Part shown: positions 1 to 64,000 of the stretch, piece after piece
Layout: each line of letters opens with the position of its first letter
How positions within the stretch are numbered: position 1 is the first letter of the stretch
NCBI GenBank assembly: GCA_900318395.1
Contig: ONKL01000003.1
Coordinates: forward strand, 7,242 to 71,241
Direction of reading: 5' to 3'
Source of the DNA: an uncultured Prevotella sp.
GTDB taxonomy: Bacteria > Bacteroidota > Bacteroidia > Bacteroidales > Bacteroidaceae
Length of the DNA stretch: 64,000 bases
The notes under the pieces: model-generated
The model's input: only the letters and a program-made list of their open reading frames with translations
The model's database searches: none
Told to the model about the DNA's origin: nothing
Program-made: the position numbers and the translations under genes

Positions 1-506
1 ATGTCTGTATAGGGCTTCAGGCGACGGTTGCCAGGCAGGTCAGTACGGACATCAGCCAACAGACCTGGGAAAAGGGCCTCTATGTCGAGGAAGAAGTCAA
101 CATAGCCTCCACCTATCTCTCGCTCGTTTTTAAAGTATCGCCAGGCTGAATACAGGCAAAACCAATCTTTCTTACCCGTCAGATCCATCTTCTGGATACC
201 CTCGCGCAGCAATTCCTTAAAAAACGGTGTCTTCTGGTCGCTCACGCCCTTGAAAAACCTCAGTTCAGGCATTTCTGGAGTCAGAAGGGGTGGGGGCAAC
301 TTCTTCTGCTGATGGTCTTCCTGAGGCTGCTGCTTCATTCGGAAATGACTGCGGATGTCGCTGATAGCCGCCGCTATCTCTCTGACCATATCGTCTTCTG
401 CCGGTATGCTCTGCAGCATATCAATAATGGGCAGCGCATCGCGATAGGTAGGCAACTGCTTACAGTGGTCTACGACATACTTCAGTCTTATTTCTTCAAA
501 AGCCAT
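1..506 (-). CDS. hypothetical protein, 3' end runs off the window
   Basis: Hand translation from ATG at 506 (MAFEEIRLKYVVDHCKQLPTYRDALPII...KKDWFCLYSAWRYF...) stays open to position 1. Not in the ORF track because there is no stop codon. Confidence 0.7.
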   Translation of the reverse strand, partial: MAFEEIRLKYVVDHCKQLPTYRDALPIIDMLQSIPAEDDMVREIAAAISDIRSHFRMKQQPQEDHQQKKLPPPLLTPEMPELRFFKGVSDQKTPFFKELLREGIQKMDLTGKKDWFCLYSAWRYFKNEREIGGGYVDFFLDIEALFPGLLADVRTDLPGNRRLKPYTD

Positions 507-536
507 GCTTATTCTTAAACAAGCGTATCTTATTTA

Positions 537-1196
537 TTATAAGTGGGGGTTATTGTTCAGCTCCTTGATCAGCGGCTGAGCCTCTGGCATCTTGCTATAG
601 AACACGATGTCGAACTGATGTTCTGGAAAGGCTCTGTAATATCTGCTGCGAGTGTCGCGAAGATAAGTCAGCACCTCCTGTTCCGACTTATAGCCGTTGC
701 CTCCGAATTCAAAGAAAGAGTCGCCACTTTCTACCCACCAGTCTACCTTTTCAGACTTCCCAATGGAGATCTTTACTTCGAAGCGGTCTTCTAGCTCATC
801 AGTATCAAAACCCTCAGAATCCTTTTTCACAGGCCACCGAATCGTGACGCCAAGGTTCTTCAAGCGTGCCACCAGGTAATCAGGGCGGCACATGGGCGAT
901 CTGCGGCCATGCTTCTGTATCGTGTCAGCAGTCAGCTGATAGAAGTCCACAGGCAACATCTCACGCGAGATGATCTGACAGTCCTCTATCTCCTTGTCAT
1001 AGAACACGACGCCTGAATATGCATTCTCACCATAGTCAACCACAGGATGGCTCACCGTCTTGATACGTTCTTCTCCAGTATCCTTGTCATACGTCTGGCG
1101 AACCTCTATCAACGTGGCCACATGGCGCACAAGCGTGCCGTCGATGTTCAGCACGGGATATGGCGCCTCCAGTTTCATCAGATGGGTCTGTATCAT
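537..1196 (-). CDS. hypothetical protein (219 aa)
   Basis: Long ORF with a Bacteroidetes promoter just upstream; no recognisable motif. Confidence 0.7.
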   Translation of the reverse strand: MIQTHLMKLEAPYPVLNIDGTLVRHVATLIEVRQTYDKDTGEERIKTVSHPVVDYGENAYSGVVFYDKEIEDCQIISREMLPVDFYQLTADTIQKHGRRSPMCRPDYLVARLKNLGVTIRWPVKKDSEGFDTDELEDRFEVKISIGKSEKVDWWVESGDSFFEFGGNGYKSEQEVLTYLRDTRSRYYRAFPEHQFDIVFYSKMPEAQPLIKELNNNPHL

Positions 1197-1226
1197 AATT
1201 ATACTGTTTTATTTGATTACAGCTTG

Positions 1227-1258
1227 CAAAGATAGTGCAAAGCGAACGAATAACCAAA
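1227..1258 (-). promoter_or_regulatory. Bacteroidetes housekeeping promoter (-33 TTTG / -7 TATCTTTG)
   Basis: CAAAGATA 1227-1234 and CAAA 1255-1258, 20-nt spacer. Confidence 0.75.
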
Positions 1259-1294
1259 TTTATTGGGGTTTTTCTGAACTGTGACTACTCTGAT

Positions 1295-1458
1295 TATCAC
1301 AAATCACAGTATCACAGTTTTTTATTCTGCCCCTACCCCTCATGAGACTCTTTAGTAGTGTTAATAAATATAAATATATGTATATAAATATTTATTTATA
1401 GAACTTTAAGAAGGCCAACAGCGCGCTGAGAAACTGTGATATTGTGAACTGTGATTTT
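1295..1458. repeat. inverted TCACAGT-type repeat arms flanking an AT-rich core
   Basis: aaatcacagtatcacagttt (1301-1320) is inverted relative to aaactgtgatattgtgaactgtgatttt (1431-1458); near-pure AT tract at 1361-1400. Confidence 0.8.
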
Positions 1459-1482
1459 TCGCTGCCTTAGGCTCGTCATCGA

Positions 1483-1570
1483 TCAGGTCGGCTACGACTG
1501 CCCGCTTAGTCGGCTACGATCGTCGATCAGCTTCCTGACGATTGACAGTCAGGTCGGCTACGGCTGATTG
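1483..1570. repeat. imperfect 22-bp tandem array, 4 units (core GTCGGCTACG)
   Basis: Units start at 1483, 1505, 1527 and 1549. Confidence 0.8.
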
Positions 1571-1645
1571 TCCACAACCTGAACGCTCGGCTTTATTGCT
1601 TCGCTCGTCGAAGAACATTTGACGAGATTACTGCAACGATGGAGC

Positions 1646-1695
1646 GAGCAGTATTCTCCGACTCAAGGAGCAGTATTCTCGCTTTCAAGAGCAAC
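1646..1695. repeat. 21-22 bp period repeat (GAGCAGTATTCTC)
   Basis: Copies at 1646 and 1668, partial copy at 1689. Confidence 0.7.
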
Positions 1696-1798
1696 TTTTG
1701 ATATTGGAGATACCCACTATTTTGCCGTTTGCTACCGAAGGGTCGCAAGAACGATTGGCAGCCAGATTGTTCGTCCTTAAAGATTTCCTGACATAAAA

Positions 1799-1830
1799 TT
1801 TGGATATTACAAAAATAATATCTAATTTTG
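1799..1830 (+). promoter_or_regulatory. Bacteroidetes promoter for the LRR gene
   Basis: TTTG 1799-1802, 20-nt spacer, TAATTTTG 1823-1830. Confidence 0.75.
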
Positions 1831-1858
1831 CAGAAAATAATCACTTAAACGAATTAAA

Positions 1859-3058
1859 ATGAAGAAAAATAGTTTATTAATAGTGCTTTTGACATCGATG
1901 GCATTTTCATTGCAACTTAAGGCACAGGAAGCGACATCTCTGATGTCGGGTAGCAAAAGGACTTCGCTGGATGCTGAATTAAAAAGGAAAAGCATGAATA
2001 TGGTTGATAATGATAAAGAAATACTTCTTAACTCATCATCACAAACAATGACCATTATATATAAGAATGGCACAAGACAAGAGATTGGAATGAATGAAAT
2101 TGAATCTATCGAATATTCCGACGATTCTAATACAGACATGTTCGCAGCATATCTATCCAAGGCAGGCATGCTCTCAACCGTTTTATTTGAAGCAAAAGCT
2201 AAAAATGTGCTAGAGCTGAAACTCTCTGGACGTATTGACGCTAGGGACTTCGAATACATAAAATGGTGTTGTAGCAGAATTCAGGTCCTTGACCTAAAAG
2301 ATGTGGTAATTGATGCCTATACCGGAGAGGATGGCACCAATGAAGGTACTTACGACACATTTTATGCGAACAAGATACCAACAGGAGCTTTTTACTATTG
2401 GGGTACATCGAAAAAGCACAATTTCACAGGAATTCCAAGGAATGAAGGCATGACATCTTTGAAAAAGATCATATTACCAAATGATCTAGATTCAATCGGC
2501 GAAAAAGCATTTGCAAATATGGCACAGTTGGAAAGCGTAACCATCAGAACGCCTTATCCGCCCAAAGCTCATAAAAATAGTTTTCAGGGATTATCAAGAA
2601 ATGCGAAACTATACGTCCCAAAGGGTACTAAGACCCGTTATCGTTCTGCAGAGGGTTGGGATGAGTTTGTAGAAGTTGTTGAGGTTAATGAAAACGGCAC
2701 TCCTATTATTGCAGACAACCCCCTCATTGGTACATGGAAGGCAACACGAATTGAAGGTTGGGGAGAATCTGTAAGTACAGTAGGATTAGACTACCTGCAA
2801 TTAAAGAATGATGGTACCTACATCCATGTTGAGGAGGAAGATGGCATACCATTTGTAACAAGAGGCACGTGGACCACTTCAGAAGATAAGTTTATACTCC
2901 ACAAAAAAGACGGTGGGCAAGCAGGTTCTTCTTTTGAATATGAAATAATAGAATTGAAAGAAAACAACATGAAAGTGTCTATGTGGCGTGTTATTGCATA
3001 TTTGGAGAAAGTGCAAGATAGCGTCATTAAACAATACCTAAAAAGTGGAAGCAAGTAA
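1859..3058 (+). CDS. secreted BspA/LRR_5-type leucine-rich repeat protein with C-terminal lipocalin-like domain
   Basis: Signal peptide; LKKIILPNDLDSIGEKAF repeat; LYVPKG...Y..AEGW cap; C-terminal LIGTWK...GTW barrel motifs. Confidence 0.8.
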   Translation: MKKNSLLIVLLTSMAFSLQLKAQEATSLMSGSKRTSLDAELKRKSMNMVDNDKEILLNSSSQTMTIIYKNGTRQEIGMNEIESIEYSDDSNTDMFAAYLSKAGMLSTVLFEAKAKNVLELKLSGRIDARDFEYIKWCCSRIQVLDLKDVVIDAYTGEDGTNEGTYDTFYANKIPTGAFYYWGTSKKHNFTGIPRNEGMTSLKKIILPNDLDSIGEKAFANMAQLESVTIRTPYPPKAHKNSFQGLSRNAKLYVPKGTKTRYRSAEGWDEFVEVVEVNENGTPIIADNPLIGTWKATRIEGWGESVSTVGLDYLQLKNDGTYIHVEEEDGIPFVTRGTWTTSEDKFILHKKDGGQAGSSFEYEIIELKENNMKVSMWRVIAYLEKVQDSVIKQYLKSGSK

Positions 3059-3074
3059 TTTTTCTCTGATATTA

Positions 3075-3106
3075 TTTGGTCAAATAAAAAATATATCGTA
3101 TTTTTG
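3075..3106 (+). promoter_or_regulatory. Bacteroidetes promoter for the FHA-kinase operon
   Basis: TTTG 3075-3078, 20-nt spacer, TATTTTTG 3099-3106. Confidence 0.8.
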
Positions 3107-3162
3107 CACCATGTATTAAATATTTGCTAATTATTTAAATAATCTATAAACAATATTACGGC

Positions 3163-3852
3163 ATGAAACAAGATGATACTTTTGTTAAGGGAGGCAATAG
3201 GGGTAATAATCCTTATGCTCGACCTACCGGCAGGTCGTTTGCTTCTAACGCAAACGAAACGTATGTACCTGGTATGCATGACAATGCTCCTGGTGTAGTT
3301 GAAAATAAGTTTGATCAAAAGGACAATTCTCCAGTAGTTGGCTTCTTGTATTCTATTTCGCGTAAGGGAATTGGTGAATACTGGCCACTCCATTTGGGAA
3401 CAAACACAATCGGCCGATCTTCGGATTGTGACATCGTGCTAAAGGAACGCTCTGTTTCGGAGCATCATGCCACAATAAGTATCAAGCAAATGAAGTCAAC
3501 AAAGAAACTGATTGCCAGCATACGCGATGTGGGATCAAAAAATGGAATGTATCTTAACGAAGAGGAGCTTGATTATGACAACCATACGTGTAAGTTGCAC
3601 GACATTATCACCATAGGCACAAGTTACAAGTTGTTACTTATTCTAATTGATGCCGAAGACTATGGCTTGTCAGTAGCTGAAGACTTCGCCGCAATTGAGG
3701 AAGATGACACATTCTTTAGCGACATTTCTGGAGGTGATGATACCCAAGGGCGTTTTAATCCATACAACTCTGACAATAGAAACGTTGATACAGGTACTGT
3801 TGATCTCAATGGTGGTCAGCCAAACAAACCTGGTGGTACTAAATTTATGTAA
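3163..3852 (+). CDS. soluble FHA domain protein
   Basis: FHA motifs TIGR, VSEHHA, D.GSKNG; low-complexity N- and C-terminal tails. Confidence 0.9.
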   Translation: MKQDDTFVKGGNRGNNPYARPTGRSFASNANETYVPGMHDNAPGVVENKFDQKDNSPVVGFLYSISRKGIGEYWPLHLGTNTIGRSSDCDIVLKERSVSEHHATISIKQMKSTKKLIASIRDVGSKNGMYLNEEELDYDNHTCKLHDIITIGTSYKLLLILIDAEDYGLSVAEDFAAIEEDDTFFSDISGGDDTQGRFNPYNSDNRNVDTGTVDLNGGQPNKPGGTKFM

Positions 3853-3854
3853 TA

Positions 3855-5519
3855 ATGTCTTTGATTTTTATCCAAGGAGAGGAAGAAAAGAACCGAAATA
3901 TCCACTATGAAGTAGACCCTAAGCTACCTTCTCTTGGTGAGGGGGGAATGGGCCAAGTACTTCGGGGGGTGATGGTCAATGAAAAAAATGGTGTCAGGCA
4001 GGATGTGGCTATTAAGTTCCTGTTTGAAGATCTTCCCGTGCATGCCATTGAACGTGCAAAACGTGAGGCTTCTATACAGATCCATAATGAAAATCTTGTG
4101 GAGATGTTTGGATTCATTGAAGTGGTTGATGGCAATGGCACGAAAAGATACCATGTGGTTAGTGAGTTGTTACAGGGTGTCATGCTCTTCGACTTACTTA
4201 ATGGTAAAACAACCGACAAATACGGAAACGAGATAGAATTTGCCCAGGAATTATTTCAGCAATACCAAAATGACAAGTTCAGTTTCGCAGTGTTCATTGT
4301 GAAAAATATCTTATCTGGACTGATGGCGCTTCATGATAAGGGATATATTCATAGAGATCTTGATCCAAGCAATATCATGATTACACATGATAAAAAGGTG
4401 AAGATCATCGACTTCGGAATAGCCAAACAGCTGAACTCATTGAATACTCAAGACCAACAGCTTACCAGTACTGGACAGTTCGTAGGAAAGGCCGCCTACG
4501 CAGCCCCAGAATTGGTACTTGGTGATGTGCGCAGCCAAGACAAGTCAACAGACATCTACGCTGTGGGTATTATGCTTTATCAGTTTATCGTGGGCAGTTT
4601 GCCCTTTGAAGGCACTATGGCAGAGCTTATCAAGAAGCAGATTAATGAAAAATTGCCCTTAAAGAATGTGCCCTATAAGGCGATCCGCCGCATTATTGAA
4701 AAAGCTACGGCAAAGAAACAGGCAGACAGATACCAGTCGGCATCGGAAATGCGTGTAGATCTCGAGCACCTCTCCAAACAAGATGCACAGCCTTCAACCA
4801 CATCATTTGACTCATTCCCTGATATTGGTGGTTCAAAAAAGAGAATCGGCATAATTGCAGCTTCAGTAGTTGTACTTCTTGCTGTCATTGGAGGCATTTT
4901 CTTCTCCGTGAACAGCGGACCTTCTGAAGAAGAGCTTGCAAAGGCTCGTAAAGACAGCCTATTCCAAGTACGTAATGGGCAGGTCATTGACTCTCCAGAA
5001 ACAAACATTATTATAGACCCTGAATCTGGAGCAAAAATGACACCAATTAATATGTTGGCTGACAAAGCATTGAAGGCACTTGAAGACAGTGCTAGCATGG
5101 AATCGGGGCTTATGCAATTACGAGAAATTATTGACAAATATAGTAGCTATAAGCACTCAGCCCCTGTGCTGGCTTTAATGGCTGCCATTACACAACCAGA
5201 AGACGCGACTATCGCCCCTGAACGTGTAAAAATGCTAAGACGGTTGACGGCAGATAAAGTTCAACGTAACGCCAGACGTGCTCACGAGTTGGCAGAGATG
5301 GCTGTTAATGCTGATCCCCAATGTTATCAGGCGCTCTTCGAACTTGCCACAGACTACGTGGCAGGAGAGATACGTACAGGATCTCCTTCGACGCCTGCTC
5401 CTAACAAAGCTCTCAAGATGTATAAGGATGGTCTGGCTTATGCCCAGAACAATAATGACAATGACTACATATCATTATTTAATACGCGCATAGAACAAGT
5501 TTCTCAACTATTGCAATAG
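3855..5519 (+). CDS. membrane Hanks-type Ser/Thr kinase with extracytoplasmic helical (TPR/Sel1-like) domain
   Basis: GEGGMGQV, VAIK, HRDLDPSN, DFG, YAAPE, DIYAVG; TM IGIIAASVVVLLAVIGGIFF. Confidence 0.92.
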   Translation: MSLIFIQGEEEKNRNIHYEVDPKLPSLGEGGMGQVLRGVMVNEKNGVRQDVAIKFLFEDLPVHAIERAKREASIQIHNENLVEMFGFIEVVDGNGTKRYHVVSELLQGVMLFDLLNGKTTDKYGNEIEFAQELFQQYQNDKFSFAVFIVKNILSGLMALHDKGYIHRDLDPSNIMITHDKKVKIIDFGIAKQLNSLNTQDQQLTSTGQFVGKAAYAAPELVLGDVRSQDKSTDIYAVGIMLYQFIVGSLPFEGTMAELIKKQINEKLPLKNVPYKAIRRIIEKATAKKQADRYQSASEMRVDLEHLSKQDAQPSTTSFDSFPDIGGSKKRIGIIAASVVVLLAVIGGIFFSVNSGPSEEELAKARKDSLFQVRNGQVIDSPETNIIIDPESGAKMTPINMLADKALKALEDSASMESGLMQLREIIDKYSSYKHSAPVLALMAAITQPEDATIAPERVKMLRRLTADKVQRNARRAHELAEMAVNADPQCYQALFELATDYVAGEIRTGSPSTPAPNKALKMYKDGLAYAQNNNDNDYISLFNTRIEQVSQLLQ

Positions 5520-5525
5520 AACTGT

Positions 5526-6479
5526 ATGGCGGGAAAGGTTACGCAAAAAGGTGATACCATATACCTGAACATCGGACAGAGATGGTTTAAGTATAACGAA
5601 AGATCGTTATTGGGTTCAGGTGCAATGGGTACAGTTTATAAGGGATATGACTGTAACTCTGGTGAACCTGTGGCTATAAAACGCGTAATGGATCGCTATG
5701 CGAACAACCCTGAAATACGTTACAGAGCTCATCAAGAGGCTGACCTGATGTTCCGTCATCCAAATCTGGTGGAGATGCTCGGATGCTGTGAAATAGCCCC
5801 TGACAGGGGACCCATCTTTATTGTAAGTAACTATGTCAATGGAGAGAATATAGACCAATTCATAAACACCCACGTACGAGCTCTCCCAAATGTGGAGAAA
5901 AGAATTTGCGAACTATTTCTCCCTGTGCTAGACGCCTTGTCATACATTCATCAGAAGGGTATCATTCACATGGACATCAAACCCTCGAACATTATGATGG
6001 AACAGGGTAAAAATGTCAGGCTTATGGACTTAGGCATAGCTAATATTAGTGACACTGTGAATACAGCGACCTCTGGCATGATGGGCACTCCAAAATACGC
6101 TGCTCCAGAACAGTTCTCCGATTCTGAGAAGAGGCCCCAATTGACTGCCGCTACAGACATTTACGAGGCAGGGGTCACACTCTATGAACTGATAACTATG
6201 CACAATCCCTTTAACGCATCTACAGTATTGGAAGCGAGGGAGTTGCATCGCGAATTGGTGCTTGAGAAAAAGCCGATGATGTCGGAAGCTGTATATCAAG
6301 TTATACGCAAGGCAACTGCTATTTATCCCTCAGATAGATTTCAGAATGCAGGTCAGATGAAAATGGCGCTAAAGGAAGCATTAGCTGCACCTGAGCCTTC
6401 ATCCAACACATTGTTATATTGGATTATAGGGCTCCTTGGAGCTTTAGCTATCATATTATTGATATTATTTCTCCTATAG
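5526..6479 (+). CDS. tail-anchored Hanks-type Ser/Thr kinase (non-RD)
   Basis: GSGAMGTV, VAIK, HMDIKPSN, DLG, GTPKYAAPE; protein ends in a TM helix. Confidence 0.92.
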   Translation: MAGKVTQKGDTIYLNIGQRWFKYNERSLLGSGAMGTVYKGYDCNSGEPVAIKRVMDRYANNPEIRYRAHQEADLMFRHPNLVEMLGCCEIAPDRGPIFIVSNYVNGENIDQFINTHVRALPNVEKRICELFLPVLDALSYIHQKGIIHMDIKPSNIMMEQGKNVRLMDLGIANISDTVNTATSGMMGTPKYAAPEQFSDSEKRPQLTAATDIYEAGVTLYELITMHNPFNASTVLEARELHRELVLEKKPMMSEAVYQVIRKATAIYPSDRFQNAGQMKMALKEALAAPEPSSNTLLYWIIGLLGALAIILLILFLL

Positions 6480-6482
6480 AAA

Positions 6483-7886
6483 ATGAAACCAATTAATACA
6501 TCATTGCCGATAACAGGTTTCTGGGAATCCAGACAGGGAGGAAGAGACGAGAATCAGGATCAATGTGCCGTCGTTGACACACCACTCGGATTTCTTGCTC
6601 TTGTATGTGACGGAATGGGCGGAGGACCTTCCGGCAGCTTGGCGTCTGACACGGCAGTAAGGAAGATATACGAATACCTCAATGCCCCCCACGAGGACAT
6701 GAATCGGAAGGAGGTCTTAAAAGAAGCCATAGAGTATGCCCATCAATCTATATTAAGTTTGGGTGATGAGAATCCAAGGTTAAGAGGTATGGGAACAACT
6801 GTAGTTGCTATGCTCATTAATGACTATTCAGCCATTATCGCTCATGTCGGAGACAGTCGAGCATATCAATTCCGTTACGGACATAAAATCTTCCGTACTT
6901 CCGACCACTCAATGGTCGCTGAAATGGTTCGTAATGGAGTCCTTACTGAAGAGCAGGCTAGATTATCATCTCAATCGAACATTATTACCAAAGCTCTGGG
7001 TGGTAATTTGAAGGATTTGGCAGAGGTAAGTGAACATGCTTACGAGGCAGGAGATAAGTTCCTTCTCTGTTCTGATGGTATATGGGGAATGGTACCCGAG
7101 AAGGAGCTTATTCGTCTCACAGCAAAGCCGTCAGTTCTATCAAAGGCCGTTGCCAATACCGTAGAAACCATTGAAGGTATAGGCAGGGAAAGCGGAAATA
7201 CGCATGATAATATGACCATCGTCATGCTTGAAATGAAAAAAGACTCTAAACTAAAAGTAAAAATGAGCAAGAAGACTATCAGATTATTAGCTATCATGGC
7301 AGTCGTTTGTCTGCTAAGTATTGTTGCAAATATAATATTAGCAAAAAAATTATCGGCTCCAAATATGGCTGAGCAGAAGGTTGAAGTTCTCACAAAAGAA
7401 TTGTCTGCCAAAAAAAAGCAGATAGAAGACCTTCAGACAGAAGTGAACAAGTTGAACACAGAAGTAGCAAAGTCAAAACGAGAAACTGCTGACGCACAAC
7501 TTGAAGTCGCAGTGGAAAAGAACAAAGCCGCAGAACGCGCTCAGGCTGAAGCAGAGGAAAAGGTCAAGGAAGCGACAAAAGCTTCAGAGAAAGCCAAAGC
7601 TGCCGCCCAGCAGGCACAGAAAACTGCTAATGAGATTGCTGCTCTTCGAAAAAAAATTTTGGATGATTTAAATACAGCTAAAAATACGAAAAAGAAAGAT
7701 GCGCGAAAAGTTATCATAAAAAGAATGGTATCGAACCTAAGCCTTCTTTCAGCCAAAGATACGAAGAACAAAACAGTATATGAAGATATAAAAGATAAGC
7801 TGAGTGCTCCTATATCAACGAGCAATTCTCCCAATGCAATAGGACATTATGATATACTTATAAAAAAATTAAATGCAATTAAATAA
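6483..7886 (+). CDS. PP2C/Stp1-family Ser/Thr phosphatase with TM helix and C-terminal coiled coil
   Basis: RDENQD, CDGMGG, GMGTT, HVGDSR, DHS, LLCSDG, HDN; TM LLAIMAVVCLLSIVANIIL; K/E/A-rich tail. Confidence 0.93.
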   Translation: MKPINTSLPITGFWESRQGGRDENQDQCAVVDTPLGFLALVCDGMGGGPSGSLASDTAVRKIYEYLNAPHEDMNRKEVLKEAIEYAHQSILSLGDENPRLRGMGTTVVAMLINDYSAIIAHVGDSRAYQFRYGHKIFRTSDHSMVAEMVRNGVLTEEQARLSSQSNIITKALGGNLKDLAEVSEHAYEAGDKFLLCSDGIWGMVPEKELIRLTAKPSVLSKAVANTVETIEGIGRESGNTHDNMTIVMLEMKKDSKLKVKMSKKTIRLLAIMAVVCLLSIVANIILAKKLSAPNMAEQKVEVLTKELSAKKKQIEDLQTEVNKLNTEVAKSKRETADAQLEVAVEKNKAAERAQAEAEEKVKEATKASEKAKAAAQQAQKTANEIAALRKKILDDLNTAKNTKKKDARKVIIKRMVSNLSLLSAKDTKNKTVYEDIKDKLSAPISTSNSPNAIGHYDILIKKLNAIK

Positions 7887-7904
7887 ATATAATAACATCT
7901 GCTT

Positions 7905-8582
7905 ATGAAGACTATAACGATTGGACGAGGCGACGGTGCCAATATCATCATCGACAACGAGTTGATCAGTCGTCGTCATGCTATTCTAAAGATTTCCACA
8001 TTTGGAAAGATGGAAATTGTTGATATGGGAAGAAACGGTACGTATGTCAACGGCATAAAACTACGTCCAAATGTTCCTTTCCCTGTTACACGAAAAGATG
8101 TTGTTAAATTTGCCGATCAGGATAGCCCATTTAAACTCGATTGGTCGCTGGTACCAGATAATTCCAGATTCATCAAAATCGCTTTATCTACAATTATTGG
8201 CCTACTGGCAGTAATCCTTTTAGTTTTACTTATAAGAAGCTGTATCAGCGATGAGGATAACTCTGCAGCCCCCACTTTTATTGAGGAAACATCTGCTCAG
8301 TCGCCTTCTGCGAACTCCTCAGAAGCGCCAGCCATCGATTCTGATAAGAAGTCTGGCGTTGCAGAAGAAAGCCGTGAAAGGGAAGCAAAAGAAAATATAA
8401 GAGAAAAGAAAGAAGAGCAGAAGGATATAAACGGAAAGACAGTACAGCAACTTTTCCCCAATCCCCCTGCAAAGAAAGATACAAACTCAAAGAAAAAAGG
8501 GAACGGAGCAGTTCAACCGTCAAAGGTCAAGACTAAGGAAGGTGATAATAACCAAAATAATAATAAAACAGTGATAATGTAA
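7905..8582 (+). CDS. FHA domain membrane protein
   Basis: TIGR, ISRRHA, NGTYVNG; one TM helix; charged low-complexity C-terminus. Confidence 0.9.
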   Translation: MKTITIGRGDGANIIIDNELISRRHAILKISTFGKMEIVDMGRNGTYVNGIKLRPNVPFPVTRKDVVKFADQDSPFKLDWSLVPDNSRFIKIALSTIIGLLAVILLVLLIRSCISDEDNSAAPTFIEETSAQSPSANSSEAPAIDSDKKSGVAEESREREAKENIREKKEEQKDINGKTVQQLFPNPPAKKDTNSKKKGNGAVQPSKVKTKEGDNNQNNNKTVIM

Positions 8583-8602
8583 AACAATAAAACATATATA
8601 TT

Positions 8603-10168
8603 ATGAAACTAATCAGAATTGGAAATTCGCAATCTTGCGACCTAAAATTAGACAGTGAGTATGTAAGTTCCTTGCACGCAGAAATGACTATTTTAGACGA
8701 CGGTCAGATTATACTGGAGGACAAGAACAGTAGGAATGGCACTACAGTTGGTAATAAAAAACTGGAACCTGGGAAAGAGGTTACCGTACAACGTGGTGAC
8801 ATGATCACTTTTGCTGACACTCCGCTGGTATGGGCACGAATCCCAGCTGCAGAAAAACTAGCTAACTACAAAGCCGTTTTTAATATCGGTTCAAATTATC
8901 GTAACGATATTATAATAAACAGCCAGACTGTCAGCCGTTATCATGCATCAGTACGAGTAGGCAAGGATGGAAAGATGTACATCCGTGATAATGGAAGTCG
9001 AAATGGTACAATGGTTAATGGTGTAAAAATAGCTCCCAACAAGGACGAACGTATCAAGAAAGGAGATAATATTGTTTGTGGTGCAGAAGATGTCACTGAT
9101 CAAATATTACCCCTGTTCCCCAAAAATGGCATGAAAAAGATCCTTACAACCGCAATTGGTTTGTTGGCAGCGGCATTAGTTATCTTTGGAATTTATATGC
9201 TATGGCCAAAAGGTGGTAAAAAAACCATTGACCCAACAATTTATCGCCCTGCGGTAGTTTACGTAAGGACTATTTTCCACCCCATCGTTACATTTGACGA
9301 CAACCCGATGTCGGACTCATGGGATGGTGAGGTTCAGTTTAACGATATGCAATTGCAGTCACAAGCGACAGCATTCTTCCTTGACTCTCTTGGACGTATG
9401 GGAACAAACCGTCATGTAGCAATGCCATGGGAGGAATTAACAAAAGATCAGGAGGACCAAATACGTGATTTCATCGAAGACAATCTTCCTAAAGGAAGAA
9501 GCATTGAATCTATAAACGCATTTCTTCAGAATTCAATTTTCGCATCAACCGTCTTGAAGCATGCAATGGCAAGATCTGGTAATAATCAAGATCGTTTTGT
9601 AAATAATGTCCTAAACATTACATCAAGAATTTCGAAGTCAAAGTATACTATCTCTGGTAAAATTGATCATATCACAGTGGGATATCCAGGTAATTACTAT
9701 ACTCATACTGATGAATTCCAGCGTTGCAACGTATTATCTGTATCAAAAGATAAGGATATCGATCTCGCAATTCTCCAGCTCAATAACAAAACTACTCCAA
9801 AGGATATCAAGAATTTGTTTAGCCCAGAAGATTTCTCTACAGAACAATTAGAACCTCTTAAAGATCAGCTTTACACGATAGGCTATCCTGCAGGTCTGAT
9901 TTGGGCTCAAGACAGTAAAACCAAGTCACTCGAGCCAAACATTCGCGAAACAAAATGCAGCAAGCAACCTGGCAGATTTGATTTTGAAATCCAAGCAAGC
10001 TCTGTAGGAGGTAGCAGTGGTTCACCTATTTTCAACGACAAAGGACAAGTAGTAGGAATTCTCTATGGAGGTTATTCTGTTGTCGGCGGTTCAACAAAGG
10101 CTGTACATTCAAAATACCTAAAACAGTTGTACAATGAATATGTAAATGATGTAGTACAATTACAATAA
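8603..10168 (+). CDS. FHA-FHA-TM-trypsin-like serine protease
   Basis: Two FHA domains (VSSLHA/SRNGT and VSRYHA/SRNGT), TM helix, catalytic triad TNRHVA, DLAIL, GGSSGSP. Confidence 0.92.
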   Translation: MKLIRIGNSQSCDLKLDSEYVSSLHAEMTILDDGQIILEDKNSRNGTTVGNKKLEPGKEVTVQRGDMITFADTPLVWARIPAAEKLANYKAVFNIGSNYRNDIIINSQTVSRYHASVRVGKDGKMYIRDNGSRNGTMVNGVKIAPNKDERIKKGDNIVCGAEDVTDQILPLFPKNGMKKILTTAIGLLAAALVIFGIYMLWPKGGKKTIDPTIYRPAVVYVRTIFHPIVTFDDNPMSDSWDGEVQFNDMQLQSQATAFFLDSLGRMGTNRHVAMPWEELTKDQEDQIRDFIEDNLPKGRSIESINAFLQNSIFASTVLKHAMARSGNNQDRFVNNVLNITSRISKSKYTISGKIDHITVGYPGNYYTHTDEFQRCNVLSVSKDKDIDLAILQLNNKTTPKDIKNLFSPEDFSTEQLEPLKDQLYTIGYPAGLIWAQDSKTKSLEPNIRETKCSKQPGRFDFEIQASSVGGSSGSPIFNDKGQVVGILYGGYSVVGGSTKAVHSKYLKQLYNEYVNDVVQLQ

Positions 10169-10170
10169 AC

Positions 10171-11673
10171 ATGTCCAAGAAATTATTATATTTAGTCATA
10201 GTATCTAGGCTGTGCTTACCCCTCATTGGGTATGCACAGACTGCATGTTGGTTGCTAAAACCAATATATCAAAGCATTACTCCTTTTGGTGAATCATACT
10301 ATAAGGTGAACACTTATAGTACTATGGCCATATTTGACACTAATGGCAATAAAATTGTTGAAGCAGATTCCATTACCTATATCACTAATGGATATGCCCT
10401 TGCCCTTACCAATACGAATGGAAAATTCCGACTAAAAGCCATTATTGACAAGTCAGGAAATGTAAAAGATATTTCTGAAGAATACTATGTTGACGACTAT
10501 CATTTCTTCTCAGAAGATATGCTAGGTGTAAGTAATGACAAAGGGAAAAGTGGATACATTAATCCTGATGGAAAACTTGAGATACCTTTTATTTACGTAT
10601 CTGTTCACCCCTTCCGCGAAGGACTTGCATCCGTTTTTAAACCCAAGAAAGGACTCAAAGGGTTAATAAGATCAGTAACTAATAAAAAAGCTCTAGTAGG
10701 CTCTGCAACTTATGTTAATCATAAAGGAGCAGAATTAAATATCCGTGACGGCAAAAACAATCCTACTTTTACAGCCTCTTTCAAAAATGGCAAAGGCTTA
10801 GTACAGATGGAAGACGGCTCTTCTTTTTATGTTGATCCTAAGGGGAATCGTTTAGAAGACGGACCAAATAATAAAGAACTTGGGGTAGATGAATATTTTG
10901 CTTATTCCGAAGAGAACAAAAAACAAGAAGTGAATCTTCCATTTATTCCCTCATATAATGCCGCGTATTCTATATATACAGAAGGCCCTGTAAAGGGATA
11001 TATGGCAAATGGAGTAATGATGATACCAAGTCAATTTCAGGAAGCTTATGGATTTGCTTCTGGTTTTGCTATCGTGAAGAAAGATGGCAAGTATGGAATT
11101 ATCAAACAACTTGGTGGAACAAATTCTGTTAAAGTCAGTGAAAAAGGAGGTAAAATTAGTGTACAAAGTGTTATTCCTGCCGACTGGGGTAATTGTCCTG
11201 CTAAATTTTTATATATCACCAATGGAACAGATCGTCTAAGTTTTGCTATGACTGGTCAGGAAAGTCAGAGAGCCGTAGAAGGAGTTGTCCCTGTTACAAA
11301 TGGAGAAAAGATATATGAATTAGACGTTGACGGATTGATTGTTTGGCGGCAGACAAATGCAAACGCGCAAGCTACAGATGAAACAAAATCATCTGGAGGT
11401 ATTTCGGTCAGTGCCCCTGGTAAAGTCACTGCTAATTCAAAAGGTGAATGTGTTGTTAACGTACGAGTAACAAACCGAAGCGGATCAGCACAGTCCATTT
11501 CGATTAGCTTGAGTACAGGAGGAAACAAATCTGTTAAATTGGCGCCAGGGAAAACTGCTGTAGTTTCAATAACCACAAAGATTGTAAAAGAAACCAGATG
11601 TGTAATCTCTGCAAAAAGTGCAGCTGGTAACGCTTCTGGTGTTACAAATCTTATACCATCATTTGTATTGTAA
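10171..11673 (+). CDS. secreted WG-repeat protein with C-terminal Ig-like domain
   Basis: Signal peptide; GYINPDGK..IPF.Y, FREGLASV, FSEDMLGV, KKDGKYGII repeats. Confidence 0.8.
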   Translation: MSKKLLYLVIVSRLCLPLIGYAQTACWLLKPIYQSITPFGESYYKVNTYSTMAIFDTNGNKIVEADSITYITNGYALALTNTNGKFRLKAIIDKSGNVKDISEEYYVDDYHFFSEDMLGVSNDKGKSGYINPDGKLEIPFIYVSVHPFREGLASVFKPKKGLKGLIRSVTNKKALVGSATYVNHKGAELNIRDGKNNPTFTASFKNGKGLVQMEDGSSFYVDPKGNRLEDGPNNKELGVDEYFAYSEENKKQEVNLPFIPSYNAAYSIYTEGPVKGYMANGVMMIPSQFQEAYGFASGFAIVKKDGKYGIIKQLGGTNSVKVSEKGGKISVQSVIPADWGNCPAKFLYITNGTDRLSFAMTGQESQRAVEGVVPVTNGEKIYELDVDGLIVWRQTNANAQATDETKSSGGISVSAPGKVTANSKGECVVNVRVTNRSGSAQSISISLSTGGNKSVKLAPGKTAVVSITTKIVKETRCVISAKSAAGNASGVTNLIPSFVL

Positions 11674-11684
11674 ATAATCAAAAT

Positions 11685-12704
11685 ATGTTCTATATGAAAC
11701 AGCTATTTTTATTCACCTTATTTTTAGTAGTAACAGGAGAGATTTCTTTTGCTACCAACACTCAAGACAAACTCTATACATTAGACAATAAAATGTATAC
11801 AGGATATATATCAACACAAATACCAGGTGAGCAAATTATTTTTATATGCGACGGACAGGCTATTCCCTTCTCTATTTCTGATTTGCTGATGATTAGGTAT
11901 GAGGCTAATAACCCAGAACTGCTTACAGGACTAAATGACGTCATAAAGACCCGTTCTGGAAATATCTATCAAGGGCAGATTGTCGAACAAGTATTCGGAA
12001 AGACCATTAAAATACATACTTCTGATGGTTTGAGAAATATCGATGTCTCAGATATTTTGGAACAGCAAAAGGTAAAAATGTCAAAAGATTATTCTTTTAT
12101 AGAACAGGCACCATATAAGACTATTGTTAAAACAAAAACGGATGAAGAATATACGGGTGTCATTATTTTCCAATATTATGGCAGGGATGAAGACCCTAGC
12201 TATTTGGAAATCAGTTCAGAAGACGGTATAAGTAAACGAGTATATATCAGAGATATCGAGCAGATGCGTCGCATTCCAAATGAGGCGTATCGTGAAGTCG
12301 AGGCTTTTAGTGTTAAGGATGGTAAGGTTTATTTTAATCAAGTAGAAATAGAGCCGACATCTCTTGCAATGCGCCAGAAAGGCGGACGTTTCATATTCTA
12401 CCTTGAAAATAAAGATATTGCTAATCATACAGTTATAGACAAAGGAACAGGTCAACTTTCAATTCAAATGAAAGAAGATTCTGATTATTCAAAATATAAG
12501 TTGATAAAAATAGAACTTATGAAAATTGGCAAGAATGAGTATTATGCATTCGATAATGATATGGTTTACAAAAATGTTATTGAACCTTATACTAAAACCA
12601 TAGATAATAAAAATGTCATATGTAAGGTTTATAATGTTAAAAATGGAATGTACCTTTTTTATAGACAAGGATCAAATTCTGCCTTTTTTATGGAAATTAA
12701 GTAA
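11685..12704 (+). CDS. secreted hypothetical protein with three short beta-rich repeats
   Basis: Signal peptide; repeats DKLYTLDNKMYTGYI, DVIKTRSGNIYQGQI, TIVKTKTDEEYTGVI. Confidence 0.75.
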   Translation: MFYMKQLFLFTLFLVVTGEISFATNTQDKLYTLDNKMYTGYISTQIPGEQIIFICDGQAIPFSISDLLMIRYEANNPELLTGLNDVIKTRSGNIYQGQIVEQVFGKTIKIHTSDGLRNIDVSDILEQQKVKMSKDYSFIEQAPYKTIVKTKTDEEYTGVIIFQYYGRDEDPSYLEISSEDGISKRVYIRDIEQMRRIPNEAYREVEAFSVKDGKVYFNQVEIEPTSLAMRQKGGRFIFYLENKDIANHTVIDKGTGQLSIQMKEDSDYSKYKLIKIELMKIGKNEYYAFDNDMVYKNVIEPYTKTIDNKNVICKVYNVKNGMYLFYRQGSNSAFFMEIK

Positions 12705-12712
12705 CAAGAAAT

Positions 12713-14479
12713 ATGACAAGGAAAATTCTATTAGTGATATTGCTTTTACCTGTTTTAGGTTTGATGGCTCAGATACCATTCTGGACTATACATCCTGAAT
12801 ATACAAGTATAAAAATAATTGGCAACGGTTTATATGTCGTTTCCCAAAACGGTAAGTATGGAATATTAAACGCTGAAGAACAAATCGTTGTACCTTTGAA
12901 GTACGACAATATATCCGCTTTCAGTTCACATACAGCATTACTATATGAGGGGAACAAGTTCGTAGCCTTTGTCAATGACAGGGGTGAAGTAACTGACGTG
13001 GCAAACAAAGAGTATGTTCCACAAGCGGGATGTCTTTTTGCTGATGGATATCTTCCTGTAAAAAACTCTGACGGCTGTTTTTTCATAAATGCAAAGACAG
13101 GGAAAGCTATAGGGCCGTATTCGGAAGAAAGACCTTTTGTCGAAGGGTACGCAGTAGTAAAAGAGCCAAAGTCATTGAAGCATATATTTGACGGAGCCAC
13201 ACTCTTAAAATGTTTGTCAGCTGAAACAGGAAAACCTATTACAATATCATTCAATAAGTCTGAAGATGATGATCTTGACTTTATTTCAACTGCAAGTAAC
13301 GGAAAATCCATAGTAGTCATTAAGAAAAGAGTTTTTGAGTATGATTATAGAAATGGTGTAATAACTCCATTATCAACAGATGGAACGGAGAATAAAAAGT
13401 CACGTGTATTTGTTACTCAGAGGCCTGTAGTTCCAGTGAAAACAGAGATGGGATATGCGATACATCTTAAACAAGGAAGTTTGGCATTTGATTCTCTAAT
13501 GAGACTTACGGGAATCCAATATAATGGTCAGGAGTTCAAATCATTCGAACCACCAAAGGAGATAATCAAAGAAATTAAAAGCCCATTCAAGTGTCTTTCA
13601 TTCAAAGATACAGATTTGTTAGGACTTTCATATAAAGATAATGATTTCCTGCCTGCTCAATTTGAAGAAATAAAATTGCTTTGGGGAAATGACGCATTAG
13701 TAAAGTCTGATGGAAAATATGGTGTGGTTTCTGTCGACACAAAGAATTCCTACAGATACATGCTTAATGATAATCTTGATATAGGCTTTGAACATAAGGC
13801 GGTAAAAACTAATGTAAAGGTTTTATGTCCTCCGTATATGAAATTACCTCTGATGAGCCTGACAAGCTTTGATGATAATTGTCTAATAAATACAGATACA
13901 CGCAAGGAAACCTCCAATGTTGAATCTGTCGTATTAAGCTATGAATGTACTCTCTCTATTCCAGAGAAAATAGGTCTTGAACGAACACCATGTTTTGCAA
14001 CAATAGGATTAAATTACGATGGTTTAAAATTTGTTCCACGAGAGATCTCATTCAACACCTGGTACATCAATAATTATACTGTAGAATTATCTAAACACCA
14101 AATGGCAAATCAAATACTTGATGTGGATGTATTAGTAAAGAACAGTACAACAAGTGGTCAAGCATTCTTTAAAGATGTTTCAATAGAAGCAGAAGACTCT
14201 GTTTCTTGTTCTATAACTAAAATAACGGAAGAGTTATATAATGCCCGTCTTTCAGGATGGAAGTCCGATAAAGTAAATTTCAATATTGATGTCACAGAGG
14301 ATGGCTGTCCAACAATTACTTATGGATTCAGTTTGGATATTAAATCACATAATGACAAGAAGAACCAACAAGAATCTGTTTCAGTAGAGAAACCAGTATC
14401 TCAAGCAAAAGTAAAACGAGCACCCAAAAAGAATCAAGCAGTTCCGAAAAAAGAAGAAAAGAAAAAATTCGTCTTATAA
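12713..14479 (+). CDS. secreted WG-repeat protein
   Basis: Signal peptide; QNGKYGILN...VVPLKYD, FVEGYAVV, DGKYGVV. Confidence 0.8.
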   Translation: MTRKILLVILLLPVLGLMAQIPFWTIHPEYTSIKIIGNGLYVVSQNGKYGILNAEEQIVVPLKYDNISAFSSHTALLYEGNKFVAFVNDRGEVTDVANKEYVPQAGCLFADGYLPVKNSDGCFFINAKTGKAIGPYSEERPFVEGYAVVKEPKSLKHIFDGATLLKCLSAETGKPITISFNKSEDDDLDFISTASNGKSIVVIKKRVFEYDYRNGVITPLSTDGTENKKSRVFVTQRPVVPVKTEMGYAIHLKQGSLAFDSLMRLTGIQYNGQEFKSFEPPKEIIKEIKSPFKCLSFKDTDLLGLSYKDNDFLPAQFEEIKLLWGNDALVKSDGKYGVVSVDTKNSYRYMLNDNLDIGFEHKAVKTNVKVLCPPYMKLPLMSLTSFDDNCLINTDTRKETSNVESVVLSYECTLSIPEKIGLERTPCFATIGLNYDGLKFVPREISFNTWYINNYTVELSKHQMANQILDVDVLVKNSTTSGQAFFKDVSIEAEDSVSCSITKITEELYNARLSGWKSDKVNFNIDVTEDGCPTITYGFSLDIKSHNDKKNQQESVSVEKPVSQAKVKRAPKKNQAVPKKEEKKKFVL

Positions 14480-14564
14480 GATTACCACGACATCTTTTTA
14501 GCTGGCGCACCCAAAGACTCACTTCGTCAAATATGGGTTTGTCAGTATAGATTGCCTTTTCATT

Positions 14565-14622
14565 GAGCATAATTATGCTCCTGATATTCAGTTTTTCGGC
14601 TGTCGATGACATTTTTATGCAA
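14565..14622. promoter_or_regulatory. candidate ArgR (ARG) boxes
   Basis: Perfect palindrome GAGCATAATTATGCTC (14565-14580) and degenerate ACATTTTTATGCA (~14609-14621) upstream of the argD promoter. Confidence 0.55.
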
Positions 14623-14661
14623 AAAGACGGGCGAAAGTGCTGAGTTTTCGGATATTTGCAG

Positions 14662-14669
14662 TAACTTTG
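14662..14669 (+). promoter_or_regulatory. -7 promoter element for the argD operon
   Basis: TAACTTTG followed by GCAGCC. Confidence 0.7.
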
Positions 14670-14696
14670 CAGCCAAAATATAATAAGGAGAAAATT

Positions 14697-15836
14697 ATGA
14701 AACTATTCGACGTATATCCGCTCTTCGACGTGAATATCGTGAAGGGCAAGGGCTGTAAGGTGTGGGACGACAAGGGTCAGGAGTATCTTGACCTCTATGG
14801 CGGACATGCCGTGATCAGCATCGGACACTCGCATCCGCACTATATCGAAAAGGTGACGGAGCAGTTGCAGAAGATTGGATTCTACTCCAACTCAGTGATC
14901 AACAAACTGCAGGTGGAGCTGGCAGAGCGTCTAGGCAAGATCTGCGGCTACGACGACTACCAGTTGTTCCTCATCAACAGCGGTGCCGAGGCCAATGAGA
15001 ATGCGCTGAAGCTGGCCTCGTTTAAGACGGGCAATACACGTGTGCTCAGCTGCGAGAAGGCTTTCCACGGACGCACGAGCCTGGCTGTGGAGGTAACGCA
15101 CAATCCGAAGATTGTTGCCCCCATCAACGACAATCATCACGTACGCTTCCTGCCACTGAACGATCTCGAACCCTGGGTTCGCGAGTTGTCCAAGGGTGGT
15201 GTGGCTGCCGTTATCCTCGAGTGTATCCAGGGTGTGGGTGGCATCCAGATGGCCACGCCTGAGTTTGCTCAGGGTCTGGCCTACGCCTGCAAGCGTTATG
15301 GTGCTGTGTTGATCTGCGACGAGATCCAGTGTGGCTACGGACGAAGTGGTAAGTTCTTCGCTCACCAGTGGTTGGGCATCAAGCCTGACATCATCACAGT
15401 GGCCAAGGGCATCGCCAACGGATTCCCTATGGGCGGCGTACTGATCTCACCTGAGTTTGAGCCTGTCTACGGACAGCTGGGAACCACCTTCGGAGGCAAC
15501 CATCTGGCCTGTGCTGCTGCGCTGGCTGTGCTCGACGTGTTCGAAGAGGAGAATCTGGTGGAGAATGCGCGCGTCATTGGCGACTACCTGATGGAAGGCA
15601 TCAGGAACATCGGCAGCTCACATATTAAAGAGGTGCGTGGTCGTGGACTGATGATCGGCATCGAACTGGATATGCCTCACAAGATGGTACGTAAGCCACT
15701 TATCAAGCATGAGCACTGCTTTACGGGCTGTGCAGGGCAGGACATCCTGCGACTGTTGCCACCTCTGTGCCTGACAAAAGCGGAGGCCGATGACTTCATT
15801 GAGAGACTGATCAGAGTACAACCGGAAGAGGAGTAA
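14697..15836 (+). CDS. argD: acetyl/succinylornithine aminotransferase
   Basis: Class III aminotransferase motifs NSGAEANE, FHGRT, DEIQCGYGRSG, VAKG, TTFGGN; start placed after the promoter. Confidence 0.93.
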   Translation: MKLFDVYPLFDVNIVKGKGCKVWDDKGQEYLDLYGGHAVISIGHSHPHYIEKVTEQLQKIGFYSNSVINKLQVELAERLGKICGYDDYQLFLINSGAEANENALKLASFKTGNTRVLSCEKAFHGRTSLAVEVTHNPKIVAPINDNHHVRFLPLNDLEPWVRELSKGGVAAVILECIQGVGGIQMATPEFAQGLAYACKRYGAVLICDEIQCGYGRSGKFFAHQWLGIKPDIITVAKGIANGFPMGGVLISPEFEPVYGQLGTTFGGNHLACAAALAVLDVFEEENLVENARVIGDYLMEGIRNIGSSHIKEVRGRGLMIGIELDMPHKMVRKPLIKHEHCFTGCAGQDILRLLPPLCLTKAEADDFIERLIRVQPEEE

Positions 15837-15887
15837 GGAGTGAGGAGTGAGAAGTGAGAAGTGAGGAGTGTGGAGTGAAAAGTGATA
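15832..15887 (+). repeat. heptamer simple repeat (GTGAGGA/GTGAGAA)n, about 7 units
   Basis: Fills the argD-proC gap. Confidence 0.85.
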
Positions 15888-15891
15888 AATT

Positions 15892-16671
15892 ATGAAGATA
15901 TCGATTATAGGAGCAGGAGCCATGGGAGGCTCCACAGTCGAAGGACTGATTAAAGGCCATACATTTAAGAATGAGGACATCACGGTGAGCGATCCTTCGC
16001 AGGCTGTGGTGGAGAAATTTGACAAGTTGGGCGTCTGTGTGACGACTGACAACAAACTGGCAGCAGACAGTGCTGACATCGTCTGCGTCGTAGTGAAACC
16101 CTGGCTCGTAGAGCGCGTGCTGAAAGACATCAAGCCAGAGCTCAATCCCCAGAAGCAGATCCTGATTGTGATTGCAGCAGGGGTATCGTCAGCAAGCATT
16201 CAGGAATGGCTGGGCGAGAACTGTCCCCCGCTGTTCTTGGCAATACCCAACATCGCCATTGCCGAGATGGCATCGATGACGTTTATCGTACCCGTCAATG
16301 CCTCGGAGAAGGAGACGCAGACGGTGGTTGGCATCTTTGATGAGATGGGCGACACCCTGATTACAGACGAGCAGCACCTGGCAGCAGGTACCACGCTCGC
16401 CTCGTGTGGTATCGCCTACGCCATGCGCTATATCCGTGCAGCTGCAGAGGGCGGCGTGGAGCTGGGCTTCAAGGCTGATGATGCCAAGAAGATCGTGATG
16501 CAGACCATGAAAGGAGCTGTAGAACTGCTCGAAGCCAGCGGTCTGCACCCAGAGGCTGCCATCGACCTGGTAACAACGCCTGGAGGCGTGACCATCAAGG
16601 GTCTCAACGAGATGGAGCATGCTGGTTTCACCTCGGCCGTCATCCGTGGACTGAAAGCAGGACTGAAATGA
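15892..16671 (+). CDS. proC: pyrroline-5-carboxylate reductase
   Basis: IIGAGAMG, VKP, VTTPGGVTIKG. Confidence 0.95.
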   Translation: MKISIIGAGAMGGSTVEGLIKGHTFKNEDITVSDPSQAVVEKFDKLGVCVTTDNKLAADSADIVCVVVKPWLVERVLKDIKPELNPQKQILIVIAAGVSSASIQEWLGENCPPLFLAIPNIAIAEMASMTFIVPVNASEKETQTVVGIFDEMGDTLITDEQHLAAGTTLASCGIAYAMRYIRAAAEGGVELGFKADDAKKIVMQTMKGAVELLEASGLHPEAAIDLVTTPGGVTIKGLNEMEHAGFTSAVIRGLKAGLK

Positions 16672-17339
16672 GACACATGAGACAAATAATCAATTTTTTG
16701 ACAGAAGAACAAAAGGGACATAAAGGATTCGCTCTTTTTGTTCTTATGTACTTATGTCTAAATACTCTGACTGCATCAGCAGAGGAGACGCCCAATTCCC
16801 GTCAGGCTAAGCGTGTGTTTAATACTGCCTGGAATCACTTCTTCGGCCCTGAAGGCGTCACGTTCCATTATAAGATCGACATCCTGCACCTCTATAAGGA
16901 AGAAGGAACGTCGTGGAACAAAGGCGACAAAGCCAGGTCGGAGTACAAGAATTCAAAGATGTGGAACGACGGCACGACCAAATACATCGTCAGGGAAAAG
17001 AAAGGCTACGTGGAGGTACACGATCCAAAGGTGAACAAGGCTGACGAGAAGCTGCAGATGTTTAAGTTTGACGCCGACAGTTACGAATACCACATCGCTC
17101 AAGACCAAGAGGGACTGAAGGTGACGCTGCTGGCTAAGCCCAAGACGAAGGTGAAGATGAAGAAGATCATCGCCCTGCTCGAGCCTGGCACCTACTATCC
17201 CAAGCGGCTGCGCATCAAGGTGAGCATCTTCTGGTGTACCATCACGTTCTCTAATTTCAAGGCTGGCGGTCTGAGCGACGATGTGTTCGCCTTCCCCAAG
17301 GAGAAATACAAGAGCTATCCGCTTAAGGACCTGAGATAA
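16668..17339 (+). CDS. secreted LolA-like hypothetical protein
   Basis: Signal-like segment ending TASA; WNDGTT and F.FPK..Y......DLR C-terminus resemble Bacteroidetes LolA-like proteins. Confidence 0.6.
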   Translation: MRHMRQIINFLTEEQKGHKGFALFVLMYLCLNTLTASAEETPNSRQAKRVFNTAWNHFFGPEGVTFHYKIDILHLYKEEGTSWNKGDKARSEYKNSKMWNDGTTKYIVREKKGYVEVHDPKVNKADEKLQMFKFDADSYEYHIAQDQEGLKVTLLAKPKTKVKMKKIIALLEPGTYYPKRLRIKVSIFWCTITFSNFKAGGLSDDVFAFPKEKYKSYPLKDLR

Positions 17340-17372
17340 AGTGAAAAGTGAAGAGTGAGAAATGAAAAGTTA
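17340..17372 (+). repeat. heptamer simple repeat (GTGAAAA)n
   Basis: gtgaaaa gtgaaga gtgagaa atgaaaa gt. Confidence 0.75.
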
Positions 17373-17379
17373 ATATAAT

Positions 17380-17937
17380 ATGGACGAACAACTGAAGCAA
17401 ATAGGCGAGCGTCTGCGCGGATTGCGCGACGTGCTCGACATTCCAGTGAGCGAGATGGCAGAAACCATCGGCATCTCATCGGAGAAGTATGAAAAGATTG
17501 AGGCTGGCGAAATGGACATCACCATCTCGAACCTGATGAAGATTGCCAGCAAATACGGTGTATCAACAGAAGAGCTGATCTTTGCTGAAGCCCCCCACAT
17601 GAGATCTTACTATGTGACGCGTAAGGGGCAAGGCATGAGTATTGAGCGCACCAAGGCTTACAAGTACCAGTCGCTGGTAGGCGGATTCGTCAACCACAAG
17701 GCCAATGTGTTTATTGTGACCGTAGAGCCCAAGCCTGATGCTCATACGATCTACAAGAACACCCATCCTGGACAAGAGTTCAATCTTGTGCTTGAGGGTA
17801 AGATGGAGCTCTTCATTGGAGGCAAGACCATCATCCTCGAAGAGGGCGACTCCATCTATTTCGATTCCACCAAGCCCCACGGCATGTTGGCTGTTGGCGA
17901 CAAACCCGTGAAATTCTTAGCATTTACAGTAGAATAA
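17380..17937 (+). CDS. XRE-family HTH plus cupin transcriptional regulator
   Basis: N-terminal IGERLRGLR HTH; cupin H.GQEF...EGDSIYFDS..PH. Confidence 0.92.
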   Translation: MDEQLKQIGERLRGLRDVLDIPVSEMAETIGISSEKYEKIEAGEMDITISNLMKIASKYGVSTEELIFAEAPHMRSYYVTRKGQGMSIERTKAYKYQSLVGGFVNHKANVFIVTVEPKPDAHTIYKNTHPGQEFNLVLEGKMELFIGGKTIILEEGDSIYFDSTKPHGMLAVGDKPVKFLAFTVE

Positions 17938-17946
17938 GACTTAACT

Positions 17947-19614
17947 ATGATAGAGAGATTTTTGAAGCAGACCAAGTTCACGTCTGTTGAAGATTACAAC
18001 AAGAACCTGGAGTTCATCATTCCCGAGAACTTCAACTTCGCCTACGATGTGATGGATGCGTGGGCTGAGGAGGCACCTGAGAAGCTCGCCCTCCTTTGGA
18101 CAAACGATCAGGGAGAAGAAATCCGTACTACATACGGAGAGTTGAAAGAGCAAAGCGACCAGGCAGCCAGCTACCTGCAGTCACTCGGCATCGGCAAGAA
18201 CGACCCCGTGATGCTGATCCTGAAGCGCCGCTATGAGTGGTGGGTAGTGATGCTTGCCCTCTGCAAGATTGGTGCCATCGTGATTCCTGCCACCCACATG
18301 TTGACGAAGAAAGACATTATCTATCGCAACACCCGTGCTTCTGTAAAAGCCATCATCTGTGTGGACGATGCATACGTAGTCAGTCAGATCCAGGCTGCCA
18401 TGTCTGAAAGTCCCACCGTGAAGCAGTATATCACCATCACGGATCACGGCAAGCCCATCCCCGAAGGGTTCCATGACTGGCAGAGTGAGTGGAAGAATGC
18501 GCCAAAGTTTGTGCGTCCTGCCTTCGTGAACGACAACAACGACACGATGATCATGTATTTCACCAGTGGCACGAGCGGTGAGCCCAAGATGGTAGCTCAC
18601 GACTATCTCTATGCAATGGGCCATTTGTCTACAGGTGTGTTCTGGCATAACCTCCATGAGGGGTCGCTCCATCTGACGGTAGCTGATACCGGTTGGGGCA
18701 AGGCTGTATGGGGTAAGTTCTATGGCCAGTGGTTTGCTGGTGCCACAGTCTTTGTGTTCGACCATGAGAAGTTTAATGCAGACACCCTGTTGCGCCAGAT
18801 TGAGAAATACAAGGTGACGAGCTTTTGTGCTCCTCCCACCATCTACCGCTTCATGATCCGTGAAGATCTGTCGAAATATGACCTTTCGAGTCTTGAGTAC
18901 TGCTGTACGGCTGGTGAGGCTCTGAATCCCGCTGTCTTCGAGAAGTTCTACGAGAAGACCGGCATCAAGATGATGGAGGGCTTCGGACAGACAGAGACCA
19001 CGATGACCCTTGGTACATTCCCCTGGATGGAGCCCAAACCAGGCAGCATGGGTATCCCCAATGCACAGTATGACATCGACTTGGTACGTGCCGACGGCAC
19101 TCCCTGCGAGGATGGTGAGAAAGGTGAGATTGTGGTTCGCGTAGGCGACCGCAAGCCCATCGGACTCTTCAAGGAATACTATCGCGACCCAGAGCTGACA
19201 CGCGAGGCTTGGCACGACGGACTCTACCACACTGGTGATATGGCCTGGCGCGACGAGGATGGCTACTACTGGTTTGAGGGGCGTATTGACGACGTGATCA
19301 AGTCGAGTGGTTATCGTATTGGTCCGTTTGAGGTTGAGAGTGCCCTGATGACGCACCCCGCCGTCGTAGAGTGTGCCATTACTGGTGTGCCCGACGATAT
19401 CCGTGGTATGGTGGTAAAGGCTACCATCGTTCTCGGCAAGGAGTGGAAAGACAAGGCAGGCGATGACCTCGTCAAGGAACTGCAGCAGCATGTGAAGAAG
19501 GTGACTGCGCCCTATAAGTATCCACGTATCATCGAGTTTGTCGACGAACTGCCGAAGACCATCAGCGGCAAGATCCGCCGTGTGGAGATTCGCAAGAAAG
19601 ATGCGGAGAAGTGA
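17947..19614 (+). CDS. AMP-binding acyl-CoA synthetase
   Basis: YFTSGTSGEPK, EGFGQTET, GRIDDVIKSSGYRIGPFEVE, LPKTISGKIRR. Confidence 0.93.
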   Translation: MIERFLKQTKFTSVEDYNKNLEFIIPENFNFAYDVMDAWAEEAPEKLALLWTNDQGEEIRTTYGELKEQSDQAASYLQSLGIGKNDPVMLILKRRYEWWVVMLALCKIGAIVIPATHMLTKKDIIYRNTRASVKAIICVDDAYVVSQIQAAMSESPTVKQYITITDHGKPIPEGFHDWQSEWKNAPKFVRPAFVNDNNDTMIMYFTSGTSGEPKMVAHDYLYAMGHLSTGVFWHNLHEGSLHLTVADTGWGKAVWGKFYGQWFAGATVFVFDHEKFNADTLLRQIEKYKVTSFCAPPTIYRFMIREDLSKYDLSSLEYCCTAGEALNPAVFEKFYEKTGIKMMEGFGQTETTMTLGTFPWMEPKPGSMGIPNAQYDIDLVRADGTPCEDGEKGEIVVRVGDRKPIGLFKEYYRDPELTREAWHDGLYHTGDMAWRDEDGYYWFEGRIDDVIKSSGYRIGPFEVESALMTHPAVVECAITGVPDDIRGMVVKATIVLGKEWKDKAGDDLVKELQQHVKKVTAPYKYPRIIEFVDELPKTISGKIRRVEIRKKDAEK

Positions 19615-19648
19615 GGAGTTAAGAGTTAAGAATTAAGAGTTAAGAGTT
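19610..19648 (+). repeat. heptamer simple repeat (AAGAGTT)n
   Basis: gagtt aagagtt aagaatt aagagtt aagagtt directly before the GTG start. Confidence 0.85.
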
Positions 19649-20008
19649 GTGGCAGCGCATAATGAACTGGGGAAGTGGGGCGAGGAGCTCGCAGCTGAGT
19701 TTGTAGAGAAACAAGGCTATGAGATTCTGGAACGCGACTGGAAGTCAGGACACCACGACCTCGACATTATAGCCAAAGACGGGGGCTCCCTCGTGATCAT
19801 CGAGGTGAAGACTCGTCGCAATAGGCTCTTCGGTAGCCCTGAGGAAGCCATCGACTATAAGAAGCGCCTCAGTCTGCTGTCTGCCATCAACCACTACGTG
19901 AAGTCGCACCACGTCAAATCACCCGTGCGCTTCGACGTCATCAGCATCGTCGGCACCATTGGCTCGACACCTGAGATAGATCATATCAAAGATGTTACAC
20001 TGAATTAA
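19649..20008 (+). CDS. yraN: YraN/UPF0102 family protein
   Basis: LGKWGEELA, GYEILERDW, DLDIIA, IEVKTR, RFDVISI. Confidence 0.9.
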   Translation: MAAHNELGKWGEELAAEFVEKQGYEILERDWKSGHHDLDIIAKDGGSLVIIEVKTRRNRLFGSPEEAIDYKKRLSLLSAINHYVKSHHVKSPVRFDVISIVGTIGSTPEIDHIKDVTLN

Positions 20009-20021
20009 GCGAAGAGTAAAA

Positions 20022-20795
20022 GTGAAAAGGATTGTTATTAAGGTAGGCTCAAACGTCCTGACGCGCAGCGACGGCAAACTCGATGTAACGCGGATGTCGG
20101 CACTCGTTGATCAGATTGCCTGGCTCAGGAAAAAGGATATCGAGGTCATCCTCGTATCATCAGGCGCCATGGCCTCTGGGCGTGGAGAGCTGAAAGTAGA
20201 CCACTCGCTCGACTCCGTGGAGCAGCGCCAGTTGTTCTCTGCCGTTGGTCAGGTAAAGCTCGTTGGACTTTATTACGACCTGTTCCGCGAGTTCAATATT
20301 CATGTAGGCCAAGTGCTCACCATGAAGGAGAACTTCGAGCCAGGGGAGCAGTATCGCAACCAGCGCGCCTGTATGACGGTGATGCTGGAGAACAACGTGC
20401 TGCCTATCGTGAATGAGAATGACACCGTCTCAGTGACAGAGCTGATGTTTACGGATAATGACGAGCTCTCAGGTCTCATCGCACAGATGATGCAGGCAGA
20501 CACCCTGATCCTGCTTTCGAATATCGACGGCATCTACACCACCCACCCCGACGATCCTCAAGCGGAACTGATCTGGGAAGTAGCCCCCGGGCGCGATCTC
20601 AGCGAATATATCCAGCCAGAGAAGAGTGCCTTCGGGCGTGGCGGCATGCACTCCAAGTACACCACAGCGAGCAAGGTGTCGCAGGCAGGTATCCGTGTGA
20701 TTATCGCCAATGGCGAGCGTGAGAATATCCTCCCCGACCTCATCGAGAACCTCGAAGCCACGCCCCACACAGAGTTTATCCCAAAGACTGAATAA
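20022..20795 (+). CDS. proB: glutamate 5-kinase (no PUA domain)
   Basis: [32 protein letters not shown]. Confidence 0.95.
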
Positions 20796-20796
20796 T

Positions 20797-22038
20797 ATGC
20801 AACTGAAAGATACATTTGAGAAAGTAAAGCGCGCCAGCAAGAGTCTGGCCCTGCTGAGCGACGCTCAGCGCAACGACATCCTGAATGCCGTTGCCGATGC
20901 CATCATCAATAGTCAGGAGAGAATCCTTGAGGCCAATGCGCAGGATCTGGCCAAGATGTCAAAAGAGAATCCGCTGTACGACCGTCTGCAACTGACAGAG
21001 AGCCGTCTGAAAGGCATCGCTGCAGACATGCGCAACGTAGCCACACTGCCCTCACCCCTGGGACATATCACCAAGCAGAAGACGCTTCCCAACGGTCTGC
21101 GCCTTTGTCGCGTGAGTGTGCCTTTTGGTGTCATCGGCATGATTTATGAGGCACGCCCTAACGTGACGTTCGACGTCTTCTCGCTCTGTTTCAAGAGTGG
21201 CAACGCCTGTGTGCTGAAAGGCGGTAAGGATGCTGATTGCAGCAATCGCGAGGAAGTGGCTCTGATACATGAGATACTCGAGAAGTATGGTGTGTCGAAG
21301 GATGTCGTAGCACTGCTGCCCGCTACGCACGAGGCAACAGGAGAGATGCTGAATGCGGTGGGCTATGTAGACCTCTGCATCCCACGAGGAGGCCGTAAGC
21401 TCATCGACTTCGTGCGCGACACGGCTCGTATCCCCGTCATTGAGACGGGTGCAGGTGTGGTGAACACGTATTTCGACAAGGACGGTGATCTCGAGATGGG
21501 CAAGGCCATCATCAACAATGCCAAGACCCGCAGAGTCTCTGTCTGCAATGCGCTCGACTGCTTGCTTGTCCACCAAGACCGTCTGGGAGATCTCTACGAC
21601 CTGGTATCGCCTATGGCCGAGAAAAGTGTCATCATCTACGCTGACGAGAAGGCTTATGCCGCCCTCGACGGAAAATATCCGCTCTTGGAGCATGCCACCG
21701 AGGAGAGCTTCGGCACGGAGTTTATGGATTATAAACTTGCCATCAAGACCGTTGCCTCACTCGATGAAGCACTCGACCATATCGATGAAAACGGCTCTGG
21801 CCACAGTGAGGCCATCATAACAAAGAACGAAGTAACAGCCCGCCAGTTCCAGGCTCATGTAGATGCTGCCTGTGTATATTGGAATGCACCAACATCATTC
21901 ACCGATGGTGCACAGTTCGGACTTGGTGCAGAAATTGGTATCAGCACCCAGAAACTCGGTCCTCGCGGTCCGATGGCTTTGGAGGAAATATGTACCTACA
22001 AGTGGCTCATCGAGGGCGAAGGACAAACACGTCCTTAA
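20797..22038 (+). CDS. proA: gamma-glutamyl phosphate reductase
   Basis: [41 protein letters not shown]; start reset to ATG 20797. Confidence 0.95.
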
Positions 22039-22074
22039 AAGGTAAAAAGGTAAAAAAGTAAAAAGGTAAAAAAG
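22037..22074 (+). repeat. octamer simple repeat (GTAAAAAG)n
   Basis: Fills the proA-argF gap. Confidence 0.85.
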
Positions 22075-22076
22075 AT

Positions 22077-23039
22077 ATGAAAAGTTTTATTAACGTACAG
22101 GATATCGGCCCGTTGGAGAAGGCGATGGCCGAAGCATTTGAGATTAAGAAAGAGCGTTTTAAGTATCAGCATCTGGGCAAGAACAAGACCCTCATGATGA
22201 TCTTCTTCAATAACAGTCTGCGTACCCGTCTATCCACGCAGAAGGCAGCTATGAACCTGGGCATGAACGTCATTGTGCTCGATGTGAATGCTGGTGCCTG
22301 GAAGCTGGAGACTGAGCGTGGTGTCGTGATGGATGGCGATAAGAGCGAACACCTGCTGGAGGCCATTCCGGTCATGGGCTGCTACTGCGACCTGATTGGT
22401 GTGCGCAGCTTCGCAGGACTTACCGACAGAGAGTACGACTACGCAGAAACCGTACTGAATCAGTTTATCAAATACAGCGGACGCCCTGTCTTCGCTATGG
22501 AGACAGCCACCGTACATCCCCTGCAGGCTTTTGCAGACCTCATCACCATCGAGGAGCACAAGACGGTAGAACGCCCGAAAGTGGTTCTGACTTGGGCGCC
22601 CCATTGTCGCGCTTTGCCACAGGCAGTACCTAATTCGTTTGCCCAGTGGATGAACGCTGCCAATGTCGATCTGGTCATCACCCATCCCGAAGGCTATGAA
22701 CTCGACCCGAAGTTCATTGGCAATGCCCGTGTGGAATACGATCAGAAGAAAGCTTTCGAAGGCGCTGACTTCATCTACGCCAAGAACTGGAGTAATCCTG
22801 GTGTGACGAACCCTGCCGACTATGGCAAGATCACCTCGAAGGATATGTCGTGGACGGTAGATACCGAACACATGTCATGGACCAACAACGGAAAGTTCCT
22901 CCACTGTCTGCCCGTGCGTCGTAATCTGATTGTTACCGACGATGTGATCGAATCGCCCAATAGTCTCGTTATTCCAGAAGCAGCCAATCGCGAGATCAGT
23001 TGTTCGGTAGTTATTAAACGAATGCTTGAAGCACTTTAG
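22077..23039 (+). CDS. argF: N-acyl (probably N-succinyl) ornithine carbamoyltransferase
   Basis: SLRTR, GDKSEH, HPLQ, HCLPVRR. Confidence 0.9.
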   Translation: MKSFINVQDIGPLEKAMAEAFEIKKERFKYQHLGKNKTLMMIFFNNSLRTRLSTQKAAMNLGMNVIVLDVNAGAWKLETERGVVMDGDKSEHLLEAIPVMGCYCDLIGVRSFAGLTDREYDYAETVLNQFIKYSGRPVFAMETATVHPLQAFADLITIEEHKTVERPKVVLTWAPHCRALPQAVPNSFAQWMNAANVDLVITHPEGYELDPKFIGNARVEYDQKKAFEGADFIYAKNWSNPGVTNPADYGKITSKDMSWTVDTEHMSWTNNGKFLHCLPVRRNLIVTDDVIESPNSLVIPEAANREISCSVVIKRMLEAL

Positions 23040-23041
23040 AC

Positions 23042-24082
23042 ATGATTTCATTCGAATGCGACTATAATAACGGCGCTTGCCAGCAGGTGATCGACAATCT
23101 GGTAAAATACAATAGTGCCAAGCCCACCCCCTATGGCTTCGACGAGTTCTCCGAGCGTGCTAAAGAGCGGATCCGCGAGGCCTGCGGATTGCCCGATGCC
23201 CAGATTTTCTTCCTGACAGGAGGAACACAGACTAATGCCACGACCATCGACTCGATGCTCTACCAGTATGAGGGCGTCATCTGCGTAGGAACGGGCCATA
23301 TCAACGTTCACGAAGCTGGTGCCGTGGAGTTTACGGAGCATAAGATCATCACCCTTCCTGACACAGCGGGAAAGATGGAGGCCAAGGTGCTCGACAAGTA
23401 TCTCGACGACTATATGCACGACGGTAACAAGGATCATGCCGTGCATCCAGGACTTGTGTATATCACCTTCCCCACCGAGTTTGGCACGCTTTACTCCGCC
23501 AAGGAGCTCGATAACATCTACCAGACTTGCCAGCGTTACGAGATACCGCTCTATATCGATGGCGCACGCCTGGGCTATGGCCTGATGGCTGAGGGAAGCG
23601 ACGTCACCCTCCCCTACCTCGCCCGCCACTGCGACGTGTTCTACATTGGCGGCACGAAGATTGGGGCGCTCTGTGGCGAGGCTGTGGTCTTCACTCATCA
23701 GAATGCCCACAAGCACTTCTTTTCCATCCAGAAGCAACATGGAGCCGTTATTGCCAAAGGCGCCCTGATAGGACTGCAGTTCGAAGCGCTGTTCACAGAC
23801 AATCTCTATTTCAAGCTCTCCGAGCACGCCATCAAGATGGCCATGCGGATGAAAGACATCTTTATCCGCAAAGGATATGAATTCTATGTGGATTCTCCTA
23901 CCAACCAGCAATTCGTGCTCCTCGATAATGAACAGGCAGAGAAACTTGCGCGCGAGGTGGAATTCTCACACTTTGGACAGACAGACAGGCATCACACCAT
24001 CTGTCGCTTTGTCACCAGCTGGGCCACGACGGAAGAGGAACTCGATGAACTGGAGCGAATAATTCAGACCCACAGTTCATAG
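23042..24082 (+). CDS. ltaE: low-specificity L-threonine aldolase family PLP enzyme
   Basis: GGTQTN, HINVHEAGA, DGARL, GGTKIG, RFVTSWAT. Confidence 0.88.
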   Translation: MISFECDYNNGACQQVIDNLVKYNSAKPTPYGFDEFSERAKERIREACGLPDAQIFFLTGGTQTNATTIDSMLYQYEGVICVGTGHINVHEAGAVEFTEHKIITLPDTAGKMEAKVLDKYLDDYMHDGNKDHAVHPGLVYITFPTEFGTLYSAKELDNIYQTCQRYEIPLYIDGARLGYGLMAEGSDVTLPYLARHCDVFYIGGTKIGALCGEAVVFTHQNAHKHFFSIQKQHGAVIAKGALIGLQFEALFTDNLYFKLSEHAIKMAMRMKDIFIRKGYEFYVDSPTNQQFVLLDNEQAEKLAREVEFSHFGQTDRHHTICRFVTSWATTEEELDELERIIQTHSS

Positions 24083-24147
24083 TTCTCCATGAGTGGACTC
24101 ATAACGTTCGTATGCCGCCTCTATTTCCGGTCGCTTTCTTAAATTTG

Positions 24148-24155
24148 TATTTTTG
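24148..24155 (+). promoter_or_regulatory. -7 promoter element
   Basis: TATTTTTG followed by CACC, upstream of ATG 24179. Confidence 0.65.
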
Positions 24156-24178
24156 CACCCAAAAAGTCACAATCGTTC

Positions 24179-25630
24179 ATGTTTCCATTCAGATTAGGCA
24201 GTATTTCTCGACGGAGCCAGGCGCCAGAGCGCAGCGCCGCAGGAGCATGGGGAGCCGTCATCCTCATGGTCACTATTGCCGTCTGGTGCTTCTTCCAGTT
24301 CTGCTATCCTTATCATTTCTTCTTTCAGGAGCAGAACCAGTTGTTTCTTTGGTCATCCGACTATCTCTCCACCTATTTCGAGAAGCCTGGAGGACTGGCA
24401 TTGCTCATTGGCGACTTCCTGACGCAGTTCTACTATTATCTGTTCGCTGGTTCCACGATTCTCTCACTCGTTCTGTTTCTCACGAGCACCTTATTATATA
24501 TATCGCTGAGAAACTTCAAGGTAAGCCGCCCCGTAGCCCTCTTGCTGGCATTGGCGGTCATGCTCTTTCTGGCCGTCTGTCATTTCAGCACCAGCTACCG
24601 CCTGTCATCCACCATCTCAATCTTAGGATGGATTTTGCTGCTCTGGATAGTTTCCATGATGAAAGGCTGGAAGCTTCGGGCTGTCATTCTCTGCTGTGGC
24701 CTGCTTCCTACCTGGCTGCTTTTCGGCGCGCCAAAAATCAAGCACATCCAGAAACCCGATTTCATACTGGAGAAAGATTTCGCCATCGACTGCGAGTATT
24801 ACTTCGGCAATCACGACAAAGTCATCCAGGAAGTGGAGAACGCCACCGAATGGACGGATCAGATGCTCTTCTTCTACAACCTTGTGCAAGCGCAAAGGGG
24901 AGAACTGCCCGACCATCTGATGAAGTTCACGCAAAACGTCCTGGGCACATTCTATAGAATCGGCCCCGAGACGCCCATGCTCACCATCCGCAATATGAAC
25001 GAGCTCTATTGGGTCTTGGGCGATATGACCTTTACAGAGCGAGCTGCCATGATGACAAATGTCTTCTCGCACAACAACAGGAATGTCCGCATGATACGTC
25101 GCCTGGCTGAGTGCAACTATGTCAGCGGCGATTCGCTCGCTGCCGAGAAATACCTGCGCATACTCGACAAGACGCTCGTCTACGACAAATGGGCCATGAA
25201 CGTACGCCAGCATGGAAAGCAGATCTACCGTGAGAAGATGCAGATGGTAAACCACCGCGACACCATCACCATTACCGACAACGCCCACTTCCTGATGATG
25301 CAGCTGCTCGATGCGAACCCTGGCAATATCGTTGCACTCGACTATATTCTCTGCAGCGACCTGTTGCTGAAAGACATCAGCAACTTCAAGCGCGACTACG
25401 ACCGCTATTGTATCGATACAGGCAGCCCCCGACTGAAAACGCTCTATCAGCAGGCACTTTGCATCTGGCTCGCAGGCTCGGATGCCCCACAGGAGGACTG
25501 GGAGAAATACATCCAGCGCGCTGACGTTTTCCAGATGTTCCAGCAATATAACCAGCAGCGAGGCCATCCACGCTTCAAGGGTACCTACTGGTATTACTTC
25601 GATAAGATGAAGACCCCGGAAGTTAAATAG
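24179..25630 (+). CDS. DUF6057-like multi-pass membrane protein with TPR-like C-terminus (paralog 1)
   Basis: YP....FQEQ.QLFL, PGGLA....FL.QFY, several TM helices, RLAE.N, AEKYL..L.KT..Y..WA. Confidence 0.8.
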   Translation: MFPFRLGSISRRSQAPERSAAGAWGAVILMVTIAVWCFFQFCYPYHFFFQEQNQLFLWSSDYLSTYFEKPGGLALLIGDFLTQFYYYLFAGSTILSLVLFLTSTLLYISLRNFKVSRPVALLLALAVMLFLAVCHFSTSYRLSSTISILGWILLLWIVSMMKGWKLRAVILCCGLLPTWLLFGAPKIKHIQKPDFILEKDFAIDCEYYFGNHDKVIQEVENATEWTDQMLFFYNLVQAQRGELPDHLMKFTQNVLGTFYRIGPETPMLTIRNMNELYWVLGDMTFTERAAMMTNVFSHNNRNVRMIRRLAECNYVSGDSLAAEKYLRILDKTLVYDKWAMNVRQHGKQIYREKMQMVNHRDTITITDNAHFLMMQLLDANPGNIVALDYILCSDLLLKDISNFKRDYDRYCIDTGSPRLKTLYQQALCIWLAGSDAPQEDWEKYIQRADVFQMFQQYNQQRGHPRFKGTYWYYFDKMKTPEVK

Positions 25631-25659
25631 TGAATAGTGAATAGTGAATAGTGAATAGT
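25627..25659 (+). repeat. heptamer simple repeat (GTGAATA)n
   Basis: Four perfect units immediately before ATG 25661. Confidence 0.9.
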
Positions 25660-25775
25660 TATGATTAGAAAAAGCATCAGTTTGAGAGGGATCATGAATG
25701 GGATAGTGATGGGAATACTTTTCACCTTTCACCTTTCACTTTTCACTTCCTGTACCCCGACACCAACGGATGTCG
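25657..25775 (+). repeat. 119-bp inverted repeat, copy A (partner 33030-33148)
   Basis: Hand alignment gives about 7 mismatches and no gaps. Confidence 0.9.
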
Positions 25776-27121
25776 CGACGCAGGACGCACTGCCCCCTAT
25801 CTATCCAGACTACTGCGACGTGACCATCCCTGAGAACATTGCACCGCTGAACTTCCTGATTCGTGAAGACTGCGAGGCTATCGAGGTGAAGGCTGGAGAA
25901 CTGACACTAAATGCCAGCGGCAACGAAGCCGTATTCGACATCGACGATTGGAAAGAGCTGATGCAACAGGCGGCCGACAAAGAGCTTGAAGTCACTGTCA
26001 CGGCACGCGTCCGTGGCAGATGGATACAGTACAAGCCCTTCCACTGGCACGTGGTGAGCGACAAGATCGACCCTTATCTCACCTATCGCCTCATCGAACC
26101 CGACTATGAGATCTGGAACAACATACAGATACAGCAGCGCTGCATAGAGAACTTCGACGTGAATGCCATCGGGCACTATGAGCAGCTGGAGAATCGCTGC
26201 ATGAACTGCCACACCTACGCAAGCCAGAATCCCGAACTCTCGATGATGTACGTCAGAGGCCCCGGTGGCGGAGCAATCCTGAATCGTAACGGCGAATTAA
26301 GCAAGCTGAACATTCCCGGTAGCGTCTATTTCGGATTCAGCCCCAGCGGGCGCTATATCACCTACTCTACCCAGAAGATTATACCTGCCTTCCACAGCGA
26401 CCCCAGCAAGCGCCTGGAGGTCTACGATGCCACCTCGAATGTCTTCGTGGCCGATATGGAGCATCAGAGGATCATCTCCTCGCCCCTGCTGAGCGACAGC
26501 CTGAAGTTCGAGACCTTCCCCACCTTCTCGCCTGACGGCAAGTACATCTATTACTGCGCTGCCGACAGCGTCAGCTTGCCGACAGACATCAAGTCCCTGC
26601 AATATCGCCTCGTGCGCATTCCCTTCGACGAGGCGGCAGGCACCATCGGCACTCAGGTGGATACACTTTCCACGATCAGATCATCCGTCTGTCATCCCCG
26701 CATCAGTCCTGATGGCCGTTTCCTGCTCTATACGATTGCAGATTATGGCACATTCCCCATCTGGCATCCCGAGGCAGACCTCCAGATGATGGATCTCGCG
26801 ACAAGTGCCGTCGACTCCCTTCAGATCGTGAACAGCCAGAAAAGCGACACCTATCATTCCTGGAGCAGTAACTCCCGCTGGTTTGTCTTCGCCTCGAAGC
26901 GAGACGACGGTCTCTACGGCAAGCCCTACTTCTGCTATATCGACAAGGAAGGCAAGGCGCACAAGCCATTCTGCCTGCCACAGGAGCACCCCGCATTCTA
27001 CGACAACAACCTGAAATCATTCAACGCCCCCGAGCTCGGCAAAGGCAAAGTGCCCTTCGATGTCAATGATGTGGCGAAGGCCATGAAACAGCCTTCTATA
27101 GAATTTACGAATCCTCTCTGA
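25661..27121 (+). CDS. TolB/PD40 beta-propeller lipoprotein with CxxCH motif (paralog 1)
   Basis: Lipobox FTSC; IYPDY..VTIP..IAPLNF; CMNCH; FSPDGK, ISPDGR, HSWSSNSRW repeats. Confidence 0.85.
   Translation: MIRKSISLRGIMNGIVMGILFTFHLSLFTSCTPTPTDVATQDALPPIYPDYCDVTIPENIAPLNFLIREDCEAIEVKAGELTLNASGNEAVFDIDDWKELMQQAADKELEVTVTARVRGRWIQYKPFHWHVVSDKIDPYLTYRLIEPDYEIWNNIQIQQRCIENFDVNAIGHYEQLENRCMNCHTYASQNPELSMMYVRGPGGGAILNRNGELSKLNIPGSVYFGFSPSGRYITYSTQKIIPAFHSDPSKRLEVYDATSNVFVADMEHQRIISSPLLSDSLKFETFPTFSPDGKYIYYCAADSVSLPTDIKSLQYRLVRIPFDEAAGTIGTQVDTLSTIRSSVCHPRISPDGRFLLYTIADYGTFPIWHPEADLQMMDLATSAVDSLQIVNSQKSDTYHSWSSNSRWFVFASKRDDGLYGKPYFCYIDKEGKAHKPFCLPQEHPAFYDNNLKSFNAPELGKGKVPFDVNDVAKAMKQPSIEFTNPL
26964..26997 (+). 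repeat. 34-bp direct repeat, copy 1 (copy 2 at 28527-28560)
   Basis: agcc(a/t)ttctgcctgccacag(g/a)agcaccccgcatt, 32/34 identical. Confidence 0.9.
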
Positions 27122-27221
27122 GACGACACATAGGCATTAGTTTGATAGTTCTACGGTCATGGGCAGCGACAACGGCAACGCTGGTGGCGGCAACGTCCAC
27201 GAAGGCGGAGTGGACGCGATG

Positions 27222-28259
27222 TCATAGCAGTTCTATCTTCTCAACCGTAAGTCCTGTGGCTTCTGCAATATCGCTGACAGACATTTCCATTTCTTTCAGT
27301 TTTCTTGCTATTACAATAGCCTTTTCTTTCTCGCCTTCTGCTCTTCCCTCTGCTCTTCCTTCTGCCCTTCCTTCTGCTCTTCCTTCAGCCCTTCCCTCTG
27401 CTCTTCCCTCTGCTCTTCCTTCAGCTCTTCCTTCAGCTCTTCCTTCGGCTCTTCCTTCTGCAAGAACTTTTTCACGCGCAAGCTTTATTTCCAGCATCTG
27501 AGTCCTGTACACATCAGCATCTCTGACCATAGTGTCAATATAATGATCGTATGCATGTTGCTGCTCCGGGCTCATTCGGAGATACTCTAAGCGCTCCTTA
27601 GCCTCCTTAAGCCCTGGAGCCTTGGTGTCTGGATTGATATATTCGTCTTTTAAGTATCTTATCCATTCTTCAAGATAATCAGTAGCAAGTTTGTTGAATT
27701 CGTTCACCCTTATAACGTAGTATTCGGGGAAGACATCTTCGGGAACCACTACTTTAAGGTCTTCGCGCTCATGTTCTGTAAGACTCAACTGGTCACCGTC
27801 ATGCACCCCTGTTAGTGTGGTCTGACCATGATACAGATAGTCCGTTCCCTCACCGAGCTTGAAATATAGGATGTTGATACTGAACACCTTCTTAACATGC
27901 TCATAAGACCTGCCTTTTTTCATGTGTTCAGTGATGACCTTGGCTACTCCATAAAGCATCCGCTGTAGATAATCTGTCTCTCGGGTTTGCTGAATCTCGA
28001 CGATAACAATCTCTCCCTTGGAGTTTTTGGCTTTAATGTCAACACGGTTGTACTTGTCGTCGCTCGATTCCTGATTCGATTCGCTGTCAAGCAACTCCAC
28101 GATAGTCACTTTCTCCTTTACCAATACAGAGATAAAGCCCTCGAACACCACAAAATCAGCCTTGCTGCGAAGTATGTTCTTCGCTGCCCAGTCAAAACGT
28201 ATGTACTTACTGTTACTCACCTTAACTCCTTTCTTTTGATCTTTACCTTTCTTTTCCAT
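27222..28259 (-). CDS. Rpn family recombination-promoting nuclease / PD-(D/E)XK putative transposase
   Basis: RFDWAAK, RVDIKAK, IVEIQ, RMLYG; EGRA repeats; C-terminal IAEATGLT HTH. Confidence 0.92.
   Translation of the reverse strand: MEKKGKDQKKGVKVSNSKYIRFDWAAKNILRSKADFVVFEGFISVLVKEKVTIVELLDSESNQESSDDKYNRVDIKAKNSKGEIVIVEIQQTRETDYLQRMLYGVAKVITEHMKKGRSYEHVKKVFSINILYFKLGEGTDYLYHGQTTLTGVHDGDQLSLTEHEREDLKVVVPEDVFPEYYVIRVNEFNKLATDYLEEWIRYLKDEYINPDTKAPGLKEAKERLEYLRMSPEQQHAYDHYIDTMVRDADVYRTQMLEIKLAREKVLAEGRAEGRAEGRAEGRAEGRAEGRAEGRAEGRAEGRAEGRAEGEKEKAIVIARKLKEMEMSVSDIAEATGLTVEKIELL
27334..27461 (-). repeat. 12-bp coding tandem repeat (EGRA), about 10-11 units
   Basis: Direct reading; synonymous variation between units. 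Confidence 0.95.
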
Positions 28260-28301
28260 AGTGTTTAGAATTTTGGATTAAACATTAAATGATTGCGGTT
28301 A

Positions 28302-28309
28302 CAAAGATA
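28302..28309 (-). promoter_or_regulatory. -7 promoter element for the Rpn gene
   Basis: CAAAGATA on + strand equals TATCTTTG. Confidence 0.65.
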
Positions 28310-28526
28310 GGTGTTTTTTTTGAAACGACCAAGGGATTAGGAGTTTTTTATTCAAAAACTTGCATTTTGCATCGAATAGCAAGGCAACAGCCTGTCAGAT
28401 GTTGATTCCCATGACTCTCTTCACAGGATGTTATAGTTTGATGTTATGTAAAGAATTTGTTTACAGAGGCAATTTGTATTCAAGGAACTGACGAAAGATG
28501 TGCTCGCTGACTGCAAGCTTTTGTCT

Positions 28527-28560
28527 AGCCTTTCTGCCTGCCACAGAAGCACCCCGCATT
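28527..28560 (+). repeat. 34-bp direct repeat, copy 2 (non-coding fragment of the TolB-like gene)
   Basis: 32/34 match to 26964-26997. Confidence 0.9.
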
Positions 28561-28781
28561 GCCATATTTTATATTTCCAAACTTTTTTCTATTATAATAA
28601 CATTTATGTTTTTTAGAGGAGCTGTCAGAGCCTTTGTAAACTTGGAATACACCATGTCTTGTAGTGAAAAGGTGACTGACTCATAAATCTATCTTTGTTG
28701 ACGCTATTACCAGTGTAGTGCCTGAAGTTCTTCCTGAGGAAGAGCATCAAACAGGGGCGCAACGACTGTGACAGTCGCGTT

Positions 28782-28869
28782 TGGAGCCTCCAAACGTAGT
28801 AAATGGAGCCTCCAAACGTAATGAATGGAGCCTCCAAACGTAATGAATTGAGCCTCCAAACAAGTCCTT
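28782..28869. repeat. 22-bp tandem array, 4 units (TGGAGCCTCCAAACGTAATGAA)
   Basis: Units at 28782, 28804, 28826, 28848. Confidence 0.92.
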
Positions 28870-28881
28870 GCGGCGAGTCGG

Positions 28882-28962
28882 TGAGGTACGTAGGGCGTTA
28901 GTGTTGAGCTACGTAGGTCGTGGGTGTTGAGGTACGTAGCTCGATGCCTGTGAGGTACGTAC
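28882..28962. repeat. 23-bp period array, 4 units (core TGAGGTACGTAG)
   Basis: Cores at 28882, 28905, 28928, 28951 with variable 11-nt linkers. Confidence 0.88.
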
Positions 28963-29004
28963 TTCAAAATTGTCGGATTGATTTTGAAATTTATTTTGTT
29001 TAAA

Positions 29005-29372
29005 CCTTCACCCATTCACATTGCGTAGTAAATATCTAATTACCAATTATTTAGATTGTATTTTCTTCATTATAAACATTCACCATCATTCACCAACATT
29101 CACACTAAAGAGATGACAAATTGAGTAGAAATAGGCTGTTTTGTTAAATAAATTTAGGATCTCCGCCTGAAAATTTAGTATCTCTATAGCAGCGATAAAT
29201 GGCACTTATTGCGCAATAAATGCCGCTTGTTGCATAAAAAGTGCCACTTATTTTGAGTTAATTTTGAATGTTTTGCTAATATTGGTGAAGGATGGTGAAG
29301 GATTATACCATGTATTATATGGAATAATCTTCTGATTATAAATAATATAATTCTTAATGTGAATGATGAATG
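29005..29372. repeat. nested inverted TTCACC/GGTGAA arms enclosing 21-bp period repeats (origin-like)
   Basis: 29077-29096 vs 29282-29301 (18/20 inverted); 29013-29022 vs 29356-29365 (10/10); direct repeats at 29150/29171 and 29195/29216/29237. Confidence 0.8.
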
Positions 29373-29391
29373 GTATTTTTAAATGAAATAG

Positions 29392-29423
29392 TTTGGAAAT
29401 TGATGGAAAATGTTGTATCTTTG
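29392..29423 (+). promoter_or_regulatory. Bacteroidetes promoter for the VirE-like gene
   Basis: TTTG 29392-29395, 20-nt spacer, TATCTTTG 29416-29423. Confidence 0.8.
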
Positions 29424-29457
29424 CACCTTTGTAAATAAAAGAAATTCAAAAATAGAC

Positions 29458-31593
29458 ATGAAAGTAACCGTTTTTAAGCGAAAAGGTACCAAAGAGACCG
29501 TTGTACGAGAGGATATGAACATGATTGTCGATGCAATATCGGGCGGAAAGTACGTCAATGAGGTGCATCGGCTGCGTCAATATTACCATCTGATGAGTCC
29601 ACACTGGACGGAAGATGGCAAGATGAAGACAAACTTCGACTTCAAGTTGATGCTGCCTCGTCTCTGTTTCGCTGCAGAGATTGACAAGTATCGTAAGGAG
29701 CACCGTGTGCTGAACTATAATGGCCTTATCGTATTGGAGGCCAACAATCTTGCTGACTACGATGAGGCTATCAAGATACGTAACATCGCCGCACGTCTGC
29801 CTCAGACGATGATGGCTTTCCTCGGGGCCAGCGGAAGGAGCGTGAAGATCGTATGCCGAGGTGAGCTGTTGCCAGACAATGGCGGAGGGCTACCTGCAGA
29901 CGCTGATGACATCGAGCGTTTCCACCTGGCACTCTACAAGACAGCCCGAAAGGCTTATAACGCCCAGCTTGATATCACGCTTGATGTCGTAAAACCGCTG
30001 ATACACAGAACGATATACATGACGACCGACCCAGAGATGACCTATCGCTCGCAGGCCATACCTTTCTATATAGATATGACAGATGGAAAGGCGATGCGGA
30101 AGACGACACTCGAGGAGGCGGCCCCAGAGGCTGCCCACTACCTGATGCCGGGGCGCACGCTGAAGCAGACGTATATCCTTAACTTCCAGTTTATCCTGAC
30201 TGAAGTGATGGGGCGCTACTTCGACTTGCCCAGTGAGGAGCGCACGGGGGAACTGCTGATGCAGGTGGCTGCCAAGTGTCTGGAGCAGGGTATCCCTGAG
30301 CAGCAGGCAATCAATCTCACGATGTGCCATCCCGCACTGAACATGGACAAGCTGCTTGTGGAGATGACCTTCCAGAACATCTATTCAGTGAAGAACATGG
30401 AGAATTATCAGAAGCGGAACAAGATCCGTCCGCTGAAGAGCGTCCCAGAGGACACCTTGCTGATGATGAAGACGGACATCTTCCTGCATACCCACTACGA
30501 GATGCGCAAGAATGTGATGACGGGCGTGGCCCAGTATCGGGAGAACAACGGTGAGGATGACGAGTTCCGCGACCTTGACGACGAGGCCCGCAACGAGATG
30601 ACCATGCGCGCCAAGGAGATGGGACTGAAGACGTGGGATCGGGACATTGCCCGCTTCATCGAGTCACCACGCATCGAGAAGTACGATCCTGTGAACACAT
30701 GGCTCGACGGCCTGCGCCCCTGGGACGGCAAGGATCGCATCAAGGCACTCGCCGAACGTGTGCCCACCAGTCAGCCCCACTGGGAGGCGTATCTGCACAC
30801 TTGGCTGCTCGGCATGGTGGCCCACTGGCAGGGTAAGCAGTCGCTCACGGGTAATGCCCTCGTACCGCTATTGATAGGTCGCCAGGGGTGTGGCAAGTCG
30901 AGTTTCTGCCGCATCCTGCTGCCCAAAGTGCTGCGCGACTACTACAACGACCGCATCAACTTCAAGAACGAGACGGACCTGAACCTTGGCCTCACCTCAT
31001 TTGCGCTGATCAACATCGACGAGTTTGACAAGACGACAGCCCGACAGCAGATCCTGCTGAAGTATCTGCTCTCGACGGCTGACGTGAAGTTCCGCCCGCC
31101 TTACGGAAAGGCTTATAAACAGTACCGCCGCTATGCCTCGTTCATCGGCACCACCAACCAGCCCAAGCCGCTCACGGATCCCACGGGTTCGCGTCGTTTC
31201 GTCTGTGTGGAGGTGACAGACCTGATAGACTTTACCGACAACCTCGAGCACGAGCAGATCTTTGCGCAGCTGAAGGCAGAGATTGAGCAGGGGCGCCGCT
31301 ACTTCCTCAACGACGAGGAGATAGCGCGGCTGATTGAGGAAAACGAGCGTTTCCAGCGCATCGACTCATTGGAGGAGATGATTTCCAGCCTCTTCCGCAA
31401 GCCAGAGGGTGGTGAGAAGGGAATCTGGCTCTCTGCTGCCGAGGTGCTGGAGAAGCTACAGGCCCGCTACGGCAAGGCTTCACTGAAGAGCTACAATCCC
31501 GAGAAAGTTGGCAACAGCCTGAGCAGCCGCCGTTTCAGTTTCGAGACAGAACACAAGCGCAAAGGCAACTGTTATCTGTTGGTGGAGGTATAG
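29458..31593 (+). CDS. BT4734-like N-terminal domain plus VirE/VapE helicase (primase-helicase-like)
   Basis: YNGLIVLE, AFLGASGRSVKI; Walker A GRQGCGKS, Walker B LINIDEFD, RPPYG, SFIGTTN...LTDPTGSRRF; start reset after the promoter. Confidence 0.88.
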   Translation: MKVTVFKRKGTKETVVREDMNMIVDAISGGKYVNEVHRLRQYYHLMSPHWTEDGKMKTNFDFKLMLPRLCFAAEIDKYRKEHRVLNYNGLIVLEANNLADYDEAIKIRNIAARLPQTMMAFLGASGRSVKIVCRGELLPDNGGGLPADADDIERFHLALYKTARKAYNAQLDITLDVVKPLIHRTIYMTTDPEMTYRSQAIPFYIDMTDGKAMRKTTLEEAAPEAAHYLMPGRTLKQTYILNFQFILTEVMGRYFDLPSEERTGELLMQVAAKCLEQGIPEQQAINLTMCHPALNMDKLLVEMTFQNIYSVKNMENYQKRNKIRPLKSVPEDTLLMMKTDIFLHTHYEMRKNVMTGVAQYRENNGEDDEFRDLDDEARNEMTMRAKEMGLKTWDRDIARFIESPRIEKYDPVNTWLDGLRPWDGKDRIKALAERVPTSQPHWEAYLHTWLLGMVAHWQGKQSLTGNALVPLLIGRQGCGKSSFCRILLPKVLRDYYNDRINFKNETDLNLGLTSFALINIDEFDKTTARQQILLKYLLSTADVKFRPPYGKAYKQYRRYASFIGTTNQPKPLTDPTGSRRFVCVEVTDLIDFTDNLEHEQIFAQLKAEIEQGRRYFLNDEEIARLIEENERFQRIDSLEEMISSLFRKPEGGEKGIWLSAAEVLEKLQARYGKASLKSYNPEKVGNSLSSRRFSFETEHKRKGNCYLLVEV

Positions 31594-31594
31594 T

Positions 31595-31617
31595 GCCCCA
31601 AAACTGAGTTTTGGGGC
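31595..31617. terminator. hairpin between convergent genes
   Basis: GCCCCAAAAC-TGA-GTTTTGGGGC, perfect 10-bp stem but no U-tract. Confidence 0.55.
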
Positions 31618-31635
31618 CTGACCCCAGAGAGTAGT

Positions 31636-33144
31636 TTAGGGTCGTACTTTTACTTCGGCGCGCTTATCTGACGATATTTCGCGGCCTGCTTCGTGGGCAT
31701 CAAATTCGACCTTCGCCTTTGTGAAATCGGGGGTGTTGAAGGAGTAGACGCTCTCATCGTAGTACTCTTTCGGATGGCGCTGGGGGAGCATGAAGGGCTT
31801 TGAGAAACGACCCTTGTCATCGATAGATGCCAGATAGAGGCGGCTGTAGAGCCCATCGTCCCTACGACTGGTAAAGACGATCCAGCGCGAGTTTGTCGTC
31901 CAGTTATGATAGCTGTCTGCCTTCGGGCTGTTGATCTCCTTCAGCTCGCGCGCCTCGCCCGTAGAGAGATCCAGCAGCCATTGCTCGCTCTCTTCGTGCC
32001 AGATAGAGAAGTAGCCGTAATCCATCAGGGTAAAAAGGATATACTTACCATCATAGCTGGGGCGCGGCCAGGTCAGGCTCTTGCCCATCGCTACGGCATT
32101 AAAGATGGTGTCTACCCTTTCGCCATACGTCCCCGCCTCAGGATTGAAGGCAATCTTGCAGAGATTATATTGCTCGTCCTTATAATGCATCGGATAATCC
32201 TGCTGGTGACAGGTCATGTAGTAAAGCGTCTTGCCGTCAGGAGAGAATACGGGGGAGTTCTCGCTCCAGTCCTTCGTGGAGAGCAGCGAGTCCTTGATGA
32301 TCTCATGGGTGGCGGGATCGTAGACGAACACATCGCTCGAGAGGTCGAAGACTTCGATGCGCTCATTGGGCACGACGTGGAATCCCTGGCGCGTCTGATT
32401 CGTAGAGAAGGCGCAATACTTGCCGCTGGGATGCCAATAGGGATAAACCATCGAGCCTCCGAGCTGTTCGTTGCTGGCCTTCAGCCACTCTCGCTGCCCA
32501 TCGATCTGGAACATCGTGGCCCCATGATCGCCACGCACATGGAATACGAAGCGCGAGGGATCGGTCTGATGGGCTGAATGACAGTTGACGCACATGCCTG
32601 GCACCTGCGTGTTCTCGATGATGGGATATTCGTCGAAGGTGGAAAGATCGCGCTGATAGAGTCCCATCTTGCTGAACACCTCATAGCCTGGAGCGATGCG
32701 GCGATAGGTGAGTCCCCACTCGTCGATGGCATAGGGGCTGACATAGACCTTGAAGTCCTTGTATTGCTTCCATTGCGCATCTTGTCTCATGCAGACCGTG
32801 AACGTGAGCTCTCCGCCCTTGTTCTGAAGTGTCAGCTGGTGCCAGTCATCGATATCGAAATCAGCGACATCGCCCTGGGCATGCAGTTCTCCGCCCTTCG
32901 AGCCTTTCACGACCACATCGATACAGTCGATGCCATCGTCGGCGCCATTGAAATTCAGCGGTGCGATCTCTGCAGGAATCGTCACGCCCACATAGTCAGG
33001 ATAAATATCGGGCAGCGTATCCTGCATCACGACATCCGTTGGTGTCGAGGTGCAGGAGGTGAAAAGTGAAAAGTGAAAGGTGAAAAGTATTCCCATCACT
33101 ATCCCATTCATTCTCCCTCTCAAACCGATGCTTTTTCTAATCAT
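31636..33144 (-). CDS. TolB/PD40 beta-propeller lipoprotein with CxxCH motif (paralog 2)
   Basis: Lipobox FTSC; CVNCH; YPYWHPSGK, FSPDGK, HNWTTNSRW. Confidence 0.85.
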   Translation of the reverse strand: MIRKSIGLRGRMNGIVMGILFTFHFSLFTSCTSTPTDVVMQDTLPDIYPDYVGVTIPAEIAPLNFNGADDGIDCIDVVVKGSKGGELHAQGDVADFDIDDWHQLTLQNKGGELTFTVCMRQDAQWKQYKDFKVYVSPYAIDEWGLTYRRIAPGYEVFSKMGLYQRDLSTFDEYPIIENTQVPGMCVNCHSAHQTDPSRFVFHVRGDHGATMFQIDGQREWLKASNEQLGGSMVYPYWHPSGKYCAFSTNQTRQGFHVVPNERIEVFDLSSDVFVYDPATHEIIKDSLLSTKDWSENSPVFSPDGKTLYYMTCHQQDYPMHYKDEQYNLCKIAFNPEAGTYGERVDTIFNAVAMGKSLTWPRPSYDGKYILFTLMDYGYFSIWHEESEQWLLDLSTGEARELKEINSPKADSYHNWTTNSRWIVFTSRRDDGLYSRLYLASIDDKGRFSKPFMLPQRHPKEYYDESVYSFNTPDFTKAKVEFDAHEAGREISSDKRAEVKVRP

Positions 33145-33148
33145 AACT
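33030..33148 (-). repeat. 119-bp inverted repeat, copy B
   Basis: Reverse complement aligns to 25657-25775. Confidence 0.9.
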
Positions 33149-33150
33149 TT

Positions 33151-34839
33151 TCACTTCACAAGATAATACCATACTGTATTTCTGAATCTAGCCAATTCGG
33201 GCGAATTCTTGTCTTTAGAGTAAACCCGCGCAAAGTCGATCATCTGCTGACGAATCAGTTGATTGACAAGACCCTGAGGGGGCTGCTGCTGTCGCTGCAT
33301 AAAGGCGAAGGCAATGCCCTCCTGACAACTACGCGGATTATACGGCATCTTGCTCTGCACATACTGGGCGTAGTTCATGAAGCGCGGGATATCCCTGTCG
33401 AGCAGCGGAATCATCAGCAGATACTGCGTGGCCATCTGGTTCTGATGGTTGTGTATGAACAGTTGTCCGCAGATCTTATCGAGCTCGCGCTCGCTGAACA
33501 GGAGGTCATCCTGCAGGCGATACTGTCGCAATGCGCCGTAAAGCGGATGCTCGTTGATGGCTTTCTCATTGCCCAGCATCTGGATGGTGCGCTGCGCCCA
33601 GGGGCGGTAGAAGACGGTCTTCTCCAACAGGCGCAGATACTTCTCTGCCACCTTGTACTGGCCATTGATCAGGTTGGTCTCAGCAAGACGCTTCACCACG
33701 CGCGCACTCTTATTGTAATTAGGTATGGCCTCCATCGCCTCGAAAGCAAAGCGCTGGGCCGTGTTGATCAGTCCGAGGTGGAAGTAGATCTCACCACTCA
33801 GCTGAGCCGTAGCGAAATTACGCTCGAACTTCGGCAGCAAGCCCTCTGTGCCATGCTGGTAGAAGTCGAAGGCGCGCTCGCCAAGCTGATCCGTCATGCC
33901 CAGGGCAAGATTGGTGGCACTGACGCTCATCGGCAAGTCGGGCATCTGTTTCTCGGCCTTGGCGATGATGCTGTTCCAATCACCAATGCGCACCAGATAG
34001 TCGTATTCGATGAGTTCGTACTTCTTCTTCTCAAAGCCCAAGTCCACTAAACCGCCCATCAGCAGCATCATCACGACAGCCTCAGCCATTTCGACCTTCT
34101 GGCTTGCCTTCGGAAACAGGCGGACAAAATTCCCAATGACAAATATCACCACAGGAATAGCCATCAACATATAGGGCAACGTGACTGGGACCCGATAGTA
34201 GCTGATGCCGAGCATGACCCGCATCATCGGGAAGGGAAGCCACTGCGCGCTGAACAGCATCAGCGCAAGGACATAGACGACTGCCAGCGGCATCAGGAAC
34301 AGGGCTGGCAGAAGAGCCAGCGGCCCGATAAACCAGTAAAGCAGTGGCATCAGGACAAGGACCACCTGCAGCTTCCTGATGGTCGCAGGCATATCATAGC
34401 CCCACGAACGGAAAAGACTGCCAAGGACCCACACGGCTGCCAACGCCATCGCCAAGGCTACGACATAGGTCAGCATGACGTTCTCGTCGCCCATGGCATA
34501 CCACAGCATCGTGACTGGGATAAAACTCAGGGCATAATGACTCGCAGAGAACATCAGCCGCCACGTGAGCCGCTGCACCAGCATCAAAAGCAAAGCGATT
34601 ATGACAGCGCCAATCGTGACACCGTTATAGAACTGCACAAGGAACTCTGCCAGATACCTCGCCAGTCCGCCGGGCTCAGACATGCGCTCGCAGAAGTAGT
34701 CGCCGTCGAAAAGGAACATCTGCAACTGCTCCTGATAAGTCAGCACAAAGGGGTAACGGAATCTCCAGAAAAGAAATACCGCCACGCCGAAGACCAGCGT
34801 CAGCAACAGATGGGCATGTTTACTCAGGAATCTCTTCAT
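33151..34839 (-). CDS. DUF6057-like membrane/TPR protein (paralog 2)
   Basis: YQEQLQMFL, PGGLARYLAEFLVQFY, RLAETN, AEKYLRLLEKTVFY..WA; start MKRF chosen. Confidence 0.8.
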   Translation of the reverse strand: MKRFLSKHAHLLLTLVFGVAVFLFWRFRYPFVLTYQEQLQMFLFDGDYFCERMSEPGGLARYLAEFLVQFYNGVTIGAVIIALLLMLVQRLTWRLMFSASHYALSFIPVTMLWYAMGDENVMLTYVVALAMALAAVWVLGSLFRSWGYDMPATIRKLQVVLVLMPLLYWFIGPLALLPALFLMPLAVVYVLALMLFSAQWLPFPMMRVMLGISYYRVPVTLPYMLMAIPVVIFVIGNFVRLFPKASQKVEMAEAVVMMLLMGGLVDLGFEKKKYELIEYDYLVRIGDWNSIIAKAEKQMPDLPMSVSATNLALGMTDQLGERAFDFYQHGTEGLLPKFERNFATAQLSGEIYFHLGLINTAQRFAFEAMEAIPNYNKSARVVKRLAETNLINGQYKVAEKYLRLLEKTVFYRPWAQRTIQMLGNEKAINEHPLYGALRQYRLQDDLLFSERELDKICGQLFIHNHQNQMATQYLLMIPLLDRDIPRFMNYAQYVQSKMPYNPRSCQEGIAFAFMQRQQQPPQGLVNQLIRQQMIDFARVYSKDKNSPELARFRNTVWYYLVK

Positions 34840-35506
34840 TCGTATCGGCATTCATCGTTACAACACGGCCATCGGGGTATTTCCGCTTATATGTCAGGGG
34901 GAAGAGCTCGTTGAGGAACTCGCCAAAAACCTGACCATCGAGGCTTTTCGCCATCTGGCGTGAATAGTTCTTGTAAACCAGGTGGAAACTGTCGGCACGC
35001 TGCTGGAAATACTTTGCCTGCACGGTGTCGCCCTGCTGACGAAGTCCCGCAATGATCTTGCGCATTTTTGCCAGTTGGAGGTTATGCATCTCCGTGCGTA
35101 CCTTCCACTGCTCGAGAGAATCGTTCTGAGGCGTTCCTACAGCATGGCTGACGGTATCGATGGTCACACGGATGGTGCCAGGCTCGCCTACGACGAGCAA
35201 TGGCTGGAGGCCGAAGCGGAAGTGATAGTCGAGCAGTATCTGGTACATCTTCACAGAGTCGGGTGAGAAGTGGAACTTTCCGTCCTTAATCTCCATGCTG
35301 TCTACATACTCTGCTGTCTTAGGGCCTTTAATCGGCACCAAGAAAATACGCTTGCCCTCATACTGCTCACCATTGACAGTACCTTCGATATGGCATTTGC
35401 CATCGTTCTGCTGGCAGGCAGATAAGAGTAAAAAGGTAAAAAGGTAAAAAGGTAAAACCTTCATGCCTATCCTTTTCACTTGATACAATACTTCTCTAGT
35501 CTTCAT
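34820..35506 (-). CDS. DUF4369-like lipoprotein
   Basis: Lipobox LSAC; I.GTV...DS..IKDGKF.F; EPG.I.V; GTPQNDSL. Alternative start at 35464. Confidence 0.75.
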   Translation of the reverse strand: MKTREVLYQVKRIGMKVLPFYLFTFLLLSACQQNDGKCHIEGTVNGEQYEGKRIFLVPIKGPKTAEYVDSMEIKDGKFHFSPDSVKMYQILLDYHFRFGLQPLLVVGEPGTIRVTIDTVSHAVGTPQNDSLEQWKVRTEMHNLQLAKMRKIIAGLRQQGDTVQAKYFQQRADSFHLVYKNYSRQMAKSLDGQVFGEFLNELFPLTYKRKYPDGRVVTMNADTNEEIPE

Positions 35507-35517
35507 ATTTTGAATTT

Positions 35518-37002
35518 TTACATTTTTACATTTTTACATTTTACATTGACAATCGCCCTGCGTTTGTCGAACACCTGGCGATAAGCCTCGTGCGCATCAA
35601 ACTGAACTTTTGTCTTCGTGAAATCAGGACAATTATAGGCATCCATCATCTCACGATAATACTTCTTGGGATGACGCTGAGGCAGGAGGAAGGGTTTAGA
35701 GACCCTGCCTCGCTCATCGATCGTGGCAAAATAGAGCTTGGTGTACATCCCATCCTCGCGCTTGGAGGCAAAGACAAACCAACGGCTATTCTCGCTCCAG
35801 TTATGGAAGCTATCGCTCTGATCGCTGTTCACTTCTTTGAGTTCACGAGTCGCACCAGTCTTCAGATCCATCAGCCATAGATCGGCATCGCTCTGAGAAA
35901 CAGGAAAATTGCCTCGGCTGCTGACACAGTACATCAGCCATTGCCCATCGTAGGAGGGACGTGCCAATACATAGCTCTGATCCGTTGCGGGACCACTGAG
36001 AAGGGTATCAACCGTCTCGCCAAACTGACCTGTAGCTGCATCGAACGCAATACGGCAGAGCGAGCACTTCACCTTCTCGTATTCTGCTGGCACGCGACAA
36101 GGCTTTGACGTACTGTAGTAGAGCCACTTGCCGTCAGGAGAGAATGCAGGGAATATCTCCAGATCGTCTGTCTGCAGCAGCGGCGAGAGGATGAGCTCGT
36201 TAGTGCGGATATCGAGCACTTCGACGTTGCTAAAACTGTGATAGACCTCAATGCGCTGACCTGTCCCCGTAAAGAAGCTCTGATGCACAGAGTTCACGGC
36301 CAAAGCAACATAATCGCCTGCGGGGTGCCAATAGCTGTAGGAACCTGCAGCCTTCGTAGAGTCCGTCTTTGTCTCCACCCAAACCTGATGGCCGTCTTTC
36401 TGTATCATCGTTCCGCCGCCTTCACCACGCATCTGAAGCGTCAGACGATTGGGATTCGTGCGGTTGGCTGTATGGCAATTGAAACAGCGCCCAGGCACCA
36501 CCGTCTCAGTCAAAATGGCATATTCATCGAAGGTGTGGATATCACGCTGATAGATGCCTATGTCGCCCCCCACCTCGTAGCCAGGCTTGATCCTGCGATA
36601 GGTTACGCCCCAATCATCGAGGGGGGCTTCACTGACAAAGACCTCAAAATCGTTATACTGCCTCCAATGTCCATCCGTCTCGACACGAACCGTGAATGTA
36701 ATCTTGCCACCACGGTTCTGCTCTGTCAATGCCCGCCAGTCGTCTATATCGAAGTCAGCCCAAGATCCTTCCGAGTGAATCTCGCCGCCCTTACTGCCAG
36801 AGGCAACAACATCCATACGGTCGAAATCCTCATTAACCATGTCAAAGTTCAGTGGGGCAATATCCGCAGGAATCGTCACACCGATATAGTCGGGATAGAT
36901 TTCAGGCAGGGCATCCAACTTAGCGACATCCTTAGGCGATGATGTGCAGGAAATGCAGAAACTATAAACTATAAACAGTAAACTATAGCCAATCCCCTTC
37001 AT
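35518..37002 (-). CDS. TolB/PD40 beta-propeller lipoprotein with CxxCH motif (paralog 3)
   Basis: Start MKGIG overlaps the upstream stop (ATGA); lipobox CISC; CFNCH; FSPDGK. Confidence 0.85.
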   Translation of the reverse strand: MKGIGYSLLFIVYSFCISCTSSPKDVAKLDALPEIYPDYIGVTIPADIAPLNFDMVNEDFDRMDVVASGSKGGEIHSEGSWADFDIDDWRALTEQNRGGKITFTVRVETDGHWRQYNDFEVFVSEAPLDDWGVTYRRIKPGYEVGGDIGIYQRDIHTFDEYAILTETVVPGRCFNCHTANRTNPNRLTLQMRGEGGGTMIQKDGHQVWVETKTDSTKAAGSYSYWHPAGDYVALAVNSVHQSFFTGTGQRIEVYHSFSNVEVLDIRTNELILSPLLQTDDLEIFPAFSPDGKWLYYSTSKPCRVPAEYEKVKCSLCRIAFDAATGQFGETVDTLLSGPATDQSYVLARPSYDGQWLMYCVSSRGNFPVSQSDADLWLMDLKTGATRELKEVNSDQSDSFHNWSENSRWFVFASKREDGMYTKLYFATIDERGRVSKPFLLPQRHPKKYYREMMDAYNCPDFTKTKVQFDAHEAYRQVFDKRRAIVNVKCKNVKM

Positions 37003-38477
37003 TTGCCCCTCCTTTCTGTCATGCGTTGTATGTACTTGGCATAGGGGGAATCGGCCACACGCCCCTGCATCTGGATGCATCGCATCACATCCTGATAGCC
37101 CAAAGGCATCTGGCGATAGCCACCATACTGCTGAGCCATTCCCAGATACTGCTGGAAGGCCTGCATATTACCCTTCAGGAGCAGCTGCCCCAAGAAGTAG
37201 TCGAGTGCCATCTTATTCTCCGTATTATTCATGAAGAGCAAGCCAAACATCTTATCAATCTCCTCATAGTTATAAAGGAAATTCTCCTTATATCGCAACT
37301 GGCGCAGGCGTCCATAGACTGGATGCGCATTCAACTTTGTCTCATCATTCATCATCGCCTCGACCTCTTCTGCCCAAGTGCGATAGAACAGGCTCTTCTT
37401 CAATAGATCCAGCTGCTTTGCTGCTGTCTGATGATGTCCGTTCACGATCATGCATTCCGCAATTCGCTTGGTACAGCGGCCACTCTTACGGCCATTCAAG
37501 ATCGACTCCTGCGTATCAAACATGTAACGCTGGGCAGAGTTCACCATGCCCAGGTGCCAGAACGCCTCAGCAGATGGGAGCATCGAAGTGAGGTCGCGCG
37601 TGCGGGGAATGATGAGTGCATCGTCGCCACTCTGGTAAAAATCGAACATACGATCAGCCAGTAACCGTTTCTGCGAAAGTGCCAGATTCACGCAGTTGCT
37701 CCAGAACGGCGTGCGAACCTGATATGCTCCTGCCCGCTTGACAATCTCATCCCATCGCTCATTCCTCACCAGATAGTCCTGGCGGATGAGTTCGTACATA
37801 TCCTGATCGTAACCACTCAGCTGAGGACTATGTAAAGGGACACGGTAATAGTTCAGCCCCATGAAGACCTGCTGGAGTGGCCACTGCGGGAGGCACCAGG
37901 CATAAGCCGCCAGTTGCACAGCCAACAGCCAGCCAGATGTCCACAGATGTTTCCACCCCAACTGCAGCACACGGATCACCACATAAATCCAGATGGCTGG
38001 TCCTATCAGCCAATAGGCCAGAGGAAGAATCAGCGCATCTGTCCACGACAACGACTTCTTCATCCTGAAGCAAGCCAGAGCCAAAGACAAAACGACCGCC
38101 ACCACAAACGACAACAAGACATTGATATCGCCCATCAGCCACCAGAGCAAAGCAACGGGCACCATGCTCATCAGCCACCACGACTTGGGGAGTAAACGAG
38201 CCGTCAACAGCTGCAGCGCTACAAAGAGCAGACTTAGCAACAGGGCACCCATCCATTCCACATAATAGAACTGTACGATGAACTCTCCAAGCCAATCAGC
38301 CAAACCGCCTGGCAAGCAAATACGCTCCAAGAAATAATCCCACGTCCAAAGGAATAATTGGTACTGCTCTTGATACGACAGCGCATGAGGATAGGCCACA
38401 TACCAAAACAAGAACATGCCGATGCCCACCAGCACCGAAAGACAAGCGTTGCAATATTTGGTCATCACCTTCTTCAT
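36999..38477 (-). CDS. DUF6057-like membrane/TPR protein (paralog 3)
   Basis: YQEQYQLFL, PGGLADWLGEFIVQFY, RIAEC, KKSLFYRTWA; start reset downstream of the promoter. Confidence 0.8.
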   Translation of the reverse strand: MKKVMTKYCNACLSVLVGIGMFLFWYVAYPHALSYQEQYQLFLWTWDYFLERICLPGGLADWLGEFIVQFYYVEWMGALLLSLLFVALQLLTARLLPKSWWLMSMVPVALLWWLMGDINVLLSFVVAVVLSLALACFRMKKSLSWTDALILPLAYWLIGPAIWIYVVIRVLQLGWKHLWTSGWLLAVQLAAYAWCLPQWPLQQVFMGLNYYRVPLHSPQLSGYDQDMYELIRQDYLVRNERWDEIVKRAGAYQVRTPFWSNCVNLALSQKRLLADRMFDFYQSGDDALIIPRTRDLTSMLPSAEAFWHLGMVNSAQRYMFDTQESILNGRKSGRCTKRIAECMIVNGHHQTAAKQLDLLKKSLFYRTWAEEVEAMMNDETKLNAHPVYGRLRQLRYKENFLYNYEEIDKMFGLLFMNNTENKMALDYFLGQLLLKGNMQAFQQYLGMAQQYGGYRQMPLGYQDVMRCIQMQGRVADSPYAKYIQRMTERRGK

Positions 38478-38485
38478 AAACGCTG

Positions 38486-38516
38486 CAAAATTACCATAAA
38501 ATTCTGAGTTTACAAA
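38486..38516 (-). promoter_or_regulatory. Bacteroidetes promoter for the DUF6057/TolB operon
   Basis: CAAAATTA 38486-38493 and CAAA 38513-38516, 19-nt spacer. Confidence 0.75.
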
Positions 38517-38540
38517 ATTTTCTAACCAAAAGCATAATGG

Positions 38541-38577
38541 AAACCGCCCCGCAACGACGAATTGGCTGCGAGGCGGT
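38541..38577 (-). terminator. GC-rich hairpin ending the susCD operon
   Basis: ACCGCCTCGCA...TGCGGGGCGGT with a short U-run on the minus strand. Confidence 0.6.
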
Positions 38578-38608
38578 GTTATAGAGAGGTTTTTTAAGTC
38601 AAGCAGGA

Positions 38609-40075
38609 TCACTTAGCCTTGAAGTGCCAGTAAGTAGCCTCGCCCCAGCTTCCATTAGTGCTGAAGTCACCTCCGTCAGGATAAACCAGACACATCTTGC
38701 TGCCTGTCAGGTAAACCATCTCGAATGAAGTTGGCATGTTACCACCTGAGTTAATCTCGTATGGGAACAGAATTGTACCAGCTGTCGTATTGAGGTTGGC
38801 AACCTTCCAGTCGTTGGCTACCGTCTGATCGATCTCGAATGATCCGCTGTTGATGACAGAGCCGTCACCAGCATGACGTGTAATCACGCCATCAGGTGTC
38901 AGAGTGAAGTAAGCATCCATGCTCTCATCACCATGAGCATTACCGTCGTTGGTGTGGTTCAGCTGTCCCATGAACTCTTCTTCGTTGGTGACACCCCACC
39001 ACTGACCATTGTGAGCAACGCCGACATCGATACCGTTACCGCCGCAGTAACCCATGTTACCCCATACGGTGTTCTCGCCATCGTAGTCCCAAGTCCAGTC
39101 CTTGCCATTGTCATAGCCATAGGCCATACCGAGTACGTCGCTATCACTGCAGAAGTGCCAGAATGTAGCCTCGCCCCAAGCACCCTGAGAACCACCGTCA
39201 GGATAAACCAGCGTCAACTTATCAGAGGTGAGGTAAGCAATTTCGTATGTTCCAGGAATATTACCGCCAGAATTGATCTCATAAGGCCACAGAATAGCAT
39301 TGGTCACGAGGTCACCAATTTTCATCTCACCGCTAGGATTGTAGTCTTTAACCTCGTATGTGCCTGAGCGAATGACACTTCCAGTAGCATCGTATGCATT
39401 GATCAGACCATCCTCGGTAAATACCATGTAGGCATTGAGATCACCATCACCATGATTGGTACCATCTTCTGTGTGCTGCAACTGTCCGTTGAATTCGTCA
39501 GTAGTAGTAACACCCCACCACTGACCATTTCCAGAAGTTCCTACAGATGCGCCATCGCCTGGCTGATAACCCATGTTACCCCAAACTGCGCCAGTGATAG
39601 AGGGGTCCCACTTCCAAGTCTTCTTACCGTAATCATTAGAAGCAAGGAGACGAATCTCGGGCTTCAACTCAGAAGCAACCTGTACGGTGAAATCCACTGA
39701 AGCTACAGTCTCTTCACCCTTGGCGTTCTGATAACGGAAATAAACAGTCTGAACAGGATCAGAACCACGGGCGGGAACGAAGTTGAACACACCTGCTGCT
39801 GAACCACTGGCAAGTTTGAATTCCGAGCCATCAGCCTTCAGATAATAGATATAGACACTCGATGCCTTGGGTACACTATACTTGATCCAGTTACCGTCGG
39901 ACTGTGGAGTAGTGCAGGCTTGATCGGCATACTGTGAGAACTGTGCGCCATCAAGCAAGCTGCTAGCGGTAAAGCTGTCAATGGCCATACTGCCTTCTTC
40001 CTTGATAGGATCACAGGCCGTCAGCATGCCAAGCGCTACTGCAAACAATAATATTGATTTTTTCATAACTTTCAT
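38609..40075 (-). CDS. SusE-position surface lipoprotein with tandemly duplicated Trp-rich domain
   Basis: Lipobox LTAC; VWGNMGY...NGQWWGVT...PYEINSGGN...WGEAT.WHF occurs twice. Confidence 0.8.
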   Translation of the reverse strand: MKVMKKSILLFAVALGMLTACDPIKEEGSMAIDSFTASSLLDGAQFSQYADQACTTPQSDGNWIKYSVPKASSVYIYYLKADGSEFKLASGSAAGVFNFVPARGSDPVQTVYFRYQNAKGEETVASVDFTVQVASELKPEIRLLASNDYGKKTWKWDPSITGAVWGNMGYQPGDGASVGTSGNGQWWGVTTTDEFNGQLQHTEDGTNHGDGDLNAYMVFTEDGLINAYDATGSVIRSGTYEVKDYNPSGEMKIGDLVTNAILWPYEINSGGNIPGTYEIAYLTSDKLTLVYPDGGSQGAWGEATFWHFCSDSDVLGMAYGYDNGKDWTWDYDGENTVWGNMGYCGGNGIDVGVAHNGQWWGVTNEEEFMGQLNHTNDGNAHGDESMDAYFTLTPDGVITRHAGDGSVINSGSFEIDQTVANDWKVANLNTTAGTILFPYEINSGGNMPTSFEMVYLTGSKMCLVYPDGGDFSTNGSWGEATYWHFKAK

Positions 40076-40102
40076 TTTTTCATTGTTACATTCTTACATT
40101 CT

Positions 40103-41959
40103 TTAGTTGTAGACAGGAGTACCAGACATGCTCCAGCCTGTGCCGTCGTACCAACCCTTGTTCTGACTGAGAACTGCAGGATCGTTAATCAGACTGATCT
40201 GCTGTGGAGGCTTCGGGAGGAATCCGTCAGTATCAGCATAACGCTGAGCCCAACTGCTACCGCCTACACCTTGTCCGTGATGCATCTGCGTCCAGCTACC
40301 TGTGTAGTTTACACGAGAGCCATCCTGCTTCTGCAGAGCCAATGCAGCCTCACAAGAGCTTCCGCCATCCTTACCTGAATAGCGACGCAGGTCGTTGAAA
40401 CGGATACCCTCACCAGCAAGCTCCCAGCGGCGCTCGTTCTTGATGTTCTGCCAAGAATAGGTCGTTGGTTCCAGACCTGCACGTGCACGTACCTTATTCA
40501 TCTGATCGGCAGTACCCGTCAACTCAGAGTGCATCAGCATCACGTCAGCCAGACGGAGCAGAACGATATCTGAGAAGTGGTCACCCTGGAACGAGTTACC
40601 GTTTGTATTAGGAGATGTGGTGTTCTTGGTACGATAAACGCCCCACCATGTATAAGCGGTGTTGTGGTCATCCCAAGAAGACTCAGGACATGTGATAGAC
40701 ATCCACTTCTTGTTGTAATAGCCAGCATCCTCAGAGCAAGATGTTGTGAACACGAACTTCTCGCACTCTGCCTGTGCATCGAGGATTGTTGCCTTCTTAC
40801 GTGGGTCAGCATCGCTCCAGTCATCCCAAAGGGTGGCGTTGATAGTACCCTGGCCCCAGCCCTGTCCGAATGGCAGTGTGTTAAGGTCACCATTAGCTGT
40901 ACCAGCACCGTCGTCATCACAACGCAGACCGCAATAGAGCTCTACCTGGTTTACGAATCCCATTCCGATGGTACCGTTCCAAGAACCAGAGTTCATATAC
41001 TGTACCTGGAACATCTCCTCAGAGTTACCGTTGCCAGCCCAGAACTTGCCTGCATCAGCCAGATCCTTCACGAAAGGATAGCCAGCAGCTGTCAGTTCAT
41101 TAGTATACTGCCAAAGCTGACGATAATCCTCAACGAGGCTATAGCCACCGTTGTTGATGGCATCCTCAAGGAAGCCAATGACCTGAGACTTGCTCAGAGA
41201 AGTGCCTGCACCCTCCTGCTCGAAGTCGAAAGCAACATCAGGAAGAGAAGCCGATGCCAGTTCGCCAGCCTTCTTATAGAAGCCCTCGTAGAACATATAG
41301 GCACGAGCCAGCATACCCTCGGCTGCACCCTTGGTGGCATGACCGTCGCCACGAGTCGTAGCGCCATGAGACATCAGATTGGCAGCACTGGTGAAGTCAG
41401 CAAGAATGTGTGGGAAAATAACATCTTCTGCACTTACCTGAGGACATGGATCGGGAGCTGCAGCTGCCCAGTAGGCAGGAATGTCGCCCCAGAACTGAAC
41501 ACCCCAGAGATAGAACAAACCACGCATGAAGTAAGCCTCACCCAGCATCTGATTGCGGGCAGTCTCCTTACCAGTCCAGTCGAATGCATCAACAGCATAG
41601 ATCACTGCGCTGGCACGAGCAATACCTACGTAGGTGTTCTTCCAAGCGTTATCATAAAGTGACTCCTTGTTAGTCATCAAGTGGCCGACAGCATGTGCCT
41701 CAACGTCACCAGTACCACCAGCACCGTTGGCATCATCTGACATAATATAGTTCACGAACCAGGGTGTCTCCAGCGGATTTGTACTCATCTGATTCATCAC
41801 GCCATACAAGGCAGCCAGCTCCTTGTTCAGGTCGTTAGCCGAAGCAGGATAGTTGCTCGTATTGGCTTCTGTATAGTTTTGGGAATCGAGGAAGTCCTCA
41901 CAAGAAGTAAGCCCTACGGTGAAGAGAGCCGCGATTGCCATTAAATATATCTTTTTCAT
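40103..41959 (-). CDS. susD: SusD/RagB family lipoprotein
   Basis: Lipobox LTSC; GEAYFMRGLFY, RLADVMLM..E, ERRWELAGEG.RF.DLRR. Confidence 0.93.
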   Translation of the reverse strand: MKKIYLMAIAALFTVGLTSCEDFLDSQNYTEANTSNYPASANDLNKELAALYGVMNQMSTNPLETPWFVNYIMSDDANGAGGTGDVEAHAVGHLMTNKESLYDNAWKNTYVGIARASAVIYAVDAFDWTGKETARNQMLGEAYFMRGLFYLWGVQFWGDIPAYWAAAAPDPCPQVSAEDVIFPHILADFTSAANLMSHGATTRGDGHATKGAAEGMLARAYMFYEGFYKKAGELASASLPDVAFDFEQEGAGTSLSKSQVIGFLEDAINNGGYSLVEDYRQLWQYTNELTAAGYPFVKDLADAGKFWAGNGNSEEMFQVQYMNSGSWNGTIGMGFVNQVELYCGLRCDDDGAGTANGDLNTLPFGQGWGQGTINATLWDDWSDADPRKKATILDAQAECEKFVFTTSCSEDAGYYNKKWMSITCPESSWDDHNTAYTWWGVYRTKNTTSPNTNGNSFQGDHFSDIVLLRLADVMLMHSELTGTADQMNKVRARAGLEPTTYSWQNIKNERRWELAGEGIRFNDLRRYSGKDGGSSCEAALALQKQDGSRVNYTGSWTQMHHGQGVGGSSWAQRYADTDGFLPKPPQQISLINDPAVLSQNKGWYDGTGWSMSGTPVYN

Positions 41960-41983
41960 ATTCCTATATTCCTTATTATATTA

Positions 41984-44900
41984 TTAGAACTTAATGCTAG
42001 CACCTACGATGAAGGTACGGGCTTGTGGATACAGACCAACGTCGATTCCGCGTGCCCAAGCGTCCTTACCACCAGAAGAACCGATTTCAGGATCTACACC
42101 AGAGTACTTGGTGAAGGTGTAGAGGTTCTGAGCCTGTACATAGAGACGCAGCAGAGAGAATGGGCCGCTCTTCCAGATTCTGGAGAAGTCGTAACCCAGT
42201 GTAATGTTCTGAATACGGAAGTAGTCAGCATCCTCCATATAAAGGGTAGATACCCACTGATCATTGGTAGTACCTACAGCCAGACGAGGACGTGTGTTGC
42301 TTGTGCCCTCACCGTGCCAACGATCAAACACATTGATAGCATAGTTGTTGAAAGGATTAGCCAACAGAGCTGTACGATAGCACTGCATTACCTGCATGCC
42401 GAAAGCACCAGAACCTGTTACGCCGAAGTCAATACCCTTCCACTCGAAACCGAGACTTGCACCAAGTGTTACCTTCGGATGAGGATTACCAATCTCATGA
42501 CGGTCCTCAGAGAGAGAGATCATACCATCGTTGTTATAGTCGTCCCAAATCAGGTCACCAGGCTGTGCACCAGCGAGAACGGCCTTACCACTTGCGATAG
42601 CCTGATCGATCTGAGCCTGAGTCTGCCATACACCACTGTAAGACATTCCTGAGAAGTAACCGATAGGATGGCCTACCTCAACGCGAGAAACCCAAGAAGA
42701 GTTCTCGAAGAGTGCCTTGTCCTGACCATCGATATATCCAGTGTTGTTAGCCAGACGAGTTACCTCATTCTTATTAGTTGCCACATTGACATTAGCATGG
42801 TAGTTGAAGTCGCTGCCGATCTGGTCGCGCCAAGAGAGAGCCACCTCGACACCAGTGTTCTTCACGTCACCGGCATTCACATAAGCAGGCTCCTCATAAC
42901 CGAGTACCACATTCATCGGGGCCTGAACCAGCCAGTCCTTTGTGGTCTTCTTATACCAGTCGAAGTTCAAGCCGAGGCGTCCATTGAAGAAGCGGGCATC
43001 GATACCGATGTTCAGCTGCTCAGAAGTCTCCCAAGTCACGTCAGGATTAGGAACGTTCTTTGCGTATGCACCAGTGGTATAGGTGTTGTCAGTAACTGTC
43101 TGAACCATGTCGCTCGAGAACTTGTATCCATAATCGGGATAGCCGCTAGGCGAGAAGCCGATGTTAGAGAGATAGTAGAAGTTACCGATATTACAGTTAC
43201 CATTCTGACCCCAAGAAGCACGGAGCTTCAGGAAGCTCAGCCAAGAAGCTGTAGACTGCATGAACTTCTCGTTAGAGATATTCCAACCAGCAGATACAGA
43301 GGGGAAGTAACCCCAACGCTTACCACGTGCGAAGTTGTTAGAACCATCAGCACGGATAATGGCTGTTACCATATACTTCTCATCATAGTTCCAGTTAGCA
43401 CGACCGAAGAATGAAGCGATAGTGCCCTGACTCGGTGTGTCGTAACCACCAGATGCTGAATGGAACGCATAGTCATAGTTAGCAATCGTGTTATAGTTCC
43501 AGCCCTTCAGTACGAGTGAATTCAAGTTCTCCTCTGTAACGGTTGCACTGACGTTAAGACCTGTAGACCAGTCACTACGCTCAACAGACTGACCAACGAG
43601 TACATCGATGGTATGCTTGCCCAACTGTGGCAGAACATAAGCCAGAGTGTTCTCGATGGTGAAGCTTGAACTCTGCCAGTCGCTCTGGTTTACTGTATAG
43701 TTTGCACTTGCACTGGTGAAGCTTGAGCTGAAGGGATAACCCACATTACGAGAGTTACCAGCACTATAGCCTGTATTGAACTGTCCGCGATACTTCAGGT
43801 TCTTGATAGGCTCAACAATCCAGTAGAATGTTGCACCTACACCGAAGTCACGGTTCTTATTCAGTGAATTGAAACCACCATTGAGGAAGTGGTTCAATGG
43901 GTTGCCGTAAATCATCGTGCTATAACCAGCACCATTGTCCTTGTAAGAAGCCAAGTTGCCGTTAGCATCATAAGGCTCTACCAGCGGAGAAGCGATGTAG
44001 GCTGCCTGCATAATGTTCCAGTAGCCATTGCTTTCTGCCAGATCGTGACTCTTGTGATACCAGTAGCTCACGTTCTCACCGAGGGTCAACAGGTCATGCT
44101 CCTCACCGATAAGGTCCTTACCTCTCAGCACGACATGATCAGAATTGATACGACCGCCATAACGATTGTATGATGAAGCGTTCTCGCCACCCATGATACC
44201 CTCGTTAGAGCTGTAGTTCAGTGACATAGAGAACTTAGAGCGATCGGTACCGCCATTCACTGTTACAGCGTGGCTGAACTGCAGGGCGTTCTTGTTCTCA
44301 TAAGCCTTGAACCAGTCGGTGCCTTCCCAACCCTGATTAACGCGATCCAGAATGTTCTGAGGAACCAAAGTACCCCACTGAGGAACAGCGCCATAGGTAT
44401 TGAAGTAAGTCTCGTTAATCACCTGCATATACTGCTGTGCATTCAGCATGGAGGGCACCTTGTAGGCGTTAGACCAACCTACGAAACCATCATACTGAAT
44501 AGACATCTTGCCTTCCTTACCCTGCTTGGTTGTCACGAGGATCACACCGTTAGCAGCACGTGCACCGTAGATGGCAGCCGAAGCAGCATCCTTCAGCACG
44601 TCGATAGACTCGATGTCGTTAGGGTTCAGACCGTTCAGACCATCGTCAGCAGTACCAGCATTGATACCGTCGATGATCAACAATGGTGAAGAGTTACCAA
44701 TGGTACCGACACCACGGATGTTTACCTTGAAACCCTTACCTGGCTGAGAAGAACTCTGAGTGATGTTCACACCAGGAGTAGATGCCTGCATGGCAGTCAG
44801 GGCGTTAGTAGTGTTCAGCTTGGCGATATCCTCACCCTTTACCTGAACAGTAGCTCCGGTAACCAGCTTTTTCTTCTGGACACCGTAACCTACGACTACC

Positions 44901-45256
44901 ACTTCCTCGAGAACGGCGTTGTCGTCCTTCATCGTAATCTGGAAATTGTCCTGATTACCGACCTTGATTTCCTGAGTCTCGAAGCCGATGAACGAAATAA
45001 CAATCGTTGCACCAGGCTTCACATTGAGAGAAAAGTTACCATCGAAATCGGTAACCGTACCATTCGTGGTACCCTTTTCCACTACGCTGGCTCCGATAAC
45101 GGGACCCATAGCATCGACTACAGTACCTGTAATCTTCTTCGTTGCCTGCTGAACCTCCTGTGGAGCTCCTGCGGCGTTGGCATTTGACGAGTAACCTAAA
45201 CCCAAAAGGGCGAGGGCACCCATCAGCAGCGCTGTCTTTCTAAATTTTCGATTCAT
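41984..45256 (-). CDS. susC: SusC/RagA TonB-dependent transporter
   Basis: LEEVVVVGYG, NPNDIESIDVLKDAASAAIYGARAANGVILVTTK, WGYFPSVSAGW, terminal F. Confidence 0.96.
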   Translation of the reverse strand: MNRKFRKTALLMGALALLGLGYSSNANAAGAPQEVQQATKKITGTVVDAMGPVIGASVVEKGTTNGTVTDFDGNFSLNVKPGATIVISFIGFETQEIKVGNQDNFQITMKDDNAVLEEVVVVGYGVQKKKLVTGATVQVKGEDIAKLNTTNALTAMQASTPGVNITQSSSQPGKGFKVNIRGVGTIGNSSPLLIIDGINAGTADDGLNGLNPNDIESIDVLKDAASAAIYGARAANGVILVTTKQGKEGKMSIQYDGFVGWSNAYKVPSMLNAQQYMQVINETYFNTYGAVPQWGTLVPQNILDRVNQGWEGTDWFKAYENKNALQFSHAVTVNGGTDRSKFSMSLNYSSNEGIMGGENASSYNRYGGRINSDHVVLRGKDLIGEEHDLLTLGENVSYWYHKSHDLAESNGYWNIMQAAYIASPLVEPYDANGNLASYKDNGAGYSTMIYGNPLNHFLNGGFNSLNKNRDFGVGATFYWIVEPIKNLKYRGQFNTGYSAGNSRNVGYPFSSSFTSASANYTVNQSDWQSSSFTIENTLAYVLPQLGKHTIDVLVGQSVERSDWSTGLNVSATVTEENLNSLVLKGWNYNTIANYDYAFHSASGGYDTPSQGTIASFFGRANWNYDEKYMVTAIIRADGSNNFARGKRWGYFPSVSAGWNISNEKFMQSTASWLSFLKLRASWGQNGNCNIGNFYYLSNIGFSPSGYPDYGYKFSSDMVQTVTDNTYTTGAYAKNVPNPDVTWETSEQLNIGIDARFFNGRLGLNFDWYKKTTKDWLVQAPMNVVLGYEEPAYVNAGDVKNTGVEVALSWRDQIGSDFNYHANVNVATNKNEVTRLANNTGYIDGQDKALFENSSWVSRVEVGHPIGYFSGMSYSGVWQTQAQIDQAIASGKAVLAGAQPGDLIWDDYNNDGMISLSEDRHEIGNPHPKVTLGASLGFEWKGIDFGVTGSGAFGMQVMQCYRTALLANPFNNYAINVFDRWHGEGTSNTRPRLAVGTTNDQWVSTLYMEDADYFRIQNITLGYDFSRIWKSGPFSLLRLYVQAQNLYTFTKYSGVDPEIGSSGGKDAWARGIDVGLYPQARTFIVGASIKF

Positions 45257-45466
45257 ACTTAAGTATTTACTATAGATTAAATTTGGTTTGTATTTATCTA
45301 TCGATTGGGAAGTATAAAAACCTCTCCATGTCCACGTTCTTATTATATAAATAAGGTACGCGCGACTCTCTTGTTAGTTAAGATGAGTTGTTTTGGTTCA
45401 TACGACCTGGCTCTTTTAAAGTTTTATATATAGTTATAGTTATTTCCGTATACACTGAATCGTTTG

Positions 45467-45474
45467 CAAAGATA
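45467..45474 (-). promoter_or_regulatory. -7 promoter element for susC (about 200-nt leader)
   Basis: CAAAGATA. Confidence 0.65.
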
Positions 45475-45646
45475 AAACTTTTTTATGGAAAACAACTATT
45501 TTCTTTTGACAAATATTGATACTTTTTTGCTAAAAGTTGTTTTTTGCTCAAAAAAGTGCATAAAAAAGCAAAAAAATACTGCAATTTAGCCCACTAAGGA
45601 TAGCATTTATCTGTGGTTTTGTAAATAAATGTAAATATTACACTTT

Positions 45647-46309
45647 TTACCGAACAGAGAAAGATTTTGTGACTAGGCCAGAATATGTGTTAATGGATAT
45701 GCAAACAGAATCAGCAGCAATGCTATCAGTCAAAATACTGACATAGGCCTTCGTTGAGTAATACTCTGGCACCCGATTTTGATCGTGATGCAGAGTGATG
45801 TGATGGGTAGTGGTCTGATTGGGATTTGCGATGATGGTATCAGAGATGAAAGCTAATTGCTGAACAGCTGTTGTATCATCAGTCACCCCCGTCTTTAATT
45901 GAAGATATAGATTCAGGTATTTGCCTGACTTGCTGAGCCACATACTCTCAAACTTAACAGGATCAGTACGAAGTTCTTTTTTTAAGTCCGACAGCGTCTT
46001 GATGCGAGGACAAGGAACTTCACCAATTGAAACCAGTTCAGCTTTCTGGTTTTCCACCTTATTATAATATAACATACAGCGATAGAGGGTATCTGGCGTC
46101 TTGATCCATTTTCCAGCATAGGGCTCAGTCAAATCATACTCTTCCCCATCATCTGTGCTGAAAGAGACAATCTGACGACTGGCATTCACCCTGGCCTCCA
46201 CAAAATCGCCTCGCATCAAAGAGTACTTTCCTTCTCCTTTCTCATAAGCATCCGTAGTACAAGAAAAGGCGAACGCTGCTATAGCCAGGATATAAAACAA
46301 ACGCTTCAT
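45647..46309 (-). CDS. NigD-like lipoprotein
   Basis: Lipobox AFSC; TDDG, DPV...S.W...G.YLNL, L.HD.N. Confidence 0.7.
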   Translation of the reverse strand: MKRLFYILAIAAFAFSCTTDAYEKGEGKYSLMRGDFVEARVNASRQIVSFSTDDGEEYDLTEPYAGKWIKTPDTLYRCMLYYNKVENQKAELVSIGEVPCPRIKTLSDLKKELRTDPVKFESMWLSKSGKYLNLYLQLKTGVTDDTTAVQQLAFISDTIIANPNQTTTHHITLHHDQNRVPEYYSTKAYVSILTDSIAADSVCISINTYSGLVTKSFSVR

Positions 46310-47487
46310 AAGACAGCCAAATGGTTGATCAAAGGATTGGCATACATGGTCAACATCCGCTCACGAAGGAAGGGTATGTCTTTCCCTGGGAGGGTAATCT
46401 TTGCCAGTTGCTTTTGCAGGTAGTCTTCAAAGTGCTGTTTGTCTGCAGATGTATAATGATCTGTATAGTCTGCACTACCATTCAACTCATCAAGGGCGAT
46501 ATAATTACACGGATAAATCTGGTAGTTACGATGGATTTCCTTGTCCATCCGTTCACCTAATGCCTTAAAGAATTCGGTCCTTGGAAGATCGCCCAATTGG
46601 TCGATCCAGGTATTAATGGGGGCTGCAGGACGATAAACCACATGACCCTTATAACCGAAAATACCAATACGCATATTATCGAGATCATCCTGACGGCTCT
46701 TCTTGAAACCTGCCTGATCGCGCTTCTGCTGGAATTCCTGAGCCTTCAGATAATCACAAGGATCATATTCATAGCTGATGGTCAGTGGAACAATATTCAG
46801 ATCGCGCAACTTATCTACCAGTTTTGCTGCCGCCTCAGAACTTCCCATTGCCAGCATCTTCAATACAGCATCCTGGGTACGATCGTCAGAATCCTTAGCC
46901 CTACCCTCGCGCTGGGCAATCCAGATATTCTCCTTCTTTTCTGTGACAGCATAATGAATATAACGGCTCATCAACTGACTGGAACGCATGGTCTCCTTCG
47001 GTGTCAAACCACGACGCACCGTAAAGGCTTTGTTCATCCGAACCAGACGTTTAATCCAAGGATATATCAAGAGGTTATCACCAATTCCGATTTCAACAGT
47101 GGTAGGATATCCTGACTCTACCAGCATAACATCAAGAAAAGCAGAATCGAGAACAATGTCACGATGGTTACTAACAAATGTAAAGCGATCATCCGACTTT
47201 GAGATGACACTCGACAACATCTTGTCGTCAAAGGAGCATCCGTCAGTATGCCTCTGCATAATGAGTTTGACGACAGGCTTCATAAAACGTTTCTGGAAGC
47301 CAAGCGGTGTCCGTACCCCTAAAAAGGCCATACGCAACAAACCATTACGCAACGACTTGGGTAGCCAAGGCACAAACCCTTTCAACACCAAGGCGAACTG
47401 ACGGTCATCCAATAATTCATTGAATGCCTGCTGCATCTCCTCTGGCTCATACGGCCGGATCTCATCAAACTCTTGCGGTACTTTCAT
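46306..47487 (-). CDS. glycerol-phosphate/lysophospholipid acyltransferase family protein
   Basis: SNHRDIVLD (HxxxxD), WIAQREGRAKD. Confidence 0.88.
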   Translation of the reverse strand: MKVPQEFDEIRPYEPEEMQQAFNELLDDRQFALVLKGFVPWLPKSLRNGLLRMAFLGVRTPLGFQKRFMKPVVKLIMQRHTDGCSFDDKMLSSVISKSDDRFTFVSNHRDIVLDSAFLDVMLVESGYPTTVEIGIGDNLLIYPWIKRLVRMNKAFTVRRGLTPKETMRSSQLMSRYIHYAVTEKKENIWIAQREGRAKDSDDRTQDAVLKMLAMGSSEAAAKLVDKLRDLNIVPLTISYEYDPCDYLKAQEFQQKRDQAGFKKSRQDDLDNMRIGIFGYKGHVVYRPAAPINTWIDQLGDLPRTEFFKALGERMDKEIHRNYQIYPCNYIALDELNGSADYTDHYTSADKQHFEDYLQKQLAKITLPGKDIPFLRERMLTMYANPLINHLAVL

Positions 47488-48480
47488 TTACTTAAACTGA
47501 TTTTCTACGATATCGGCCAACACATCTGTCATTGAGAGACCTGCAGCACGTACCTGCTGCGGAATGAAACTTGTGGCTGTCATACCTGGTGTGGTATTGA
47601 CCTCAAGCATCGATATCTTACCCTCCTTTGAGACAATATAGTCAACACGGATGATGCCATTGCAATGCAGAATGTCATAGATGCTGGATGTGATACGGCT
47701 TACCCTATCTGTTACATCCTGTGGCAGACGAGCAGGAGTAATCTCCTGTACCTGACCATTATATTTGGCATCATAGTCAAAGAATTCATTAGAAGTCACC
47801 ACCTCGGTAATCGGGAAAACGACTGTTTTATCTTGTGTCTTATAAATACCCTGTGTGATTTCCGTTCCCTCAAGCAGAGCCTCAACCATAATCTCAGGAC
47901 TTTCCATCATCGCCTTACGAATAGCAGGAGCCAACTGGTCCTTATTCTTCACCTTAGACACGCCAAAAGAAGAACCGTCGGCAGCCGGCTTTACGAAACA
48001 TGGCATACCTATCCGTTCCTCAATCTCATCATCGGATACCAGCTCTTCGTAGCCCTTACGGATCAACATGGAATCAGCCACGCTTACGCCATAAGCCCTC
48101 AGATAATTATTGAGAACAAACTTATCAAATGTCATCGCCTCAACCAATACGCCACTCGTGGAATATGGCAAGCCGATCAGGTCGAAGTAGCCCTGAAGCA
48201 AGCCATTCTCACCTGGGGTTCCATGAATGGTGATATAGGCATAGTCGAAAAGACGGGCTTTTCCATTCTCGATAAACGAGAAATCATTGCGATCGATTTT
48301 TGCTGTAGTACCATCAGGCAACTCCACATGCCAATCCTGACCTTTGACATCTACGATATAAACATGATAGCGTTCCTTATCGAAGAAAGAAAAAAGACCT
48401 TGTGCTGAACGCAGCGACACATCATGCTCAGAAGAATCGCCACCACAAACAATTGCTATTGTTCTCTTTAAGTTTTTCAT
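47488..48480 (-). CDS. ddl: D-alanine--D-alanine ligase
   Basis: GG.SSEHDVS, IHGTPGENG, GSSFGV, FDYDAKY, EVNTTPG. Confidence 0.96.
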   Translation of the reverse strand: MKNLKRTIAIVCGGDSSEHDVSLRSAQGLFSFFDKERYHVYIVDVKGQDWHVELPDGTTAKIDRNDFSFIENGKARLFDYAYITIHGTPGENGLLQGYFDLIGLPYSTSGVLVEAMTFDKFVLNNYLRAYGVSVADSMLIRKGYEELVSDDEIEERIGMPCFVKPAADGSSFGVSKVKNKDQLAPAIRKAMMESPEIMVEALLEGTEITQGIYKTQDKTVVFPITEVVTSNEFFDYDAKYNGQVQEITPARLPQDVTDRVSRITSSIYDILHCNGIIRVDYIVSKEGKISMLEVNTTPGMTATSFIPQQVRAAGLSMTDVLADIVENQFK

Positions 48481-48501
48481 TGTTTTATCTTGCTTTAATT
48501 A

Positions 48502-49575
48502 TTATTCTTTTACCTTTATATATTTCCGCCATTTATCTATCAGCGCCTTCATATCATCAGGCCACTCAGATGTAAAGTCCATCTGCACCCCATAGATCGG
48601 ATGTACAAAACCCAGCGTCTTCGCATGAAGTGCCTGACGGGGACAGAGCTTAAAACAATTTTGGATATATGCCTTATAGCTGGCAGTCCGCTCCCCTCTC
48701 AGGATTTCAGTACCTCCATACCGTTCGTCACCAAACAAAGGATGTCCGATATGCTTCATGTGAGCTCTAATCTGATGAGTACGCCCAGTCTCAAGGATGC
48801 ATTCTACCAAAGTCGTATAGCCATAACGTTCCAACACTTTGTAATGAGTGACCGCAGGCTTCCCTATCTCAGAATCAGGAGCAAAGACCTCCATCCGCAG
48901 GCGATCTTTCGGGTCACGACCGATGTTACCTTCTATCCGCCCCTCGTCTTCTACGAAGTTTCCCCACACTAGAGCATTATAACTGCGATGAGTCGTTTTA
49001 TTGAAGAACTGCTTTCCCAAAGATGTCTTGGCATCTGGAGTCTTAGCTACCACAAGCAGGCCGCTTGTATCCTTATCGATACGATGTACAAGTCCAACCT
49101 CGGGATCATTCGGATCATAAGACGCCAGATCTTTCAGATGCCAAGCGATGGCGTTAACGAGAGTTCCATTGAAATTTCCGCATCCTGGGTGAACAACCAT
49201 CCCTGCCGGTTTATTGATGACCATCACATACTCATCCTCATAGACTACCTCAAGAGGAATATCCTCAGGTTTGATTGTCGTATCATAATGCGGGCGGTCA
49301 AGCATCAGCGTAATGACATCTCCCGGCCTTACCTTATAATTACTCTTAACTGGTTTGTCGTTTACATGGATAAAGCCAGCATCAGCAGCCTTCTGAATAC
49401 GATTTCGACTTGAATGTGGTTGGTGTTCAGATAAGAATTTGTCTATTCGGACAGACTCCTGACCTTTGTCCACCTCCATCCGAAAGTGTTCGTACAACTG
49501 TCCATCACCTTCCAATTCTTCAGAAGGATCATCAGTCATTAATTCCAGGTCATCTATCTCTTCCAGCAAGTCCAT
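48502..49575 (-). CDS. rluD: RluA/RluD family pseudouridine synthase
   Basis: S4 domain; VHRIDKDTSGL; TGRTHQIR; QALHA. Confidence 0.9.
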   Translation of the reverse strand: MDLLEEIDDLELMTDDPSEELEGDGQLYEHFRMEVDKGQESVRIDKFLSEHQPHSSRNRIQKAADAGFIHVNDKPVKSNYKVRPGDVITLMLDRPHYDTTIKPEDIPLEVVYEDEYVMVINKPAGMVVHPGCGNFNGTLVNAIAWHLKDLASYDPNDPEVGLVHRIDKDTSGLLVVAKTPDAKTSLGKQFFNKTTHRSYNALVWGNFVEDEGRIEGNIGRDPKDRLRMEVFAPDSEIGKPAVTHYKVLERYGYTTLVECILETGRTHQIRAHMKHIGHPLFGDERYGGTEILRGERTASYKAYIQNCFKLCPRQALHAKTLGFVHPIYGVQMDFTSEWPDDMKALIDKWRKYIKVKE

Positions 49576-50219
49576 CACTCCGTAACCTCTTCAAACTCAT
49601 CGACATTTCCACCTTCCATCATCTGATATTCAGGCTCTACATAGTCTATATCATCCCCAACATCATACTGTCCATTACCAATCATCAGTGTCAATGGTGC
49701 CTCTATCGATACCAAATCACCTGTCGATACTCTGCGCCCTTTGCAGAGGATACCATAAACCCAGTCTTTCTCGCCCATCACATACTGAGGTGGCAGAAGT
49801 TTGAAACCGATGGCCATCAACTTAGCCTCTGCCTCACGATAGCTACTATTATCCACAACGTCGGGAATAGGGAAAGAGGGAGAAGACGGAGAATTCACGG
49901 TAACGTAAATCGTATGACCTTCTTTTACGTATGTCCCAGAGCCTGGGTTCTGAGCCAGAATACAGTCTGCGGGAAGTCGCTTGTTGTAACCAGAGTCTGA
50001 AACAATGATATTCAATTTAAGTTCCTCGATCATCATACGGGCATCATGATAAGACTTTCTTTCCAAGTTAGGCACCAGAATACCCTCCCCGTGATGTGTA
50101 TACCAAGACAGACCATAGTGCACACCAAACATCAAGGCAATGACCACCAGCATCATAGCCAGCAGATTACCAATCAGGAACTTACTGCAAAATTTACCAA
50201 AGAATTCCTTTGCTTTCAT
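49575..50219 (-). CDS. PASTA domain membrane protein
   Basis: TM, YTHHG..I.VP.L, ILAQNP..G..VKEG..IY.TVN; start reset after the promoter at 50243-50274. Confidence 0.85.
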   Translation of the reverse strand: MKAKEFFGKFCSKFLIGNLLAMMLVVIALMFGVHYGLSWYTHHGEGILVPNLERKSYHDARMMIEELKLNIIVSDSGYNKRLPADCILAQNPGSGTYVKEGHTIYVTVNSPSSPSFPIPDVVDNSSYREAEAKLMAIGFKLLPPQYVMGEKDWVYGILCKGRRVSTGDLVSIEAPLTLMIGNGQYDVGDDIDYVEPEYQMMEGGNVDEFEEVTE

Positions 50220-50358
50220 TCTCGATATCCTTATTTTGCGCACAAAGTTAGTGCAAATCGAGCGAAAAACCAAAACAAAGTCACAAAAAAAACAGAAAGA
50301 AGTAAAGATTCCCCCCTACTTCTTTCTGTTTTAACCATTTTTCCTCAGAAAACCAGAT

Positions 50359-50514
50359 TTACTTTCCGTGATTCTCGTCAGATACTGTTAACTTCTTGCG
50401 ACCCTTTGCACGACGTGCAGCCAGAACGCGGCGGCCATTCTTGGTGGCCATTCTCTCACGGAAGCCGTGCTTGTTAACGCGACGGCGATTGTGGGGCTGG
50501 AATGTTCTTTTCAT
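50359..50514 (-). CDS. rpmH: 50S ribosomal protein L34
   Basis: Hand translation [51 protein letters not shown]; below the ORF-track cutoff. Confidence 0.97.
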
Positions 50515-50559
50515 TGCTTTTAACTATTTATTTTTGTTATTATTGTCACTTTTGGGCTG

Positions 50560-50649
50560 CAAAAGTACTCATTTCTTTTGAATTACGCAAGTTTTATGAG
50601 AAATTTAGTGCAAGTTTTTGCGTTTTTTACTAAAAAAGAAGTACCTTTG
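50560..50649. promoter_or_regulatory. divergent promoters for rpmH and efp
   Basis: CAAAAGTA 50560-50567 (minus); TTTG 50617-50620 with TACCTTTG 50642-50649 (plus). Confidence 0.75.
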
Positions 50650-50687
50650 CACCCGAAAACGATACAAAAGTAACATTTTATAGGTTT

Positions 50688-51254
50688 ATGATTAATTCAC
50701 AAGACATTAAAAAAGGCACCGCCATTCGCATGGACGGTGGTATTTGGGTGTGCATCGATTTCCAGCACAGAAAGCCAGGTAAGGGTAACACAATTATGAT
50801 TATCAAGGTGAAGAACGTTTCCGACGGTCGAGTTTTGGAGCGCCGTTTCAACATCGGAGAGAAACTGGAGGACGTTATCATTGAGCGTCGCCCCTATCAG
50901 TATCTCTATGAGGATCAGAGCGGACGTATCTTCATGAATCAAGAGACATTCGAGCAGATTCCCATCGACAATGAGCTCGTTATCGGTCATGAGTATATGA
51001 AGGAAAGCGATATCGTTGAAGTTGTTTCTGATACGACAGATGGTACCATTCTTTATGCAGAAATGCCTGTCAAGACAGTGCTCCGCGTAACACACTCAGA
51101 GCCTGGCATCAAGGGTGATACCGCTACCAACACCCTGAAACCTGCAACACTTGAGACCGGTGTTGAGGTACGCGTACCCCTGTTCATCAATGAGGGCGAT
51201 CTGATTCAGGTTGACACTCGTGATGGCAGTTACCTCCAGCGCGTAAAGGAATAA
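50688..51254 (+). CDS. efp: elongation factor P
   Basis: KPGKG, PGIKGDTAT, KPATLETG, VPLFI. Confidence 0.97.
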   Translation: MINSQDIKKGTAIRMDGGIWVCIDFQHRKPGKGNTIMIIKVKNVSDGRVLERRFNIGEKLEDVIIERRPYQYLYEDQSGRIFMNQETFEQIPIDNELVIGHEYMKESDIVEVVSDTTDGTILYAEMPVKTVLRVTHSEPGIKGDTATNTLKPATLETGVEVRVPLFINEGDLIQVDTRDGSYLQRVKE

Positions 51255-52246
51255 TGAAATACTCGATTATCGTTCCTGTCTTCAATCGTCCTGATGAGGT
51301 CGATGAGTTGCTTGAGAGCCTTTGCCAACAAACGGTCAAAGACTTTGAGGTTCTGATTATTGAAGACGGTTCGATAAAACCTTGCAAGGATGTTTGCGAC
51401 AAATACGCAGACATCCTTGCTTTGCATTATTATGCCAAGGATAATAGCGGTCCGGGGCAGAGTAGGAACTATGGTGTAGAGCGTGCGTCAGGCGATTGGG
51501 TTATCATCCTTGATTCTGATGTCGTTTTGCCACAGAATTACCTACAGGCTGTAGAAGATGAACTATCAAAAAATCCTTGTGAGGCATTCGGGGGACCTGA
51601 TGCTGCACATCCCTCTTTCACTCCCATACAGAAAGCCATCAGCTACTCCATGACTTCCTTCTTCACAACAGGAGGCATCCGAGGCAGCAAGAAAGCGAAA
51701 CTAGACAAGTTCTACCCCCGTTCATTCAACATGGGTATACGTAGGGATGTCTATCTTGAATTAGGAGGCTTCACAAAAATGCGATTTGGCGAAGACATCG
51801 ATTTCTCTTATAGGATTGTAGAAGCAGGCTACCAGCCAAGGCTTTTCCCAGAGGCATGGGTTTGGCATAAGCGCCGCACAGACTTCCGGAAATTCTTCCG
51901 TCAGGTCTACAATAGCGGTATCGCCCGCATCAACCTCGAGAAACGTCATCCAGGAACCATGAAATTAGTTCATTTATTGCCGACAGTCTTTACGGTTGGA
52001 GTCATCGGATTGCTTCTGCTTTCATGCTTCTATCCTTGCGCGCTCGTACCTATTATATTATATAGCATTCTGATTTTCGTTGACTCAAGTCGTCAGAACA
52101 AGAGTCTTTATGTCGGGCTGCTCAGCATTCCCGCAGCCTTTGTCCAGCTGATGGGCTACGGTTTAGGATTTATCGAAAGCTGGTGGAAACGATGTATACT
52201 CAAACAAGACGAATTTCAAGCCTTTGAAAAGTCATTCTACAAATAA
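51254..52246 (+). CDS. GT2 family glycosyltransferase with C-terminal TM helices
   Basis: SIIVPVFNR, EDGS, LDSD, GEDIDFS. Confidence 0.9.
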   Translation: MKYSIIVPVFNRPDEVDELLESLCQQTVKDFEVLIIEDGSIKPCKDVCDKYADILALHYYAKDNSGPGQSRNYGVERASGDWVIILDSDVVLPQNYLQAVEDELSKNPCEAFGGPDAAHPSFTPIQKAISYSMTSFFTTGGIRGSKKAKLDKFYPRSFNMGIRRDVYLELGGFTKMRFGEDIDFSYRIVEAGYQPRLFPEAWVWHKRRTDFRKFFRQVYNSGIARINLEKRHPGTMKLVHLLPTVFTVGVIGLLLLSCFYPCALVPIILYSILIFVDSSRQNKSLYVGLLSIPAAFVQLMGYGLGFIESWWKRCILKQDEFQAFEKSFYK

Positions 52247-52271
52247 AAACATACAAACTTAAATTAAAACT

Positions 52272-52958
52272 ATGGAGAAACTCAACATCACACAATGGGC
52301 AGAAGAAGATCGTCCAAGAGAGAAAATGGCATCACTTGGTGCAGGAGCACTGACTAGTGCAGAGTTACTGGCTATTCTCATCGGTTCTGGTTCAACCAAA
52401 GAGAGCGCCGTAGATCTTATGAAACGTATCTTAGGCGACTGCAACAACAATCTGAACACGCTTGGGAAACTTAATATTCACGACCTATGTTCCTATAATG
52501 GTATTGGTGAAGCGAAGGCTATCACAATCCTTGCAGCTTGTGAACTGGGGAAACGGCGCCAGATGGAGAAACCAGAAGATCGCCCAGACCTTGGTACCGC
52601 CACCAGAATCTATAACCACATGCACCCTAGAATGCAGGATCTGGATGTCGAAGAGTTCTGGGTATTACTGATGAACCAGCATCATCGTCTTATCAAACAA
52701 GTACGCATATCTCATGGAGGTATCACCGAGACTTCCGTAGACATCCGTATCATCATGCGTGAGGCCATCTTAGCAAACACAACCATTCTAGCTGCCTGCC
52801 ACAACCATCCCTCTGGTAATTTGCATCCAAGCAAATACGATGAAGAACTGACGAGAAGTATCAAGAGGGCTTGCGAACTGATGCGCATTCATTTCATGGA
52901 TCATGTTATTATCACTGATGGCAATTATTACTCTTTTCACGAACAAGGCAAATGCTAA
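52272..52958 (+). CDS. radC: RadC/JAB domain protein
   Basis: PREK, ELLAIL, HNHPSG, DHVII. Confidence 0.93.
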   Translation: MEKLNITQWAEEDRPREKMASLGAGALTSAELLAILIGSGSTKESAVDLMKRILGDCNNNLNTLGKLNIHDLCSYNGIGEAKAITILAACELGKRRQMEKPEDRPDLGTATRIYNHMHPRMQDLDVEEFWVLLMNQHHRLIKQVRISHGGITETSVDIRIIMREAILANTTILAACHNHPSGNLHPSKYDEELTRSIKRACELMRIHFMDHVIITDGNYYSFHEQGKC

Positions 52959-53024
52959 CAAATTACAAATAACACGCTCTGAGGTTTGGTGTTTTGCTCA
53001 AAATATACTATCTTTGCAGCGATT

Positions 53025-53345
53025 ATGACACAAGAAGAGAAAACAATGATAGAAGAAAGGATCGTAGATGTGCTGAAAACAGTCTATGACCCTGAGATTC
53101 CCGTCAACATTTATGACTTGGGAATGATCTACAAGATTGACGTGCAGGATGATTATTCCGTGGAGTTGGAGATGACCTTCACTGCACCGAATTGTCCTGC
53201 AGCAGACTATATTCTGGAAGACGTACGCACAAAAGTTGAAAGCGTCGAAGGCGTGAAATCCTCAAACGTCAATCTGGTATTCGAACCCGCCTGGGATCAG
53301 AGCATGATGAGTGAAGAGGCAAGAGTAGAATTAGGTTTTGATTAG
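53025..53345 (+). CDS. DUF59/SufT Fe-S cluster assembly protein
   Basis: VYDPEIPVNIYDLG, TAPNCP; promoter TTTG 52985 / TATCTTTG 53009 fixes the start. Confidence 0.9.
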   Translation: MTQEEKTMIEERIVDVLKTVYDPEIPVNIYDLGMIYKIDVQDDYSVELEMTFTAPNCPAADYILEDVRTKVESVEGVKSSNVNLVFEPAWDQSMMSEEARVELGFD

Positions 53346-53375
53346 CCTTTAGTTTGTAATGCTAAGTCCACTGTT

Positions 53376-54140
53376 ATGAAGAATATCTATTTCCTTTCCG
53401 ACGCCCATCTTGGCTCACTGGCCATCCCACACGGTAGGATGCAGGAACGAAGGCTTGTCCGCTTCCTAGACTCTATCAAGGAAAAGGCAGCTGCCATCTA
53501 TCTTTTAGGAGATATGTTTGACTTTTGGTACGAATATAAATATGTCGTGCCTAAGGGTTATACACGTTTTTTAGGCAAGCTTTCTGAGCTGACAGACATG
53601 GGGGTAGAAGTTCACTACTTCACTGGGAATCACGATATTTGGGCTTACGAATACTTAGAAAAGGAGTGTGGAGTCATTCTCCATAAAAAGCCAGAGACTA
53701 CCGAAATCTATGGTAAAATGTTCTTCCTGGCACATGGTGATGGACTGGGTGATCCTGACAAGAAATTCAAACTCATCAAAAGCATATTCCATAACAAGGT
53801 TTGCCAATGGGCTTTCTCTGGCCTACATCCTCGATGGGGGATGTGGTTCGGTTTGAATTGGGCCAAGCATTCCCGGATGAAACGACCAGATGGAGAAGAG
53901 CCAGCTTATATGGGCGAAAACCGTGAGCACTTAGTGCTATTTACCAAGAAATATATCCAATATCACTCGAATGTCGACTACTTCATCTATGGACATCGTC
54001 ATATTGAGGTGGACCTTCAGCTGACCAAGAAAGCCAGAATGATTATTCTTGGCGATTGGATTACCCATTTCACATACGTTGTGTGGGATGGCGATCATCT
54101 CCTCATGTCACAATACATCGAAGGCGAGAGCCGCCCCTGA
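53376..54140 (+). CDS. lpxH: UDP-2,3-diacylglucosamine diphosphatase
   Basis: SDAHLG, LGDMFDFW, GNHD, HGD, GHRH, LGDW. Confidence 0.88.
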   Translation: MKNIYFLSDAHLGSLAIPHGRMQERRLVRFLDSIKEKAAAIYLLGDMFDFWYEYKYVVPKGYTRFLGKLSELTDMGVEVHYFTGNHDIWAYEYLEKECGVILHKKPETTEIYGKMFFLAHGDGLGDPDKKFKLIKSIFHNKVCQWAFSGLHPRWGMWFGLNWAKHSRMKRPDGEEPAYMGENREHLVLFTKKYIQYHSNVDYFIYGHRHIEVDLQLTKKARMIILGDWITHFTYVVWDGDHLLMSQYIEGESRP

Positions 54141-54159
54141 TACAAAAACAAAACAAGAT

Positions 54160-55221
54160 ATGAACAGAAAGAAAATTGTAACTTTTGGAGAACTTCTACT
54201 CCGATTCTCCAAACCTGGGCAACTCAGATTGACTCAGGGCGATATGTTTACCAGTAAATACGGAGGCAGTGAAGCAAACGTAGCTGTATCATTAGCTACA
54301 CAAGGCGAAGATGTTACCTACATCACACGTTTACCAGATACTCCCGTGGGGCATGCAGGGGCAATGAACCTAGCCCAATTAGGGGTAGACACCAGTCAAG
54401 TTCTTTATGGCGGTCAGCGTATTGGCACCTATTACTTTGAGCCAGCTGCAGGTATGCGTGCTGCGAAAGTCATCTATGACAGAGGCAATTCTGCTTATTA
54501 TGACCTAAAGCCAGGCATGATTCCTTGGCGAGAGATTCTGAAGGATTGTGCCTATTTCTGCGTGTCGGGCATCACTGCTGCTATTTCCCAACAAGCGGCA
54601 AAGGCTACCTTTGAGGCATTAGACATCGCTGACGAAATGGGAGTAACCGTATGTTTTGATATCAACTATCGCAAGAACTTATGGAAATACGAAGGAGCAG
54701 AACCGCGTAAGACACTTAGTCAGATGCTCTCACGCTGTGACATGATGTTTGGCGACGCCATTGAGTTTGAATGGCTCTCACAACATCCCCAGCCACCATT
54801 TACGGCAACCGATTCCAATTTCCAGATGCAGATGAAAGAATATGGCGAGTGGTTTGATGAGCTCCATGCCAACTTCCCTCGCCTGAAGAACTGGATGATG
54901 GGTATGCGTAATATCGTCAGCTCAAACCATCACACATTGACAGGTCTGCTTTGGACAGAAGGAACCCTTTTGCAGGCACCCGTCATTGACATTCCCGATG
55001 TTATTGATCCTGTAGGAGTGGGCGATGCCTTCATGGGAGCTTGGCTGCACGCCATCAGCCTTTTCCCTGATGACAAGCAGAAACAATTAAACTATTCTTT
55101 GGCTGCCGCAGCCCTGAAGAATACGATTCCAGGTGATTTCAATATTTCAACAGAAGACGAAATCCTAGATGTGATGGAACAGCGATATGACACCTCGACT
55201 CTCTATAAACACATCTCATAA
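54160..55221 (+). CDS. PfkB sugar kinase (2-keto-3-deoxygluconate kinase-like)
   Basis: FGELLLR, GGSEANVA, D.NYRKNLW, D.VG.GDAF. Confidence 0.85.
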   Translation: MNRKKIVTFGELLLRFSKPGQLRLTQGDMFTSKYGGSEANVAVSLATQGEDVTYITRLPDTPVGHAGAMNLAQLGVDTSQVLYGGQRIGTYYFEPAAGMRAAKVIYDRGNSAYYDLKPGMIPWREILKDCAYFCVSGITAAISQQAAKATFEALDIADEMGVTVCFDINYRKNLWKYEGAEPRKTLSQMLSRCDMMFGDAIEFEWLSQHPQPPFTATDSNFQMQMKEYGEWFDELHANFPRLKNWMMGMRNIVSSNHHTLTGLLWTEGTLLQAPVIDIPDVIDPVGVGDAFMGAWLHAISLFPDDKQKQLNYSLAAAALKNTIPGDFNISTEDEILDVMEQRYDTSTLYKHIS

Positions 55222-55223
55222 AA

Positions 55224-55254
55224 GAATGCCGGAAGCAAAAAACTTCCGGCATTC
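55224..55254. terminator. bidirectional intrinsic terminator
   Basis: GAATGCCGGAAG / CTTCCGGCATTC perfect 12-bp stem between convergent genes. Confidence 0.85.
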
Positions 55255-55257
55255 ATT

Positions 55258-56916
55258 TTATATTCCATAAGCTCTTCGCATCCATTCCATGCGCGTGTTG
55301 AGCCATTCTTTCAGATTCTGCACCTCGTTCTGATAACTGCCCCATATATCATACTGTTTGTAAGTATAGTGGTAGAACGTCCCCCATCGTTTCTGATTTT
55401 CCTGGGCAGCATACTTCAGATACTGAGCATCATTGTTTATATAGGTCAGGAAATCTTCCTTATGATTATAAAAATACGTAAAGCGATGACGCAACCTTGA
55501 CAAGAATGCCGGATCTTGCATCAGTCTCTGATACCACAAAGACCACTCAAGCATGAATCCTTCAGGTAACATAGCTGTCGTTCCCGCCTCTTTCACATTA
55601 CCAAAGGCAATATCAAAGTCCCAAATAGGTCCCATCTTCAGTTTTCCTCCCCTTTGTAGATTCATATATGTACTGAAGTGGAACATAGAATCCTCATTCT
55701 TTGAAATCTCATGGATAATATACCAATCCACAAATGAATCGATATCCATATATTTCTGCCATCCCTCGTTAGGATCGGTGAAATTTTCAGAGAACAAGGC
55801 ATCATCAGCCATCTTCAGGAAATTGGTAATATAATTATAATTCTCATCACCAAAAGACACATCCTCAGGTTCCTTGATCTCTATAGAATAATTGATATGT
55901 GGAGCATAAGTAAAGACACAGCCTGAATCCCTTTCCGCTCTCTCATCGACCTCAATCAGGAATCCGTCATCACCAACAGCTACACGATTGTTATCTATCT
56001 TGATCTTCTCGCACAGCATATAAGTACCATCATACTGACCGTTAAGGATCAATTCCACGAAATGTCCACCAGGTGTCCAGTCGAGATTGCTCCTCTTACC
56101 CATAGTCAGTGCCAAATCGTTGCGGATCATCGACTTGTCAGAGTAGTTGGCAAGCAGTACCCATGATTTATCCTTATGCTCCCCAAAGAAGCGTATTTTC
56201 TCATTAAACTTGAGACGATAGGGTTTCTTAGGCTGTCCCCAGGTGGAGTTGCCACGTCCCTTGATCTGCAGGTCTGCCTCAGTCACCTCTCCAGGGGAAC
56301 GCGTCACGGCATCTTCTACCAGTCTCATGTGGGCATTCAAATACACCGTTTTGCTCTTGATAGGAGCAGCACCCTCTGTATCAATATACATAATGGGCAG
56401 GCCTGTATATGTATAGACATAAACCATATACTCCACTGTTTTATCAACGCCCTTCACAGTCAGTTTCACTGGAGTAGAGAAGTCGTATTTCGAAGAGCCG
56501 CTCGTAGCCTTCTGGTCATTGATAGTCACCTCAGTTCCAAGAAATGAAAAACGAGGGATCAACTCCTTACTGCCCGACAGTTGGGGAAGCCAGCACTCAA
56601 TAGTGCCGTTGCTAGAGATTGTACATTCCAGATCTTCTGTCAGCGAAGGATTCTCAGCTGCAGAGAATGCCATCGCCACTAGCATCGTTGCTTGTGGCAG
56701 ATTCTTATAGGCATTAGCAAAACTATCGAGTCTGGCTTGTAAGCGAAGTGCCTCCTGCTTCAGGGCCGCATTCGCAGCTTCCAACTCCTTGTTCGTCTGG
56801 GTCTGAGCATTATTGGCAGCCTCAATCTGATCGGCACGGTCATAAAACTCCGTCAAGTCCTTACTACAAGATACCAGACCAAGTACAGCAATCGTTATAT
56901 ACAAAAATCTCTTCAT
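55258..56916 (-). CDS. CotH-family kinase lipoprotein with N-terminal coiled coil
   Basis: Lipobox LVSC; KGRGNST, KKPYRLK, WVLLAN..D, KNED, PIWDFDIAFG. Confidence 0.9.
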   Translation of the reverse strand: MKRFLYITIAVLGLVSCSKDLTEFYDRADQIEAANNAQTQTNKELEAANAALKQEALRLQARLDSFANAYKNLPQATMLVAMAFSAAENPSLTEDLECTISSNGTIECWLPQLSGSKELIPRFSFLGTEVTINDQKATSGSSKYDFSTPVKLTVKGVDKTVEYMVYVYTYTGLPIMYIDTEGAAPIKSKTVYLNAHMRLVEDAVTRSPGEVTEADLQIKGRGNSTWGQPKKPYRLKFNEKIRFFGEHKDKSWVLLANYSDKSMIRNDLALTMGKRSNLDWTPGGHFVELILNGQYDGTYMLCEKIKIDNNRVAVGDDGFLIEVDERAERDSGCVFTYAPHINYSIEIKEPEDVSFGDENYNYITNFLKMADDALFSENFTDPNEGWQKYMDIDSFVDWYIIHEISKNEDSMFHFSTYMNLQRGGKLKMGPIWDFDIAFGNVKEAGTTAMLPEGFMLEWSLWYQRLMQDPAFLSRLRHRFTYFYNHKEDFLTYINNDAQYLKYAAQENQKRWGTFYHYTYKQYDIWGSYQNEVQNLKEWLNTRMEWMRRAYGI

Positions 56917-56919
56917 CAC

Positions 56920-58566
56920 TTACATCTTGCTAAATTCATCCTTCAACCAATCCATACGATGATCCAACCATTCCTTCATAGTGGACACCTCTCTCTCAAA
57001 ATATTTCATACCATTTTCGGCAGGACCATAGGACTCATAAATATCCCATTTGTTATTATTCTCTCGGGCAGAATACTTCAAATACTGCGCATTCTCATCG
57101 ATCTCCTTCATGAAGTCACTCTTATGAGCATAGAAATAGGTATAACGATCTTTCACCTTGGCAACAAATGCAGGATCCTGGAAAAGACGGTCAAACCACT
57201 TGGCTTTCTTCACGACAAAGCCATCCACGCTATTGTCTTCACCAGCTCCGAACCCATTCCTAAAGTCCCAAAGAGGACCCATTTTCAGTTTCTCGCCATT
57301 CTTCTTATACATGTAGCAATTATGCTGGAAAACAGCATCGTTGTTCTTAGCAATCTCATTGATGAGATACCATTCGACAAATGAATCGATATCCATATAT
57401 TTCTGCCATCCCATCTGTTCAGTTGTAAATGCTGCCGAGAACAAAGCCTCCTCGGCACTATTCAGGAATTTGCGGATATAGACATATTTCGAATCACCAG
57501 TCATCACCGAAGGAGCCAGGATACTGACAGGCTGCTCCAGTGTGTTATATGCCATAGAAATACCAGTTGTTGATTCATCAACCTTCAAGAGATAACCGTC
57601 GATTCCGATATTTACCCTCGAACTGGACACTTCAAGACGATCACCCAGTCTATAGCAACCGTAATAACGGCCATTAAGCATGAGGTCAACGAAGTGGAAT
57701 CTGGGCGTAAAGTCCAAATTACTGATGCTACCCATGAAAAGTCCTATCTGTGAGCGAATCAATGTCTTGTCATCTCTATTTGCCGACAGTTCCCAGTCTG
57801 TATCGGCTGGTTCATCCAGCAACGACAAGCTGCTATTCAAATTGATGACATAGTCATTCTTGGCCATCTGGCCTGAAGAATGTATCTTTGAGATATAATA
57901 AACGGGATTAATGCCCTTGATCCTCATATCGGTCTCAATCACATCACCTGCTGCTCGTGTCTTCACATCTTCAACCAGTTTCATATGGGCATTATAATAC
58001 CAGTTGGATTTGATGATATCAGCACGGCCAGCCGTCTCTATCCACAAGAGAGGCAGACCTGTATAAGAATGCACATAAACAGTATAGCTGACAGATTTCT
58101 GCTTACCTTTGATGACCAAAGTAACCGGTTTGCTGAAGTCAACTGCCGTCTTACCGCTTTCGACGTTCCGACCATCCAATGTCAGGCTCTCACCAAAAAA
58201 TTCGAAACGCGGAATCAGCGTCTTGTCACTCATAATATTCGAAACCCAGCAATCCACAATATTGTCATCGAGGATCACACACTTCGCATCTTCAACAAGC
58301 TGCATACTATTTTCGGATGACAGGAACTCGAAAGACAACAATTCTGCAGTATCTAACTTGTCTTTTAGATCGTCGATTTGATCTTGAGTGTTATCAATGT
58401 CCTCACGCAGCTGATCGCCTTCTTTCTTCAGCTCATTCTCCTTGTCCTTCAGGGTCTGTCCTTCCTTTTCCAATTGAGCTATACGATCTTCTATTTCTTC
58501 CTGATCCGAACTGCAAGAGAAAAGGCAAGCCAATACCATCAAAGAAAAAAATGCCTTCTTTACCAT
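56920..58566 (-). CDS. CotH-like lipoprotein paralog with degenerate catalytic motifs
   Basis: Lipobox LFSC; coiled coil; KGINP, KNDYVI, PLWDFRNGFG. Confidence 0.85.
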   Translation of the reverse strand: MVKKAFFSLMVLACLFSCSSDQEEIEDRIAQLEKEGQTLKDKENELKKEGDQLREDIDNTQDQIDDLKDKLDTAELLSFEFLSSENSMQLVEDAKCVILDDNIVDCWVSNIMSDKTLIPRFEFFGESLTLDGRNVESGKTAVDFSKPVTLVIKGKQKSVSYTVYVHSYTGLPLLWIETAGRADIIKSNWYYNAHMKLVEDVKTRAAGDVIETDMRIKGINPVYYISKIHSSGQMAKNDYVINLNSSLSLLDEPADTDWELSANRDDKTLIRSQIGLFMGSISNLDFTPRFHFVDLMLNGRYYGCYRLGDRLEVSSSRVNIGIDGYLLKVDESTTGISMAYNTLEQPVSILAPSVMTGDSKYVYIRKFLNSAEEALFSAAFTTEQMGWQKYMDIDSFVEWYLINEIAKNNDAVFQHNCYMYKKNGEKLKMGPLWDFRNGFGAGEDNSVDGFVVKKAKWFDRLFQDPAFVAKVKDRYTYFYAHKSDFMKEIDENAQYLKYSARENNNKWDIYESYGPAENGMKYFEREVSTMKEWLDHRMDWLKDEFSKM

Positions 58567-58714
58567 ACTCAAATTCTTATTATTATCCAGACTTTATGAC
58601 TCGAGTTTACGATTTCCGCTGCAAAATTAGTTATTTTTTTGTAATTTGATACACTTTCGCTCATCTTTTTGTATAAAAACGAGTGTTTTTTATACTCTTA
58701 TTCCTACTTTCAAC

Positions 58715-58748
58715 AAAAAAGGGCAACCTTTTTGACTGGTTGCCCTTT
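58715..58748 (-). terminator. intrinsic terminator after ackA
   Basis: AAAGGGCAACC / GGTTGCCCTTT stem with a U-tract on the minus strand. Confidence 0.85.
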
Positions 58749-58766
58749 AAAAATGGATTATCTTTT

Positions 58767-59957
58767 TTATAATAGATTCATCGTATCGGTAGCAATCATC
58801 AATTCCTCATCAGTAGGAATAACGACAACCTTTACCTTAGAATCATCTGCTGAGATAACAGCTTCCTCGCCACGGACATTATTCTTCGACTCATCGAACT
58901 TGACGCCCAGGAACTCCAAGCCCTTGCAGACTTCAGAACGCATGCTGACCTGATTCTCACCAACGCCAGCGGTGAAGACAATAACGTCGAGACCACCCAT
59001 AGCAGCAGCATAGGCACCAATATACTTCTTAATACGATAGAAATACATATCCTGAGCCAGTTTTGCACGCTCATCACCGTTCTTTGCTGCATTTTCAACA
59101 TCACGCATATCGCTGGAGCCACCAGTGATACCAGCCACACCACTCTTCTTATTGAGCAGGTTGCTCATACCGTCTGCATCAAGACCCAGTTTCTTCTCGA
59201 TGAAGGTCACTGCACCACCATCGATATCGCCTGCGCGAGTACCCATCACAAGACCTTCCAGAGGTGTAAGACCCATAGAGGTGTCGATGCACTTACCATC
59301 CACAACGGCAGCAATAGAACCACCATTACCTACGTGGCAGGTCACCATCTTGGTTCCCTCTGCAGGAATACCCAAGAATTCGCAGGCACGGGCACTTACA
59401 TAACGGTGAGAAGTGCCGTGGAACCCATAGCGACGGATGCCGTACTTCTCATAAAGCTCATAAGGAATGGCATACATATAAGCCTTAGGAGGCATTGTCT
59501 GATGGAAAGCAGTATCGAACACACCCACCTGAGGCAGGCCAGGCATAAGTTCCTTCACTGCATTGACACCCTTCAGGTTTGCGGGGTTATGCAGGGGAGC
59601 CAGGTCAGAGCAAGCCTCGAAAACCTTCAGTACCTCGTCAGTGAGGACAACAGACTTATTGAACTTCTCACCACCATGCACCATACGATGACCAACAGCG
59701 TCGATCTCATCAAGGCTCTTGATCACACCTATCTCAGGATCAGTGAGCAGAGAGAAAATGAACTTCACACCTTCTGTATGCTCAGGGATATCGTGCATAA
59801 TCTGCTTCTTCTCGCCATTGGCCAGCTTCACCTTTACAAAAGCTCCGTCCAAGCCAACACGCTCTGCACCACCACTAGTCATCACGCTCTTGTCGTCCAT
59901 GTTGTACAAAGCATACTTAATAGACGAAGAACCACAGTTTAAAACTAATATCTTCAT
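58767..59957 (-). CDS. ackA: acetate kinase
   Basis: VLNCGSSS.K, GHRMVHGG, APLHNP, FDTAFH, YGFHGTSH. Confidence 0.97.
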   Translation of the reverse strand: MKILVLNCGSSSIKYALYNMDDKSVMTSGGAERVGLDGAFVKVKLANGEKKQIMHDIPEHTEGVKFIFSLLTDPEIGVIKSLDEIDAVGHRMVHGGEKFNKSVVLTDEVLKVFEACSDLAPLHNPANLKGVNAVKELMPGLPQVGVFDTAFHQTMPPKAYMYAIPYELYEKYGIRRYGFHGTSHRYVSARACEFLGIPAEGTKMVTCHVGNGGSIAAVVDGKCIDTSMGLTPLEGLVMGTRAGDIDGGAVTFIEKKLGLDADGMSNLLNKKSGVAGITGGSSDMRDVENAAKNGDERAKLAQDMYFYRIKKYIGAYAAAMGGLDVIVFTAGVGENQVSMRSEVCKGLEFLGVKFDESKNNVRGEEAVISADDSKVKVVVIPTDEELMIATDTMNLL

Positions 59958-59996
59958 TATTTCTTAACTTCTTAACTACATAACTTCTTTAACAAC
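59958..59996 (-). repeat. degenerate octamer repeat (GAAGTTAA)n at the pta-ackA junction
   Basis: ttcttaac ttcttaac tacataac ttcttt on the plus strand. Confidence 0.65.
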
Positions 59997-61007
59997 TCAC
60001 TTCTTAGCGTCCATGGCCTGGCAAGAGGTGATGGCAATCATGTAATAGATGTCGTCAATAGAGCAACCACGTGACAGGTCGTTTACCGGACGGGCAATAC
60101 CTTGCAGAACAGGACCGATAGCAATTGCATCGCCCAAGCGCTGAACCATCTTATAACCGATGTTACCTACCTCGAGGTTAGGGAATACCAGCACATTAGC
60201 CTTTCCTGCAATATCAGAGCCTGGAGCCTTCTTTGCGCCTACTGATGGAACCAAGGCGGCATCAGCCTGCAGCTCACCGTCGATCTTCAGAGAAGGATCG
60301 AGTTCCTTAGCCAGACGAGTGGCTTCAATAACCTTATCAACTACTTCGTGCTTAGCAGAGCCCTTTGTTGAGAAGCTGAGCATAGCTACGCGAGGCTCTT
60401 CGAATCCAGCCACAGCCTTTGCCATCTGAGCGGTACATACAGCAATCTGCGAGAGCTGGTTGGCATCAGGCATTGGGGTTACGGCTACGTCGGCTACAAC
60501 GAGCACACCATCCTCACCATACTGCTTCTGCTTTGAGATCAGCAACAGTCCACCGCTGACGCAAGTGATGCCAGGCTGGCACTTGATAATCTGAAGAGCA
60601 GGACGCAAAGTATCACCAGTGGTAGAAAGAGCGCCGGAAATCTGACCATCAGCACCTTCGGTCTTGATAATCATACAACCAAGATAGAGAGGATTCTTAA
60701 TCAGCTTGCGAGCTTCCTCGATGGTCATGCCTTTCGATTTACGAATCTCTGCCAGTTTCTCTGCCAGTTCCTCGCTCTTCTCATAATTCTCAGGATCGAT
60801 AAGAGTAGCCTTACCGATATTGGTAAGTCCCTTCTCCTTTGCGAGAGCCTCAACCTTGGCGGGATTACCTATCAGGATGATGTCTGCGATATCATCACCA
60901 ATAGCCTTGTCGGCTGCACAAAGTGTACGCTCCTCTTCTGCCTCTGGGAGCACGATGCGCTGCTTGTTACTCTTAGCACGCGCTACAATTTGACTTAATA
61001 AATCCAT
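59997..61007 (-). CDS. pta: phosphate acetyltransferase
   Basis: IVLPE, LSFSTKGS, DGELQADAAL, GNIGYK, PVNDLSRG. Confidence 0.96.
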   Translation of the reverse strand: MDLLSQIVARAKSNKQRIVLPEAEEERTLCAADKAIGDDIADIILIGNPAKVEALAKEKGLTNIGKATLIDPENYEKSEELAEKLAEIRKSKGMTIEEARKLIKNPLYLGCMIIKTEGADGQISGALSTTGDTLRPALQIIKCQPGITCVSGGLLLISKQKQYGEDGVLVVADVAVTPMPDANQLSQIAVCTAQMAKAVAGFEEPRVAMLSFSTKGSAKHEVVDKVIEATRLAKELDPSLKIDGELQADAALVPSVGAKKAPGSDIAGKANVLVFPNLEVGNIGYKMVQRLGDAIAIGPVLQGIARPVNDLSRGCSIDDIYYMIAITSCQAMDAKK

Positions 61008-61118
61008 AGTTTGTTATTTAAAATGTTAGAATTGTCAAAGTGAGATTGCAAAATTACAAAATTAAACCGAAATCCGTGCAGGAATCAGATTATTTTTCAG
61101 AATTTTAAATGAAAACCT

Positions 61119-61910
61119 TTACGTGAGTTCCAACAGTTCGTCCGTCAGGAAGATCTCCAGCTCCTCTGCAGTCATGTGGAGTTTGAACTCGCCCTTGATG
61201 GCGACAGAGATGCCGCCAGTCTCCTCAGAGACCACGATAGCGAGTGCGTCCGTCTCCTGAGAGATTCCCATGGCAGCACGATGGCGTAAGCCCAACTCTT
61301 TTGGAATACTCAGGTCGTGGCTGACTGGCAAGATACAACCTGCAGCCCTGATGCGCTTGCCTTTGACAATCATCGCACCATCATGCAAGGGAGCATTCTT
61401 AAAGAAGATATTTTCAATGAGCTGCTGATTGATATTGGCATCAATATTATCGCCAGTTGCCACTATATCATCAAGTGACATTTCACGCTCTACAATGATC
61501 AAAGCGCCGACCTTCCCTTTGCTCATATTGATAACAGCCATTACAATAGGGATCACCGTTATCATCGCTTCACGACGACCTGCTTCCTTATCCAACTCTT
61601 TCTTGTTGAAGAACCTTTTTATTGCTTTTACACGCTGATGAGCGCCCAGATTATAAAGGAATTTGCGTATCTCATCCTGGAACAGCACAATCAGGACTAT
61701 CACGCCCACACTGACCAGTTTATCAAGGATAGAGCCTAGCAGTTTCATCTGCATGATACGCGACACGAACAACCACGTAATGACAAATACCAGAATACCT
61801 ATAAAGACATTCAGCGAACGCGATTCACGCATCAGCCGATAGATATAATAGAGCATCGTAGCAACAAGGAAGATGTCTATCAGGTCCTTGATTCCAAATT
61901 CGAAAAACAT
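61119..61910 (-). CDS. cdaA: diadenylate cyclase CdaA/DacA
   Basis: Three TM helices; PLHDGA; LGLRHRAA; VSEETG. Confidence 0.93.
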   Translation of the reverse strand: MFFEFGIKDLIDIFLVATMLYYIYRLMRESRSLNVFIGILVFVITWLFVSRIMQMKLLGSILDKLVSVGVIVLIVLFQDEIRKFLYNLGAHQRVKAIKRFFNKKELDKEAGRREAMITVIPIVMAVINMSKGKVGALIIVEREMSLDDIVATGDNIDANINQQLIENIFFKNAPLHDGAMIVKGKRIRAAGCILPVSHDLSIPKELGLRHRAAMGISQETDALAIVVSEETGGISVAIKGEFKLHMTAEELEIFLTDELLELT

Positions 61911-62689
61911 ATGTTTTGATATAATTTGATACACTCCATAGCCTCCTTCACATCATGAACACGCAAGATGGAGGCACCTTTCATCAGAGCTACAGTGTTC
62001 AGCACTGTCGTTCCATTCAGCGATTCCTTCGGCGTACACCCCAGCGCCTTGAAAATCATAGACTTGCGGGAAACGCCCACTAGCAGAGGAAGTTCCATAA
62101 CACATAGCTTTTCAAGCTCATTCAGGATCTGATAGTTCTGCTCCAGGGTCTTACCAAAGCCAAAGCCTGGATCAAGAATGATGTCTTTGGCACCCAGGTC
62201 CCGCAAGTGCTGGACACTTTCTGCAAATGTGAGCAATACCTCACGAATAGAGGAATGCTGTGACGTTAATATATAAGGTACGCGCAAGCGAGAAATCATT
62301 CTGAACATATCAGAATTCCCCCCACTGATATCATTAATCATGTTAACCCCAAACTCCTCAACAGCCATACGGGCTATATCGGGATGGAAAGTATCAACAG
62401 AGACCACAGAATATGGTAATTCACGGCGAACGACATCCAGACCAAAGCGGAGACGTTCCATCTCTTCCGACTCAGACACCTCAGATGCTCCTGGGCGTGT
62501 GGAGCAGGCTCCTACATCAATCATGGTCGCACCTTCTGCAACTATCTGATTGGCACGTTCAGCAATCTCACGCTCCGTCTGCATCCGACTTCCTTCATAG
62601 AAAGAGTCAGGCGTTACGTTCAGGATACCCATCACCTGAGGCTGGGAGAGATCCATCAATCGGCCATTCACATTAATCGTATAATCCAT
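61880..62689 (-). CDS. folP: dihydropteroate synthase
   Basis: MGILNVTPDSF, STRPG, DPGFGFGK, SRKS, RVHDV. Confidence 0.96.
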   Translation of the reverse strand: MDYTINVNGRLMDLSQPQVMGILNVTPDSFYEGSRMQTEREIAERANQIVAEGATMIDVGACSTRPGASEVSESEEMERLRFGLDVVRRELPYSVVSVDTFHPDIARMAVEEFGVNMINDISGGNSDMFRMISRLRVPYILTSQHSSIREVLLTFAESVQHLRDLGAKDIILDPGFGFGKTLEQNYQILNELEKLCVMELPLLVGVSRKSMIFKALGCTPKESLNGTTVLNTVALMKGASILRVHDVKEAMECIKLYQNICFSNLESRT

Positions 62690-62697
62690 TTCGCCCA

Positions 62698-62798
62698 CAA
62701 AGATACGAATAATTATCCACTAAGTACAAAAAGAACCCGATTTTTTATTGATTTTTCGCCTCCTTTGTATTCTTAGTGAACAAATTTCACTATCTTTG
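62698..62798. promoter_or_regulatory. divergent promoters for folP and murF
   Basis: CAAAGATA 62698-62705 (minus); TATCTTTG 62791-62798 (plus). Confidence 0.7.
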
Positions 62799-62820
62799 CA
62801 CCAAAATTAAGAAAGATCAT

Positions 62821-64000
62821 ATGGATATTCAAGAACTTTATCAATTATACCAGCAGCACCCATGCATCACGACCGACAGCCGTGATTGCCCGGAAGGAAG
62901 TATCTTCCTGGCCCTGAAAGGCGAATCGTTCGACGGAAACAAATTTGCAGTTTCTGCTCTTGAGAAGGGATGCGCCTATGCCATAATCGACAATCCAGAA
63001 TACAAACAAGACGACCGTTTCATCCTGGTAAATGACTGCTTGCAGACTTTTAAGGATTTGGCAAGGGAACACAGGAGGCAGTTTAACATCCCTGTGATTG
63101 GCATCACTGGTACTAACGGGAAGACTACGACCAAAGAACTCATTGCTGCTGTACTGCAACAGAAATACAATGTGCTTTATACCCAAGGCAATTTCAATAA
63201 CGATGTTGGCGTACCCAAGACTCTGTTCCGTCTGAATAAAGAACACGAGATAGCCGTGATCGAAATGGGAGCCAGTCATCCTGGAGACATCAAGACACTG
63301 GCAGAGACTGCTGAGCCCACCTGCGGACTGATCACCAACGTCGGGAAAGCCCATCTTCAGGGATTCGGTTCCTTCGAAGGTGTCATCAAGACCAAATGCG
63401 AGCTGTATGATTTCCTGCGCAGCCGTGAGGACGGCTTGGTATTCCTCAATGCAGACAACGAGAACCTTGTCGACCAGATTGCCGAGGAGGATACACTATG
63501 GATATCGCCCTACTCGACTGATCCCGAGAAGCAATACACCTGTATCAGCGGCGAGATCGTCTCTTGCGCTCCATTCCTGAAATTCCGATGGAGAGAACCG
63601 TTGATGACACTCGAAGAAGAGGGACGCTCCACGAAATGGCACAAGGTACAGACACAGCTCATCGGCTCCTACAACATCGACAATCTGCTGGCCGCCATTG
63701 CCGTAGGTATTAACTTTGGTGTTGACCGTAAACAGATTTGTGCAGCTCTTGAGAACTATACACCATCGAATAATCGTTCTCAAATGACGGTAACAGCCCA
63801 GAACCATCTCATCGTTGATGCCTATAATGCCAACCCCTCGAGTATGCAGGCCGCCTTGGAGAATTTCAAACTGATGGAGGCTCAGCATAAGATGGTCATT
63901 ATTGGAGACATGCGAGAGCTTGGAGACGTATCGGCAGAAGAGCACCAGCGGATTGTGGACTACCTGTCGACCATTGATCTGGAAACCGTTTGGCTCGTAG
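62821..64000 (+). CDS. murF: UDP-MurNAc-tripeptide--D-Ala-D-Ala ligase, 3' truncated by the window
   Basis: Hand translation: TTDSR, ITGTNGKTTTKE, NFNNDVGVP, EMGASH, DAYNANPSSM, GDMRELG. Confidence 0.95.
   Translation, partial: MDIQELYQLYQQHPCITTDSRDCPEGSIFLALKGESFDGNKFAVSALEKGCAYAIIDNPEYKQDDRFILVNDCLQTFKDLAREHRRQFNIPVIGITGTNGKTTTKELIAAVLQQKYNVLYTQGNFNNDVGVPKTLFRLNKEHEIAVIEMGASHPGDIKTLAETAEPTCGLITNVGKAHLQGFGSFEGVIKTKCELYDFLRSREDGLVFLNADNENLVDQIAEEDTLWISPYSTDPEKQYTCISGEIVSCAPFLKFRWREPLMTLEEEGRSTKWHKVQTQLIGSYNIDNLLAAIAVGINFGVDRKQICAALENYTPSNNRSQMTVTAQNHLIVDAYNANPSSMQAALENFKLMEAQHKMVIIGDMRELGDVSAEEHQRIVDYLSTIDLETVWLV

Follow-up and report, generated by a model that had tools for sequence, protein, structure and literature searches.

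What might a rumen bacterium do with two Hanks kinases, a PP2C phosphatase, several FHA domains and a trypsin-like protease encoded side by side with secreted repeat proteins? The question is raised by a 64,000-nucleotide stretch of an uncultured Prevotella sp. (hereafter the window), which an initial annotation had interpreted as a self-contained phosphothreonine system operating across the envelope. Our analysis confirmed the observation and partly supported its interpretation: the operon is best read as a phosphothreonine switch of modular build that works across the envelope, a periplasmic protease being its likely output here. As judged from sequence comparisons, it is conserved but patchily distributed, with related modules inside unusual T6SS clusters of other gut Bacteroidales.

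Gene content and genomic setting

ORF calling in the window places nine co-oriented + strand genes at 3163-14479, separated in order by gaps of 2, 6, 3, 18, 20, 2, 11 and 8 nt, in agreement with the 2-20 nt spacing originally described. The features of the region are:

1495..14594, strand not applicable: low-GC insert between argC and argD (GC content, flanking genes)
1799..1830, +: Bacteroidetes-type promoter match before the LRR gene (pattern scan)
1859..3058, +: LRR gene with signal-peptide-like start, BspA-type LRR and lipocalin-like domain; passenger (Pfam, locus comparison)
3075..3106, +: Bacteroidetes-type promoter match at the head of the nine-gene run (pattern scan)
3163..3852, +: FHA1, soluble FHA protein, low-complexity tails with repeated Thr motifs (Pfam, alignment)
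3855..5519, +: KinA, Hanks kinase with one TM and an ectodomain (Pfam, alignment, hydropathy)
5526..6479, +: KinB, tail-anchored Hanks kinase (Pfam, hydropathy)
6483..7886, +: PP2C phosphatase with one TM (Pfam, hydropathy)
7905..8582, +: FHA-TM, FHA domain, TM and low-complexity tail (Pfam, hydropathy)
8603..10168, +: FHA-FHA-TM-trypsin protease (2xFHA and trypsin in Pfam; structure-based match)
10171..11673, +: WG1, signal-peptide-like start and WG repeats (Pfam)
11685..12704, +: Sm/SH3-barrel protein, secreted, no Pfam family (predicted structure)
12713..14479, +: WG2, WG repeats and Lys/Pro-rich tail (Pfam, predicted structure)

The pattern used for the promoter scan, TTTG-N18-23-TAnnTTTG, the Bacteroidetes-type consensus, matches 10 times in the window against 1.07 expected. 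The single promoter originally proposed for the run is such a match, with no further one on the + strand in 3107-14479; generic sigma-70 and terminator scans gave only chance-level results. The inclusion of the LRR gene in the system could not be upheld, as it has its own promoter match and its homologs are found in 0 of the 11 related loci having at least 1 kb of upstream DNA. Its LRR_5 score of 27.0 bits is just below the Pfam cut-off of 27.7, and by locus comparison it is a passenger outside the conserved unit.

GC content is 38.9% over 1859-14479 vs 52.3% over 15000-27000. The insert is flanked upstream by argC, on contig C67, and on the other side by argD, and these two genes are adjacent in 4 of 7 relatives. 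A BT4734-like mobile element adjoins the insert; one DNA-run contig carries the insert stretch without this neighbor. The earlier statement that T6SS and division genes are lacking holds for the annotated immediate flanks, where none were identified, but a T6SS-like locus is present elsewhere in the genome, on contig C66. Contigs from four rumen RNA runs span 26-28 of 30 bins, with DNA carry-over possible, and one RNA-run contig starts at 1844, near the LRR promoter match, a weak hint. For the RNA runs no valid silent-stretch control was obtained, as the strain in the DNA run matched to X16 has no BT4734-like region. One joint that skips most of the operon (X12, side 32) was seen at low depth and judged unreliable.

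Catalytic, FHA and secreted components

Pfam recovers all the proposed writers, eraser, readers and protease: two kinases, PP2C, two single-FHA proteins, and 2xFHA with trypsin. Topology assignments derive from a simple hydropathy scan, which finds one hydrophobic segment apiece in KinA, KinB, PP2C, FHA-TM and the protease. Both kinases are thus membrane proteins as first described, but KinB is anchored by its C-terminal tail and has no ectodomain, while KinA has a TM near residue 327-350 and a helical, repeat-like ectodomain. D170 and K212 of KinA are invariant in 18/18 homologs; its catalytic loop has HRDLD and GK replacing the usual HRDLK and GT, swaps that could result in altered or low activity. 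KinB carries HMD where 8 of 11 homologs have HRD. The PP2C protein, which scores 191 bits against the Stp1 model (NF033484, cut-off 230), has a TM near residue 262-285 and a charged, helical C-terminal region predicted to be periplasmic.

The FHA domain of FHA1 displays G84-R85, S99 and H102, and Thr motifs occur at T6, T33, T183 and toward the C-terminus. Such tail motifs, defined after viewing the alignment, number 51 in 19 homologs vs 3.5 expected, and the canonical GR Arg is present in 9 of the 19 FHA1 domains. FHA1 looks like a multi-site substrate and is a predicted scaffold, which lends some weight to the earlier proposal that the kinases create pThr docks; the KinA swaps may count against it. 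In FHA-TM the GR/S/H/N motif is readable, the TM spans about 87-110, and the low-complexity tail terminates in a hydrophobic tetrapeptide.

The protease triad (H271/D387/S472), originally noted as intact, is invariant in 15/15 aligned homologs, and the trypsin domain matches DegP/HtrA/Spl structures. Unlike HtrA/DegP, the protein has no Pfam match to a PDZ domain and ends shortly past the trypsin domain; we predict a PDZ-less, HtrA/Spl-like periplasmic protease. Its FHA domains have the first canonical Arg replaced (N8, S97) and retain the S, H and N; across homologs the GR Arg is seen in 8/15 first and 1/15 second domains, and an Arg follows the Ser in 14/15 second domains. With the GR Arg present in only part of these domains and of the FHA1 domains, pThr reading may be weak or proceed via the Arg after the Ser, and with N8 and S97 in place of the canonical Arg the previously posited clustering of the protease through pThr cannot be taken for granted.

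Three signal-peptide repeat proteins had been recognized. WG1 and WG2 do contain WG repeats, but the third is instead predicted to fold into three Sm/SH3-like barrels in tandem, followed by an Ig-like domain at the C-terminus (pLDDT 84.8); fold searches with this 339-aa protein yielded weak, general matches (best Z 5.9 for filamin Ig and 5.4 for YaeO), and homologs are present in 15/16 close loci. WG2 is predicted to combine a propeller-like region with Ig-like sandwiches (pLDDT 82.0), with low TM-scores indicating general likeness only, and a PDB sequence search for WG returned one marginal match. WG genes proved to be tied to kinase genes: in 18 of the 20 loci that could be assessed, the gene immediately before the WG2 homolog encodes a Hanks kinase. 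In the window, by contrast, WG2 comes after the Sm/SH3-barrel gene, and P. ne3005 (L022) has no WG2 at the corresponding place. Further, KinA1 is missing together with WG1, the Sm/SH3-barrel protein and the lipoprotein in G221, and KinA2 together with WG2 in L069. WG1 is a predicted periplasmic co-receptor; complex prediction with the KinA ectodomain gave 0.23 and 0.17 (mark 0.32) and was counted neither way. A PP2C-WG1 fusion in L190 is a single case and a possible assembly artefact.

Distribution, type VI secretion and alternative roles

The expected combination of conserved gene order and patchy distribution was recovered: the order kinase-PP2C-FHA.TM-FHA2.TM.trypsin is kept in 15/16 close loci, and the protease is present in 11 of 301 family genomes and, in an order-wide search, in 1 of 400 others. 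Separately, 7997 candidates were scored against the protease, and 813 of them are homologs at E<=1e-30. A metagenome scan returned 79 loci, swamped by generic FHA matches, of which 6 were inspected. A reduced core of FHA2-TM-trypsin, Zn-ribbon FHA, PP2C and TM kinases occurs in G105, G972 and three distant-family genomes; the last three differ in their kinase ectodomains (Sel1, Lcl_C), and the fetched stretch of G630 contains 8 or more kinase ORFs, variety and multiplicity that would be expected of receptors. Two loci (L187, L190) read FHA-KinA-KinB-PP2C-WG1-KinA-WG2 without the FHA-protease in the fetched stretch, so the protease is not the sole output; tandem-FHA ABC transporters occur in similar neighborhoods in L158 (Pfam) and L071 (judged solely from length and TM pattern). 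All dN/dS values lie under 0.4, with 0.03-0.06 in the kinase and protease domains (where dS is ~0.2-0.4) and 0.07-0.38 in WG1, the Sm/SH3-barrel protein and FHA-TM; in the G248 vs G206 comparison dS is saturated. By these ratios the genes are under purifying selection. No dN/dS above 1 was seen anywhere and the window has no effector-immunity pair, and thus the arms-race signature is weak.

Might the operon control firing of, or perhaps anchor in the envelope, a non-canonical Bacteroidales T6SS in the manner of TagQRST-PpkA-PppA-Fha1, with stand-alone copies, the present one among them, acting in trans on an unlinked T6SS or being left-overs? We regard this as unlikely. The locus in the window encodes no T6SS core genes, but relatives in G221, G248 and G206 are fused to TssH-B-C-Hcp-VgrG-TssG-K-E-F, where another kinase module follows the baseplate genes, and L069 is fused to TssH-B-C. 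Kinases are found in 7/8 loci of the fused relatives' TssC class (family sample; the G123 locus is cut), a kinase-WG-PP2C sub-module recurs in other T6SS-like loci, 9 of 22 WG2 loci close a TssG-K-E-F baseplate run, and TssB of the fused class opens with KTVI like the FHA1 tails, albeit in one lineage. These loci share TssB, C, D, E, F, G, H, I and K with the Bacteroidales T6SS-iii GA1-3. In them tssG and tssK are adjacent, and of the TssNQOPR complex TssN (PF17555) and TssR (PF20782) were undetected above cut-off in 9/9 and 4/4 non-canonical genomes, respectively, with G100 as positive control and very divergent homologs possible. In T6SS-iii, tssN is reported to lie systematically between tssK and tssG, and the word "kinase" is absent from three main texts on these systems (PMC4714493, PMC8102008, PMC10781749). 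On the other side, 16 of 22 carrier genomes show no TssC, several of them 95-99% complete, 3 have an unlinked TssC and 3 a fused locus (the count omits the trypsin-only G526, G354, G374 and G398, which have no module, and the FHA-only G633 and G697). Homologous clusters are therefore not always attached to a secretion system, but the description as self-contained goes too far, given the fused clade and the recurrence of the kinase-WG-PP2C sub-module in other T6SS-like loci. In the tree all fused loci group together (UFboot 100) within the stand-alone ones, and the outgroups lack TssC, so that fusion looks to have been derived once. Unlinked T6SS-like loci in the window's genome and P. ne3005 could favor action in trans, but this co-occurrence (2/8 vs 13/290, Fisher p 0.056) involves kin that are not independent, and the T6SS class of the window's genome is also found in G266, G040 and G006 without a protease match. 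A first-tree placement of the window's WG2 in a T6SS-locus-only clade was dropped when a larger tree overturned it.

Alternatively, the set might assemble or mature a surface or envelope structure made up of the barrel, the lipoprotein and the WG and Sm-barrel proteins; the protease would then process its parts and phosphorylation would mark the site, without a role in conflict. Purifying selection throughout is consistent with this, as are the longer operon versions, in which an outer-membrane barrel and a lipoprotein (10 homologs each) are joined by BACON proteins and by C10/M6 peptidases; yet the window's clade has neither barrel nor lipoprotein, and the operon is patchily present on an insert. 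A polar linker plus hydrophobic tail terminates 9/17 FHA-TM and 7/11 WG2 proteins, vs 5/491 signal-peptide-like proteins of the genome, which suggests docking peptides, but a stricter re-test found it in 7/22 further WG2 homologs, and overall we hold this role to be rather improbable. Anti-phage defence, wherein phage contact or injection would trigger the kinases toward growth arrest or receptor clipping, much like KKP or further kinase-based defences, appears to us very doubtful. The low-GC insert is patchy and next to a mobile element, and the available text on the KKP (PfkA-PfkB-PfpC) prophage module (PMC11341870) describes a comparable content of two Hanks kinases, PP2C and an FHA domain. 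However, KKP is ordered PP2C-kinase-kinase rather than kinase-kinase-PP2C, and its kinase-cold-shock and kinase-FHA fusions have no equivalent, as Pfam finds neither domain on KinA or KinB. The phage cue first suggested also fared poorly: PADLOC matched nothing beyond generic domains (kinase, PP2C and trypsin), the protease is unmatched in 50,697 phage records, and fetched neighborhoods, on partial annotation, contain mostly housekeeping or T6SS genes. A plasmid collection gave one match, set among housekeeping-type genes.

Comparison with known systems and proposed function

The operon resembles the TagQRST-PpkA/TagE-PppA/TagG-Fha1/TagH pathway of T6SS-i (Pseudomonas, Serratia, Agrobacterium) in combining a membrane-bound Hanks kinase that has a periplasmic domain with PP2C, an FHA reader and periplasmic partner genes, and in having relatives within T6SS loci. 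It differs in the absence of an adjoining T6SS in the window, the TM of its PP2C and its two kinases; further, the T6SS loci of its relatives are of the Bacteroidota type, and nothing in that pathway corresponds to its tandem-FHA membrane protease or to its WG/Sm-barrel proteins. In the available text of a 2026 review on T6SS-i threonine phosphorylation (PMC13584744), TagE is listed for Proteobacteria only. The TagH/Fha1 model TIGR03354 reaches 49.4 bits (cut-off 120.25) over the FHA part only, and none of the ten proteins matches TagQ/R/S/T in Pfam or NCBIfam.

The mycobacterial PknA/PknB/PstP/FhaA/FhaB set, taken with GarA/OdhI, likewise comprises two kinases, a membrane PP2C, a soluble FHA protein whose tail bears Thr and an FHA-TM protein; unlike that core set, the operon is patchy, lies on an insert flanked by arg genes, and has no PASTA domains or RodA/PbpA genes. 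Scores remain far below cut-off for the PASTA-kinase (NF033483: 156 and 188 vs 450), FhaB (NF049868: at most 70.5 vs 125) and GarA/OdhI models (NF041660: 28.9 vs 200), the likeness of the FHA1 Thr tails being resemblance only. In Rv1747-PknF, tandem FHA domains precede a membrane effector, an ABC transporter, controlled by its cognate kinase. PDB 6cah was matched in the structure-based search, and the same layout recurs in the L158 transporter, but the effector in our operon is a predicted periplasmic trypsin-like protease. TerY-P triads join a vWA protein to PP2C and kinase; no vWA domain was matched by Pfam among the ten proteins.

Our preferred proposal, to which we give about an even chance, is that the operon encodes an inner-membrane-spanning kinase/phosphatase/FHA set acting as a reversible envelope alarm, with a membrane-anchored periplasmic protease as predicted output. 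It builds on what was observed: which genes are present, in what order and how conserved they are, that their catalytic residues are intact, and that they show purifying selection and kinase-WG coupling. By analogy with TagQ/TagR-PpkA, the secreted WG and Sm/SH3-barrel proteins would detect that the envelope is disturbed and contact the ectodomain of KinA, joined in longer versions by the outer-membrane barrel and lipoprotein as sensors. KinA, with tail-anchored KinB, would then phosphorylate the repeated Thr motifs in the FHA1 tails, and FHA1, once phosphorylated at several sites, would tie FHA-TM together with the tandem-FHA protease in a patch of the membrane, where clustering would activate the PDZ-less trypsin domains, directing them at periplasmic targets until the membrane PP2C resets the alarm. 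Elsewhere the same signalling parts are coupled to other outputs, such as a T6SS-like machine without detectable TssN/TssR or a tandem-FHA ABC transporter.

More speculatively, and improbably in our estimate, gut Bacteroidales may use plug-in eukaryote-like receptor-kinase modules built of a WG co-receptor, membrane kinase, PP2C and multivalent FHA scaffold. One lineage's module would replace TssNQOPR to anchor and fire a T6SS; the stand-alone form would be an attack sensor, in which envelope puncture switches on a periplasmic protease through phosphorylation-driven clustering on the cytoplasmic side. In line with the initial annotation, literature searches found no characterized Bacteroidales equivalent or description of the operon (supplementary tables on KKP, GA1-3 and TssNQOPR may list some loci), nor an inside-out protease switch of this kind, nor an account of signalling by Ser/Thr kinases in gut Bacteroidales; no kinase control is listed, in the text available, for the T6SS architectures reviewed from this order. 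If true, the proposal would provide a small and testable module for controlling a periplasmic protease by phosphorylation in the cytoplasm, and would draw attention to Prevotella-type T6SS-like loci that have kinase or ubiquitin-like modules instead of a detectable membrane complex.

Organization and genomic setting of the operon

Re-calling of open reading frames bore out the ten ORFs, gene order and 2-20 nt gaps of the initial annotation, and Pfam supports the four FHA domains, two kinases, PP2C and trypsin claimed for this gene set, two proteins of which contain WG repeats. The features concerned are:

1799-1830, match to the Bacteroidetes-type promoter pattern
1859-3058 (+), LRR gene, upstream of the operon
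3075-3106, Bacteroidetes-type promoter match
3163-14479 (+), nine-gene operon: FHA1, KinA, KinB, PP2C, FHA-TM, FHA-FHA-TM-trypsin protease, WG1, 339-aa barrel protein, WG2

The pattern matches ahead of the operon, where a promoter had been proposed, and nowhere within the nine-gene run. It follows the general Bacteroidetes consensus and has 10 matches in the window against 1.07 expected. Contigs covering 26-28 of 30 bins came from four rumen RNA runs, a coverage to which DNA carry-over possibly contributes; some span gene junctions, which in contigs is not proof of single transcripts.

The operon stretch has a GC content of 38.9%, against 52.3% in the flank, and is placed between argC and argD, which adjoin in 4/7 relatives examined. 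Across the compared genomes (G numbers, G000 being the window's own) this interval is an insertion hot spot, with differing inserts in G705 and G713 and none in G703, G702, G716 and G710. A BT4734-like gene set sits between argC and the operon; because one DNA run carries the operon on a 13-kb contig with zero cover of this element, the two probably arrived by separate insertions. Sequencing runs from rumen and gut in 16 studies contain near-identical DNA, and one close homolog locus comes from Prevotella sp. ne3005. Elsewhere in the window, a short element (1193-1277) containing a promoter match (1227-1258) precedes the minus-strand BT4734-associated genes and recurs in several genomes of the genus; between argD and proC lies an intergenic element of 50-60 nt (15824-15890), which is repeated on at least six further contigs of the genome and in G715; and a second lower-GC stretch (42-45%) spans ~44000-60000.

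Distribution and association with T6SS-like loci

A protease match was found in 11 of 301 genomes of the family, in one of 400 further genomes from the order and, at full length, in three of 400 across the phylum; 813 homologs were recovered at E<=1e-30 among 7997 scored database candidates. In 16 close loci the order KinB-PP2C-FHA.TM-protease is conserved in 15, as is the barrel protein, and a WG gene is present in 14, with missing genes coinciding with contig ends; the LRR gene has no homolog in any of the 11 related loci having upstream DNA. Some versions are longer and also encode a second PP2C, additional copies of KinA, FHA-TM-TM, BACON, an outer-membrane barrel, a lipoprotein and C10/M6 peptidases, and distant versions retain FHA2-TM-trypsin together with a Zn-ribbon FHA, PP2C and kinases whose ectodomains vary (Sel1, Lcl_C, RHS).

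Several other arrangements were observed. Loci L175 (G972) and L021 (G105) contain a ~1260-aa TM kinase inside the reduced module, its ectodomain in G972 bearing RHS repeats. The stand-alone cluster of L183, L184 and L186 reads TM kinase, BACON, multi-Zn-ribbon protein, kinase, FHA-TM, PP2C-TM, small lipoprotein, kinase, barrel (L183), kinase and WG2. The window's own genome encodes a second, different cluster (G000:C86:61385-70066) with PP2C, a Zn-ribbon FHA, a Zn-ribbon protein of 1101 aa and a multi-TM kinase of 1043 aa whose N-terminus bears repeated Thr motifs.

When 22 protease-carrying genomes were tested for TssC, 16 were without it, three had it unlinked (G000, G740, G100) and three had it in a T6SS-like locus fused to the operon. 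A tree of 19 rows and three genes groups the fused loci in a single clade that nests among stand-alone loci; the clade containing the window is itself stand-alone. Unlinked co-occurrence was 2/8 vs 13/290 (p 0.056, with kin not independent). A first tree had suggested that the window's WG2 was T6SS-specific, an idea dropped when a larger tree placed it nearest to an orphan that precedes a T6SS locus (L182) and to kinase clusters that stand alone. We interpret the operon as a portable phosphothreonine switch acting across the envelope.

In G221, G248 and G206 the operon directly continues into TssH, B, C, Hcp, VgrG, PAAR-toxin, TssG, K, E and F, beyond which lie a peptidoglycan-binding TM protein and another FHA/kinase/WG set; TssN, TssR and a RING-TM protein were not detected in these three genomes. 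The metagenome locus L069 continues likewise into TssH-B-C, where it ends. PAAR-toxin and immunity-like genes accompany the T6SS-like loci inside the kinase operon in L035-L038, L061, L062 (from the same three genomes) and L069. TssC occurs in 18/301 family genomes in three score classes; in the class of G221/G248/G206 (n=8) kinases lie in the locus in 7/8, the remaining locus being incomplete. The loci of G142, G184 and G204 terminate in kinase-WG-PP2C and, with that of G036, contain E1, E2, ubiquitin-like and RING-TM genes. Among 400 genomes sampled from the genus, 9 of 22 loci with WG2 homologs have the homolog terminating a TssG-K-E-F run, and it lies directly behind a kinase gene in 18/20 assessable loci; TssC was found in 3/4 tested genomes whose WG2 homolog terminates a T6SS run.

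According to PMC10781749, part of the membrane complex is present in all 443 systems and tssN is located between tssK and tssG. In contrast, TssN was undetected in nine genomes with non-canonical loci and TssR in four, both being detected in the positive control G100. The window's own genome carries, outside the window, a T6SS-like locus (G000:C66:1390-28519) with TssH, B, C, three Hcp, VgrG, TssG, K, E and F, together with ThiF/E1, E2-like, small ubiquitin-like candidate and RING-like multi-TM genes, in which TssN was undetected and a kinase is absent; another set with VgrG occupies 36682-44057, and T6SS-like loci of the type described occur in G266, G040, G006 and G740. In the kinase-bearing class (L018, L038, L069, G142, G184, G036, G123, G204) TssB has the N-terminus MA(K/R)KTVI (or its visible start), which resembles the Thr motif of FHA1; TssB of other classes starts otherwise. 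This likeness is a weak lead, since it concerns one lineage only.

Protein anatomy and proposed mechanism

Hydropathy gives KinA, PP2C, FHA-TM and the protease one TM each, preceded by the catalytic or FHA part, which is presumably cytoplasmic, and makes KinB tail-anchored. The protease keeps the triad H271/D387/S472 in 15/15 homologs, and its trypsin domain matches DegP/HtrA/Spl structures, with the PDZ domain absent. KinA has D170 and K212 at the usual Lys and Thr sites of Hanks kinases (invariant in 18/18). FHA1 tails contain a [KGDE]-T-[VIFY]-x motif, defined only after inspection of the alignment, 51 times in 19 homologs vs 3.5 in shuffles. All operon genes measured have dN/dS <0.4, with the minimum in the kinase and protease domains and higher values in WG1, the barrel protein and FHA-TM. 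Models of the 339-aa protein (three Sm/SH3-like barrels and an Ig-like domain) and of WG2 (propeller-like blades and sandwiches) gave weak fold matches. FHA-TM and WG2 end (window 8582 and 14479) in a polar Lys/Pro-rich linker and a hydrophobic tetrapeptide; such tails, possibly a docking peptide, recur in 9/17 FHA-TM and 7/11 WG2 homologs vs 5/491 in the background, and in 7/22 of a further WG2 set.

We propose that the WG and barrel proteins would sense a signal, upon which KinA and KinB would write phosphothreonine onto the FHA1 tails; multivalent FHA1 could then gather FHA-TM and the protease into clusters whose trypsin domains would act in the periplasm, with PP2C resetting the switch. 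The idea of simple phosphothreonine reading by the protease is weakened because the GR Arg is missing from both of its FHA domains in the window and is found in just 8/15 homologs for the first and 1/15 for the second. Co-loss patterns fit a pairing of WG proteins with kinases; the partner of WG1 may be the phosphatase rather than a kinase, as hinted by a single PP2C-WG1 fusion (L190). Because L187 and L190 have kinases, PP2C and WG genes with the FHA-protease absent from the stretch covered, and a tandem-FHA ABC transporter is encoded in L158, the outputs of this signaling set are exchangeable. LytTR and FHA genes come after the protease-less variant in L187 and L190.

Relation to known systems

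The operon would work like the PpkA/PppA/Fha1 pathway and, in part, like PknB/FhaA and Rv1747/PknF, but failed membership tests for all three; tests for KKP and TerY-P membership failed likewise. No description of it was found in the open-licence literature searched, including text of PMC7159879, PMC11341870, PMC13584744, bioRxiv 10.64898/2026.10.19.760177, PMC8102008, PMC4714493 and PMC10781749, and the word "kinase" has zero occurrences in the main texts of the last three. The operon is real and conserved, and apparently undescribed so far. Its tie to non-canonical T6SS loci is partial, and it represents a form of known phosphothreonine envelope signaling with an unusual putative protease output.
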